The position numbers and the translations under genes were made by a program. Under the pieces are notes generated by a model. That model was given only the letters and a program-made list of their open reading frames with translations. It searched no databases and had not been told where the DNA came from. 62,851 nucleotides of DNA, taken from Catajapyx aquilonaris. Lineage: Eukaryota. Location: contig KZ538548.1 in NCBI GenBank assembly GCA_000934665.2, forward strand, positions 1-62,851, given 5' to 3'. Positions 1 to 62,851 of the stretch are shown one piece after another (positions within the stretch are counted from its first letter, which is position 1; the number at the start of each line of letters is the position of its first letter).

Positions 1-61
1 ATGTAAGGTAAAAAATGGCCACTTTCTTACCCTCTCTAGAGAAGGTAACTGGTTAAGAGTG
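1..61. mobile_element. MITE family A, right arm (cut by window edge)
   Basis: Nearly identical to the right end of 55050-55337 (…ggttaagagtg|ta). Confidence 0.9.
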
Positions 62-2301
62 TAGTATAAAATGACATGTGACATGTATCAATTGCATAAA
101 TAGGATAAAGTGGTCAAAACAATTTCAGCCCTGTAGTACGCCACGCGAAAATCTCAGATTATAATATTTCCTAAAGACCGGTTGTATGAAAGCCCTAATT
201 TGTTGGCCTCTGTACACTGCATATAATTACCAGCATGAAAGGCATTCTCAAGCAAACTAGGTAATTGCTAATTAAGCCGTAATACCATTGTTATGAGGAG
301 CGAGAAAAAACCAGGCCACTCATTGTCAATTTGTCGAACATGCTCTAAAAAAACCTAAAGGATTTTTGGCGTAATAAGCAGTGAAAGGCTGAACATTATC
401 CGCTAGCAATACGAGCCCCGATCCGATTTTCAATTTTGGATATTAACAGCCTGCTTAGTTGATTATATACCCCGTTTTTTTTCAACTGACCATACCAATC
501 ACGATTTGGCTCCAGAAAAAAAACTGCTCCCAAAATCCACAGACACCACTACCTTTCCCGCCAATTAAACGGGGAACCCCCGATCCTTTTGTGATGTCAT
601 CCATTCTGAGGCTTCTGGTTGGAAAAGCAGTAGAATCACAAAACAGGCGATCCAATCCCCAAGCCTCAAACCGGAATGTAGAAGATAATTTGACTTTCAA
701 ATGTACGGGGTTGTTGGGGGGTTCCTAATCATACCCAGGCCATACCCTTTACCCTGGGACAAGAATGGGGTTGCGTTCAGAGGTTTGCATCGGGAATTAT
801 TATTAAGTTCAGGCGCCCTCGAGGCTCCTCCGTCTTTGCACCGCCGAAACTCCTCTGTCAAAACAAACAGATTTATCATGTGACCTAACTCGCGGCGGGT
901 TCTAATACGGGGGATTCTACGATGCAGATCCGTCTCAAACTAAGGCCTGCTACGGCATAAGTTGAGTATTAGTTTTGAGCTGAGATTGCATGCTGTGTTG
1001 GCGGGTATTAGTGGGTTAAAAGGGAATTGCTATTAGTTTCCGGGAGTTTCCTAATAGGAAGGTATTAGGAGAGTGCAGTACTTCTTGCTGGATAAAAATT
1101 GCAATACTGTCAAGAGGGGGATAGTCGTTAAACTTGTCGTACTGTAAGGTACATGAAGGATGAAAGTTTTGTGAGAGAACGAACCTCTCATGTAGGATTT
1201 ATGACGAGGAATAAGTCGCCATATTACAAGACCTGCAATTACCAGGTAGTTGTTTGATTCTATGCCATGCTACCCTTTGTTTATGGCTGATTGTTTATGA
1301 TCACCTTTATTGAACCCTACTTGAAAGTTTCATACTGACGTATATTGCACTCTGAATGATTTCTTACCATTATAAAGAGCCTGAGTGGAATTTATGTTGC
1401 AGAATGACGATCTTTTTTTCCATCGAAGAAAAATCTGTTGACATTGACACAACCTTTTTCCAAACCAGAAGTACGCCATTAAAAGGAAGCTAAAAGCAGT
1501 TCCTTGCTTGCAGAGTGCAAATTCCTTCTAATTTGAACTTGACGTCACTGGGCATCCTTAAATCCACCCTGCCTTTTCAAGCCTCAGCCAATTGCTGATC
1601 AGTCGGGCATGGCTCACTCCTTTCCACTTTCCTCGAGATCTCAGCAATATTGGCTAGGGCTTTGGGATTGGGCTGAGAGCAAGAAGAAGAAGGCTGTGTG
1701 GCAAAAGTGGGAGAAACTGTAATGTCAGGTATAAATTAGGTGGCACGAGCAAGCAACCTAGTACGGTTTGTGGGATGTCAGGGACCCAAAATGGAGTCTC
1801 TAGAACTAGTTACACAGGGTGATGCACTGCCAAAATGATTGGTTCAAGTTGTGTATGTCACAAACAAACTGGTTGGAAAAACTGGTAAAAATCAGCTGAA
1901 TGTAGCTTCACATGATTTGTAGGATACATTATCCTTGCATTAGTTTGGAGCCTGCTTGTATAGCCAGCCTTCCTATTTAAACTAGCTGAACACGTTTCAT
2001 ATTGCACTTGGTGTGGGGGAAATCTACAACACTAGGTCCCAAAACTACCTTCTCATCCGGAATAACAAGCGATTCCATTTTGTACAAGTGTGTCCTCTAA
2101 ATTCAGTCATGTTTTCCCACTCCTGATTCGAGGGTGGTGGAAACCTGCGAAATTTTCAGTTTAAAATATGTTCACCAAACTTGCGAATACACATAGCATA
2201 CTGAATTGCAAAACCAACTGTAACAGTGTTACTATGCATTATTTAGTAGCTCCCAACTGTTCATTTACACTAGTATTTTAAAGTTGAAATAATGAAGGTG
2301 C

Positions 2302-2380
2302 TTTTTATACCTTATAAAAATGGCAATAGTGATTTATACCTTATAAAAATGACTAGTGATTTATACCTTACAAAAATGAC
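2302..2380. repeat. Three copies of tttataccttataaaaatg (~27 bp period)
   Basis: Direct observation. Confidence 0.85.
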
Positions 2381-4648
2381 AACATGACAAGCACAACAAT
2401 AGCAACTCTATCTGTTCCCTCTAACACCACTAATTGACATACCCAACCGGCACTTAATCAACCACATAATACATAACTTATACCAGATGTAATTAGTTAA
2501 TTAACACACATGTCGGCAAATTTGTTGGTCATTATGATCCTATAAACCGTGGGGGCCCATATCGATTCATACCTGTGGGATTTTTTGGGGGGTTGAAAAA
2601 TCCGCTTATTTACGAATTAATTTACGTGGCTGAACAACAAAGTGGAACAAGTTTTTAGGCTGACAGAGATTTTGGCAGACTGAAGATGCTTGCCAAAATC
2701 CTTGCGAAAATGGTTTTTGCGAACATAATGAAATTCTCAGAGCTTTTCCCCGTAAAGAAAAGGGAAGGGGTTGGCGGAACAGCAAGTAATTAAAGTAGAT
2801 TTCGACATAATTTGGGGAGCGAATGGAAATGAGCTAATCCGGTGGGAAGGACCAGGGTTTTCCAAGGGTAATCTCGTTTGCTCCTCCTCTTTAATCCAAT
2901 CTCTAAGGGCTGTGTTGTGTAATTTTTGCCAGTGCTTTCCCCCCCCCCCCCCCCCNTGAGTGCAATGATTAGAGCCTATACTTCATCAATATGATCTAAG
3001 GTGCCTCAAGATTACTTTTTTTCCCAAGATAAGACCGAAGTTAGGCTCGGAGAAAAGCCAGGCAAAAGTTTCGCCTTTTTCACGAGACGTGAATGTGCAA
3101 ATGGGTTCTACTTTTTTTTTTTTTTTTTTTGCGAACTTACCTATACTTTTTCACTCTTTCGAAAAAGAAAAAGAAAATACATGGGGGGTAGATTTTTTGG
3201 CTAGGTCCTGGGGTATCCTAGCAGAAGATAAATTGCACCCTGGTCGAATCGGGTATCTCAGCCATCTTTGTTGACCAAAGAATGACTGCGCGAAATTTTC
3301 TGTCGGATGTGCCATTTTTTTCTATGGTGTCAACGCCCATTTTGATGGTAAGGTGGGCCAAAAATCGCATTTGAGATGATATCAATTTTGTCTACTTTGC
3401 CCACCCTATATATTGGGCCGAAAATAGCTGGTTTACATAGCAGCTATTATCAGTCGTAACAGCTGCTTACCCAGGACATATTTTTTTTTTGCATATTTTT
3501 AAATAGCTAGTTTCAATTGCACTATTTTTGGTGCGCTATCTTTTAGTCTTCTCTTCTGGGTGTCATGTAGGAGTGCCGACTGCCAAGAATTAATTGGCAG
3601 CGGAGCGTTGATGGGCTTGGGGGTTTTGTGATCCAGGCCAATCGATCAAGAGGAAGCCCCCAATTTGGGAGGCTGCACATGCCCACTTCACTCCCTGGGA
3701 ACTACTCAAACTTTTCCTCTTCTTTTTTCTGAAGAAAAGAAGAGAGCCGTTTCTTTGGGAATTGTCAAAAAACTCAACAAGTATTTTGGAAAAGGTGGGG
3801 GGCTAATCAACAAGTCGAAGGTGATTAGGGAGTTTCACATGCGTGATGGAGGATGGGAACTGGAGAAATTGAGCGAGCACTTCGTTATTGTATGGCAGGT
3901 TGATGAATGAAGCTTCAGGTGAATTATTGCCAATTTGTAGAAATAACTGCAGCCTCTGGGGGGGAAAAATTGTTGGAACTGAAGATGTGCAGAATTTTTA
4001 GCAAATTAATATTATTTAGCATACTAATGCCGTGACTCAGAATGGCCACCTGGCTAATTCGTTAATGGGAGTTAAAATGACGAATAAGCGTTTCCTCGTA
4101 CGCATGACGATTCTAGGGACAAACAATAAGCCTAATTTATGCAAAAGAGGTGCCTAATTACGCAGTCCTTATGTTTTGCTGCAAGCTTTAATTAGACGGT
4201 GGACTATAATTGAAGCTCGGGCTGCTCTGACTGACAACATCATTAGCCATGCATGCATCCCTTTAATATTAATGATCTGCAAAAAAAAATTCAAACACTT
4301 TTATGAGAGCTTATTCACAGCCCACCAAAAACGGTCCAAGCGACACTTGTGCTCTTTCAGTGCTGGGTTCTAAAAACACCGCGGTTCTAACGGCCCCGCT
4401 TGTAAAGGTTGCACCTCCCCAGTAACGACGTGTAACTGTCAGATTTAACTGTTTGCAACGGTCTCTACCGTAATGGTGCGGTAACGCTCGCACGTGTAAC
4501 GTCCTCTTCAACCGAAACGGTTTGTAGCTTATGATGCCAACGGGGCTTTTTAAAAAATTAGCGAATTTTGAATATTAGCGCATAGATATCAATTTTTAAA
4601 ACGCTTAATAGACGCAGCTATATGTTAGTTAGACTCGATACAGCATTA

Positions 4649-4965
4649 TTATGCGATTCACGAGTCCTGGCCTGTTAGGCTCCTCCCCTGTCCTCCGCCC
4701 TCTGAAGGCGAGGTTGCCGCGCCCGCGTCCGCCATGGCCTCACACGCCTGCCAGGAGGATGGGGAGAGCACTTGGCAGCAATGGATCGCATTGGGGGGGA
4801 CAACCAGGCCTGGAAATACGACGAACCACCTATCCCTTGTTGAGACCGAACCCCGCACAAATGGCTCCTACTCGCGAGAGAGCATTCCAGGCCTTATTTC
4901 TTCCGCCGCTGACAGTGGGGGGAGGTGGGTGGAGCCTAACAGGCCAGGACTCGTGAATCGCATAA
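4649..4965. mobile_element. MITE with ~35-bp perfect TIRs, TA-flanked
   Basis: ta|ttatgcgattcacgagtcctggcctgttaggctcc … ggagcctaacaggccaggactcgtgaatcgcataa|ta; GC-rich interior. Confidence 0.88.
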
Positions 4966-6168
4966 TACCAACCCCTATTGGTATTTTAAGGCTAATTAGT
5001 GTACTGAAAACGTATTATTTTTAAAAAAATGGCAACGCTGTGTCGGCCATAGGGTTGGAAATAATTGAAACTCTTGTCTCGTCCATTTCGACTATCTTCA
5101 TGAGTTTCCCTTTTCGACGACAAACAGCCAACTTTGCTGATGACCCCGGACATTCATACCGGCGGAAACTGTACGTGAGTGATAAGTGAGGCCTCATTAG
5201 TCCTCCAGAAGCAGTATTCAGATCTGTAAGAGCAACATGCTGTAATTGAAAGACAAAGCCCCGTCGACTCCAGACGCTTGTTTGGGTTTCGTCAAAGAAC
5301 AAGTCTTGCTTGCTGCTTTCGGAAGCCACTTGTTTTCCTTCCATTGCCCCTCTCCATTATCTGCTTTCTATTGATTGGCTTCAAGGCATCTTGGGTCAAC
5401 CCCAAGGAAGGCACCGGAACATTTTATTGGCGATCAATTTCTTGTGGAGGACAAAAAAAAGAAGAAAATGTTGCGAGGTAAGATAACACTGTTGGCGGCG
5501 GAGAGACTGATGCCCTTACTGACAATTTATTATTGGAGAACCGGATGGAAGTTGAGAGCCGGGTATAGGAAGAAAAAGGAGAACCGTATTTTAAAATTTG
5601 GGTGGAGAAAAATGGGGTTTAGATTAATGATGAAGTGTTATTTGTGGCTGGGAAGTTAGGTGGATTTTTTTTCCGTCAAATGTAACAAATTGGTTCGTGC
5701 TGGTTCGTTTATTGTGCAACTGTAACAATAATTTTCAATGAGCAAAGAAATGAAAATAAAAATAGATGAAAATTAAAATGAAATAAATAAAAAGATTAAA
5801 TACAATGCAATAAGTTAAAGTAAATAAATAATAAACACCCGAGGGGGGTTCATTAAAGCTTTCTCCTGACCAACTTCCCATGGACTGAGACAAACTAAAC
5901 TTGGCACATTTCTTAGCGTCCATCTCTACATAGCTACCTCCAAGAGTCACACACTTCTCGTAAAAGATAAAATAAATAATAACGAATAAGTAAATGAAAT
6001 GAAATGAAATAATAAAATAGTAGCCCATAACTAAATTTTAATCGTTGCACATTTTATCTTCCAATCCCTTCCAATCTTGATAGGAGTTCACCTTATCGTA
6101 CAATTTTACACAATTTGCATTCTATTTGTTTGTTCGGCTAGTACTTATTGTTATGATTAACACAAATT

Positions 6169-6409
6169 GAAGAGGCGGATTCCAAAGTTCCCTAAGTCCA
6201 TTTTTGTTGTTTTGAGAAATTTGAGTTATTATTGGTATCAATAACATGGGATTATATGGGATTTGAGAAAACTCTTTGCGCTTGGAGTTAGGGACATTTG
6301 GTGTGTTCTAACCTCAGGAGGAGGTGGGGAATACCATAAGCTACCAATAGATGCCATCAGCTCATTTTTCATGAAAATGGACTTAGGGGACTTTGGAATC
6401 CCACTCTTC
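6169..6409. mobile_element. MITE with ~36-bp TIRs flanked by AATT (possible Sola1-type AWWT target)
   Basis: aatt|gaagaggcggattccaaagttccctaagtccatttt … aaaatggacttaggggactttggaatcccactcttc|aatt. Superfamily assignment is inference. Confidence 0.8.
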
Positions 6410-6812
6410 AATTAAGGCCTGAAATTCAAAACACATTCGACTGATTACGATTTTTTTTCACAACGACCTGAAACGTCACCTCCACACTATTAAATGACCC
6501 AGCTAATTACCTCTGGTTGTGCACTCGTCAGATGCAATTACAGCCCTCCAAATAAATAGCTAGTACGTTTAATAAGCCTGCGGTAAATACACTGGTTAAG
6601 TAACCCCAAAGAAAGAAACACTGCGGTTTCGATGGTGCATAGTGGATGGTTGGTAATGATCCCTGGAACATTAAGCGAGCCCTAGAAACGGGTTGCTAGG
6701 ATGACGCAGTTGGCTGGCGACACAAGTCGTCGGATGGAGGTTTTGAGGGGGGTGTATCAGGGGGTGGGGGTACTTGGAATCGATCATAGGACGAGAGGCA
6801 AGAGGAAGCTTA

Positions 6813-6816
<4 letters not shown>

Positions 6817-6863
<47 letters not shown>

Positions 6864-6883
6864 CTCTCTCTCTCTCTCTTCTC
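6817..6883. repeat. (CT)n microsatellite
   Basis: Direct observation. Confidence 0.97.
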
Positions 6884-9800
6884 TTTTCATCGGGAATTTA
6901 TTATCTTGGCCGCTCACCAGAATGCAATTCCTGCTGCCCCGCTTCCATTTCCTCACCAACATTGTTTCACGCCACGATTTATAAGACCTTTACTCAAATT
7001 CTCTTTCGCTGCTCTGAGTTTTACGTATTAAAAGTCATATCCGCATGCTTTCACTTTTAGAGAGAGAGAAAAATTGAGAGAGAGAAATTATTAGGGTGGG
7101 GATATTTCAAAATTGGAATTACTAATCTGATTGGGTTTTTTTTTACCTGGTGAGGTACTTCATCCATGCAGTGTGCTATTCATAGTCTTTGGAAAAAAAA
7201 TGGGCTGGATTTTTGAAGGGTGCTTTTCATGTTATAAATGGCTTTTTTCCGCAATTCTGAGTTTCATTAAGGTACTGATGAAAGATCGTTTTTGCAGCCA
7301 TTTTTGGGATTACATGCTCATAGCACGTTTTGAATTGTTCAATCCAGATACTATGTCGTGATTGTAGCTTTTGCACCACGTTATGTTATAAATAGTCAAA
7401 AACCGTATACGTTTTGTAGAAAGACAGGTTGACAGCATATCATATTAGCACTGTCGTCTCTCGTAATATGTAACAGGCACGCACATTTTTAACAAACAAA
7501 AACGGAATTGCTTTGATAAACACCCTCGCGAGCGGCTTAAAACGCCAAAGAATATCACGCATACTTGCATGCAAAAACATGAACATTGCAATTTTTCCCT
7601 CTCATCTCCGGTATATTACATCACATCTCTCTTTTCCTTTTAAACTCGAGGGAACGTTTGATATCCTGTATAAAATCACTTATGCTTGTCTGGCTACATT
7701 ATAGGCCAGGCAGTTTCTCATACATCAAGCCCCACTTTTAGACTCCCTATTTTCTTCAAAAAAAAAGGTCTTTGTAGCATGCAGGTAAAATAAAATCGGA
7801 TGCAATTGAAGGAGGTGGAGGGGATGAGTATTGGATGAGCTGTCCTCTTTTTTGGGGTGGGGAAAACCCAAAGGGTGTTCTTTCTCCTAAGCCAAGGCTT
7901 GGGGCCAGTTCTCCCAAAGCACCCTTCCTCCTCTTTCAATCTCATGTTGAATTCATGCGATGGGAAAGTTTGACCAAATCTCATTCGCCTCTCAAGGCAC
8001 GACAATAGTCGTTCCCTCACGGGTCAAATTGATAGTGGCAAGTACACCCCAAATTATATCGATACATAAGCGAAAATCAAATTTTTGATTGCATGCAAAA
8101 TAAAACTTGAGCCTCATTTTGGATGAGCCTAATTATTCCCAGGTCTGCTGTTACAATATGCCCTTAGAAGCGGGCGTACTTGATCCAGGTCTTGCTTTAT
8201 GGGCCCAGCTTCCTTGCGTGGATTCTGCTTCAGCTTAGATCCGCTGGAACTGTACCCGTGGATGTCTCTGGGTTATAAAAGCTTCTTCCTTCCCCCCGTG
8301 CGGAAATTTACCTTAATTGGCCCTTGGGAGCACTTGCCCAAAACCAGCTCTCTTATTGTGTGCAGGATTTTTCCTTATGGGGATCCTAGTGTTGCATTTT
8401 TTATTGGATCTGTTTTTTTTCTGTAACACCTTGCACCTGAGCCAGCGTTGACTTTAATGGACACTGGCATTGCCCAGGAAGTTTAAAGTCACGACACCTT
8501 GTAATCTGTGACAAAAAGGGGATGTGGACTTGACATAATCGTGATGTGCTGTGCAAGCTGACCACCACATGCTCCGGAACATTGTCGTCTCCGGTACTGC
8601 TTAGTGCTTCATGTAGTGCCCACAGAGGCGAATATCCGACATACAGTGGCACTCACACGAGAAGGCAGCAGACAGGTTGAGGACTGGCAGATAAAGTCCT
8701 GCTGACACGCCCGTTTCCACCTTCACACTTCCCTCAAGGCTTTAATCTGATTAATCACGCCAACGTGCTAGGAAGTAGGAGACGTAAAAGGAAGTTAGGC
8801 TAATGTGAAATAGTGCGGGAGAGCTGGAATAAGGTCGACTGAAAGCTGGAGGAAACTCCTGGAGAAGAGAATCAGGCTGGAGACTGGTCGATCATACAAA
8901 CCCTTCCTAAAGAAAAATTCAACGAAACTTTTCGACATTGTTGCATCAACCACACTGTTCATCTGGACCATTACTAAAAAAACACTGAAGCAACGTCACC
9001 ATAGTTGACACATCAGGCTGGGAAAACGTCAAATATTTAACAGACTTAAAACCGAATCGAGAGGACATTGAGAGAAAGTAAAGGCAAACGTTTTGGACGA
9101 CTCTTGATGGCGACAATGCCCTCTGGGTATCACAGCAGATGGACTGGATTGAAGCGTTGATATTATATTATAGCTACGGAAAGCGAACAAATATTGTGAC
9201 ACCGGATCCTTGAGCTAGCAAACGAAAGGTTAAAAGCCAGAGCTGGGGGGTTCATTTATTTAGCTAACGAAGTGGTCAAACAACTGAAATTGAGTCGAAA
9301 TGGAGAATTCCAATGAGAGTTGTCAGGCTTAATTAGTTGAACTCTGCTGGGAGGGCAAGAGGAAGAAAATCACCTGATTTTAGGTCAACATCTAAATAAC
9401 CCTTCGTTTGTCAAATCTCTGAGCTTAGCTCTTAAAGTAATGAGAGTCATTCATATCAAAAGTAACAATTGTTGCTAATAAATTATCAGATTTTATTTTA
9501 CAAAATTACTTAGTGGCAATACTGTACGACCTCGCCCATTGTTAATAGACTTTATATCAAAGACTAGTTTATATCAAATTCCCTTTATGTTTTTCAACCG
9601 GATTTTAAAACCCAGCTCTTGATTTAGAGAGCGAAAAATATTCTGCGAGGATCCCCCATGAATATACTCCAGCTTGACTGTCAATGGAGCCGCTGAAGCC
9701 AAACACGAACATTTTTCCGGCCATAATAGCACTAGATGACCTATGTAGCGACAAGGGAGAGGGTGGGGAAAAAAACCAGTGAGAAAAAAAAGCGAAACGA

Positions 9801-10850
9801 AGTGGCTTGGAGTCTGTTTCCTGAGTGTGATGGAAGTGTGGTGGTAGGCCAAGGGGACACTGAGAGAGATATAAACTAATTCATCTACTCGGACTGGAAG
9901 GGTTTTTTTGTCGTTTTAAAGAGGAACTGGCAGATGGAGGTGGGAGGCGACCTAGGCTCATGACCCCATGTCGACAGCATTTCAATCACGTTACTCCGAC
10001 GCCCATTACTACTGGTTCTATGACATACTTGACCTACACAGGGTTTTAATAAAATACAATGTATTTTCATTAATATTACGTCAGAAAACGTAATTTGCTA
10101 CTGAATGTGGAATCATAAATCTACGTCACTGAACCAACTTCTACTGCACTAAATTTAGCAACAAATTGGTAATTGCCTGCCAAGGGAAGCTAGAGTCACT
10201 ACAAGATTTGTGGGCCCCCCAAAATTTAAGGGGAAATCGGGGGTTCCTCGTAACTCTTCCCTCCCAGGAATTCAGCCAGTCCAAGGGTGACGTTACCTAA
10301 GTTCAAATTGGTTTCATTTAGCCGTCCAACTTGCTGAGTCTCCACCAAGTTTGGGGCGAAGACCCTTTCTCTCCTCTGGTGTACAAACTTTGCTATTGAA
10401 TACTGCAGTGTATATCCAAGGGTATAAAGTCCGATTTAGTCTAGGGGAAAAAAAGTTGAAGAGGGGGGGAAAGAAGCAAAGATGCCTAAAAAGCACCAAT
10501 TTAGAGAGTTATTCCTGTCTTTCTTTTGGAGATATCCCCGCAAGGAGATGGTCCATTAGGACATGTCCCATTTGGAGTGGGAGGCCAGATTGGTATGGAA
10601 ATAAGGAAGGAAGCCCTAGGAAAAAGAGGAAAGAAAGTAACAAAAAAAACAGGATTTAAGGTTGGAAGGAGATAAGCGTTCTTCATCTCCTTAATCCTGC
10701 AATCGTGGGACTCATTTCCGTTCCGCCATCGACCTAGGCTGTAATCGAGGCTTTGGGATTGCAATGGCGTAAATCACCTTTCTGGAAACCTGTTGCGAAG
10801 TTATTCTGCCGAGAACATAATTATAAAAAATGTAGCGGATTTTCATCCCT

Positions 10851-11179
10851 GTGTGCCTAACCTTGGTTAGATTAGGTTAGGTTAGGTTAGATTAGGTCAG
10901 GTCAGATTAGGTTAGATTAGGTCAGGTTAGGTTAACCAAATAACCTAACCTAACCTCCCATTGGTGTGTGTGCCTAACTTTGGTTAGATTAGGTTAGGTT
11001 AGATTAGGTCAGGTCAGGTTAACCAAATAACCTAACCTAACCTAACCTCCCATCGGTGTGTGTGCCTAACCTTGGTTAGGTTAGGTTAGGTTAGATTAGG
11101 TCAGGTCAGATTAGGTCAGGTCAGGTTAGGTTAACCAAATAACCTAACCTAACCTAATCTAACCTCCCATCGGTGTGTG
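10851..11179. repeat. Three tandem units of (TTAGG/TCAGG/TTAGA)n followed by inverted (CCTAA)n
   Basis: Each 90-120 bp unit: gtgtgcctaac…(ttagg)n…ttaaccaaat(aacct)n cccat.gg. Confidence 0.9.
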
Positions 11180-14110
11180 TTCCAAACGAATTTGATTCAT
11201 TACATAATTTATCTATCAAAGGCTACATCGACCGTCCCTATTACGTAGCAAGTGCTGTACAGCACGTGTCTACAATGCATTTGGACTCGGTTCTGGCAGA
11301 CCAGTCAATTTCCCTGGGTTTCTGGTTGGGACGGGCTTTTGCAAATGAAGAGAAGCGGATTAAAATAGGCCTGTGTGACAAAAAGCAAGGCCTGCCTGCC
11401 CCAGTTTCCACCAAACTCACCTGCCACCTGCTAATCCCGCAGGCTCTCTCCCTAATTAATTCCCGCCTCTACCCAGGGCGGCCCTTCAAAAACCATTACG
11501 TCTAATCCACACAGTGGACTTTCAAGTGCATAAATCTACACAGCACCTAGCATGCATATTCTTGAAATACAGTTGGCAAGAATCCCAATTTTTGTTTTAA
11601 AAAATCAATATGGCAACAAGTGATATGCAAATCAATTCAATTTGCATTTCCTGTACAAGCCGACAAGGGTTTCATCATGTATGGTAAAATGACTAATGAT
11701 TTTATTGCGAGTCGTCCCGACGGGAATTTTTTTGAATGAAAATATCGATTCTTGAACTTGTAATTTAATGGTAACCAGCCACTTCATGTGTCACGCGAGT
11801 CCCAATTTTTTTGAGGGGGGAATGTTTGCGTGATGCTTCAATCATCCTTAATTATCAGCATCAATCCGCACACCTAACCCTACCACAACATGCCAGAGAA
11901 TGTGATTGAGAGATATTCATGGCTTTTCGCTTGCAAGGCATCCCTTCACACAACTATGCAGGAATGCCAATCAGAATATTGGTCAGGGTTTGAAATTTGC
12001 ATGTGGTTTAGTACAGTAGCCAATGTGCTTAACTGCTTAAGTTCTTTATTCGTTAGCGATTATTTGGCACTAACCTGCTAATTTTAAATTAGTTATAAAA
12101 ATACAGCTAATAACAGGAACCAACTTGGCAATATTTGGCAAAAATGCGAGTGGGAGGGGGGGGGGGNGGGGGGGGGGGAAAGGGACCCGCACCAGGCAGC
12201 AGCATCGAAGCGACATTCGACGGTGAAGTGCAGTAGTAAGCGAGTCGCCACCCAGGAGGTGGCGCCCTGGCGCCCGGAACGGGGGAAATGGGAATTCCGT
12301 GGAACTGCCGCGGTCGTTTTTTTTGCGTTTTTTTTTAAAGTTTTACAAAGTCTCTCCGCACAGTTTCCAAAAAACAAAAGTGGTTTGCAAATATAGAAAA
12401 CACGGGCAAAATTTTTGACGCCACTCCCAAAGCTGCAGGCCGTACTGTACGGTGCGGGAGGAGTTATGGGAACAGTCGGCTTTTAATAATATATATTATA
12501 GCTGTTAGCTGACTTTTAGCTGATTATGCTGCCTGCAGATGCAATAAAGCTTGTGGAAAATTGCTGAAAGTGTGTGCCCGAATTTATACGCGTATATCCT
12601 ACAGTTACACCACTTGTAAATACTAGTAACTGCTAGTAACAGTCTTGCTTACGCTCGTAAATTTAGAGAATGGTGGGTGGTAAGTTATGTATGGTAATGA
12701 TATGACAATGACCTTATTCAAAGTACGTCGCCCCCTGCTAGAGAGGGGGTGATAGACTTTAAGTGCGGGGGTGCAATTTGGCTTTTACAATGCTAATGTA
12801 GGGTGTACTTAAATGCAATAGACCGGAGCTCCCATTGGAATTTGCTGCTCTGACTCTTGCGGCACAAAAAAAGACTTCAGGGGAAAAAATTATCCTGGTT
12901 TTTTGGAGTGGTCTGGAACCGTCGAGAAGATATAGTGTTCTAATAAAATCGCCCTTTAAAAAGATCCGCTCACTTTCCAGAACACTTTCACTTATTCGAA
13001 TTCACAGTTGGTGCGAAAGTGGGTTAAATTATAGTACTTTTTGGGCACAAAATGTAGTTTATTATTATCATCCTGATTTATTTTGTAAAACAAGATATGA
13101 AAGGATGATTCTAGTAGACTTTTTCTCATTTACTGGAAGTGGCCGGTGTTGAATCTGAATCCAAAAACCGTTTAGGGGCTGATACTGTCTTGTCCACTGA
13201 CGCCATTTTTGATTGCACTTTTAAATATTTTAACAGATAGTGGACCATAATGTCGCACATAAAATTTTCCGCCACATTTTCTATTAAAACTCATTTCCCA
13301 GTAAAACAACCATTTTGAGTGCATAAAGAACGCCATCTGTTGACACGCACGACATCCCCCCCGTGATATATATTTGACCCAGAAGTGTGTTGCTGGCATA
13401 GTAAATAAATCGTGAAGACCCACCCCTGCAGGGAAATGCTTTAGAGCAGGGTTCTGCAAACCTCTCGATTTATTTAACACCCGCTAGTGTCGTCAGTACA
13501 GGGTGATTCAGAAAGTCCCCACTGTGTTTCGAAAATGTGTTTAAGAAAATCGGTTGGGTGGATGTTGAATTTTGAGTTGAGCAAAGATGTCGTCTCGTCT
13601 GGGAACCGACATCTGCCAAGCATTAGTCCCGCTTGGCCTAGTCTCCCTTTCCGCACTGGTGGCTGGTATTGTGATGAAGCTTTCCAACACTGGAAGATGT
13701 CACCTCGAGAAGAAGAAGAAAAAAATCTTAGCACCAAAACCTCTCCGACCATGTCTGAGCTGGTTACAAGTTGGTGATGTTTGGGTTTGTACATCAGGAT
13801 CTACTTATCCGGTCGTGTGTCCACACTATAGGCGATTCATTTTGGTCATTTTTTGAGAGCAAAAATGGTGACCTGTCAGGTTGGCTGAACAAACGACTCA
13901 GTGGCTCTCATTATGCCCTTCACTCTTGACAAATTCAATGAAATCTTGATGAGATGGACTTTTGCTTTGGGGCCCAGGGTGATACATATTTGAAAAGGGT
14001 TACACAGAGTGGCTACCATATTAATGCTCAGTTGGCTCGGTTTGGAGGGAATGGTACTAAATTAAAGTACTGTATATCAAGTCGGGACAGAATTTGTTTA
14101 CATCTGATGT

Positions 14111-14191
14111 TCGCTGACCAGCATGATCGCTGACCAGCATGATGGTCGCTGACCAGCATGATGGTCGCTGACCAGCATGATGGTCGCTGAC
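14111..14191. repeat. 19-bp minisatellite (tcgctgaccagcatgatgg) x~4.5
   Basis: Direct observation. Confidence 0.92.
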
Positions 14192-15453
14192 TGTCAGACA
14201 TTCCAATTATTCCCAAAACCTATAGCTAATATTTTTATAACTTGCATAAATAGCTGCTTATTGAGTAATTTTTTAACTATTATGTTTCTGAATAGAGGCA
14301 CTTCTTTTCTTTCTTCTGTTGTGGTGTCTGAAACACTAGGACTGACCTGTACCTCGTAGTGTAGAATCCTTCTCAAAAGACATATAGTCTGACTTGAGTA
14401 GTCGATGGAGAAAAGAAAAGTGGCGTGAAAGGAGGAGAAAACAAGATGGAGGCAGAGACGAGTGAACTGTCGAGTGTGCGTGGTTCCAGCAGCTACTTCT
14501 TGAAGTCTGAATCGGAGGGGCCAGCCTGTTTCCGTACATCTTCTTTTTTTTCGACCCTTCCGAACAATTTTTTTGGGGGGAAGGACCGAGCCTCTTAACC
14601 TTCCTAGTGGGAGTCCTAAAGGCGCAAATTGGATTGGCTTCAGCTTTTTCGACGTATAAAGGGTTTTTCTTAGGAGAGGGCCAGAATCATCTACTGGTAA
14701 TGCTTTGGGAAGTGCAGAGCCTGAATTGGTATTGGATAAGTGCAGACTATTGAGGATTCTCTTTGACACTTTTCAACAAAATGGATTCCAATTTTTTAAT
14801 TTTGGAAATTTGATGAAATTCAGGTTCTGGTGACTTGATCCCCTCTAGTATGCCACCTAGATTCATATATGGCGCCTGGTATTAAGGGTTTCCGCAGTAG
14901 AACCGTATCGATTGTCAGGTCTGGGAGAAGTAAGGCAGTACTTCCTGGCCACTGTGAAAGGACACAGAAAATTGTCTGGTATCTGCGGAACAGATCCTGC
15001 AAATGGTCTTGCGAAAATCCGAAGGGAGCATCAGCCTCAGCTCTTTTCTCAAGACTTTTTCTTCTATACAGGAGACTGACTCCAGGATTTATGACCATGA
15101 CTGCAAAATAAGGACTTGAAAAAAAAACGGAGACTTCTGAGGCATTTTTGCCCTCCAGAATGCTGTTTTGCATATTTGGGGATGGATTGGGGATTGTAGC
15201 ACTGACCTGCTGCCTGGATGATGCGATTTTTATTCAGGACGTACAGCTTTAGGAAGTAAGGGCAGATCCAGGTGATGGATTACTCACGCCTGATGTCAGT
15301 GTAAGGGCCAGTTGTACAATCCCAAAGGTTTTTTTAAACAAAAAAAAAACACTTTTTTGGCCTGAGTAATCAATCATCGTGATCTACAAGGGAATGTAAA
15401 CTTTTGGATTTTTTCACACATTAGTGGATGCTTTATTTAGAGAACACACACAA

Positions 15454-15676
15454 TCTATAATATTAAAATCCTTGCGGGAGTTGGCCAAGCCCTCTGATTG
15501 GTCCTCCGCATATTGTTACCGCCACCTCCCCATTGGCCCGCGTTCTACTCATGCGCAATGGGGGTGTAAACAACTGTTGGGTTGCCGGGGAAACTGTCCA
15601 TTCCCCGGCGATATGGTGCGCCGAATAGGTACCCCAGCAGGCCGTAGGCCTAGAAAAGAGCGAGCGAAGCGAGTAG
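15454..15676 (+). mobile_element. Non-autonomous Helitron family H1
   Basis: a|TCtataatattaaaatc start; near-identical to 37280-37500; 3' end cgagcgaagcgagtag|t is approximate. Confidence 0.85.
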
Positions 15677-18600
15677 TTTGCGAGCGTTATAGTATGTAAT
15701 ATTGTGCACAAAATTGTGTGCAGTTGAGGCGATGAATCGTGTGCGAAAATTTATATTCAAATGAGTTTGCGTGCTACATGACAATAATGTGAGTCACATG
15801 TAAATAATCCAAAAAAAATACATTTCATGTGCATGCCCTCTAAAATAAATGAAGCATATCAATATATTTGCAGAGATTGACATATTCAAATGTGTTGTTA
15901 TCGATGTTTACGTGTTGTGCTGTACATTTGAATACATACTTTTTCACATATTTTTGACAAGACTGCTGACATTTTTGTGGGTAAATGTTACCAAAAAAAA
16001 TTGCATCTTTCTTCTCGACTTCAATAAATAAATAAGCGAGCCCAGACTTTTATCCGAAAGTTCGCTAAGACTCTAGAAGAAATTGAAGCGACACTCTGTC
16101 CTCTATAAATCCGGGGCTTGATGAAACTACGTTAAGTGCTAAGGGACGTTATTTTTTATTCACAAAAAAAACTGGGATTAGTGGTTTAAGTAAGTGCCAC
16201 TTGATGTTACTGTCCTAAATGCGCGGATTTTTTTTTTTGGCGAATGAGATTTTTTTCTGAAAAAGTCGCCATTTTTAAGCACTTAAGTATAGTAGCTTCG
16301 TTCCTGATTAAGTATTTACAGTTTAACAGAGTATGGGGGATAGTCTTGTTTCAATGATAGGGAAATGGTGGTAGTTAATTGACAAAGAGTAGAGGTAGAA
16401 GCGCCAAACTGACTCGAATAATTGAACAAACTATCTCTGATTAGCCAGGACTATCCTCACAGTTCCCCGCGTAACAAAGGCAAATCAGGTAACTTGCGTA
16501 ATGGACCGGTGAACATAAACTACAGTGCTGGCTGCTAATGGCAATTTGCCCCTTTGTCAAATTGTTGTCCTTTACGTTCTAAGTTAATCAGGGTTTTTTG
16601 GAAGCATGGTGCAATGTATTGATCAGGTTCAAAAAATTGCTAAAAAAGTGCATATACCTAATATTCTGCAGAGTATTAAATTTTTAAATAATATTTGCCC
16701 TACTTTTTTTTGTACACGTTAGTATGAATAAATGCGTGTCTATAGTTTGCGCACGAACGCACCCTTTGCACGCATATATTCATTCCGACGAACAAAAAAA
16801 CAAGTTTTGAAACCACTGTTCTGCAGCTAACAATGAGTTTTCTCCCGGGGTGATAACCTCAGCACAAAAATGTAATGGCAAAAAAAACTACCAATGATAT
16901 GCCAGAAAGCAGTGCCTTTGAAGTTGAACCGACCGCCCTCCAGGTATGCAAATGGGAACAATCGGATGAGTTTTTTTTTCCTCCTAGAATCTGATCTGCC
17001 CCAATGGGATTTTTAGAGTGAATTCAATCCTGCATGATTTGCTAAAGGATTTATGATGGACCAGGCTGGCCTGGCATATCAGCAATGCAATATTAATAAA
17101 TCCTGACACGTGAGTGATGATTTGTCAGTGGCTGCCAAAACTCATTATATCTCTGAACCATAGTTCACACTGGAGGGCTGTTGCATAACTAAGTTATTTG
17201 GGGGCATGTTTAGGCACAAATTACGTTTGTTACACTGAATGGTATTGGCAGGGAGTGTTGATTAGTAGCACATGTGGTCACTAATGAGGATGTCATTATC
17301 GTAAACAGTGATGTTTTTATTTAGTTTGAATCTAAGGTACTTTCTGATTTACTAACTGCATGCAACAATTTAAAGGTGTATCATTAGCGCCGTTAATTTT
17401 TTAATGTCCTATTACAGCAGGGTGGGCCAATTAAGAGTTGCTTTCCTCTAATGATGTCTTGACTTCTGTGTATACTAGGCTCACAAACGAAAGATCGATG
17501 TGGAGCTTGTACTTGGGACTTAAAGGTCATGAATTTCAATTGACTTCAATTATATTCATAATTATGTTGGTTGAAAATCCAGCCAATTCTGTTCTATTCC
17601 ATTTATTGCGGGGATGTTAATGAAAGTCATAGTGTGCGTTGATTAATAATTATGTCATTACATATACAGCACTTTGTGAAGAAATGTTTTAAACTTTAAA
17701 CTAATACATTGCGACTTTTGGGCCCTTGTATAGCTCCAATTTTACAGGCCAATATGGCAAGATTTCAACTCTGTGATGACCACCCAGCCGGAAAACATCA
17801 TTGCCCAAGCATACTTTGCAAAATATGATTCGAGTTTTTCTCCTGGCTGAACTTCAGGCTTGTTTGGCACAAATATTCGCCAAATTGTCTGTTTCGCAAG
17901 GCTTGGCTGCAAATTTTTGGCAATTCGTCCGATCTAAGGACACATGCACGTACACACAGAGTCCGTGAGTTATTGAACCAGCTGCACTATTGAAATTCCA
18001 TCCGCATTTTCAATTAGTAATGTCATTTGAGCCCAGACCCGACTACCCGATCAAACCGGCGCGCAATTCAAATTCCACAACCCCCTGATCTTCTTCCTAG
18101 GCTGTCACGTCCATTGAAATCCGACACCCTGTGGTACATGGAGGCAATGAGAGCACTCGAACCGTGACTTGAACCGGATCCTATAAGCACGAACGTCCGT
18201 TTTGTGAGCCCAAAATCTTGCCTATTTCTCCACGACCGCGTGAAAAGGAAAAGCCCCCCCCCCCACCATTTCCTTCAGACTCAGTCATCTCGGTAATGTT
18301 CCACATTCTTGTTTCCGTCTTGAGCCTTGGCTACCGGGTGAGGAAATGGCATTTCCAACCTCCACCATCTATAACCCTTTTATAGAGCAATATGAATAAA
18401 ATTTCCAAGCAGTTTGACGCTCTAGGAAATTTCGGTTGTTTCCACCTGTTGAACCTGTTTATGGGCCTGAATTCATGGACACGTATACGCAAATCCGAGT
18501 GGTCTGATAGTGAATTATCTGCACGTTCGTAATTAGTGGAAGGGGGGGCATCAAATTTAAATGAATGGCGTGGTGATGTGCGTTATCGTACTGGTCACGT

Positions 18601-19533
18601 TGCCAGAACAAATTCGACCCCCAAATACCCCCCGGATTTTCTAGGGGTATTTTTACCGGATTTTGGACTTGACAAGATGAGGTCATTCTATAGATGTAGC
18701 GGTGACAATCAGTTCAAGCGTGATTCGAGTATACTTTTTCTCATTCAAATAGGACAACAATGTTTCCTGTCATCAAAAAGTACAATTCATTTTTTTTTTG
18801 AAAATGTGTTTAGGAAGCGTGTTTCTAATTCCGGGTTGATAATAATTTTGAAGCAGCGGTGCATTCCCCCGTTGCAAATGCTGCTCCCCCATTCCATTAA
18901 TAATGCTTAATGACCAAAAAAACGTGTTCACCCAGACCACATCAGCAGTTATTGGATTTTTTGCTTAATCCTATGGGGATTTCAGCTCGGTGAAATACAG
19001 GGGCTCTATTGACATCTCTCAATAACACAAATCGCGAACTATAGCTTTTTGTGCATCAAAAAGAAGCGGATTGTATGACATCAGTACAGAGTGAGTCACA
19101 ACAGCTAATGGTACCCACTCTATGACAGGAAACTAGGCAATCTAAAGACAAATGGCAAAAGTCAGGTGGAAAGGCAAACAGCCCAGGAAGGTTTGGGAAG
19201 AGGAAGTGTGTCTTATGGCTAGTGTCAATAAGGGTCTTGAAAGATAACTAGACGTTGATGGGGTACCCGGATCACGTCCACTTGACGCACGACTTAACCG
19301 ATAGAGTCGGCAAAGAAGAAAAGGCGGCCGGAAGACGTCTTCCGAAACGCCTTCCCGAGACACCCTCGAATAAAGTCTCCAAAGTTCGATCGTGGGATGC
19401 ATTTTCACCTGGGTCATGCCTTCTGCACTGACAAATCCGGCGAATATTTCACCCCAGACTGTACACTATTTGGGTACCATCACCTTTACAAATTGGATCG
19501 TGCACACTGCTTGTAAAATTATTTCCAACGCTA

Positions 19534-19721
19534 CACTCTTAACCATTTACCTTCTCTAGAGAGGGTAAGAAAGTGGCAATTTTTTTACCTTACATTGTAG
19601 GGTAAATATTCTTGGGTAAATTGATTCAAAGGTAAATTTTGCATGCATTACCTTAGAAAATAGAGGGTAAAAAAGAGGCCCCCCTTTTACCCTCTCTAGA
19701 GAAGGTAAATGGTTAAGAGTG
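19534..19721. mobile_element. MITE family A, internally deleted copy (188 bp)
   Basis: ta|cactcttaaccatttacc…ggtaaatggttaagagtg|ta; most of the right arm is missing. Confidence 0.9.
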
Positions 19722-20293
19722 TACTCAGCGCAGGGTTATTATTGGCGAGAAAATTGTTTTAATAAGGAAAGCTTGCCCCTTTTGTTGTACTGTACAGTAG
19801 TTGTAATATCCATGCTGTTTGTACCACATATATATTTTGCTTTGTGGTACACTAATTTAGGAGTTTCTCTCTGCAGACCATGCATCGCTGCAACATATGT
19901 TCACATAAGCAAAAGTTTGTGTACTGCAACCCAAACATGGCATTTACCAGCCAGAATCCAGTGAAATTTTTTTTGTGTGTGCAAATAACATGTGCGTTAT
20001 TTCCAAGCCTGGGACCAAGTATTCAAGGTTGAGGGGAAGTCATTGGTGATCAATAGGTTTCCAGCTTCTTTTGGTGGGATGTTTGCTTCGTTCTGAAACC
20101 ATATTCCCATAGGCTTTAATATTTCTCTTTTGCTGTCGTTTCTTATTCGCTCATCCGAAAATTTCCATTTTGGTTGGTCCTTCTGGGTTTTTTTAAAAAA
20201 GTTTGAAACAATTGAAAGACGCCGATTGGTGTGTTACAATATGTGCAAAAATGGGTTGAAAATATTTGCAACATTGCTTATTATGGATATCAA

Positions 20294-20326
20294 ACTAATG
20301 TCAATTTTTCCTCCTTTCAGGTGAGT
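20294..20326 (+). promoter_or_regulatory. Candidate recursive splice site (ratchet point, zero-nt exon)
   Basis: actaat branch motif, tttttcctcctttcag acceptor ending at 20320, immediately followed by consensus donor gtgagt. Same strand as the Ig exon, inside the inferred long intron. Confidence 0.7.
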
Positions 20327-20760
20327 TACAGTGATTACACAAGCGGTGTTACTGGTGTGGTAAGTTGTTCAGTAATGTGTTTACATCATCTGAATGTTGA
20401 GCATCTCATTTTTTTTAAATATTTACCTCCAAGAAACTTCCTTGGGGGCTTCTAATTTTATCGTTTACAGATTCATCCTAATTAAAACTTTGCTATCACT
20501 CCAGGCTGTACTCGTTTTCCTAATAAACTTCGGTAATTGCAAAATATTAATTTACGAACTTTTGTCAGAAACCTTTTGTAAATAAGTTGATATGGAAATG
20601 AGATGCAGAAATTCTGACGACACTTTTTAATATTTCAACACTTCGAATTATATACACACAAGGCCAGGTCACTTCTCTAGAAATGCCCAGCCGAATGCTT
20701 CAAAGTGGAATAATTATGTCACGGGGGCGAAAAGTCCGGATCCCCTTGTGCATATACTGA

Positions 20761-21167
20761 CAAGGGAAGGTCACGGGGTGATAATGAGGGATCTTGATGA
20801 AATTTAACATGCTAATACAGGACAATATATGATACCCAAAAATGAAATATTTCGTGCGGAGGCCCATATTTGCAAAAGTTATGACGTCTTAAAGTTCCAA
20901 AAAATAAACAATTTCATTCGTAATGGGATTACATTAGCGACCACATATAATGACATTGAAGTGTGTAATCAGTTTCTACACTTTTTCTCATCGGAAAAAA
21001 GTCCTACAGAACGGCTCTGTCCGTTTTTTGGAACTTTAAGACGTCATAACTTTTTCAAATATGGGCCTCCGCACGAAATATTCCATTTTTGGGTATCATA
21101 TATTGTCATGTAATAGCATGTTAAATTTCATCAAGATCCGTCATTATCAACCCGTGACCTTCCCTTG
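20761..21167. mobile_element. Tc4/Tc5-like MITE, ~145-bp TIRs, TGA TSD
   Basis: c-tga|caagggaaggtcacggg … cccgtgaccttcccttg|tga-g. The empty site would be CTGAG (CTNAG target), and CAAGGGAAG termini recall nematode Tc5. Confidence 0.88.
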
Positions 21168-21873
21168 TGAGGATTGTGATTATTATAAATTTAATTTTTT
21201 TGCCAACTCAGGTACTTATTGGCTCATAGCCACTTAATAAAAATAGCAGTTGGAAGAGATTCTTTCTTTAAAATATGCTCCTTTCTGAAAGATTACATCT
21301 CATCCTTTTAAGACCCATATCTCATGGAACTGGAGGGAATAAGTGGTCAGAATTTTCATACTTCACGCCAATTATCCGCCATGAAAAGGGCTCTTCTTCG
21401 TGGAGGAATGGGATTCGTAAAACCTGCCGGGGACATTTCTAGTGGATTTAGATGGTAATTAAGATAGTAACCTTCCCCTTTCCCAAAAACTCGCTTCCAG
21501 CCAGTCGATGCCTCCGAGCTAGAAATGTTTCATTGATTGCCGCTTCAAATGAATTTCCATCTCTATCCTAGCCCCTTTTTTTCCTATATTTTCTCCCCCC
21601 CCCCACCCCCACCCCCAAAAAAGAAGGTAGTCAATATAGTGGTGCCAAAATCCAATAAACCCTCAAGTTGTTTTCGATGTAAGCCTTTTGGCGAATAGAT
21701 TTGGGCAGGAATTTCGCGCCATGAAATTGCCGTTTGTATACTTTGCTGAAGTGGACCCATTGGTATTGTTGACCTATAGAAACTATGATCGTTTCTTATT
21801 TTAACTGATTGCTTAACATTAACCCATGGCTGAATGATTTTTCTCTCTCATAAAATTGTCTTATAGAGCGGAT

Positions 21874-22438
21874 CTGTCCGTCCGTCCGTCTGTGGACAGG
21901 TATTAGGACCTATAGCAACAAAGCGACAAACGGTTTTCGAATTCGGTTTTAGTAGTCCATAAATGGGTTGGGCTGTGCGATATTTCGATACATCGACTGT
22001 CGATAACGATATTTTCCTAATGTCGAAGTTGCGATATCCGACATTTGGCATGTGCAATGTATCGAATTTCGCGATTTTTCGATATTTTCGATATATCGAC
22101 TTCGATTCGATATTTTCGATATCGGTGTTTCGATATATCGACTTCGATTCGATATTTTCGATGTGGGTGTTTCTATTTTCGATATATCGACTTCGATTCG
22201 ACATTTTCAATATCGGTGATTCGATATATCGACTTCGATTCGATATATTCGATGTAGGTGATTCGATATATCGACTTCGATTCGATATATTCGATGTAGG
22301 TGTTTCTATTTTCGATATATCGACTTCGATTCGATATTCTTTAGTATCGAAAGTCGATATGCAATTTCGGATATCGCACAGCCCTATAAAAATGGGTTTC
22401 ATGGTCAACTTCTGGTGCCTGTCCACTTCCGGATTTCC
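21874..22438 (+). mobile_element. GTCC/GTCT-microsatellite-bearing repeat family E (Helitron/Helentron-like), split by family C
   Basis: Blocks ctgtccgtc…gaca, gttttcg.attc and ggtcaacttc.ggtg…ccacttccgg are shared with 62725-62841. Ends are not resolved. Confidence 0.55.
21968..22386. mobile_element. hAT-like non-autonomous element family C with internal TCGA-rich tandem repeats
   Basis: TIR t(a/t)gggctgtgcgatat…atatcgcacagcccta; approximate TSD taaatggg / taaaaatggg; second copy at 47741. Confidence 0.88.
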
Positions 22439-24801
22439 GGAGTCACTCTTATCCGCTAAGGTCAAGTCTACAGGTGGGTTCTTTGGCAACGTCGTTGTTG
22501 TCCAATTTGAATTTACTTGCCAATGAGAAAAAAGTCGACTCGAATCCACTTGCCAATCTTGTTTTAATTATTTTTATAACCAAATTAACTAACACGATTT
22601 TTTTAAAAAAAATCTGTGTCCTGCATATACGACATCCGGATTTAGCTTAGTAACACACTGTATGTCACCTATTACGTCAGCATAATCCTGTCCTGAAACT
22701 TTTTAAAGTAGGTGGAAGCGGGATTACGAAAAATGGATGGAAAACGTCTGTATCTCCAGAATTCTACACACATCCTCGACTTAATACAGGAGTGGCGCAT
22801 TGGGATTGGGAGATGTGAGGGGCTTTTGGAAAGGGGGGGAGGGAGGGTGTTGGTAAGGGGTGAAGGGGGGGGGGGGTCGGAAGATCCAATATCTATGGGC
22901 GCGAGGAGAATTTTTATTCCCGTAAGGAAAAGCTAGAAACTGTGCGCCGTCTGCTTCTCAAGTATATATGGACAAAAAATATATATAAACTACTTTTTTT
23001 TGGTAGTAGTGAATGTCTTTTACAGGGTGATACACACGATTTATGAACCGAGCGTTATTTTTGCGTACTGTACAGTGTACACAAAAGGCTAGCAATATTT
23101 CACCTTACACATTCTGGAGTCCGAAGATAGACGTCAGAGTTGCGCTTTTTTTGTTGAAATAAATTGTGTCCATATTTCTGACACTGCTCGAGGTAGGTGC
23201 CAAAAGTACGGCTCTCGTGTAGTAGACATATCGACCAGAGCAGGGGGCTGGAGGCATTTAAACAAAAGTTTTCACCGCTACACAGGGTGTTCCAACAACA
23301 CACGTTGATTATTTAGCTTCCTTTCAGTAATCATGTCACTAATTTGCTTCCAAAACGTCTCTCATATAATGAACCTGAAGTTACACAACTTGTAATCAAA
23401 ATTTGTCATAATTAAAGTTAATGCGAGTCGGATATAGTTCCAATCATGTATTTTTTTATAAAAAAAATCGAAGCTATACTTTTTTTGGCCCGCGCTGCCA
23501 CTAAGCTGCTTCATGAAAAAAACAGCTAAGCTTTTCTGTACAGCCCTGTACATGCAGGAAAGTTGGAAGTTTGCACTTGCACCGAGAAAACCCGAGAGTT
23601 GGGCTTCTCATGCATGAAGTGTATTCACATGGAGGTTGAGTGCCCTCATGTGGAGACCGCGGTGGCCAGTAAACCGCAGACTATTCATAGTCCTGGCGAT
23701 TAAACGCAGCGTGTGCTGCACATAGGGCGGGCTACCTATTTGCATGTCATGAAACTTGTTTTTAAAAAATGCAGGTTTCAGAATCTCGGGCAAAGTTGCC
23801 TTCAAGGAAAATCCAGTAAAGTTTGCGACGTTTTTGCAGAAAGTCAGTGACGGCTTGGGGACATCAAAAGAATCTGAGGATATAGACGGAATCTGTAGAT
23901 ACAGTGTATATATCCTCCTGGGTGAAGGTATCAGAAGCTAGGAATTTTGTTTGTGGAAAGAAGCGGAGGAGATAAGGATTGAAATATCTGGCCCGAGTTT
24001 GTGTGCTTTCAAGGAAACCCGTTCCTGTATTGGACATTGAATATAGTATGGCCCACGCTAATGCAAATCCAATACAAATTTCAAATTTAGTGAGCGTTTT
24101 TTTTTTTTGGGGGGGGGGGGGGNGGCCTTCCCTGCACAAAAGCCGTCAAATATTTGGGCATGCTTATGTCCGAAGCCAACGACATTTTATGTCATAATAT
24201 CACGGCCATAAAACCGACACTGGAATCTAGTTGAGACATGACAGTGGCATGACTAGTTTGATTAGGTAATTCAGCCAGAAAAGGACAGTAAAAATATATA
24301 CAGGGTAGTAAACACATGAACTTGTCGTTTAACTTTCGATATGTAGCTTCTAGGATAGACATATAGCTTTCCTATGACTTTCCATAGTTGAAAAGGGTGA
24401 CTTCAAAGGAAATGGAATACACGAGAGTATATGTCAAAATGAAAGAGCAAAGTACTGATGCTACTGCCGTCAAAACCACTTCAACCAGTCTAGAGTGATA
24501 GTCTATAGTTCCTTTCATGCTGCTTGTGGGTAGGGATTCCACTCTCTATATTCAACTGCACAATAGTGGTGTATGTCAAGGGGGAAATGCTGTCGGAGTA
24601 CAGTACGTGGGTTGTAATCACGAACATTTTGCCGGGTCCAGGTCAGGGAGAGATAAGTTTACACTGCACGTATTTTTGTACAGAGAGCCCACAACAGGTG
24701 TGTGGAATTTCTAGGTAGTCTATAGAGTTGCCAACCATTATAGGGAGGTTAATTGACATTGATCGATTCGACTGTAGACACAATTATTGGGGGCCTTGAT
24801 A

Positions 24802-25014
24802 CAGGGTGTTTGATAATGGCTCATGTTCTACAGTTTGTAAATGTTTGTCGTATCTACCTAACCTACTTTCAGACTAATGGTAGTATTTTGAAAATAAGGT
24901 ATGTGTTTGAAGATCGTTATATCGGTAACGAAGCAGCTGAGACCAAATGCCACCTCTACATTTAATGATCCTTTGCTCACCACTTAGTTTACGCAATCAT
25001 TATGGAACACCCGG
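24802..25014. mobile_element. Degenerate Tc1/mariner-type MITE
   Basis: ta|cagggtgtttgataatg … cattatggaacacccgg; imperfect TIRs. Confidence 0.5.
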
Positions 25015-25692
25015 TTTCGGCGAATTACTTTTTGAACGGGGCCGACTAAAAGTAGCCCTAATCAAATTTTAATGCTTCCTGATCCATTGTTTTGACATTT
25101 AATCAATAAAGTAACGCAAGACTTTTGCAAGCCCGTTTCTATCCTCCACAACTACAAATCCATAGAATAAGGTCGATGTTATGTTTCATTCATTTTGCCC
25201 CAAGCCTATTTGTGCAGGGTTAGGAAAATTCGTCTTTTATTGCTATTGTCGACGTCTATAGTTGGACGAATAGTTTTCAGCTAATATAAATAACCAGTTA
25301 TATTTGCCAGGTCGCACCCTAAACTGCAACAGAATCTTCCCAAAAATCAGCCTAGTCAAACTGACAGTATGGAATTACCTGGATATATTGGATTATTTAT
25401 TGAGTCGAAGGAACTAGTTTCGACGATGCCGACAGTTTAGTTTCCCCAGAAGGAAAGTTTCTGTTGGGTTTGGGCTCCTCCCTGGATAAAACCCTATCGC
25501 CCTTCCTGCCTAACCAAAGAAAGTTTGTGGTAGTATAGCTGGCGAACCAATTCAGGGGGCTGGAGGAGGTGGGGAGGAAATGGGAATAATCGATCGATTG
25601 GCCAGACCAGCATAGAGGAAATCGATTTGTTTTTTTGTTGGGGGGGGGGGAGAGCTGCTGTTGAACGCTTACCCTCGACACCTCCTGACACC

Positions 25693-25764
<72 letters not shown>
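25693..25764. repeat. (AAT)n microsatellite
   Basis: About 24 units. Confidence 0.97.
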
Positions 25765-25765
<1 letters not shown>

Positions 25766-26909
25766 AGTGTGGTTGGCATATTATGTAGGGCACAGTTAAT
25801 TGAATTGAATTGACGTATCGGGTTCACGGTAGGGTTGACAAAATGGCAACAATAATAATTTTTTTGGCAGTGGTTCGCTTAATTGCAGGAAAACAAATTA
25901 ATATGTATTGACACTGGGTGATAGACAGCCGCTTTGAAAATCACACCTAACGCACTTTTTTACCACCTGTACATGACAACTGCATTCTGGGTTGAGAAAT
26001 GACATGACATCGTGCAATGCCCATACCGTCCGCAGGTGTAACGCATGAAAACGTAAATGATTTATCAGCGGCTTTCATCACGAGCTTCCTTTCTAATAGA
26101 CTAATGGACATGTGCAACGACCGCGTCAGATGTCATAGTACATGCATCAGAGCGTGGAATGGCTAATGTTTTTGCATGACGTCCAGCACAGAAATATTGG
26201 TTGCTTCCCCTCGGTATAGGTTGCTAGGTGTGGTTTTAGTGGGAAGGGGGTTAGTTTGAGTGCAAAATTGCATCGATCCCACACCCCATATTAAGGAGAC
26301 TTTGGCTGGAAGGCAAGCCTGGACCTGAATTTGATGAATAGACTAGCTCGCTCCAACGGTCTCCCAAAGGGCATGAAGTCGGGCATTATCAGGCCTCGAA
26401 AAGGACGTTACCCACCACCCTCAACACATCCCCAGCAAACTCTAGTTTCGGACTTGTTGCCCACTCCCTTTTTTAAAAAAGGGGGCTTCTCTTTTGTCTC
26501 AGCCCATGAGAGAGTTAATCCGGAGCTTTCAATCGGTGGGCACTCTCGTGATTTGAAGCTCTTGGGAGGTTGGAGGACATCAGGTCTATTCAGAGCAGTT
26601 TTGGAGAACCTGGGGCTCGTTAGTTGCTGGGATACCTTTCAGTTGGGATAAGACTCGGACACTGCTCGGTTGGCTGCTGTGGTGATGGGTGAAAAGGGGT
26701 GTGTGTCCAGAAACGAGCAATTATGAGGGTGTGACAACAATTGAGGGAGTTGAGATCAAGAAAATTGAACCCTCTCGGTACCGGCGCCGTATTTTACGGC
26801 GCTACACTTTTTTGCGGAACTTCTATATCAATATTTGAATATTTTCTCCCTTAATAGTTGAATAGTTTCTCCCTTAATATTAGACAAAATATTGAATTGA
26901 AATTCAATC

Positions 26910-27043
26910 CATCCCCGTTTGTTGCAGGGTGATACATCCCGTTTGTTGCAGGGTGATACATCTCGATAGTATTAAAATTGATGGGCCAAAAATTTGATGG
27001 GCTAAAAGTTTGATGGGCTAAAAGTTTGATGGGCTAAAAGTTT
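26910..27043. repeat. 24-bp duplication followed by 16-bp repeat (aaagtttgatgggcta) x~4
   Basis: Direct observation. Confidence 0.85.
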
Positions 27044-28280
27044 ACTGACCCACAGGAGGTCCGAGTCATGTCCTGTGCCAAAATGTTTTATGCCCATCAG
27101 CGGTGCTACCTTTATGGCAACTATTGTCCGGCTGAAAGCATGCAGGATAGCTTTATATAGAGCCCGGATCTAGTGGGTTACACGGGTATTATCAGTCTCC
27201 TGTCTAATTGGACGTACAATGTAAGCTGTCTACAAAGAAAACCTTACACAAAGGATAGGGTGGGAGTGATAATGGGAAATGTTTTAAGGGTATTGGTTTT
27301 TTGCATACTCGAGGTAATTTAATTATGTGGTTTAAGATTTAATTATTACTATTCTCATAAACTGGCGTGGGTTAATTTTCGGTATATTCGAGCAACACTC
27401 AGCAGGTTGTTTGTGGAATTTGTTAGTTGCCTAAGGGTGTTCCCTGATGCAAAGTAATTGGGTTAAATAGTAATCGGCTCTTTGATGGATTATGTGAGTA
27501 CCTCCAGTTGGTCGGCATTTTGTTGCAATTACGCTCAGTAATTACAGGCCTGTCACCAATAAGTTATTTTTTTATATAAACATTATTTGCTATGCTATGT
27601 CGCGGGGCAATTTTTAACGAACTAGTTAGCCTACTGAGGCCATAAATTCGCTGCCGCTTTGTTGAAAAATTAGTTACAGTACATTCATAAATTCGAATGG
27701 CGCATTAGGCGAATAAAGAACAGGTAAATCAATAATCTTTTATTCCATTGATATAATACAGTGTACGTGCAGGGCAGGACTATGCAACTGTCAATGCGCA
27801 GTAGTTATTAGGTAATGGGTAATGGACCTGTCCGGATAGCAGCGATGCTAATCCGGATGTATATTGACTCAGAGCCTGGAATCAATTTTAAATGGAAACA
27901 TGGCTACCTTTTTAAAAAATAAAACCGGAAAGACGTGGTGCCAAAATTGGTCACGCATGTTGAAGTAGGCCTAATATGCTTCATACTGTACTGTACACCG
28001 GGGACGAGTGCGGCTGAGACGAGCGCTATAATCCGCACTGTACAACATTGACAGTGCAGAAGTGCGGCTCTTTGCTGCTGTCCTCATGTCAAAAACAGGG
28101 CTTTCATTCCGTGACATTTGCATATAGTCTATGTCTTGCTTTACATGCAGCTTACAGTTGTGGCAGTCGCGAATGCTTTTAGCCCTATCTGACCCAACCG
28201 TGAAGCTACAGTCACTTAGCAACAGGCATCAAACGCTCAGGAACGATGGAACCTAAAGACAGTTTAAGGGCTCACAAATT

Positions 28281-28826
28281 GTGCAAAATCGCTGCTACTC
28301 AGTTCAGTGTACAAAATCGCAGTTACAATAGGGCCAAAATCACTGCTATTTAGTGCAGTACCATAGAGTAGCCGATACTTCATCAGGTCCGAATCGCTGC
28401 TATTTGGTTCAGTTCGGGAGGTACAAATCATTGCTACTTGGTTCAGCATGGTACAATCGCTTCTACTTAGTTTGGGAAGTACCAATCTTTGTTATTGAAT
28501 TCAGTAGCGTACAAATCAGTACAAATCGTGGTTACTTTAGTATGGTACTGTACAAATCGCTGTTATTAAATTTTGCAGGGTACAAGTCGCTGCTACTTTA
28601 GTATGGTACAAATCGCTGCTATTGAATTTAGCATCGTCCAAATTGCTGCTACTAAGTTCAGTAGATACGAATCACGGTTACTTCAGTATGGTACAAATCG
28701 CTGTTATTTAATTTAGCAGTGTACAAATAGCTGCTATTAAGTTCAGTAGATGCAAATCGCTGTTATTGAATTTAGGAGGGTACAAGTCGCTGCTTTTTAG
28801 TTCAGTATTATACAAATAGCTGCTTC
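28281..28826. repeat. Degenerate ~30-bp minisatellite (gtacaaatcgctgcta…ttcag)
   Basis: Recurrent aaatcgctg(c/t)ta core, more than 15 units. Confidence 0.9.
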
Positions 28827-29743
28827 TGAGCCAAATAGAGCGACATGTGCGTCCATATGGATAAGCTTACTCCGGAGCTCACCTTCTGGAGAGGGATAAC
28901 ACCAAAGCTTCTAGTGCAAATACGCAGAGGTATAGTGTCGGACCTTAATCGGATCCATGTCTGACAGTTCACGCTGAGTAAATAATGGACACCTGCGAAA
29001 AGAGCTGGAAAGTTGGAGGGGGGACCAACAGCCCCCCACCCCCTCCTCCAGCAGTTATTGGAATTTCCGTTCGGGATATGCTCGACATAACTCGTATAGC
29101 CAAGATGTCACAGTGAAAAAGCGATCCGAGGCCCGGTTCTTCGGGCAGATTCTCAATTTGCTCGGTGACCACGCATGGATGCACCTGCAAGCGACGAGAA
29201 TCGATGACTGCAATCGAATCCTACTGGTTGGTCCAATGTTTCACTTGGACCCCAGGCAAAACTTTTCTATAGTNNNNNNNNNNNNNNNTCTCTGGATGTC
29301 TGCCTGGAATGGACAATGGATCATGTTTTATATTCTAAAACCGGGCCATGTAAAATTTCTAGTTGGGCGCCACCAGGCAAGAGATAATAAATATACAAAT
29401 GGTTTCCGAAGCATGAAAGTGCCAGGCGTGTTGGAGCCAAAATGGCCTGCGACTAGAATCGCTGCTACTTTAATATGAACGGATGTGTCGGTTGCTGCAG
29501 AGAATAGTTCTGTTATTTAAACTTTTAAAGGGTATAGTCTAGGGTTTCTAATTCGAGATTTCAGCGGAAGTGTGGTCGGAAGTTGCAGCTACAGCCAATC
29601 ACGATGTGGTGCACGTTAGGGGTGATAATTTATATATAAACACATTTCGTTTAGGAAACAAACACATTGAATACCGGTACCTCAGGTAAAGGTTACTATA
29701 CATGAAAAGTATTTTCCTTCGGTTACTCGCCTTCTTTGGGAGC

Positions 29744-29915
29744 CTGGTCAGCTGACCACCCTCTCCAGTCACGTGATGTGTCACGTGACTGCAGGGGTGG
29801 TCAACTGACTAGCTTGCCTGGTCGATTGACTCTCCTACCTGGTCAAGTGCTTACTGTAGCACCGAGTCAATTGACACCCGTAGCTAGTCGTTTGACTAGG
29901 CCATTTTTCTCTGTG
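29744..29915. mobile_element. Truncated palindromic element with gtcaattgac-type subrepeats and a CAC-type end
   Basis: Hairpin ggtcagctgaccaccc…tcacgtga/tcacgtga…gggtggtcaactgact; right arm ends in tttttctctgtg; the left arm is short. Confidence 0.45.
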
Positions 29916-31007
29916 CAGGTGCTGCTGTTCGACCAATATTTACATATGTTGTACATCATAATCATTTGTTGACACCACCATCATACAGCACATATATGTG
30001 AACCCAATCACTGTACACTTACATACATCTCTTCATTCCAGTGCAACTGACCCATGGCAGTGGTAAGTAGCCTATGTACACTTGTCAGAGGCATGACACA
30101 ACTGGCACTGACGCCAACAATGATATACTGTAGACGTTGAACATTTGGTACCCCCCAATTATGTAGACCCGAACACCTGTGCATAGAAGCACTCTGACGG
30201 TGTATGTTTTGGAAAACAATGGCATGTTAAAAAAGACAGGGCATGTGTAATGAAGGCATGTCGGAATGTGAAGGTAAGGCATGTCGGAATGTGTCAATTG
30301 CATTGAGCTAATATGTATATCCAAAACGGAAGTCGGACCTTACCTTTCTCACGAAAACCGCACAGGTGCTCCTTGAAACGTGGAGTCCCGCAAGGGGTAT
30401 GTTTAACCGTTGAACTTGGCAATCTTTCAGCAGAATCTTCAAGATGCGAGTATCGGAACTGCAGGGCGACACGCTCTTTTTACTCTTTCTACCCCATATA
30501 TTTTTTTTGCACAGTTTTCTTTATGTCCTCGTCCGTGAGAGTCTGCCTCGGTAGGGAACCACAGATGGTGCTAATGACACCCAAGGCAGGTCGATACATT
30601 GTCACGACATATATTCAAAACAGTGATTTCCCTGCAAAAGATGCGCTACTCACTCTATGTTTTTTAAAAATCAAAACAAGGTTGGAAAATTGGAATGGGA
30701 CCGGTTTTACTACCGGGTTGTTCAATTACAAAACGTTGGTCCGTATTGTCCATGTTTTCGGTGGGAATGTTGCTGTTGGTGAATGTCGGAAAATGCAATC
30801 ACACGTACTGCTCGAGGGAGTGGACGGAAAAAAAAGGTAATGAATGTGCCGGTGGAATGGAAGGGAGTGTAAGTTGGACTAGTTGCAGTTGGGCGATAGA
30901 ATATGCTGGGTGTGGTTACACAACTGGCTTGTGGTTGAGTTTCACTGGACTAGGGGGACATGGTGGTACTGCCAGTAAATGTCATGTCGATTTAATTTTG
31001 AGCAGGT

Positions 31008-31200
31008 TATAAATAGGGCGGTATTTTGACTCTACAGAGGTTCGTTACACAACCTGGCAACGTCGGAAACGTCGGCCATTTTGTTTTCCTCTACCAAGCG
31101 TAGCGTTGGAAATAACTGCGATGTCGGTATGTATTTGCCCTTTTAGACATTAAACCACAGGTAACCTAATCAGATGTCATATTGGCGCCCAACGTGGAGC
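31008..31200 (+). mobile_element. Possible LTR retrotransposon remnant: LTR 3' part plus tRNA-Lys(CUU) primer-binding site
   Basis: TGGCGCCCAACGTGGAGC (31183-31200) matches the Lys1,2 PBS TGGCGCCCAACGTGGGGC at 17/18. It follows …TGTCA by 3 nt, with TATAAATA at 31008 and ATTAAA at 31149 upstream. No gag ORF or second LTR seen. Confidence 0.4.
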
Positions 31201-33969
31201 CAGAGTATGGAACTTGCATAGGGCAGGAAAACCATCCCTCGACACTGCATAACAGTACAACCACTACCATACCATTGATAATGCCAACTGTGGTTGTCGA
31301 TTTGGTACAATATTCATAGATCAGAAAGTAATGGTGACAATTACGATCATTTACACACACAGGCTCAATATTGGTAGTGGCACTCACTGAAATGAGAGTC
31401 TCTTGATTCGTGATGGCCATCATTTGTTAGCAAAGTCACTGATGATGCTTTTAACTGCAAATGCACCCAAGTGACCAAACTCCCATAGCTGAAACATGGT
31501 GGGGGATGGGGGGGTTCAATAAAACCACAAATGGGTAGTAAAACAGTGCAATACGGGGACGTGATGTTTATTTACTGCCAAATGGTGTTAAGGTGATGAA
31601 ACAATAGTGCAAATTGCGACACCTTCGTGATGTAATATTAGGTTTAAGCCATAGTTTGGGGGCACATATACTGCGTCTCAGATTTTATGTGCATGTTGTT
31701 ACATCGTGGAAATTGGGGGAAATGTTACTAGCGTGTGTTATTTACCTAAGTACATAGCTATTTAGCTGCTATCATAGTGTAAGCCACGTGCAGTATGATT
31801 ATAAATAAATAGAAGAGACCCCCAATTTAGATAGCGTTTAAAATAATACTGCAGCTTTTGCAAAACTCTGCATTTGCATTAATAGAAAGAGCTGCTTGAT
31901 TTTATATGGTGCAGGGAAACAGTTTGGAAACGACCCTGCCATCGCAATTACTAGTAATATCAGATTCATTATTCGGGTTGAACTGTTTTGCAACGAACTG
32001 AATAAAACTCGTCCTATATTGAGCCCAAGGGCACTTTAAAGCTGCTTTAAAAACACGAACATATCCACTGTATCCACACGAACTCGTGCGATTGCCCTGA
32101 AGCTGATATTGCATAACTTGGATCCTGTATAAAACTACGCATCTGAATGCCCCAGAGGAAATCTCATTTGTTGAGTCGATAGTCTGTACATCTGATTCTG
32201 TATATACAGTATGTACCCTCCAATGGGGTCAGAATTACAGGACCAATGAAGATGTCCTCTGGTAAGGTAATGCATCCCTAGGTGCATTGTTATTGCACAG
32301 AATAATGCAAGTAAATTACGTATTAATATGGTGATGCATTGTTCATTAGTTCTCTGAGCCAGACTCTGCGTATACAACCGGAGCTGATATTAATAACTAC
32401 TGCATAACTGAAATTGCGTGTACGTTTCTGTTAATGAACTTTCATGTGATTATACGTTGCGAGAAGCAGATTTTCATAATTTGCAAAGATTACATATTTT
32501 AATGATAAGAGCTCGATACTTATTTCAGCGGCAGTGTAATTTCCTTTGAGAGCTTATTTTCTTTACTTTCTGGTGGATCTTTTAGATCTCACCACTTTTG
32601 ACGGCCGAGCAGTCAGGAGAACTTGGCCTTTTTTTTACAGAAAGGTTTTTGGTGGTTTTCTTTACTTTTGAGTATTGCACTGTATACAGTACAACTAAGG
32701 CTAAGCCTATCGTTAGTTCATTAGACATTAGACTGCACTGCACATTCGGTTTCACTAATAAGTTTATCCTATTAAGTGAGATTATTTCCAAGCTTGCTTT
32801 CTGCCCCAATAAATGAAAAAAAAAATCTCCAAAATTATTCCCAATATGCATGAAATTGAATCATCCAAGTGACAAGCAATTTTGAGCATATCTCACATTT
32901 CTGGTTGGTATCTTCACGTTACAGCCTTGCACCGGAGAAGCCTCGTTGTGCAAATGCATATTTGCGAGGGTTGGATAAAGTAGGGTAGAGGTTTCTCGTG
33001 TGGAAGGTAGAGGAATATTCGTGGGATGCCGAGGCAGGATGGAAGCTCATGAATTGTCCTCTGGTCCAACATCGTGAAAAATTTATGAAACGTCTAGTAC
33101 AGGAGGAAAAATTTCGTTGCGTCCGTCCTTGCCATTTTTGTGCCCCCCCCCTCCGAAAGATGCATGTAAACTTCATTTTCGGGCCAACTTTTTTCCCTGG
33201 GGAAAAAAATTTCGCATAGTGTCTCATATATTTTCATTACCATTGTTGTTTCATGAGATAATTAATAGTGTCAAACGAATTGCATATTTCTTATTATATT
33301 ATATTATATTTATTATATTTATTATATTATTATATTATATGTTATATATTATTATATGAATTGGCAACAATGATCCCAAGTAGCTGGTGCAACACAATAT
33401 GTACTACTAACCTGTTCAATCTTGGGCACGGTGATCTTGGGGTGACAAAGTGTGAGACACTTTATCCTGTAAGTTAGGCATCACATTTAGCAGAAGTGAC
33501 GTGCAGATTGTGGTAGAGAGTCAGGATAAACCAGGGTCTGAGTGATAGATCGTTGCCTAGGAGCAGAGTTGACTCGCGAAAATTGCGAGGAGGTTTGCGA
33601 TGTTCCTTGGAGCATTGCGGATATCTGGTTCAAAACAAGTGTCTTTTCACTAGTGCTTTTTTTTAAAAAAAAACGCAATTTTGTGCAAAGTTTCACATTG
33701 CAAATTGTAGCCTTCTAAGCCTAGCTTTGCAAAGTTGATTTTCAGCTTAGTTGATAGTGTCGCCATAAATGCTATGTCTACATTGTTGAGCAAGTGGAGC
33801 CTAACATTTTGGCCAGCAAGTTTCTTGAGGCTCATAATATCCTTCATGCACCATAGGCACTAACGATAATGATATATGTGTAAAATTATCAACAAAGCAT
33901 ATCTGGCAGCCATTTTGGAACGGCCAACCAGATGCTTCGGGTTGAAAAAATCGAGTTTTATTAACAAGA

Positions 33970-34194
33970 CTAGCAGGGAAATACTTTGAATGAATCGATG
34001 CTACATCCGGGGTTCCTTCTTTGCTGCCCTTTCGCCTCCTGTGGCCAAGGATGACCTCTGAGGTCAAATCCAATGTGCTAAAAACCTTCCCCGTTAAAAA
34101 CTACCCTTAATGATCATCCTAGAGCGTACGTCGAGGCATCCGTATTGATTTGCATCGAGAACAAGGGGACATACGTTGTGAAATATATATAAGA
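33970..34194 (-). mobile_element. Non-autonomous Helitron family H3 (3' hairpin deleted)
   Basis: Minus strand A|TCttatatatatttcacaa … aagtatttccctgCTAG|T; interior matches 38334-38805. Confidence 0.75.
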
Positions 34195-36278
34195 TTAATA
34201 TTAATTGTAATGTCATCGTGATTTTTTTGCTATTTTGTGCATTATTAATATATTAGACAAGAATATTCATCTGGGACACTGTCGTTGTATTTTCGACCAA
34301 CGGTTTTGTTAACATTTTGAGCATGTTTCCAAGTCGAAAATTTTGCCATCACATTTTTAAATATCCTCATTATCTAAACTACTCTTTTTACATTATGCTG
34401 ATGACTTTCTGAACACAATAAGCGCCAGTTACACCCCTAATCCCATGGGACGCTGTTATTTCGCCAACTTTGATATTCACATTTTAGTTGTGGCAATAAA
34501 AGTTTCGCAACTGCGCAACCCAGTTGCTTTGAAGCCTAAAAGCCAGTGCCGACTGTGAGAGGAATTTCTCCGTAAGGCACGGTCTGGCATCGCAAGAAAT
34601 AAGGACAAAGTTATGATTGGAATTGGAGTAGAGTTTGGTGGGGGTGCACGTTGAAGAAGGGGTGATAATGAGCGAGGCAATTAGGCTGAGTCGTTTTTAG
34701 GCGATGCTTATGGGAAAGCTTCACAATCCTGGAGACTTAGCTGCTTGTAATTAGAAGAGTGATGGTGGCCAAAGAAACACTTGCAAGTCTTTTCGTTCGA
34801 TTCATCCAACCAGCGATTCTAATGAGATCAAAGTGGGATAACTTCTGTCTGTGGTGGAGAATGGTGTTTGCTGGATTTCAATTATGGGTCTGAAATGCTT
34901 GAAAGGAGGTGTTTGACTTTGGAAGCCATTGTTACATCCGAGTAGGAAAGGAACAGTGCTGACATTCTTATAAGTCGATGAATTTTTTATGAGTGCAACC
35001 GAGTGCGCACCCACACTAGCGCAACTCCATTCTTCTGATAACATTGCAAGAAGGGCTAGATATTTTTATTGATAAACACATCGTACATAGGTGAATTTGT
35101 GATGACCCGCCCCCTACAGGTCATGTGATGTGCACGGGGCATGCGCATTGCTTCCCTGGCTTTGGCCAGGGGAGAGTGGAGTTGTTATCCAGAGTACAAC
35201 CACTATACAGAGAACTTACCAACTAACATTGATAATGCCAATCGTGCAAGCTGCGATTGCGCTCATTAAAAAAAATCATATACCATTTCCAGCATTGTAT
35301 TAGAGCGAAATTGTCACGGGGGGCCAATATGCCGGGGGCGAAAAGTCCGAGATTAGGTTACTAGTAAGCGTTGAAAACGTAACTCTAAAATTTTTGTCGC
35401 TTTGTAGAAAGTCAACTGCCGGATAGTATCTCTGAATTTTTCACGTCCTTCCCATGTCGTACCCGCAACATTTGAAATGTGACCCGGATCTAAAAAGCCC
35501 GGATTTTTCCAACCACCGACTGGTGGGGGAGGCTGAATTTTCCATTTATCTGGGAATAACCCTGGTTTCGCCCCCCTCCATACAAGGGAGAACCGGACAT
35601 GACGTCATAAAATCGTAATGGCGGAATTCGCAGGATGTGGCAGGTGCGTCCAATGCATGATGGCGGAGAGGCCTTCGAAAAAAAAACAAAGAGTCGTTGG
35701 AAACAGATATAACCCCCAAAGAAAAAACCGGGTGGATGTAATAACAGTATATCGCAGGAGTTGTTCCCATTGGCTAGAGTCATTTCCACTATCCGGAAAT
35801 GGACTTGTATTGTCGCACTTTTTTTTTGCCAGCAGTTTGTGTGGAGTCCTACTGGCGCCTTATTTGAAGGATGCGACAAATATTTGCAGGAAGGAAGCTC
35901 CTTTGGCGGCATCTGGTCACACTTGCTTCAAAACTCGTGTTTGTTCGGGATTACCGCTCGGGAGTCCCCCAAACCTTGGGGGTAATATGCTTGCCTGAAT
36001 TTGAAGATAAATTTTGGAGCAACCTGTTGAAAGTCGCGTCATTACCTACTAAATTTGGGCATTAAAGGGTCTGAGAAGTACCTTGAAAGTGATGGTAGGG
36101 TTAAATTGGCTGTGCCACCTGTAATCAATTAGTCAGGTTAAAAGGTGCCACCTTGATTACTATCACTAGCCAAAATGGGGGGGGGGGGGGGAACCTNACC
36201 TATATAATCAGTGTACTTACCACATTGTGCTATTTTTCACGCACAGATGTCGCATATGCACACTCCTGCCACCCTCAT

Positions 36279-36390
36279 ATCGTGCGAGAGATCAGATCGT
36301 GCGAGAGATCAGATCGTGCGAGAGATCAGATCGTGCGAGAGATCAGATCGTGCGAGAGATCAGCTATTGCGAGAGATCAGATCGTGCGAG
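36279..36390. repeat. 17-bp minisatellite (atcgtgcgagagatcag) x~6.5
   Basis: Direct observation. Confidence 0.93.
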
Positions 36391-37279
36391 CGATACTATC
36401 AGGATGTAGAGAATAAGCCGATTAGGAGAAATATGCAGTAATTTTCATGTACATTTTAAGCACTGAAATTTTGAGGTCAACAAAGGGTTTTCTTGGCCCC
36501 CACAGAGGATCCGGATCGTCGACCTTTAAAAGATTAATTAATAACTCACGCAATAAAGGACGGCCAAGCAGAAATCTTGAAATAACTGCGCTTCTCTAGG
36601 ATATTCAGATTATTAATTCAAGGCTTTTGCTGCATGCAACGTCATGTCCGCGGAATATTTTTTTTTTACCTACTTGAGGTTAATTTCCGTTTATGAAAAT
36701 ACAGTCACGTTTTCCAGTTTTGGCTCTCAAAAATCTTGAGAGTGCACCGAACAAAATTTTAAAATGTGGTCAAAATATGTTTTTTGTTTCAAAAATACAA
36801 AAGCACATTTTGCATATACAAAATGATATTTTGGGGAAGAACGTTGACACAATGGCCATTCAAAGTCCTGCTTTTCTGATTGAAAATTCCGCATTTGTGA
36901 AACCGTTTATCGAGCAATGTGCCAGCAGCATGGAATGTTGTCACACTGCATTTGCTAATCATGATTTGTGATGCTAATTCTACCCGCTAAATTGTGGAAT
37001 TTCTGTATGCAAAACAAAAACGCTATCATTAGCGCGAAGGCGACACGACGTGGGCATATATTACCCAATTTATTTTCCTCTTTTTTTAAAAAAAAAAGAA
37101 TAATTAAAAGCTCTAACAATGCGCTGCCATGTTTTCATAATCACTTGTCCGATGTAATCTAATTGAATGTGATATTAGTGATGTTATGGTAATTGACTTT
37201 AAAATTTATGCACAATCTGACATTGTAAGTTGACCGATAACAACAGTGGTTCACATGGACGTCTTGAATAGTTCATACA

Positions 37280-37500
37280 TCTATAATATTAAAATCCTTG
37301 CGGGAGTTGGCCGAGCCCTCTGATTGGTCCGCCGCATATTGTTACCGCCACCTCCCCATTGGCCCGCGTTCTGCTCATGCGCAATGGGGTGTAAACAACT
37401 CCTGTTGGGTTGCCGGGGAAACTGTCCATTCCCCGGCGATATGGTGCGCCGAATAGGTACCCCAGGTCGTAGGCCTAGAAAAGAGCTAGCGTTTTCCTAG
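37280..37500 (+). mobile_element. Non-autonomous Helitron family H1
   Basis: A|TC … hairpin gaaaagagctagcgttttc … CTAG|T, with no TSD. Confidence 0.9.
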
Positions 37501-38333
37501 TAATTTTTAAATATACAGTAATTTTATATTGCACTCTTGCCACATTGTGCATAGTGAACAATATGCATTATTTACAATTTTTATAAAAATTCATTAATTA
37601 AATGAGTGAATGCAACTTATCTTTCGAGTTCAATGTAACCAATAAAGGGCCGGACACATACGAAGATAAATGGTCAAACGCCCACAACGTTAATTATTAC
37701 CCGACGACTCATTATTACACGCACTGAACCATCTTACATGGTCAGCAATTTCCGGATGTAATTGTCACCATTTCAGGTTGACATATGCCTGTGGGACATT
37801 ACTCGGCTCATTAATCATTACGAGCCCACACTCACTCTGATTGGATAGTTACAGATGGAATATGCTAAAAAGTGAGAAGGATTACCACCATGTCTTCACC
37901 AACTTTTTTTTCTCTCTCTCTCTCTTTTGAAAGATTTTGAGGTCGCGAAAAAAAGTTTTTCTGTCACCTTGTGATCCGTCTCTTCCCTGACATTTTTTTT
38001 TCATGTGATTTGATTCATTGGGAGTTGAAGAGGAAAAGGAAGGAGTGCTGTAAATTTGCGGGTTTCTCTCCCTATAGAACATCGATCCGAAGCATTAGAG
38101 AGACTTTAGATTGGGGGAAGGCTGAGGTATTTCCATTTCTTGAATGTCGCTTTCATGCTTGGATGAAAGTCTCTGTCCGGATTTTCTGACTTGTAAGACC
38201 TCCTATTCGCACTTCACCCTGTGTTATTGGATGTGGGACGCATATTTCAGCCATATTGGGCAATACCAATGTTGAAAATGGCTGAAAATGAGGCCTTTTT
38301 TTGGATAATTTCTTTTGGTTAGTAAGGTCAAAA

Positions 38334-38805
38334 CCTACATATTTCACAATGTATGTTCCCGATGCAAATAAATACGGAGGCCTCGACATATGCCCCAAGG
38401 TGATCATTAGGGGTAGGTTTTTATCACATTGGACTTGACCTGCGAGGTCATCCTTGGCCTCAGGAAACTGCAATGGAAAAGTATTTTATAACTCGGGCAA
38501 CGCCGGGTATCCTGCATATATATGCTCCAGGGTGATCATTAGGGGTAGGTTTTAACGGGGAAGGTTTGTAGCACATTGGACGTGACCTGGGAGGTCATCC
38601 TTGGCCTCAGGAGGCGAAATACCATGTCCAACTGCAATGGAAAAGTATTTTATAACTCGGGCAACGCCGGGTATACTGCATATATATGCTCAAGGGTGAT
38701 CATTAGGGGTAGGTTTTAACGGGGAAGGTTTTTATCACATTGGACTTGACCTGGGAGGTCATCCTTGGCCTTGGAGGCGAAATACCATGTCCAACTCCAA
38801 TGGAG
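38334..38805 (+). mobile_element. Helitron H3 with tandemly repeated 3' portion (~132, 165 and partial units)
   Basis: gggtgatcattaggggtagg…ggtcatccttggcc occurs three times; hairpin ctcgggcaacgccgggta occurs twice. Confidence 0.8.
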
Positions 38806-39531
38806 TTCGTTTTCCTTTAAAATGTAACCAGAAAAATATGTGTGGCTTCGGTTATAGTTCTCCCCTAATGCTTATGCAACAGCCATTAACTGTTCTGGAG
38901 AGGCGGGCAGAGTAATTGGAAATAAAACTGATGATCATGGATGGGTCCTTTATAGCTACAGGCTTATTACAACACCTGACTGCATCGTAACTCTCCTCAG
39001 ATGGAACTAGGAAGCAGCAAGGGAACATTACCCTCGCCGCTCTAATTGCGCTGTCAAGCAAGTCGCACAAAACAACTATTTTCGGTAGATGTTTGTAATT
39101 TTGTTAAGTGGAAATTTTGGGAAGGGGGGGGGGGGTCCACGCATTTTGAGTAAAGAAAAGGTAGGGGGTAGGGGGAAAATCTGGAAGGAAATTCCAGGAG
39201 GATGCAAAGTGCAGGGGTTTGCCCAAGGCATTACCGTGTGGAAGGCGCCGTTACTAGAGCCGAGAAATGTTTCCTTTTACCTTCCCCCCCACCACCTTTC
39301 CAGAGAGTATATTCCATCCGTCCAAACTCTGAGGGAGAGAGTTTACTTAGGCCTCTAGGGGAATTCAGGCAGTTGTGGAATTGGGAAGAGCAACATCCCC
39401 CACCCCCCTCCCACCCCTTTGTTTACTTCCTATTCAGGTCCCCTTTTAAGGTTCCTTTTTTATATAAGAAAATGAGAGGATTCCTTTTCGTTGGGGGGGG
39501 TATTGTAATGACCGGATTCCTGGAGCCAAAA

Positions 39532-39628
39532 CTAGTAAGGGTGAAAGTCGCATGCATCCCATGCACTAATCCCCTCTGGGTCAGGCGGGATTAGTCCAGG
39601 GCATGCATACGACTTTCACCCTTACTAG
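39532..39628. mobile_element. Small hairpin MITE family B
   Basis: ctagtaagggtgaaagtcgcatgcat…atgcatacgactttcacccttactag inverted repeat; second copy at 42524. TSD is ambiguous. Confidence 0.85.
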
Positions 39629-42523
39629 ATTGGAAAAAAAAATTGCGAAAATTTTAACATAGCAGCAGGTTGTGCAAAACGCTGGTTTATTTTTCCATAT
39701 CCTTTCATCGCGTCCTTTCAGTGTGTGTGCAACTGAAAAACGCGCTTAGGAAGAGCTTCAGCCACTTTAAGCTCTGAGGCCAAAATGGTGGGGGGGACGA
39801 AATAGGGCGAAGGAAATTGGCGTCGCTTGGTTCGATATAAAATGGAGTCGATTTCCTTAGACCTTACACAAAAAGAATGGATACAGAGGGCTATATAGCT
39901 CGATTCTTTTTTGGAGCCCAATGTTGATTAGAAACCATCTCCATCTCATCTGAGCAAAATTGTGAGTTTCATCTGACGGAGTGGGAGGGTAGAAAAAAGG
40001 CAGTGTTGCCAAGTGTGTGGAAAATGAGCGTCGTAATTTTAGCCTGGTTTTTTTTGCAGTGAATGGCTGATTAGGACTGAGCGTAAGTGTAATGAAATAG
40101 TCAAAATGTACGTCATATGGTTATAATTAGCTGTTAATATCAGAGGGCAGATTATTAATATTGTTACTGAACTATGCAACATTTAAAGTGCATAAAAATA
40201 TGCACATATGCACCTGGGCCAACTGACTTTATGCTCACAATGCCATAATTTGTTTATGCATTGGTCTGCAGTATATATAATTTGTTTATCAACTTGCCTA
40301 CATATTTTCAGGATGGTAAATAAAACGTGTATGGAGCAAGAGCAGGTGTATAAATATTCGATGAATATATTCATTTATCCTGCATTAAATTTTATTTACC
40401 TGTCCCAACATTCGTGCAGCTAGTTAATATGCGCTTAAAACTTTAATTAATATGGCCGGTACATAAATTTTCCTGTAGGCAAATTATTTTATGCGGGAAT
40501 GTGCATAAATGCAGGATAGCATAATATTATGCAATGCAATGTTATTGCTGTTATGTAATGTCGATTATTGTTTCTAAAAACCAGTTTTACCTGCAACCTG
40601 CCTTACGTGTCAGCTAGTGTGTTTTTTTTTCAGTTTTAAAATCCAAAATTGCATTTTCCACTTTTAGAATGATTAACACAGGATCTGCGGCCATTTAGAG
40701 ATCCGTTTCCATACTCTAAGCAGGACTTAAGCCCGTCTTGAACTGCATAATCCATATCCAACGCCCCCTTTTTAATGATGCGTAAGAACTCTGTTGAGAT
40801 TGGGCTTTGTGAAAACTTTGCACGGAAACTTCGCACGTACGAAGCAGAACCCAGAGTGGTTCATGTCAGCCGGCCATTTTAACATCCAGGTAATATTTTA
40901 ATCCGGGAATCCACGAGCCTTATTACGACGCTCCCATCTCCTTCAGTTGCAAAAACTGTGGGGATGGGATGAAACTGGTTCCAAGGAGTAAGTTTTCAGC
41001 CTTCATTTCCCCCCCTCACTGGCTTCCACCCACTGAGTTTTAATTATGGAAGGGATGCCACCCCATCTTAACAACCACCATTTGCATTCTGGTTCTATAT
41101 ATTTTTTATACTCAGTTTTAGCAAAGACGGAAATTTACCCATTAAAAAAATTCAGTACAGCTTCATTAGTTTTTTTAAAATGGTCGTTCGGTTAAATTAG
41201 CTTAGGCTAACCATCGGCATTTGAGATGGTCCCAGGACAGGCTTTAAGTGTGGGACCAGTTTTAGGGGCGCGGTGCTTTTTATCTTATTGCGTTACTTCC
41301 TGATGGGCTAAGCTGTTGTATGGGGGGTTTTAAATGTTTTGTTGCTAATTAGACCTATCCAATTAATTTTTTTTGCAAATTTAATAACACGAAAGTTATC
41401 GCAGCAGGTGATCCGGAGTGGGTTGCAGTGTTGCATTGTGGTGTATATTTTCAACTTGGATTCATGTCTCGCTAAATCTAGTTGACATCTCCATGACAAC
41501 TGAGTAGGGTCTGATGTTTGTAGCCCAGGATGGAAATCTGATGATGTAGCTAACTGAGAAGCCATTACGAAGTGTCTGACGTCAGCTTTTTGATTCAGGG
41601 TGACCCCTATGGGGACATGGCCCAATCGATACCAAGTTTGCGCCAAAAGTTGAGAGGAAATATTTGAAGTCAGGACGATGGGAAAAGTTTCTTTAAAAAA
41701 AAAAAGAGGACCAAACTGAATCCATTGGCCTTTTGGGAACAGTTGTTTTTTTGGGAGGAAAATTTGCTGTATTTTTTGTGATAAATAAAAAAATTGGGCG
41801 GATACATGGTATTTATTTATAATTTGCGGTCTTGATTGATGGATGTGTCGAAAACTTAGATGCGAGTTTAAGTATGATGCGAAAGGGAGTAGCCACTGGT
41901 GCGGAAGTGCCTTGAGCCTTTTCCCGATAAATGGGAAAGGAAAAATCAATTTTCTGAGGAAATCTTCCCCCCTTCCAGCTCTTGGAAACTTGAGACTTAA
42001 AGTGTAGGAGGGGGGGATTTAGAAAGGGGCTGCAATTTCCAATTCCAACCGCTTAAGGACGCCCTAGGCAGCACAAGAAACTCTAACAGAGAAGACAGCC
42101 TCTGTTTCAACTCCAATTGCATAATCTGATGATCAGAATTTGAGAGTAATTAGCTTCATAACAATAAGCACTTTGTGGTTAGGAAGGGTTTTAGAAAATG
42201 CCAACCTGAATATACAGATTGATCGGTCTGATTGGGGGACTTGATTAATCCTGGGTGATTATTGGCATAAATCCGGATTGATGTCGGCGTAAATTTCATA
42301 AGTTCGCCAAATCCTGAGCGAATCTGTCGTTAAGCCTGCGTTAAACCCGATGTATACACCTAATTAAAGAGTAATTTTCTACTCGATAAGGTGCTAATGA
42401 AAACCTAGGCATATTATTAATTTAAAAAATAGTAACTCCCTTTATTATACAGTATTTACACATTGAGGCAGCACAAATTATTGCTGTTCTGCCATCCAAA
42501 TGAGAAACACCCTAACTGCAAAA

Positions 42524-42660
42524 CTAGTAAGGGTGAAAGTCGCATGCATGCCGTGCACTAAACCCCCCTGACTCAGTGCCGGACATGCATGCGACTTTCA
42601 CCCTTATACTCTTAACCATTTACCTTCTCTAGAGAGGGTAAATGGTTAAGAGTGTATTAG
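42524..42660. mobile_element. MITE family B, copy 2 (interrupted by mini family A)
   Basis: Same TIRs as 39532-39628. Confidence 0.85.
42607..42654. mobile_element. MITE family A, 48-bp mini copy nested in the right TIR of family B
   Basis: ta|tactcttaaccatttaccttctctagagagggtaaatggttaagagtg|ta interrupts ccctta-ctag of family B. Confidence 0.88.
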
Positions 42661-42712
42661 TTTTGACGTTTAGGTGTTTATCCTTATCATTCAGCCTTCT
42701 GGTGAGTGTTGG

Positions 42713-42816
42713 TCACCATTTGCCAAAAAAACTGATCCAATCAGGAATCTTCTGAAATTCTTCATGTGATGCCTTGCATGTTGTTGTGCAAGTTGTTGAA
42801 CAGTATCTTGATTCAG
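42713..42816 (-). CDS. Candidate nested gene, exon 3
   Basis: A 72-nt intron (gtgagt...ctaacatgtag) removes an in-frame TAA; continues (P)ESRYCSTTCTTTCKASHEEFQKIPDWISFFGKW*. The acceptor is weak. Confidence 0.35.
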
Positions 42817-42888
42817 CTACATGTTAGATAATATTCGGGTGTGAATCAGCAGAGATTTCTGGGTTAGGGTTTTTAGTAAGAAACTCAC

Positions 42889-43059
42889 GAGAAGTTTGAG
42901 TGGTGATGTTAGGAACTTCCGAACAGTCGCACTCGACGCATTTCTTAAGGTACCCGTCGTTCTGTCTGGAGCACGAACATCTGGTGCATTTCAATGAGAC
43001 CAAGTTCATGCAATATTCGGATTTGTGGCAGTTCGCTGCCGTTGCAACTTGAAGTGAAC
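42889..43059 (-). CDS. Candidate nested gene, exon 2 (8-Cys module, TNFR/Grindelwald-like spacing)
   Basis: Acceptor tttttag|, donor |gtgagt, 171 nt, phase 1-1. (G)SLQVATAANCHKSEYCMNLVSLKCTRCSCSRQNDGYLKKCVECDCSEVPNITTQTS. Confidence 0.5.
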
Positions 43060-43348
43060 CTAAAAATTGACACCAAAATTGACGTTGACGTTTTAGCTGG
43101 GTCGTTTATCGTCAGAGAGTCGCAGCTGAGAATAAACTAGATTTATGATTGCTTTTTTTTGTCACAAACCAGGTGGCAAAGTGTCGCCTATAAATTGTGG
43201 AGCCATATTAAATTTTGATCCACACTTGTTCTAAAAACCTCTTAAGGGTATTGCAATTAATAATTAATAAAATAACAGTCGCAAACTATACAGCAGATAT
43301 TTTCTGCACAACTGTTTCGACATGTAGGGTCATCAGTCAAGTACTCAC

Positions 43349-43460
43349 CTGTAGGACATATACCGTTGGTGTAACTTGTGACAGGTACAGTCACAATGCC
43401 AGAGTCGGCCACTGTCGCAATTAGAGTCGCAGTCAAGCACAGGAACATACACGCTTCCAT
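43349..43460 (-). CDS. Candidate nested gene, exon 1 (signal peptide)
   Basis: ATG at 43460; MEACMFLCLTATLIATVADSGIVTVPVTSYTNGICPT has a hydrophobic N-terminus; strong donor CAG|GTGAGT, phase 1. Confidence 0.5.
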
Positions 43461-45042
43461 TCTGTCCTTCTTAAAAACCAATTTCAGTGAGATTAGCTTT
43501 TAAATTTAAAAACGTGGTGTTGCACCGTACTTACTTTCTGATGTGGTCTGGCAGCTTATTCTCACGAGGGATGGAAGAACTCTGGCCAGTTCATTCAAAT
43601 ATGTGCATATATACCTTGGTTAAGATGTACACAACATGTGTGCATCTCCTTGATAAGTGGCAGCTGGGATTTGACATGCAAATGATATGGCCAGCGTGCA
43701 ATTTACCAACGCAATATTGAAGCTTTCTCATGCAAACTGGACCACAAAATGACGTAGTACTGGATAGTAATGACCTTATAGTGCAGCGTACGTGCATGAT
43801 ACATAGCATGTAAGTAAACAACCTTTTGCGTCATTTTAAGGTCAACATCTATGACGTCAAGGCCTTATGCTGAAACGCAACTGTTTTCCAGTCACGTGTA
43901 GTCATCTCTCATACTTTGGGAAAGAATTTTCTCATTACATCCTGGAAATTGCGAACGCTCGACCAGCAATTTTTACAGGCGCTACAAGCATTTGTGTCAA
44001 CTTCACACTGAAGCAGTACTTGATATTTCAAAGGAAAAATTTACATTTAGTGAATATGCGAACAATTTACTGTACAGTACATTGACAGCCATAACCACCG
44101 GTATGGCCTATAAACAACGCATATTCCCTCATAACAGATGTTGGGCCAGCTATTAAAACAAATTGGACCAAAATTACTGGGATTAATATATACAATAATG
44201 ATAACCTCATTATTAATATTAATAACGCACACAAAGCCCCCCCCCCCCGTTTAATTCTGGCAAATTAACCGCTTTTATAACCGCCAGTTTAAACGGATTT
44301 GCACAATTATCCTAGATAACAAGACGCAACTACCTTGGAGTAATGGTCCAGGGGAAGTAATAACACTAATAATGAAAACAAGGGGTACCCAGAGTAGAAT
44401 ACCGAATACCATGTCCCATTGGTTAAAAGCAGAATGAACCTCTAGTATTTTTTTCCCAGCCAAATGGCGTCGCGGGCGCCAAAGTTTTGAGGCCAAATGT
44501 CTTCATTAAAAGGGCAATGAATTTTAATCAGGATGCAAATCGACTCGGCGGCAATTAACATTCCAGGTGAGACCCTAGGAAGATTTGAACAATGGAGGCT
44601 CCCTGGGCGATCATTTTGGGACCTCCCCCGCCCCTTCTCGAAAACTTGTGCCCCCTCTTTCAATCTATGTACTGTAACTGTACTAAATACATACGTGAAC
44701 ATTACACAAAAGAGGAAGAGAAAGTTTGTCACGCTTCATTCAATTTGAACAAGTTGAGGCTAGGAATCTAATCCTTTTCCCCCTTAATTACTCCCAGTAG
44801 GGCCATCATATTGAGTTCCGGATCATTAGGGAATGTATAAGTGCGGAAGTGATATTAAGGGGAGGTTTCTAGGGAAAAAAAAGAGTTTTTTTTCCAAGAG
44901 CTGAAGTTGGATGTGAATGATTTTAGAAGGGAGTTGTTGAACCAAAGATGCTCTGCCTTACAGTATTATTCTTCAGGGAACGATGAATCAATGTTGTTGG
45001 CATGGTGAAGATTTTCATTGCTTTTTGAAAATATTATTTTAA

Positions 45043-45539
45043 AGGGACACTTCACTCAAAATGCAAGTTGGGCTCTAAAAATCGGGCAAAAAATCCTGAT
45101 TCCGAAGGTGCAATCGGTTTTTTTCTACGCGGAACAGAAAAGCCAGGACGAGGCGTTAAAGACTCAGAATTTGCGTCGTCTGCTAATGAGCTGCCCCGCC
45201 AGCCCAGTCCGCCACCACCGTGAGCGCCACCACCGGGCACTAGGCGAAAGTGATTTAGGGCTGAAAGTCGGGTCGGGTCAAGAGGTGGCGGGATGAACCT
45301 GTGGGACGGACCAAAGATGGCGCTGACCATGGCGTGGATCAAGATGGCGCAAGATTATCCCAATTTCTGCCCAGTCCCGGGGGAGGCGCTGCTGTTTTGC
45401 GGCAGATGCGAATTGCCTAACTTTGACGGCTCGCCCTGGCCTTACCATTCGTCTCTCAGAAAAACTGCTTATAGACTCGGAATCAGGATTTTTTGCCCGA
45501 TTTTTAGAGCCCAACTTGCATTTTGAGTGGAGTGTCTCT
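45043..45539. mobile_element. Kolobok-like MITE (TTAA TSD, AGG termini)
   Basis: ttaa|agggacacttcactcaaaatgcaagttg … caacttgcattttgagtggagtgtctct|ttaa; ~65-bp near-perfect TIR. Confidence 0.88.
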
Positions 45540-45612
45540 TTAAAGGCATAATATACTGGTTTTAATTATTTAGAAACTTACCCTGAAAGAACACTGTACA
45601 ATGGACATTAAA

Positions 45613-45839
45613 CTGCTAGCGACATTTTCCGAGGCGGCAGACGTGCAAATTGAAGTGCGAGCCGTACGAGTAAGAAATTGTAGTCATTGGGTGACGTCAC
45701 TGGTTGGGGGACAAGCCGTTTCTCCATTGCCCCCCAGCCGGTGACGTCACTCAAGGCCTACCTCTTCTTACTAGCACGGTTATCACTTCAATTTGCACTT
45801 CTGCCTCATCAGAAATGACGCGAATAGTGTCCAACACTG
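45613..45839. mobile_element. Imperfect-palindrome element family D, copy 1
   Basis: Inverted copy of 47591-48355 once the family C insert is removed; two TGACGTCA sites. Confidence 0.8.
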
Positions 45840-47590
45840 TACATTTTAAAGCAATACGCGTACGTATATGTGTGCAAGGTAGCACTGGATAATTTCATAG
45901 TACAAACAACCTTCACGTGTGCGGAGTGTAACCTTGACCTCATAGAGCTATACTATTTTCATACCAATATCTCAATCTCTGGAGACATAATAACGATGTC
46001 TGCGAGTATAAAGGTCAGTAGTAACAAATCGTTCTGTAATACCNNNNNNNNNNNNCCCCCCCCCCCCCAGTGATTTTTTTTTTATTTCCCCTGTTCTGAC
46101 CTAGGATATAAAACTTCATCAAATTGTTTGGATTCGGACACGTGATTACACGCAAGCATCGCAATTTCCGGTCTGGCCACCATGCATTTTTCACTGCTAT
46201 GTCGCAATACCCAGCACGCCATTGTTTATAGACTTCATCGGGGACTGCACGGCAATAATGTGTTGACCCATGTATAACTGCAGTGCGTCCTGATACACTA
46301 AAATGCATAAAAATATTCACTAGGTGCCCCAAGCGGGAGTGGGTGGGCCGATGGTGTCGCTAGGTTGGTGGAGGATCCGCGCGGTTCGGCGAACGGGAAA
46401 TGTGCATGATCTTATATTGGCCATAGCTCGAAAACGGAGGGGAAATTTGAAATTTTGAGGATTTTTCGCTTTGCAATTGTCGATGAGATCTTTCCAACGA
46501 GCCATCTCCCGACCCTCTACGAAGTGATTTTCTATCATATATCCTACACATCCCCCTCCACTGTTAGGGGGTTTATATGTACTGGATTCCTACACTAAGG
46601 CCTACATAAAATTAGTTTCAATGGTGCATAATTTTCTGGTTTATATGAATATAATATATGCTTTTTATGCACTTTAAATTTTGAGCAAAATTCACTACCC
46701 TTATCGTCATCCAGGCCATTTCCCACGTGATTGACACATATTTTAAAATCTTTCCTCCCAATCGAAATATCTGTCACCCCATGGCACCAGTATGTATGGG
46801 CCAGATTTATCCAAAGGGGGCATCAGGTGAAGGGGATAAAGAGACTCTACGAAGTTCAATATGGAAGGTGATCCCCTGTATGATGGCGTGAGAAGGAAGC
46901 GCACTTTGTCACGACATGTTTCGTTGGCAAATCGCTGCCGACAAGGTCGTTTTGGGGAAAAAGAAGACCCCTCCCTTGAAGGCTTTAAAAAAACACTGGA
47001 GTAATCGGGGAGTGCCAAGAACAGAAGACTCCAAGCCTTCCCATTTTACGACCAGCTATTTTCTTCCTAGGACTAGACCTGGTTTTATTTCCAGCTCAGT
47101 TGCTGAATTAATGAGAGAAATGCGTAATCTTCTCGCTTAGTGTCCTCTCCGCCACGCATTCAATTACTTGAATTAAGGCAGGAGCGTGCCGGAGCCATTA
47201 CCAGGCTTTATTAGCACCAAGGTGGGTTAAATATTTCCTATGACCTCCCCTGGTAATAACGATGATAACGGTCGGCTTAAGTCGGTATTAATTTGAGCAA
47301 GAATAGGTAGACCCCCCAATTTTTTTCGTGACACGTTTTCATGTTCGTGTGCAACCCACCCTGAAAATTATCCTATCGTGTCAAAAATGCTGGAGCTGAC
47401 AACTTCCTATACCCTCTTAGAAATGGCCCCCTAAATGGGTGTGGAAAGTTTGCCAAAAAAGAGAGAAAAACACAGGGTATGCCAACATAAAATTTTTGCA
47501 TAGATCCGGTTGCAATTCTAGGAAACATTCCGGTTGGAAAATAGCCAGAAAAGTTTGTTATATTGCTGATGTTTGTCCGAACTGGTAGTA

Positions 47591-48355
47591 CAGTGTTGGA
47601 CACGACAATTTCTGATGCGGCAGAAGTACAAATCAAAGCTGTGAGCCGTGCGAGTAAGAAGAGGTAGGCCTTGAGTGACGTCACGGGCTGGGGGGCAATG
47701 AAGGAAAGGTTTGTCCCCAGCCAGTGACGTCACCCAAGGGTAGGGCTGTGCGATATTTCGATACATCTACTGTCGATATGATATTTTCCTAATATCGAAG
47801 TAGCGATGTCCGACCCTTGGCATGTTCGATGTCGGCCTATCGAATATCGCGATTTTTCGATGTCGGTTCGATGTCGGTTTTCGATAATTTTTCGATGTCG
47901 GTTCGATGTCGGTTTTCGATAATTTTTCGATATCGGTTCGATGTCGGTTTTAGGTTTTTTCGATGTCGGTTTTCGATATTTTTCACTATTTTTCGATGTC
48001 GGTTTTTCGATTTTCGATAATTTTTCGATATCGGTTCTATGTCGGTTTTAGGTTTTTTCGATGTCGGTTTTCGATATTTTTCGATGTCGGTTTTTGTCGA
48101 TTTTCGATATATTGACTTCGATTCGATATTTTCGATGTCGGTTTTCCGATTTTCGATATATCGACTTCGATTCGATATTTTCGATGTCGGTTTTTCGATT
48201 TTCGATATATCGACTTCGATTCGATATTTTTAAGTATCGAAAGTCGATATGTAATTTCGGATATCGCACAGCCCTACCAAGGGCTACCATTTCTTACTCG
48301 CACGGCTCACAGCTTCGATTTGCACGTCTGCCGTACTAGAAAATGTCGCTAGCAG
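47591..48355. mobile_element. Family D, copy 2 (host of family C), TA-flanked
   Basis: ta|cagtgttggacac…gtcgctagcag|ta; the two halves rejoin collinearly with copy 1. Confidence 0.8.
47741..48276. mobile_element. hAT-like family C, copy 2, nested in family D
   Basis: ccaaggg|tagggctgtgcgatat…atatcgcacagcccta|ccaaggg (7-bp visible TSD). Confidence 0.9.
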
Positions 48356-49179
48356 TATGACCACCCTGTGTCACCTTCATGTCCTTGGAAACCCTCAAAT
48401 TTCCGCCAAATGTCGTGCAAATTCCTAAGGGTTGTGACATGACGATGGAAACAAAACGCTACAAAATGCAAGTCGGCGACTGGCGAATTAAAGCGGAAGG
48501 GTTACGACATGCAAACGTGATTAATTAGCGTCTGGGGAAAAAAAAGAGCAAAAAGCGAAGGAAGATAGGTCACACTGGCAGATTTTTACTTCTTGTTGTT
48601 GTTGAATCTCCGCTTTCGAAAATAGCTACTTTGCATTTTTAATGTAGAGAATCCTGGAGGCTGGGTTAATTTCTGAAAATTGGACAGCTCTGAGAGGTGA
48701 AGGCGGTAGCTAATTGGATTAAAAACTGTGGAGAGTTTACCTTAAGATAGTTTTTTTTTGGCCAGTGGAAGTAAAATAAGCTGAAGTATTTCAGAATATT
48801 TAGACCACGGCTTTGAATTGTTTATAAATACAGTGTGGGTCAACATGATACTTTTAGTTACTTTTAGTAGTTAAAAATAGCTGCTGCGCCCAAATTGTAT
48901 GTGAGATGACCAAATATGGCTTTCAAATGTCTCTAAGCAAAGTGTCAGCAGACATTGGCGCAGATTATGAATTAATGACACTATGTCATTTACTCCGCAA
49001 ACACTGCTAGGTCGCCATTAAATCCTATCAACCGACGCTAAGTCAGCAACTGTGTATGTCAAGTTGGAACTGGCGTGTTTACTCGAGTAATTGCGATAAG
49101 TGAAATGTATGCAATTACTGCACGCAGACAATGCGTTACATATTTCATGCGAAGAAAAGGGGCTTACAATACAAGGTCA

Positions 49180-49241
49180 TGTGATCGTGTGATCGTGTGA
49201 TCGTGTGATCGTGTGATCGTGTGATCGTGTGATCGTGTGAT
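49180..49241. repeat. 8-bp repeat (tgtgatcg)n
   Basis: Direct observation. Confidence 0.95.
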
Positions 49242-51197
49242 ATTAAATATATCGATATTTTTATTTATTTTAAAAAATGGTGGATAATCTATTTTGGTGT
49301 TAGATTTAGGGTTAGATGAAGGTATAGATATAACTATGTTACCTCAAATAATAAACTCACTATATGTATAGAGAAGGCCAAAAAAGCTTTCTAAATATTT
49401 CAAGCTTACAGCAACTATTTTTCTTTGCAAAAAGACGGTTCATTAATTTAGGGTGTCAAAAAAGGAAAGGTAAGGCCTGGTCCTAATGAAAAGAGGGCTA
49501 GGTTTGTATTGTTTCGTAGAGGTGCCCAAATTGATCCTGGAGGCACCTCCTCTCACTTCCGACCTTTCCCACTGGTTGAACCACACAGCCTAATGAAACA
49601 AAAGCATCTTTCTCTGGCTGCATTATTAATCAAAGGAGGTAGGGAAAAGCCACATTCCCATTTTNNNNNNNNNNNNNNCCCCCCCCCCCCCCCAAAAAAA
49701 AAGAGTCACTGCCAAGCCGCCATTTTTTGGCCTCGCCCAAACTGTGATTGCGTCTTATCCTATATAGGGAAAGTTGCAAAAATTAAAGTTTTACGAAGTT
49801 AACAGTCTGCCCAAGTTGACGGTCTAGAGGAGGGGAATAGGGAAGAGTTGATGGATTAGTCACTCCTGGTTCGATTAACACATCAACTTTGTCCCTCATT
49901 AAATAAGAAGGCACATTATTAATAGGCATTCTCTAGAGAAGGTAAGTGAGCATATAAATGTACACAGTCATCAAGTATGGATGATGTTAATTACGGTGTA
50001 TGAATTGGTGGGAATGACCATTCACGCATAATTGCCCAATTTGATTGCTATGTGTGCGTTGGTAATGACTAATTAGACATATTCCATCCCGTAATTTTGC
50101 AATAACTGCTTTCCAATAATTACACCATTGCAACAATACCGATCCCACCGATTTTTTTATTTCGCCACATATAATCAGATTGGTCCATTCCAACAACATC
50201 GACTCAACGACTATCGTGTGAACCCACCAAAATTAATTTCCACCCCCCATTTTTGAACAATGCGAATCCGCCCCCTCAACCAATCCGGAATATGAAATTG
50301 AAATAAATCTCACCAAACTTCGCCATCTCGAATAATAAGGCAACTAAGGCGGAAATTTGTGGAGTCTGTCTGTCCATCCAGACATGTCTTTAATCACAGA
50401 AGAAATATCACCCCCCCCCCCCCCAACCAGTTAGAAGGTAGGAATTAGATGAGAAAAATATTTTTCCGGGATACATTTGGCCGAATTTCATTTGGTCGAA
50501 CCTTTTTTTATTTTTGACGCTAGTGTGGATTTTGACGAGGGTATGGTATCGATCGGGATTCGATTCGCCTAATTGCAATCTCCCCTTGGTTTCTATACCC
50601 TGGTTGGGCACACAAAAGAACGGAGCAAATGGAAAAAGCTGGAGCGCTCGAGAGCTGCCGATGCAAAGGGGTTGGGCTTATCCGATTTCTCGGCACATTT
50701 TGCTGAAAATTAAGGCACGCGATTTTATGTGCCGATTTTCACACACATGAGAGCGTGCCCGTTGGGGGGGGGGAGATATGTCAAAAGCATGTAAATTTTT
50801 TGTGCATAGGTTACGTTTTTTTGGTGTGTCTGTAGTTGCATATATTTATTTATATTTCATACCCCAGCACATATGGTTGCAGGGTCGTAGCACTTAGTAT
50901 AAATATTTAATGACAGTTCTGCTGGTTATATCCTTAGCCCTTAAAAGCATAGGTAAGAGTGCTTTAGTGCGCAAACAGAGTTTGAGCTCATTGACAGCGT
51001 AATTAAAAAGGAAGCACCACTCAGTGCAACAGTGTAGAGTAATGATATAGTTAATGCTATGTTATGTACACAGCTGCATTACAGGTTGGGTTTGTAAAGA
51101 GCGCTGTTATAAATTAATATCACCGGTAAGCACAGTTATGAAACCTACAACTTTGCACTATGATGATTACGTGACCGTGACGGACCGTGACATTTAA

Positions 51198-51667
51198 AGG
51201 GACAAGCCACTCAAAATACAAGTTGATCTGTAAAAATCAGGCAAAAAATCCTGATTCCGGTGATACCATCCGTTTATCTCTGAGACGAACGGTAATGTCA
51301 GAGGAAGGGACGAAAGTCGGAAAAAATTCGAGGTCTGTTCGAGAGTGGCGCCGCCTGGCCACCTGGCCAAGTTAGGCGACGTTGGATAGAGCTCCGCCCT
51401 TCCCAACGGGCACTAGGGGAAGTTGGCTTCGGACACAACCAGATCCCCACGGATCCCCATACCCGCAGGCAACTTATCCAAGTCGCCGTTGGGAAGGGCC
51501 AGGTGGCCAGGCGGCGCCACTCTCGAACAGACCTCGAATTTTTTCCGACTTTCGTCCCTTCCTCTGACATTACCGTTCGTCTCAGAGATAAACGGATGGT
51601 ATCACCGGAATCAGGATTTTTTGCCTGATTTTTACAGATCAACTTGTATTTTGAGTGGAGTGTCCCT
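51198..51667. mobile_element. Kolobok-like MITE, related subfamily, ~165-bp TIR
   Basis: ttaa|agggacaagccactcaaaatacaagttg … gagtgtccct|ttttaa; long near-perfect palindrome with termini similar to 45043-45539. Confidence 0.9.
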
Positions 51668-52539
51668 TTTTAAAAAATCTAAACCGCTTATCCTCGTCCA
51701 AATCGCAGCTTTTTTGGAAGCCTTAAGGCGAATACTCGTAACTTTTCTGAACCGGTGATTTCCCTGGGACATTAAAGTGGCAATTTGGCCTCCGATGGAA
51801 GGTGAGTTAGAAAAGGGATGGGGAGGGTTAAGAGCGACACTTCCTCCGCCCTCCGCCCCCTATTTTCTTTAAGCGCTTCTATTTTTCTTAAGATTCAATC
51901 ATGGCTTTTTTTTAAAGCGATATATGTTTTTAAGAGCTTCGATGTAACAAAGCTCCAATCTAATCCATATAGCAAAGGAGGGGGAGTGGCAGCAAACTCT
52001 ATTTTCGAACAGGGTGAGTGGGGGAAGGGGGCAAAAACTTCCGATTCCCAAGTCGCCATATTTCAAGCGGGTTGCCTTATCGCTTCTGCTGTTTCCCAGC
52101 GAATTTCCAGAGGGCCGGGGTCTCCCTTGCCAAATTTAAGCGGGCGTTAATGCAGCCCAGACCCATGATTTATTAGAGGGCGACCTAGTAAAGTTAGGGC
52201 CACTGTTATTTTTTTTTTAAAGGTTCAAAAGCATCGATTGGTTTAGGTCATCTTCAGCTACTAATTTGCTTGAGTCAGCTTGCTGGAAAATCGCAAGGTA
52301 AGCTGATCAATAGGATTTGTACCATACAATTACGTAACTGTGGAGACCAATGTGTCGATTTTTTTTATCATGGCTGGTTCATTGACGTGCTGTTATCATG
52401 CACGCAGCTTATTCAGCACATTTGGACGATTTTTTTTGATATTAATCGCTGGAAAAGTCACAACGAGCCAACTAATATTTTGCTAATTAGCCCACCCCCA
52501 AAAAGTGGAGTGGTGGTAATAAATAATATCCCAATTCGA

Positions 52540-52878
52540 CTAGTGCATACGGCCATTCGCGGCCATTTTTCAATAACCAGCGACCCGCGGCGAAGGGGGG
52601 GACAGGTAGGGTGGGTGGGGAAGGTGAAAAGGTCGGGCAGGGGACGATGACGGCGGGAGAGACGGAAAAGAGCGACCTTCTCCCAAGGAGGTCAGCAGGC
52701 AACTGGACGTGTTCCACCCCCACTGCGCATGCTCGGAACGGGGGCCAATCGGAGGCGTCTTGAATACGTCGCAGTAACAATGGACGGGGGCCAATAGGAA
52801 GAGGTGGCGGCAACAATAAGGGGGCGGACCAATCAGAGGGCTCGGTCAAGCAACGCAATGATTTTAAAACTATATATA
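52540..52878 (-). mobile_element. Helitron H1-related subfamily with a different 3' half
   Basis: Minus-strand 5' part matches H1 (aaaatc…cgagccctctgattggtccgcc); ends with hairpin atggccgcgaatggccgt then CTAG|T. Confidence 0.8.
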
Positions 52879-54044
52879 ATTATAAATCGTAACAATGGAG
52901 TTAGGAGGACACCAATGGGTAGTTAACAGCTGAAATAAATATGGTTACACCTTGGACAGTCTGGTAAAAATGGCTGTCACTACGTTTTAATGTCACATTA
53001 GAGTTGGGCAAGTAAAAATAACCATTGGACAATTTGGTTTGCGACTCATTGTATCGACCTTCTTTTTTTATTGAAGGGACTAGGAGGCGATATCGTGAGA
53101 ATGACGTAACCATGGCCTCAAAGATGGAGGCGTAATTGGTCGGGGTTCCGCCAACTTGGCGCCCTTTTGTCAATGTCAGGTGGATGTCGTATCTGGAAAT
53201 AGCTTCATTCGGTTTTGCTTCTTTTCTTCTGATTTTTTTGTTGTTGGGAGCCTCCCTCCTTTGGGGCTTTTGGGACTCCACGGTTGATGACTGGCGGCCT
53301 GAAGTTATGGCCTCTTCTTGAAAAGATGGCTTTCACCATAATGTCTTTAGTTCTTGCTCCTCTTTCGGTCAGGAGATGAATCTTATCGGAGTGTGACTGG
53401 TTGGATCACAATGGTGGGCATTTTATTTGGCATATATTGTACTGGAAGTGTGTAGACAGTTTTTGACCCTTGAGGTCATTGACCTGCAGCTAATAACACT
53501 GCTGCTTAACAGTAGTTGCTATATTATATGAGGGGAAAAGCGACCAATCAAAAATGTATCGATTAATCGATAGCAAATTCGATACAATGAAATATTTCAA
53601 GTTTGAGATACCGAAATATCAGACCTAGCTTTAAGTATCGATTTCCAGTAAAAATTATTGTCAAGCCGGGACTAGGCTGGTTTTAGGAGAGATAATCGAT
53701 TTTAGTAACTTCCTTTATTTTTGCACATTTTAAAAGCAAAAGGTAGGTCAAGAAAATCTTCATTAACCCAATGTTACGGTACACCTTGTGCAGTTGAATC
53801 ATTGAAACTCCATTCCCCCTCGGGAGCTTTTTGGCCCCATATATTTTTAGGTTAGCGTCCATTTTTAATCCAGGATCGTTAATCTGCACTTTTCGCTTGT
53901 AATTTAATCATGTTACAGTCCTAACAAGCCGTGTTGTTGGTTACACCCTGGTTTTACTTTGTTAGTTTCCTAACTCAAAAAACTGTAATGGAAAACATTT
54001 GAGTAAAAATTGACTCAAATTGGATTCATTTTCACTCAAAAATA

Positions 54045-54376
54045 TCATTATATAAATAAAGCCGTTTGTGAGTCGGTCTGTCTGTCTCGCTATCTGCCTC
54101 TCTGTCTGTCCTGTCCGCCTGCCAACCGTCATTTGCGTGCCATCTGTGCTCCACCCCCAGGCCGGGAGAGGATGGAGGTGTTGGGGGTTGACTACAGATG
54201 GCAGGCAAATGACGGTTGCCGTTATACAGGCTGGAGAGGTTGAAGGTGTTGGAGTAGCAGGTCCACAGATGGCATTGGTGGCCGGACACACAGAAAGACA
54301 GACAGTTGACGGGGGTACTGGCAGGTGTTTTCCCTTCATTCATTTCTTCCCGGGCAACGCCGGGTGCCGCAGCTAG
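54045..54376 (+). mobile_element. Non-autonomous Helitron family H2
   Basis: A|TCattatata, (GTCT)n, internal inverted repeat, 3' hairpin cccgggcaacgccggg, CTAG|T. Confidence 0.9.
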
Positions 54377-55049
54377 TTCTTAGGACATAGCAAAAGACTA
54401 ACGACGCCGTGTGGACAAGGAACAAACATAGGTCCAGACAAAAGTAGTCGCATGTGTTCCCCACTTTGTGTCTCCAAAGTTTACTTTAATAATGGGATTC
54501 TAAAAGGACCCGAAGGAAAAAATGAGAGAATTTTCCTTTCTTATAGAAAGAAAACCCAAAAATGAAATTCATCCCTCTAAGGCATTTTTTTTCTCCATCT
54601 CCTTCTTGTTCTTCTGGGTGTCCAATTTCTTCTACCTTCCAAGGAGAGCAAATTAAATTCTTCCTCGGAACTACCAAAAACAAGTTCCTGTTCCGGAAAG
54701 GTTCTTATTTCCGGATAGGATATTGGTTGGAGCGGAAGTTGAGTTAGGAAACAAAATGGCGGGTGGTGCGATAGGTAGAAAATGATGGACGCCCAACTCT
54801 GGTCGCGGAAACATCAGCTGTTCTTTACGACGGCCATTTTCGAATGGGGACCACTAAAGCAAAGGGGGCTGGGGGCGGGGGGGATCGTCAATGGCGCCGT
54901 CTTTTTTCGGCCACAACCGATCTTCCAGGGGGTATTTTGCCAGTTTATCGACGGTTGGGAAGAGATTGGGGGTGGAAATACGGAGAGGCGACAATAATTT
55001 CCAAGTTGGTCCGAATTAATGGATAGAATTTTGATAAGTTTTGGGTCTA

Positions 55050-55337
55050 CACTCTTAACCATTTACCTTCTCTAGAGAGGGTAAGAAAGTGGCAATTATT
55101 TTTACCTTACATTGTAGGGTAAATATTCTTGGGGAAATTGATTCTAAGGTAAATTTTGCATGTATTACCTTAGAAAATAGAGGGTAAAAACGGGCCTCTT
55201 TTTACCCTCTATTTTCTAAGGTAATACATGCAAAATTTACCTTAGAATCTATTTACCCAAGAATATTTACCCTACAATGTAAGGTAAAAAGTGGCCACTT
55301 TCTTACCCTTTCTAGAAAAGGTAAATGGTTAAGAGTG
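55050..55337. mobile_element. MITE family A, full-length palindromic copy (288 bp, TA TSD; CACT termini, CMC/EnSpm-like or Tc1/mariner-mobilised)
   Basis: Near-perfect inverted repeat over almost its whole length, flanked by TA on both sides. Confidence 0.93.
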
Positions 55338-57055
55338 TAGCGCTTGTAACCGAATGTATAGTCCTAGTGTTATCAGACACGGACAAGAGACTATTGGGGA
55401 AGTCTAATTCCAAGGCTGTTATTTCCAACTGCCTCTTATCTCTTGAAGGCACGTGCTTAAGGGCGGGATATTTTGATTTACAGGTCCAAAGTATGGCCGC
55501 CATTTCATCTACATTGCCGTTTAACGACTTTCTGGCAGATGTCTGTCGGCGGAAGAACCACACCCTATAGTTCATCATACTAGTGTAGGAATTATGGTTG
55601 ACCCACAGAGGTCAGTGCTATTGTTCAGGACCTGTCGTAAGATATCAGCTGGACTATAAGCCCAATTTGTGGGGGTTAAACATGGTTTAATTGGGAGCTT
55701 GGTTTTAGGATCAGTCGAATTGAAGCGGACTGCTATTGCACTTTTTATAGCCTCCATTCCAGTGCGAATTTTCCGGTCATGGCCTGAACCTCCAGAAGGC
55801 ACATCTCTTTTTTTTCCCACGTTCATAAATTCGCAGTTGAGTGCATTTTGCGTGGTTTATGGAAGTGCTCAAGAGATGGATATTGAAAAGCGTGGAAGAA
55901 AAAAAAAAAGCGAGAGAATCAAAAATAAAGCGTGGAAATGAAGCTTTGATATTTTTTTTATTTTTCTTTTGGAGAAAATGGGTCGAAACCGATTTTTTGT
56001 TCATATGTGCCTACAACGTAACTTATATCCAGCCATACCTGTGCATGACGTGTCCCAAAACCGAACGTGACATGAACTGCCCCAGGGTCTCCCACAACTC
56101 TGTACACGGCACAAAATCGCTGAAAAACATACCTCGCAACTAATTAAACTTGAAACAAAGGTTGAGAAGCAACTCGTAATAAATTTTTTGAAATATTTTC
56201 TTTTGTGTGCCCATTCCTTGATTTTTTGGACACATGGAGCAGTTTCCTGCATATCACCTTCCCCACCCCTACATATATATCCAAACCCAAACCTTCCTAT
56301 CACCTCCATAAACCTTGTTTATGGGTCTCGTGGCTTGAGGGGGAATCTGGCTAGCAGGGTTACCAGCTGTAGCCTTAACCGCATCTCTAAAAACAGAAAA
56401 AATGCTTGCTTTCTATTATTTCCCCCCCCCAGCAGCTTCACTCTTGGTTTTTGAACCACAAGTGCAATAGACGGCGTTGGTATCGCAGGCTATGATTGCG
56501 CTGAAACAAAAGTTTGCATAATTTATAGAGACGCGCAGCTGGGAATTGTCGGCAAATCCGCATGATTATACGGCCAGTGTGGTTATCTACCTCCCGTTTC
56601 TCTATTATTGGGGGGGGGGGGGAGGAGGGTCTGAATAAGTTATTAGCACAATTTTATGAGGCGGGGTTTGTCTGCTAAATATTTTGCGTGGAAAAGGATA
56701 CCTTCCAGGATTGATTTTGCGAGTGGCTACACTGATTTCAGTGGAAGTTGTTCCTGTGAAATAAAATTTCTGTCAGTTGTAAAAATACGGCCTTAAAAAA
56801 TTACGTATAATTAATTTGGTTTAAGATTGTCGCTGGAAGCTGCCAAAATTTTATACTTTTAACTTATTTTGTTTATTATTTAATTCGTATCATTTTATCA
56901 TTTTATTGTATTATCATATTTATTGTTTTATTGTATTTATTCTCATTTTTATTGTATTTATTTTAATTTTTATTATTTTATTGTATTTATTATCATTTTA
57001 TTTATCATTTATTATATGGTTTATTTATTTATCAGCATTTATTATCATTTAAATT

Positions 57056-57358
57056 GGCCGAAGCAGTGGTATCGGAGGGGATATGGTATCCGACTGCTAA
57101 TCGGGAGGTCCTGGGTTCGAATCCCGGTGTCCGCCGACCCTGAGCGTGATTTTCTGTGGTTTCCCATTGTCTCACCAGGAAAATTCCGGGGTCGTGTCCG
57201 TAATTATAGGCCACAGCCGCTTCCTTCCGTCCCTATCCCATCCCCATATACGAGAAGTAAAAATGAAAGCAAGAGTTCCAGATAATAAAAAATATGGTGG
57301 TATCCCACCCCCCTAAGAGGGCCCATGGCTCTAGCACGGGGTACAAATTATTATTATT
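57056..57358 (+). mobile_element. tRNA-derived SINE with Nin/Deu-like central domain
   Basis: A-box-like tggtatcggagggg, B box GGTTCGAATCC (57114-57124), central ttttctgtggtttccc…aggccacagccgcttccttcc, (TTA)n tail, TSD attatcatttaaatt on both sides. Confidence 0.9.
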
Positions 57359-58308
57359 ATTATCATTTAAATTAATATTATTTATTTTTTATTTATTTAA
57401 TTTATTATTTAAATATATGAATTGTTTTAATACAATTCAACAATACAATAAATAAAATGAATAAATGAATAAATCATTCATTCATTTTATTTTATATTAT
57501 ATCGTTTACTTATTTTATGTGATATAATTTATTTATTGTTAATGTTATGTAATTTTTATAAGAAATGTAGGTGATTGCCGATATTTAAAATCAAATGTTC
57601 TCTAAAATATTACATGTTTCGGACCAAAGTTTCGGACGAAAATGTGTCGGTCGAAGTGCATCCGCAAATTATCGGGAATAAGTCATGTCCTAATTGGACG
57701 AGATTATTTCTGTCCCTATAGAGACGATAATAATTTTAAGCAGAACCACAGTCTGCCAAAGTTTGGCCCCCTTTTTAGGCNCCGGACAATGAAACAAACA
57801 TCGCGCCTCTATCTGTTGTTTATGGATTAAACTCTGGTCCCGACCAGAATTGGCCCTGCAACATTAATGGAGCCCTGCTTCCAACTGGGTCACACGGCGA
57901 GGTCAAGGTCACCCCCCACCATGACCTTGCACGTCCCCGCCCTCTCTGGAGACGCTTCGGCGAAGAAAAGGCGCATAATGAGACGGTTTGGAGTTATCCT
58001 AGTTAATCTGAGAAAACTGGGGGTCTCCATAGCGACCGAATGTTCCCGAGGGACTTTGGAAAAGGGGCTTATGGGAAAATGGGTTTGTGGGGAGAGGAGG
58101 GAAAGGAGGGAAAAGGGGATCAATGCAACCGGGGAGGATGGGTTGTCAAGGAGACTCCCCACCTTGTCACGTGGAAAAACCTTCGCTTAGTCAGCAAGTA
58201 ATCCTGCGTAAGACACACAGGCATCGTTCATCACATCTTGGCCTACATGTCATCTGGAGTACCGCATCCCTCACGTAGATGGCGGAACCCATTTTAGTAT
58301 ACCCCTAT

Positions 58309-58356
58309 CACTCTTAACCATTTACCTTCTCTAGAGAGGGTAAATGGTTAAGAGTG
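58309..58356. mobile_element. MITE family A, 48-bp mini copy
   Basis: cactcttaaccatttaccttctctagagagggtaaatggttaagagtg|ta; differs from 42607-42654 only at base 1. Confidence 0.88.
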
Positions 58357-59193
58357 TATACTAATAGAGGAATGCATTTTGGGGCTGGATCCCGAAAAAA
58401 GGGGGTATAGGAGTCAGGATGATGCATCGTGACATCTACGAATAGGTTCACTTCAGGATTTGTCGCATAGAATTTCTTGGCGGATATTTTTTATGGGCTA
58501 AAAGAAATCTTTCAAGTTAGCATAAGTAATCGTTTCTCGATGAAAAAGCCGGGATGCACTTTAGGGAGAGATTATGACAACCGTGAAAGATTAATGGCCT
58601 CTACTGTACTGTGTCGGTACAATAAAAAGCTATGTGGAGTTCAGAAGTTTTTTTTAAATATATATGTTAATATATAAAAAAAAGTGCATGGCTGATTGAT
58701 GAAGGTCTAAGTACATATTGTATATCATTAACGTATTTATTTTTCCAGTATTTTTTGCGCATATTTGTAACAATCTGGGGGCTGTAGTTATTTTGGTCTA
58801 AAAATACCCATCATTTTAATGAAATTCGGTGACTTTGATGGATTCATCTTGAGCATGTTTACAACTTTCATCATCGGAATTTTCCTTACCTTTTAGTTTA
58901 ATCTCGCTTCATTTTTGCAACACACTTTTCATTCCCCTCTCTTTGGCCAACTAACCCCCAAAACCATCAGAGCCCCCCACAGTCATTATGATGATCCGAA
59001 AATGGGGCATACTCTCTTCCTGCCTGATCCGGATCTTTAAATTACGTCCAATTAACTCACTTGCCAAGCTGAACTGCCGCCATAGCTGCCAACATGGCGT
59101 ATTTTTCACTCCTTCAAATAGGCGATAGCTTAATTCAAATGTTGAACATGGAAAGGTCATCATCAAAAAGGAAATTTTCTATCATTTAAAAGA

Positions 59194-59417
59194 AATATTA
59201 AGTAATAATATCAGGTATAAGGTATAAGGTAAACATATTAAGTATAAGGGATAAGGTATAAGGTAAACATATTAAGTAATAATATAAGGTATAAGGTAAA
59301 AATATTACGTAATAATATAAGGTATAAGGTAAAAATATTACGTAATAATATAAGGTATAAGGTAAAAATATTACGTAATAATATAAGGTACAAATATTAA
59401 GTAATAATATAAGGTAT
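59194..59417. repeat. 33-bp AT-rich minisatellite
   Basis: aatattacgtaataatataaggtataaggtaaa units. Confidence 0.92.
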
Positions 59418-60220
59418 TCACCCATTATGAATGAATATTTTGATTTGAAAAAAAAATGATATTCTGATTTGATAACTTGATAGTACGTCCAGGATAGCAC
59501 AATTTTATTTTCTCTTCCAGTAAATATTTTTTTGCATAGAACCTAGTGTATATATAGATCAGTTTGCTGTAAACGGATGATTTCAAGTCTCGAGGCTGTC
59601 GAACAGGTAGTTTCAAGGGGGTTATTTACCAGCGGTTTTTTTCCCCCCGGAAGTAAGTACGCATTACAAGGACTGGTATACCTTCGGTATCGCTGGGGAA
59701 ATCAGGGATTCTGATTCAGAGAGAGCTTTTCCCAAACATGAATAAAGATCGGGTACAAAGAGGTTTAAGAGCCGGTTGCACTTCTGAAAAGGGACCCAAG
59801 ACGCATCTAACTCTATTCTGTTGTGCCATTTCAAACTACTACAAAAAGTAGCCATTACGATCCATTTGAAGCGAACTTTATTATTACCCTGGAAAGGTCT
59901 GTTTATCACGCCAAAAATGGGTACAATTTTAATGAGAGTTTGAATAATAAAAATGTTTGCGGGGCTTTTTCTGCCCAACCCTTTTCAGTAGCGATACTGT
60001 CAGTTACACCATATTTTTGCATCGAGTCCCGGATTTTTATATGTCCGGACAAAATCACCCCGGGGCGATCCGGACCTGTCAACCTTGTGCCCAAAAATGG
60101 TTCGTATCATGTAACTCAAGCCTGTGGGTACGTTTCTGGCTAGTCAGATATTAAAAATAGTGTATGGTAACGACTTAAAGTGAAAAATCCAGATTTCTCA
60201 AGGTCATTTGTTGGACGCCA

Positions 60221-60261
60221 CCGCTAGAGGGCGCTGCGCCAACATCCGCGCCATCTAGCGG
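60221..60261. promoter_or_regulatory. Inverted pair of CTCF-like motifs
   Basis: CCGCTAGAGGGCGC on + (60221-60234) and CCGCTAGATGGCGC on - (60248-60261). Confidence 0.5.
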
Positions 60262-60906
60262 GATTCCCAGCCGGATAGACGACGGAAGAGCCTTAATTCT
60301 TAATTTTTGCGGAGGCCTGGGAGCAATTGGCACGTCGAGGCCAATTATCCGGGAGGGAAAGCCAGGCGCAGTGTTGCCTGATTGATAGTCCTGAGCCTAA
60401 ACTTGGCAATGGCACCTTGGGAGCCGCGTAGCACCAGCCATCTGTGGCAAGACCGCAGCACTCTATTAAATGCCTGTATCATCTTCAAGCTAGGGCACAT
60501 TATTTCATGCAAATGGGAGGTGATGCATCTCATTTACACAGGTAATTTAGAGAGGGTTATAAATATCGGTTACGGTAAGGAAGCATGGCATGCACTGTAT
60601 GTATGACCTCTGTGTACTATTCCGTTCCAGTGTCGGACAAAAAAAAAAGCATGACAGAAACACAGGGGGATTCCGTTGGGATCAATTATCAAGGGAGCTG
60701 ATTAATTATGCCCAAGCGAGAAGCGTAATTAACACGTGCAAATCCCTGCGAAACGTTTTGTGTGAGAAGCCAGCCTTTTTTCATTTGCATACAAATATAT
60801 GCTTTTTGAACCCAGCTTGTCATTTACACATGGCGGAAATAGGAAGGGTGCGGAATTTATGTTGACAATGACAAAATTGCTGACTCTGTTCCTCTCTTAT
60901 TCGCAG

Positions 60907-61063
60907 CTTTGGCAACGTCAGACGAGTTGAAGATCACGTCAAATGAAGGCGTTGTGATCCGCTCGGTGAACGACTCGTACTTCGTCACATGTCACGCTCC
61001 AAACGCCGTCCGACTCATGTGGATACATCTTCCAAGTAATCAGATCACCGCTCAGAAAGGCAG
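60907..61063 (+). CDS. Internal coding exon: N-terminal half of first Ig domain of an NCAM/Fasciclin-2-like IgSF adhesion protein (resembles Drosophila fipi/CG15630)
   Basis: Branch-like GCTGAC, pyrimidine tract and acceptor (ttcctctcttattcgcag|), strong donor (cag|gtaaga). Open frame, phase 1 in and phase 2 out: xLATSDELKITSNEGVVIRSVNDSYFVTCHAPNAVRLMWIHLPSNQITAQKGR. It has the Ig B-strand Cys (FVTC), the C-strand Trp and an NDS sequon. Orthology is recalled from memory only. Confidence 0.85.
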
Positions 61064-61162
61064 GTAAGACACGTAAGAAATGACAATTGGAAGTACCATA
61101 TGTCTCACACTTGAAGTAGTCATATATTTGCAGTATAATATAACTATATGAGCTGGGTCAGC

Positions 61163-61710
61163 ATCGCGTGGAATCAGATCCACGCGATACTTTCCACGTG
61201 GTAGATACTTTCCACGTGGTAGCGATACTTTCCAATGGATCCAGATCCACGCGATACTTTCCACGTGGTAGCAATACTTTCCACGTGGTGGCGATACTTT
61301 CCTATGGATTCAGATCCACGCGATACTTTCCACGTTGTAGATACTTTCCACGTGGTAGATGCTTTCCACGTGGTAGCAATACTTTCCACGTGGTGGCTAT
61401 ACTTTTCAATGGATTCAGATCTACGCGATACTTTCCACGTGGTAGCAATACTTTCCACGTGGTAGCGATACTTTCCAATGGATTCAGATCCACGCGATAC
61501 TTTCCACGTGGTAGCAATACTTTCCACGTGGTGGCGATACTTTCCAATGGATTCAGATCCACGCGATACTTTCCACGGTGGATACTTTCCACGTTGTAGA
61601 TACTTTCCACGTGGAAGTAATACTGTCCACGTTGTAGATACTTTCCACGTGGAAGTAATACTGTCCACGTGGTAGCGATACTTTCCACGTGGATTCAGAT
61701 CCACGCGATA
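61163..61710. repeat. Compound minisatellite (18-20 bp subunits, 69-bp higher order) rich in CACGTG
   Basis: gatactttccacgtggtag subunits separated by ggattcagatccacgc. Confidence 0.95.
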
Positions 61711-62365
61711 GTTTGTTTTAAAACCGCGCGAAACCGTGATTCGGTCCGATTTAATGGGCACCACCCAAATCTAGTTATGGATTGAAGTTGCTGCAATTGC
61801 AGACTAAATTCCGAGTCTAATGGCTGCACACGGTGGGGTCAAAGTACATAAAAATTTCCTGCAGTTTCAATCCATCAAAAAAAGACTATGATTTATTCAC
61901 TCTCTGGGGGTTTTTTTACGCGGAAAAATCTAGGCTGGTTCGGGACTATAGATTTCATTGCAGCTTTTTGCACTAGGATTTCTAGGAAAGAGTGGCACCC
62001 TGCAAGCAAGGGGGCGTGGAATTATTCAAAGTCGGGGGTGCGGAGCGCTGCTTTTGAGCTTCAAAAGCCCTAGGGACAATGCGGGTCTAATTGCGCTCGT
62101 TACTTTCCACTTCTAATGTGGAGCACTGCTATTGGTCCTGACAGGGTTGGAATGTCACTTTCCGGGTGACAAAATCTGGGTGGACAAAATTTGCTCGAAA
62201 TGGTTAGGCCATTAATATTTGGTTTGGCATCACTGTAATGGGAAACCGCTATTAATGTTTTAGTGACACTTTAAATATTAGTGTCAGGTTTCAACCGGTT
62301 ATGTCTTACCAGAGTTATTGCTGATTTATAGTGTGGTACTGTACGGTATTGCACCTTGGAATATA

Positions 62366-62695
62366 CAGGGTGTTTCAACTTTTTTGTCCGAACAGTTATC
62401 GGAAAATTGCACGTAGCTGCTACTTTATGAGCTGTGACTTGCAACCGGTGATTTGTCGGAGGAATGTGGAATGGGGAAAAAGAGGGTCACACATCCCATG
62501 GCATGTGCGACCCTCTTTTTTCCAGGCTTGACCCTCAGTTTTCAGAGGGCAGCACGTGTGCCACTTCAACCTACGATTCGCATGTAATATTCCCTGTTCC
62601 TCCGAAAAATCACCGTTTGCAAGTCACTGCTTACAAAGTAGCAGCTACGTGCAATTTTCCGATAACTATTCGGACAAAAAAGTTGAAACACCCTG
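62366..62695. mobile_element. Tc1/mariner-type MITE (TA TSD, CAGGGTGT termini, ~95-bp TIR)
   Basis: ta|cagggtgtttcaacttttttgtccgaa … ttcggacaaaaaagttgaaacaccctg|ta. Confidence 0.92.
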
Positions 62696-62724
62696 TATTA
62701 GCATGAGTGCAAATTCAGGGGGCT

Positions 62725-62841
62725 CTGTCCGTCTGTCTGTTGACAAGTATCATGGCCTAAACCGTATGAGATACAGACAAATTGTTTTCGGATTCAATGG
62801 ACCCAGGTCAACTTCCGGTGACCGGCCACTTCCGGTTTTCC
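62725..62841 (+). mobile_element. Family E, copy 2 (probably continues past window end)
   Basis: Similar to the sequence flanking family C at 21874-22438. Confidence 0.5.
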
Positions 62842-62851
62842 AGCAAGTTCA

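What the first reader, a model, noticed from the sequence alone, without database searches (positions are those of the whole stretch)
20294..20326. Recursive-splicing ratchet point inside an intron of more than 40 kb
Seen: branch motif, long pyrimidine tract, CAG and then GTGAGT with no exon between; it is the only strong such junction I found on the + strand. It lies 40.6 kb upstream of the Ig exon with no other + strand exon evident. Knowledge: AG|GT ratchet points subdivide long introns in Drosophila developmental and neural genes. Inference: this intron is removed stepwise in a non-model arthropod.
Basis: partly seen in the sequence, partly recalled or inferred. Interest (0 to 1): 0.72.

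Follow-up and report, generated by a model that had tools for sequence, protein, structure and literature searches.

The report
Candidate recursive splice site, unproven
A textbook-looking "splice in, then splice out again" signal lies 40.6 kb upstream of an expressed exon on the same strand, so a very long intron is probably removed in two steps as in fruit flies, but no RNA data show that the site is used.

Summary
It has CTAAT with its branch A at -23, a 14-base pyrimidine run with TT at -5/-6, and CAG|GTGAGT at 20320|20321. This is the full fly-type ratchet-point layout. It is the only such site on either strand. The base motif is expected 0.038 times per shuffled window; with the second donor it appeared in 0 of 1000 shuffles.

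The downstream exon (60907-61063) is real and spliced: it lies at positions 301-460 of a 2910-nt contig of run X1, with 0 mismatches. No tool confirmed its "Ig" label. The contig's first 300 nt were not placed in 42852-60904, which suggests an intron of at least 18 kb. Whether that intron reaches 20.3 kb is not shown.

Junction reads, saw-tooth coverage and conservation could not be tested. My probability that the site is used is about 0.5. If real, it is a new member of a known kind. This scan has already noted similar unproven candidates on other pieces of the same genome.

The parts
20295..20299 (+). CTAAT branch-point-like motif; putative branch A at 20298, which is -23 from the acceptor
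   Evidence: Read directly. Mapped fly ratchet-point branch points lie mostly at -36 to -21 (Duff preprint). Branch use was not tested.
20305..20320 (+). Acceptor half of the ratchet point: a 14-nt unbroken pyrimidine run (20305-20318) ending in CAG, with TT at -5/-6
   Evidence: TT at -5/-6 is present in 196 of 197 fly ratchet points against 44% of all fly introns (Duff preprint).
20321..20326 (+). Donor half of the ratchet point: GTGAGT directly after the AG
   Evidence: It is the only YAG|GTRAGT on the + strand.
20321..20359 (+). 39-nt putative cryptic RS-exon; read after a phase-1 exon it gives a stop at the 4th codon
20360..20365 (+). Donor of the cryptic exon: GTG|GTAAGT
   Evidence: Predicted U1 pairing is weaker (-9.1 kcal/mol) than for the ratchet-point donor (-12.2), with the -3 base assumed.
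60907..61063 (+). Expressed coding exon of 157 nt, entered in phase 1 and left in phase 2; the proposed final acceptor of the long intron. Family not identified.
   Evidence: Acceptor ctgttcctctcttattcgcag| and donor |gtaaga. Only one frame is open, with GC3 0.63. X1 contig record 6 (2910 nt) has its positions 301-460 on window 60905-61064 with 0 mismatches and continues on both sides.

Best explanation
The site at 20320|20321 (+) is most likely a recursive splice site of the Drosophila type. It would lie in a very long intron of the + strand gene whose next known exon is 60907-61063. The proposed mechanism is inferred, not shown. As the polymerase passes 20.4 kb, the 39-nt cryptic exon 20321-20359 is recognised by exon definition: branch A at 20298, the pyrimidine tract and CAG on its left, GTAAGT at 20360 on its right. 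The upstream exon is then spliced to 20321, which removes the first part of the intron as a lariat. That ligation places the upstream exon, which ends in AG, in front of GTGAGT and so recreates a strong donor. This donor outcompetes the weaker cryptic-exon donor and is spliced to 60907, removing the cryptic exon and the remaining 40.6 kb. The mRNA keeps no trace of the site. If the cryptic exon were retained, it would introduce a stop codon four codons in.
For: 1. All sequence features that define fly ratchet points are present: AG|GTGAGT, a prominent pyrimidine tract, TT at -5/-6, and a branch-like A at -23 (criteria from the Duff preprint, read whole).
2. A short cryptic exon with its own donor follows the site. 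Joseph et al. 2021 (PMC8605326, passages) describe these exons as about 50 nt long and flanked by a downstream donor.
3. U1 duplex energies are -12.2 kcal/mol for the ratchet-point donor and -9.1 for the cryptic-exon donor. This matches the fly rule that the ratchet-point donor is usually the stronger.
4. Inclusion of the cryptic exon after a phase-1 exon gives a stop codon, like the generally out-of-frame fly cryptic exons.
5. The motif is rare: 0.038 per shuffled window, and 0 of 1000 shuffles with the second donor; the empirical null is about 0.005 or less. It is the only such site on either strand.
6. The exon at 60907-61063 is on the same strand and is spliced exactly at the predicted sites in a 2910-nt contig, which has 300 nt more upstream. 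No piece or joint of that contig was listed in 42852-60904.
7. The two letters before the exon in the contig are AG, so the upstream exon ends in AG, as needed to rebuild a good donor.
8. No convincing start-codon or phase-1 exon was found between 20.3 and 60.9 kb.
9. In flies most introns over 40 kb hold recursive sites, and first introns are enriched for them (Pai 2018, PMC6110457, abstract and passages).
Against: 1. No read, contig joint or lariat shows use of 20321. Transcription across 20.3 kb is not shown.
2. The upstream exon was not located, so the transcription start could lie between 20.4 and 42.8 kb.
3. The lower bound of 18 kb rests on the absence of listed pieces in an output whose piece table was cut (180 rows not shown).
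4. A signal-peptide-like mini-exon candidate at 50910-50952 (MTVLLVISLALKSI, TAG|GTAAGA, phase 1, ends in AG) would shorten the last intron to 10 kb if real. No joint to it was listed.
5. Strand skews are ambiguous. The + strand has T>A by 2.3%, which fits a sense strand. It also has G>C by 5.5%, whereas fly introns have C>G on the coding strand (PMC5786239, passages).
6. Donor-like and acceptor-like motifs are not depleted on the + strand: 24 against 17 GTRAGT, and 63 against 68 3'ss-like sites.
7. Multiple testing: at about 0.005 per window, a few chance full motifs are expected among the 533 windows of this genome read so far.
8. Conservation could not be examined.
9. The cryptic exon is 39 nt, a multiple of three, which is less typical than the out-of-frame lengths described for flies.
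Confidence: 0.5

Rival explanations
1. Chance motif. The site lies upstream of the gene's transcription start, or in DNA that is not transcribed on the + strand, and is never seen by the spliceosome.
For: Transcription across 20.3 kb is not shown. Only an intron of at least 18 kb is suggested. The empirical null is 0.04-0.13 per strand for the base motif, and many windows were read. G>C skew on the + strand is opposite to that of fly sense strands. Splice-like motifs are not depleted on the + strand.
Against: The full layout (TT at -5/-6, branch A at -23, 14-nt tract, GTGAGT, second donor at +39) occurred in 0 of 1000 shuffles. Nothing comparable exists on the - strand. The site is co-oriented with the only proven exon in the window. 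No convincing first exon lies between it and that exon.
Confidence: 0.28
2. An ordinary or alternatively included 39-nt exon (20321-20359). It could be a 5'UTR exon, a poison cassette exon, or an exon of another + strand transcript that merely happens to begin with GTGAGT. At most it would be an 'expressed RS-exon' like Ubx m1/m2.
For: It has a good acceptor and a good donor (GTAAGT) 39 nt apart, and a length that is a multiple of three. One of its frames is open: VSYSDYTSGVTGV. Fewer than 50 expressed RS-exons are reported in flies (PMC8605326).
Against: In the frame required by the phase-1 exon at 60907 it carries a stop. The X1 contig has AG, not the TG that ends this exon, directly before the 60907 exon, so in that transcript the two are not joined directly. 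GTRAGT at the first six bases of an ordinary exon is itself a coincidence of about 1 in 1000 (frequencies). The ratchet-point donor pairs with U1 better than the exon's own donor does.
Confidence: 0.17
3. A plain donor. An exon ends at 20320 and GTGAGT is simply its 5' splice site, with the pyrimidine tract lying inside that exon by chance. The 40.6-kb intron would then be removed in one step.
For: The X1 contig shows that the exon before 60907 ends in AG, as an exon ending at 20320 would.
Against: In the phase that 60907 needs, there is a TAA eight codons before 20320 and no ATG after it. The 60907 exon looks coding over its whole length: one open frame, and GC3 of 0.69 before its only in-frame ATG against a window GC of 0.42. 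This rival leaves the acceptor-like tract, the TT, the branch motif and the second donor at +39 unexplained.
Confidence: 0.03

Closest known systems
Drosophila intronic ratchet points with cryptic RS-exons. Sources: Duff et al. preprint 10.1101/006163, read whole; Joseph et al. 2021 PMC8605326, passages; Pai et al. 2018 PMC6110457, passages. Hatton 1998, Burnette 2005 and Joseph 2018 were seen only as cited in those papers.
   Same: Juxtaposed acceptor and donor (YnCAG|GTGAGT), TT at -5/-6, a branch A within -36 to -21, a short cryptic exon with a weaker downstream donor, and a stop on inclusion. The remaining segment of 40.6 kb falls within the fly range of 2.6-63.6 kb.
   Different: The organism is not Drosophila, and no junction, saw-tooth, lariat or conservation evidence exists. 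The cryptic exon is 39 nt and so frame-preserving in length. The fly consensus favours GTAAGT, whereas here the donor is GTGAGT. The host gene has no identifiable family.
Expressed RS-exons: Ubx microexons m1/m2 and vertebrate RS-exons (Sibley 2015, as cited in PMC8605326)
   Same: An exon that begins with a donor sequence, so that splicing to it rebuilds a 5' splice site. The outcome is set by competition between the two donors.
   Different: Those exons appear in mRNA, and Ubx m1 is ultraconserved. Here the only transcript evidence does not have the 39-nt exon directly in front of the 60907 exon, and in the required frame the exon carries a stop.
Predicted recursive site in the 230-kb intron of locust NPF1 (PMC8892266, passages)
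   Same: A ratchet-point motif found by sequence in a long intron of a non-dipteran arthropod.
   Different: The locust site has indirect wet-lab support (U2AF65 RNA immunoprecipitation). This one has none.

Membership tests
Drosophila-type zero-nucleotide ratchet point | [quoted passage not shown] | tested here: met
   CAG|GTGAGT at 20318-20326
Drosophila-type zero-nucleotide ratchet point | Prominent pyrimidine tract with TT at -5/-6 (196 of 197 fly sites) | tested here: met
   14-nt unbroken run at 20305-20318; -5 and -6 are both T. Criterion from the Duff preprint.
Drosophila-type zero-nucleotide ratchet point | Branch point, mostly A, 21-36 nt upstream of the acceptor | tested here: inconclusive
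   CTAAT with an A at -23 is present. Actual branch use needs lariat reads.
Drosophila-type zero-nucleotide ratchet point | Cryptic RS-exon of about 50 nt with its own downstream donor | tested here: met
   39 nt at 20321-20359, followed by GTAAGT. Criterion from PMC8605326.
Drosophila-type zero-nucleotide ratchet point | Regenerated ratchet-point donor stronger than the cryptic-exon donor | tested here: inconclusive
   U1 duplex energies of -12.2 against -9.1 kcal/mol. The -3 base of the real upstream exon is unknown, and no trained splice-site model was available.
Drosophila-type zero-nucleotide ratchet point | Lies in the sense orientation inside a long intron (fly range 11-133 kb) | tested here: inconclusive
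   It is on the same strand as the expressed exon 40.6 kb downstream. An intron of at least 18 kb is suggested by the X1 contig. Reach to 20.3 kb is not shown.
Drosophila-type zero-nucleotide ratchet point | Exon-to-ratchet-point junction reads, saw-tooth coverage, recursive lariats | not testable with these tools
Drosophila-type zero-nucleotide ratchet point | Sequence around the junction conserved in related species | not testable with these tools
   No genome of this or a related animal is held. An exact 22-mer scan of metagenome contigs gave 0 matches.
   Pfam gave no Ig family even at E up to 10. PDB sequences gave nothing below E 0.39. phmmer gave 4 weak hits to Sushi and FN3 repeat proteins, inflated by repeats. 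The Atlas gave no relevant hit. Only a Cys-x9-Trp spacing recalls an Ig B-C strand pair, and that resemblance comes from my own recall. A half-domain of 51 aa may simply be too short to score.

The most novel reading that the evidence does not exclude
Fly-type recursive splicing, with the same rules (TT at -5/-6, cryptic poison exon, donor competition), is a general arthropod way of handling giant introns. Here it would serve a gene whose exon has no detectable relatives in 1.84 billion protein representatives. That would mean ratchet points arise readily in long introns of lineage-restricted genes and are not only ancient, ultraconserved elements of developmental genes.
Probability: 0.3. Interest if true: 0.45.

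Novelty: new member of a known kind. Interest (0 to 1): 0.3.

Why it matters
If the site is used, it would add a non-dipteran example of stepwise intron removal, with the complete fly-type signal set. Other agents' unchecked notes describe similar candidates in the same genome; together these would suggest that the recursive-splicing code (TT at -5/-6, cryptic exon, donor competition) is shared across arthropods with large introns. For annotation it matters in a practical way. The site marks the sense strand and the interior of a transcription unit in an otherwise featureless 60-kb stretch, and the 39-nt cryptic exon should not be annotated as coding. It does not change the understanding of the mechanism.

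Tried and rejected
1. RNA evidence. The look-up of sequencing runs was run with the exon and its flanks (window 60860-61100, kind rna). No RNA holder was listed; one run, X1, of unrecorded kind, held 0.67 of 21 words. The ratchet point itself was therefore never laid, which leaves its use open. Parts of that stretch without cover are not used as evidence.
2. Own genome. None is held, so copy number of the motif region and genome-wide motif statistics could not be obtained.
3. Protein families. 127 stop-to-stop frames of at least 82 aa, plus the exon, were scanned against Pfam. Nothing passed a curated cut-off, so no other gene or transposon protein was recognised in the window.
4. Exon identity. 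These searches all gave nothing usable: the search for homologous proteins with 'longer' (0 hits); phmmer against representatives (4 weak hits inflated by repeats); Pfam at E up to 10; PDB sequences; ESM Atlas (best score 0.88 to bacterial GCV_T fragments).
5. Search for the upstream coding exon. Scans for ATG plus a hydrophobic stretch plus a phase-1 donor gave only weak candidates. Candidate 30444-30534 is rejected because it ends in CC, whereas the contig shows AG before the exon. Candidate 50910-50952 is neither supported nor excluded.
6. Strand skews as a marker of the sense strand: ambiguous.
7. GC or CpG peaks as a promoter marker: uninformative.
8. Rfam and tRNA scans: only a tRNA-like element at 57077-57135.
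9. Exact 22-mer across the junction in metagenome contigs: 0 matches.
10. Earlier notes by place (near), by sequence and by relatives: nothing.
11. Burnette 2005 (PMC1450422) is not held. Its motif matrix could not be used, and no MaxEnt-type scorer was available.

Full report
**Observation**

The stretch 20294-20326 on the + strand reads ACTAATGTCAATTTTTCCTCCTTTCAG|GTGAGT.
- CTAAT lies at 20295-20299, which puts its second A (20298) at -23 from the acceptor.
- Positions 20305-20318 form an unbroken 14-nt pyrimidine run whose -5 and -6 positions are both T.
- AG is at 20319-20320, and GTGAGT follows directly at 20321-20326.
- Thirty-nine bases further on there is a second strong donor, GTG|GTAAGT at 20359|20360.

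The 40.6-kb distance to the downstream exon is also correct: 60907 minus 20321 is 40,586.

**Is it more than chance?**

- Both strands together carry 16 AG|GTRAG sites. Only this one has a real pyrimidine tract (13 of 15 Y, a run of 14), and only this one has another GTRAGT within 150 nt.
- At a relaxed cut (YAG|GT with at least 11 of 15 Y) there are 6 sites on + and 4 on -. Only 20321 has a full donor and the TT.
- In 1000 dinucleotide shuffles, counting both strands, YAG|GTRAGT with at least 12 of 15 Y has a mean of 0.038 per window. With a second GTRAGT at +15 to +120 it appeared in 0 of 1000 shuffles.
- Shuffles destroy natural pyrimidine tracts, so I also built an empirical null. The window has 63 (+) and 68 (-) 3'ss-like sites. 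YAG is followed by GTRAGT in 1 of 1634 (+) and 3 of 1620 (-) cases. That gives 0.039 and 0.126 expected per strand, to be multiplied by 0.03-0.04 for the second donor.

For one window this is clearly unusual. Over the 533 windows of this genome read so far, a few chance cases would still be expected.

The site lies in sequence that is unique within the window, between two inverted-repeat elements at 19532-19723 and 20754-21174.

**Surroundings**

None of 127 frames of at least 82 aa matched a Pfam family above its cut-off. Rfam found only a tRNA-like element at 57077-57135.

It is entered in phase 1 and left in phase 2. Only one frame is open, and GC3 is 0.63 against a window GC of 0.42.

The exon is real. 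The one run that holds it (X1, kind not on record) has a 2910-nt contig whose positions 301-460 lie on 60905-61064 with no mismatch. The contig runs on for 300 nt before and 2450 nt after that piece, so it is a spliced transcript that uses exactly the predicted sites.

The two extra matching letters on the left show that the preceding exon ends in AG.

No other piece or joint of that contig was listed in 42852-62851. This suggests that the preceding exon lies more than 18 kb upstream. The piece table was cut, so this is an inference and not a proof.

The Ig label itself found no support in Pfam, PDB sequences, phmmer or the Atlas.

**Where is the upstream exon?**

Scans for an ATG-initiated, phase-1 exon gave nothing convincing.
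- Candidate 30444-30534 ends in CC and is excluded by the AG seen in the contig.
- Candidate 50910-50952 (MTVLLVISLALKSI, TAG|GTAAGA) looks like a signal peptide and ends in AG. However, a TATA-like string sits right against its ATG, and no joint to it was listed. Even if it is real, at least 235 nt of further upstream exon sequence remain unplaced.

**Rivals**

*A plain donor (an exon ending at 20320).* This fails on reading frame. In the required phase there is a TAA eight codons upstream and no ATG after it, while the 60907 exon looks coding throughout.

*An ordinary 39-nt exon.* This is possible but less likely.
- In the required frame it carries a stop.
- It ends in TG, whereas the contig shows AG before the 60907 exon.
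- A start with GTGAGT would itself be a coincidence of about 1 in 1000.

*A chance motif outside the transcription unit.* This remains the main rival, because nothing shows transcription across 20.3 kb. Strand skews do not settle it. The + strand has T>A by 2.3% (z 4.5) and G>C by 5.5% (z 8.9). Fly introns have T>A but C>G on the coding strand (PMC5786239, passages).

**Comparison with what is known**

Duff et al. (preprint 10.1101/006163, read whole) define fly ratchet points by these features:
- AG|GT with juxtaposed splice-site consensus sequences;
- a prominent pyrimidine tract;
- TT at -5/-6 in 196 of 197 sites, against 44% of all introns;
- branch points mostly at -36 to -21;
- host introns of 11-133 kb, removed in segments of 2.6-63.6 kb;
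- conservation across species;
- junction, saw-tooth and lariat evidence.

Joseph et al. 2021 (PMC8605326, passages) add a cryptic exon of about 50 nt with its own donor. That exon is usually out of frame, and the stronger ratchet-point donor outcompetes its donor.

Pai et al. 2018 (PMC6110457, abstract and passages) report recursive sites in most fly introns over 40 kb, with enrichment in first introns.

Every sequence-level feature is met here. U1 duplex energies (-12.2 against -9.1 kcal/mol, with the -3 base assumed) agree with the competition rule. The features that need RNA or related genomes could not be tested.

A predicted recursive site with indirect support already exists for a locust gene (PMC8892266, passages), and recursive splicing is known in vertebrates. 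Even if real, this is therefore a further member of a known kind.

This scan has already recorded the same kind of candidate, also without RNA proof, on other pieces of this genome: 63 notes mention the words, among them sites in dachsous-, Ptp99A-, NOS1AP- and CELF-like genes. I did not check those notes.

**Verdict**

- My probability that 20321 is used as a recursive splice site is about 0.5: about 0.28 for an unused chance motif, about 0.17 for an ordinary or expressed 39-nt exon, and about 0.03 for a plain donor.
- Interest is modest.
- The cheapest decisive step is to place the first 300 nt of the X1 contig on the rest of the window. After that come total RNA-seq or RT-PCR for the exon-to-20321 junction.

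Noticed in passing
window 61175-61714 (+), in the intron just after the expressed exon: A minisatellite of about 540 bp, with roughly 24 copies of a 20-nt unit (GCGATACTTTCCACGTGGTA), each carrying the palindromic E-box-like CCACGTGG. It could be a dense array of bHLH-type binding sites or simply a satellite.
   Followed up: no
window 57077-57135 (+) and 56859-57525: A tRNA-like element: Rfam tRNA at 33.8 bits, not called by ARAGORN. It lies in a bin with summed contig depth of 2139 in run X1, and many loose ends sit around it. It is probably a tRNA-derived SINE-like repeat that is abundant in that run.
   Followed up: partly
window 50910-50952 (+): A signal-peptide-like mini-ORF (MTVLLVISLALKSI) ending in phase 1 at TAG|GTAAGA. 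Joined to the 60907 exon it would read ...KSIALATSDE. A TATAAATA string lies directly before its ATG. No contig joint to it was listed.
   Followed up: partly
window 19532-19723, 55047-55342, 1-64, 42605-42656, 58309-58358: A short inverted-repeat (MITE-like) element is present in several copies at 87-100% identity. A separate 151-nt-arm, 95% complementary palindrome lies at 20754-21174.
   Followed up: no
window 22083-22338 and 47852-48230: Two arrays of a TTCGATAT-rich satellite with periods of 42/91/133 and 35/49/98. They account for the long repeat-derived frames at 21851-22567 and 47840-48229.
   Followed up: no
whole window: A steady strand asymmetry along the whole 62.8 kb: G>C by 5.5% (z 8.9) and T>A by 2.3% (z 4.5) on the + strand. 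The G>C direction is the vertebrate-type sense-strand pattern, not the fly-type one.
   Followed up: partly

Follow-up and report, generated by a model that had tools for sequence, protein, structure and literature searches.

A candidate minus-strand gene for a small secreted cysteine-rich protein in a Catajapyx aquilonaris contig

A locus on the minus strand of Catajapyx aquilonaris contig KZ538548.1 is, on balance, probably a lineage-restricted orphan gene, with a predicted product that is small, secreted, rich in disulfides and probably glycosylated. The locus lies between positions 42,713 and 43,460 of the window, by which we mean the whole stretch of DNA that was analysed (62,851 nt), and it is a plausible new gene of a common kind, the small secreted Cys-rich protein. 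In the scheme that we propose, transcription would start about 30 nt past a TATA-like box at 43613, a leader intron of 65 nt may be removed from the transcript, and the ATG at 43460 would serve as the translation start. The chain would be directed into the ER by its hydrophobic start, which would be cut off near residue 18, the Cys residues would pair into disulfides (12 Cys in a 128-aa form of the protein, 18 in a 152-aa form), and an NIT site together with a Thr/Ser-rich linker would carry sugars. The protein would be built from a Cys module ending C-x2-C-D-C that is present twice (copies A and B), and the product would be a compact peptide with an extracellular binding, inhibitory or antimicrobial role. 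It should be noted that the gene model is internally awkward, in that coding-like sequence is found inside intron 1, yet with intron-like GC content.

Exon structure and predicted products

Three minus-strand exons, joined through two GTGAGT donors and separated by introns of 289 and 72 nt, had been proposed in an earlier note on this DNA, and all of these elements were recovered from the sequence at the positions given in Table 1. When joined, the exons have compatible phases and give a frame of 387 nt that encodes 128 aa with no internal stop. The motifs quoted from this translation are all present (ICPTG; C-H-K-S-E-Y-C, x7, C-T-R-C-S-C, x10, C-V-E-C-D-C; NIT; and Y-C-S-T-T-C-T-T-T-C), the mature part does hold 12 Cys (14 in total, 12 of them past residue 18), and the list of open reading frames (ORFs) does break the locus up into disconnected fragments only (43260-43499 and 42827-43105). 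The predicted N-terminus has a 16-residue uncharged run with T-V-A ahead of the likely cut, which would fall after residue 18. The signal-like character of this start is supported by a crude hydropathy ranking, in which its N-terminal hydrophobicity stands tenth among 300 ATG-started ORFs. No hydrophobic segment beyond the N-terminal one was found in any of the three product models described below, in agreement with the earlier statement that no transmembrane segment is visible.

Table 1. Features of the candidate locus and its possible products (window positions; a slash marks an exon end)
Feature	Positions	Strand	Description
TATA-like box TATATAT	43607..43613	-	pattern scan; 147-153 nt upstream of ATG; putative promoter element
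Putative 5' UTR exon	43535..43583	-	ends AAA/GTAAGT; no ATG
Putative 5' UTR intron	43470..43534	-	65 nt; GTAAGT ... TTTTTAAG, AAG acceptor
Coding exon 1	43349..43460	-	112 nt; ATG start, signal-like start, ...ICPTG; ends CAG/GTGAGT
In-frame exon-1 continuation	43260..43348	-	completes Cys module A (C-P-T-G-E-Y ... C-C-x2-C-D-C)
Intron 1, model of the earlier note	43060..43348	-	289 nt; 217 nt with donor at 43276
Exon 2	42889..43059	-	171 nt; after TTTTTAG; ends CTC/GTGAGT; GC 0.47
Intron 2	42817..42888	-	72 nt; GTGAGT ... ACATGTAG
Exon 3	42713..42816	-	104 nt; after ACATGTAG; TGA stop 42715-42713
MITE-like palindromic insert	42499..42685	.	putative 3' UTR; inverted repeats I1-I3
AATAAA poly(A) signal	42441..42446	-	267 nt past stop, first downstream; beyond MITE insert
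Possible 67-aa product			first donor unused; 7 Cys past residue 18
Possible 128-aa product			consensus donor 43348; 12 Cys past residue 18
Possible 152-aa product, two-module			weak donor 43276; 18 Cys past residue 18

Exon 2 constitutes Cys module B, with eight Cys in the spacing C-x5-C-x7-C-x2-C-x-C-x10-C-x2-C-x-C. Downstream of the module within the same exon is the N-I-T sequon, which at residue 88 is the sole N-x-T sequon of the 128-aa frame, and this is followed by the Thr/Ser-rich linker. Exon 3 provides three further Cys (C-STT-C-TTT-C) ahead of an acidic/aromatic tail, and two of these three derive from a 12-nt in-frame tandem duplication (42775-42798, minus strand; 2 copies, 92% identity). 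Both the 128-aa and the 152-aa models have an even number of Cys in their mature part.

The frame of exon 1 continues beyond its donor, staying open for 30 codons to a TAA at 43259-43257 and taking in six additional in-frame Cys. This continuation was missed by the earlier note and is newly recognised here. Counted from the ATG, the resulting frame (ORF A) has 67 aa and comprises the signal-like start and a Cys module, module A, and the GTGAGT donor falls within the G-E-Y codons of this module. Module B in exon 2 opens C-H-K-S-E-Y and closes C-x2-C-D-C. The closing motif occurs twice in the six frames of the window, both times at this locus, while C-x3-E-Y occurs five times in the window, twice at the locus and there each time upstream of a C-D-C. 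The locus therefore looks like a two-module design. The two modules lie about 350 nt apart on the same strand in different frames, their longest shared DNA identity is only 10 nt, and with composition kept they are not significantly alike, their score being reached in 238 of 2000 shuffles.

Past the consensus donor there is a weak alternative donor, ACT/GTTATT at 43276, which has the same phase and which, if used, would restore the last Cys codon across the splice junction. Since module A straddles the exon-1 donor and module B is exon 2, three products are possible, and the locus may encode proteins of 67, 128 or 152 aa. On signal strength and composition, the 128-aa form is the favoured product; the GC content of the module A remainder is 0.36, the same as in the rest of intron 1, compared with 0.49 in exon 1 and 0.47 in exon 2. 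The Cys-rich open frame, on the other side, says that the continuation is, or recently was, coding. The exon-1 boundary is doubtful because coding-like, Cys-rich sequence continues beyond it.

The flanks carry further gene-like signals. The leader has no ATG and contains an in-frame stop at 43558-43556, so that the ATG at 43460 is the first start with or without removal of the leader intron. The start assigned to the 5' UTR exon, 43583, is a guess placed about 30 nt past the TATA-like box. Across the window the minus strand has 17 GTRAGT sites, of which three are found within 650 nt at this locus (43534, 43348 and 42888), and the exon-1 donor is one of only two full MAG/GTRAGT sites on that strand. 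The MITE-like insert is strongly palindromic and recurs at least six times elsewhere in the window as detected by blastn (58301-58359, 39527-39628, 19532-19723, 55048-55084, 55303-55339 and 27-63). Rfam and tRNA scans gave nothing at the candidate locus. Of the four ATG-ORFs with the most hydrophobic starts in the window, two lie within 1 kb upstream on the same strand, at 44210 and 44412 (minus strand); an upstream tandem array of similar genes was considered and is not supported, these two ORFs being followed by no Cys-rich frames. A 79-aa ORF with eight Cys (43594-43830, minus strand) overlaps the putative promoter, and for none of these three ORFs was the gene structure convincing.

Cysteine content, searches for relatives and window context

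The locus was compared with chance expectation by means of a mechanical scan, which called for an ATG, a GTRAGT donor and a pyrimidine-rich YAG acceptor (donor and acceptor twice), and a stop, with a product of at least 100 aa. On either strand of the real window this locus was the only match; at least one three-exon locus was also obtained in 27 of 100 first-order Markov-simulated windows (mean 0.38), and the three-exon layout alone is not more than chance. The cysteine content exceeds chance. The maximum in 77 simulated models was 10 Cys, compared with 14 in the candidate. Stop-free 30-aa stretches with at least seven Cys occur twice in the six frames of the window, both of them here as modules A and B, whereas 60 simulations averaged 0.27 per window. 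TGY triplets are likewise mostly in frame (6/7 in the module A remainder, 8/9 in exon 2 and 3/3 in exon 3, or 17/19 when summed). Because the locus was picked from a very large scan, some chance cases are to be expected and a single p-value of about 0.001 would be insufficient. What persuades is the combination of signals, and it is this combination, not one p-value, that carries the case for a gene.

No repeat copy of the exon region was found in the window by blastn and no tandem repeat by TRF. The 7-mer TGCGACT recurs at the locus, with minus-strand starts at 43431, 43283, 43124 and 42931 (spacing 148-193 nt); the four copies are in different reading frames, one is intronic, and two encode C-D. 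In the window as a whole TGCGACT is present in 12 copies compared with 4.0 expected, a count reached in 0 of 100 shuffles. A degenerate tandem repeat in the DNA, with a unit of about 150 nt, was considered as the source of the Cys-rich frames and rejected, the four TGCGACT-centred units being alike only in the motif itself and TRF reporting nothing.

Searches for relatives were negative throughout. Exon 2 (56 aa) gave no hits at E ≤ 0.001 when searched by phmmer against 1.84 billion representative proteins, and therefore not even a called copy of the sequence itself is present among these representatives. Word-index searches found no relative, whether among longer proteins or, for ORF A, among proteins of similar length, and blastn found no paralogue in the window. 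Against Pfam-A, hmmscan at E ≤ 10 returned no domain family for exon 2, ORF A, mature ORF A or exon 3, with the qualification that its speed filters discard most very weak matches; it returned only one row, in which the hydrophobic start weakly matched PGG. PDB sequences gave non-significant rows only, the best of them (E 0.26) being a double zinc-ribbon protein, and searches of the PDB with ORF A and with a two-module profile gave zero rows. Pattern matches were obtained in metagenome contigs (207) and viral contigs (8), none of which was confirmed, and for neither exon 2 nor ORF A did the ESM Atlas provide a usable hit. Language-model recognition values were 1616 and 1860, below the 2300 reached by 91 of 100 known-family proteins, although according to the tool itself this value is no test of whether a gene is real. 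Queries of 56-66 aa miss relatives below about half identity, and the result should therefore be read as "no close relative" and not as "unique".

AlphaFold models of exon 2 and ORF A built from single sequences were weak (mean pLDDT 64 and 48, respectively). Foldseek comparison of these weak models with the PDB gave nothing at E ≤ 0.001, and a wide VIA-align search had a best Z of 2.4 with no TNFR listed, a result that is informative neither way. The weak exon-2 model tentatively places a beta-hairpin between the two C-x2-C motifs.

The earlier note had described the locus as antisense and nested in an intron. No host gene was recognised by Pfam in 402 stop-to-stop ORFs of at least 55 aa from both strands, in the 109 of 246 plus-strand ORFs of 38-54 aa that lie between 30 and 56 kb, or in the 13 long ORFs of the window. 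The only Pfam match among the 402 ORFs was to Atrophin-1 (6674-6886, minus strand; E 3.8e-6, 25.8 bits compared with a cut-off of 29.9). An Atrophin-1 exon at this position was rejected, the match being below the cut-off in a low-complexity Arg-Glu dipeptide repeat for which no relatives were found, and the ORF is probably GA-rich simple sequence. The plus strand has more G than C and more T than A (overall GC skew +0.055, AT skew -0.023), and most 2-kb bins of the window have a positive GC skew. Transcription-linked strand asymmetry exists in other animals, and by analogy the skew is compatible with a long plus-strand transcript. The window may lie within a long intron or a gene-poor stretch. 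An Rfam tRNA match at 57077-57135 (plus strand; 33.8 bits, threshold 29), for which ARAGORN reports no tRNA, may be a tRNA-derived repeat or pseudogene.

Weighing of alternative explanations

Two alternatives dispense with a working gene. The locus could be non-coding DNA, perhaps part of an intron of a large gene, in which a signal-like ATG-ORF and splice-like sites have arisen by accident and a locally recurring DNA motif makes some of the Cys codons. Three-exon models do arise in 27 of 100 simulated windows, the four TGCGACT copies in different frames, one of them intronic, point to a motif at the DNA level, and there are neither homologues nor a recognisable gene anywhere in the window. 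Chance would, however, have to place the two most Cys-dense open stretches of 125.7 kb of six-frame sequence next to each other on the same strand, with 17 of 19 TGY triplets in frame, an N-terminal hydrophobicity within the top 3% and three of the 17 GTRAGT sites clustered at the locus, and none of the simulated models has more than 10 Cys; we accordingly hold this explanation to be unlikely, while giving it the most weight among the alternatives. Ranked after it, and likewise doubtful, is a decaying or recently dead gene, in which a once longer Cys-rich region that coded for both modules within a single product has become fragmented, leaving remnants that no longer work. In keeping with such a history are a Cys-rich frame that enters intron 1 and stops after 30 codons, modules in different frames, the intron-like GC of the module A remainder, the lack of detectable relatives and the MITE in the 3' flank. 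Against a relic stand the full ATG-to-stop frame, which survives across two consensus donors and a pair of good acceptors of matching phases, the even Cys count, and an intact start context with no upstream ATG in the leader.

The remaining alternatives accept the coding sequence and change its meaning. Exon 2 could belong to a different, larger or intracellular product in which the C-x2-C knuckles, 10 residues apart, form a zinc ribbon, the signal-like exon being unrelated. The best PDB match, to a double zinc-ribbon protein (E 0.26), is in keeping with this but is not significant, and the hairpin suggested by the weak model between the two C-x2-C motifs would also suit it. Set against these points, exon 2 is part of just one three-exon model that starts with an ATG, and this model includes the signal-like exon; the exon-2 frame has no ATG upstream before the acceptor; and the additional Cys suit a secreted protein, as do the NIT sequon and the Thr-rich linker. 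We hold a zinc ribbon to be very improbable. The earlier note had raised, as one option, a soluble decoy receptor with a TNFR/Grindelwald-like cysteine-rich domain (CRD), which would here be a decoy for the TNF ligand Eiger. C-P-x-G-x-Y is a typical start of a TNFR CRD, and module A opens in this way; the signal-like start and the lack of a membrane segment would also be in order for a decoy. Module B has eight Cys, the count given for the Grindelwald CRD in PMC8024323, which also describes Grindelwald as very poorly similar to other TNFRs, so that sequence negatives are weak evidence. The proposed likeness was nevertheless not borne out. No TNFR-type Pfam family was matched at E ≤ 10, the TNFR_c6 profile in particular remaining unmatched by hmmscan against Pfam-A at that threshold, and no TNFR or Grindelwald chain was among the matches at E ≤ 10 (phmmer and two-module profile) in a copy of the PDB that may lack Grindelwald. 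The C-x3-C-x11-C-x3-C of the C2 module, as given in the same source, is absent from the candidate spacing, and the weak model has a putative beta-hairpin where that account has a helix-loop-helix. We would therefore leave this reading only the slenderest of chances, and the same applies to its most elaborate form, in which a soluble single-module TNFR-like decoy beyond the reach of sequence methods would tune Eiger/TNF while the choice of first donor switched between one-module, swapped-module and two-module forms. That a small probability is kept at all is because Grindelwald itself is very divergent, which makes a negative sequence search weak evidence against a TNFR. The reading that we prefer remains the lineage-restricted gene for a small secreted protein.

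Significance and relation to known systems

If real, the secreted-protein gene would be a further example of the small secreted genes, often with roles in immunity, feeding or reproduction, that are missed when arthropod genomes are viewed through their ORFs. A notable feature of the locus is the consensus splice donor inside a cysteine module, which could be the result of intron birth in coding sequence or could reflect a splice-site choice that swaps modules. The present value of the locus is as an annotation candidate, and none of the tests linked it to TNF signalling.

Grindelwald is one point of comparison. Its ectodomain contains eight Cys in four disulfides, arranged as an X2 beta-hairpin and a C2 helix-loop-helix with the consensus C-x3-C-x11-C-x3-C; a membrane helix and an intracellular portion come after it, and in sequence the receptor is only very poorly similar to other TNFRs, according to the published description (PMC8024323). 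On that description, the likeness is that eight Cys occur in one CRD, as in module B, and it is a likeness of count only. The differences are that the C2 pattern is not contained in the module B spacing, that the weak model may put a beta-hairpin where Grindelwald has its helix-loop-helix, and that the candidate is without a transmembrane helix or the intracellular region that binds Traf2 and Veli. As only the Cys count is common to the two, with no C2 pattern, membrane segment or match, the candidate is not filed as TNFR-like. Single-CRD TNF receptors more generally (Grindelwald, BCMA, TACI and Fn14) share with the predicted protein one compact extracellular module of eight Cys (PMC8024323); they differ in having other Cys spacing and a membrane and intracellular part, and no sequence or profile similarity to them was found.

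The motif C-x2-C-x-C is a hallmark of VWC domains. SVWC/Vago-type proteins, with a single von Willebrand factor C domain, are a second point of reference. Members of this arthropod family are small and secreted, and their eight conserved Cys form four disulfides (review PMC13115929). The eight Cys of module B match this number, whereas the whole mature candidate has 12 or 18. The SVWC profile is also without a match, because no Pfam domain family was matched at E ≤ 10, and the PDB gave no match either.

The closest known kind is that of the arthropod lineage-restricted small secreted Cys-rich proteins (immune, salivary, venom or seminal). The candidate differs from them in fitting no family and in having a gene model that is ambiguous at the first donor. 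It resembles them in its signal-like start, its mature length of about 110-135 aa and its even Cys count, and equally in its short introns, its linkers rich in sugar sites and the lack of relatives outside a narrow lineage.
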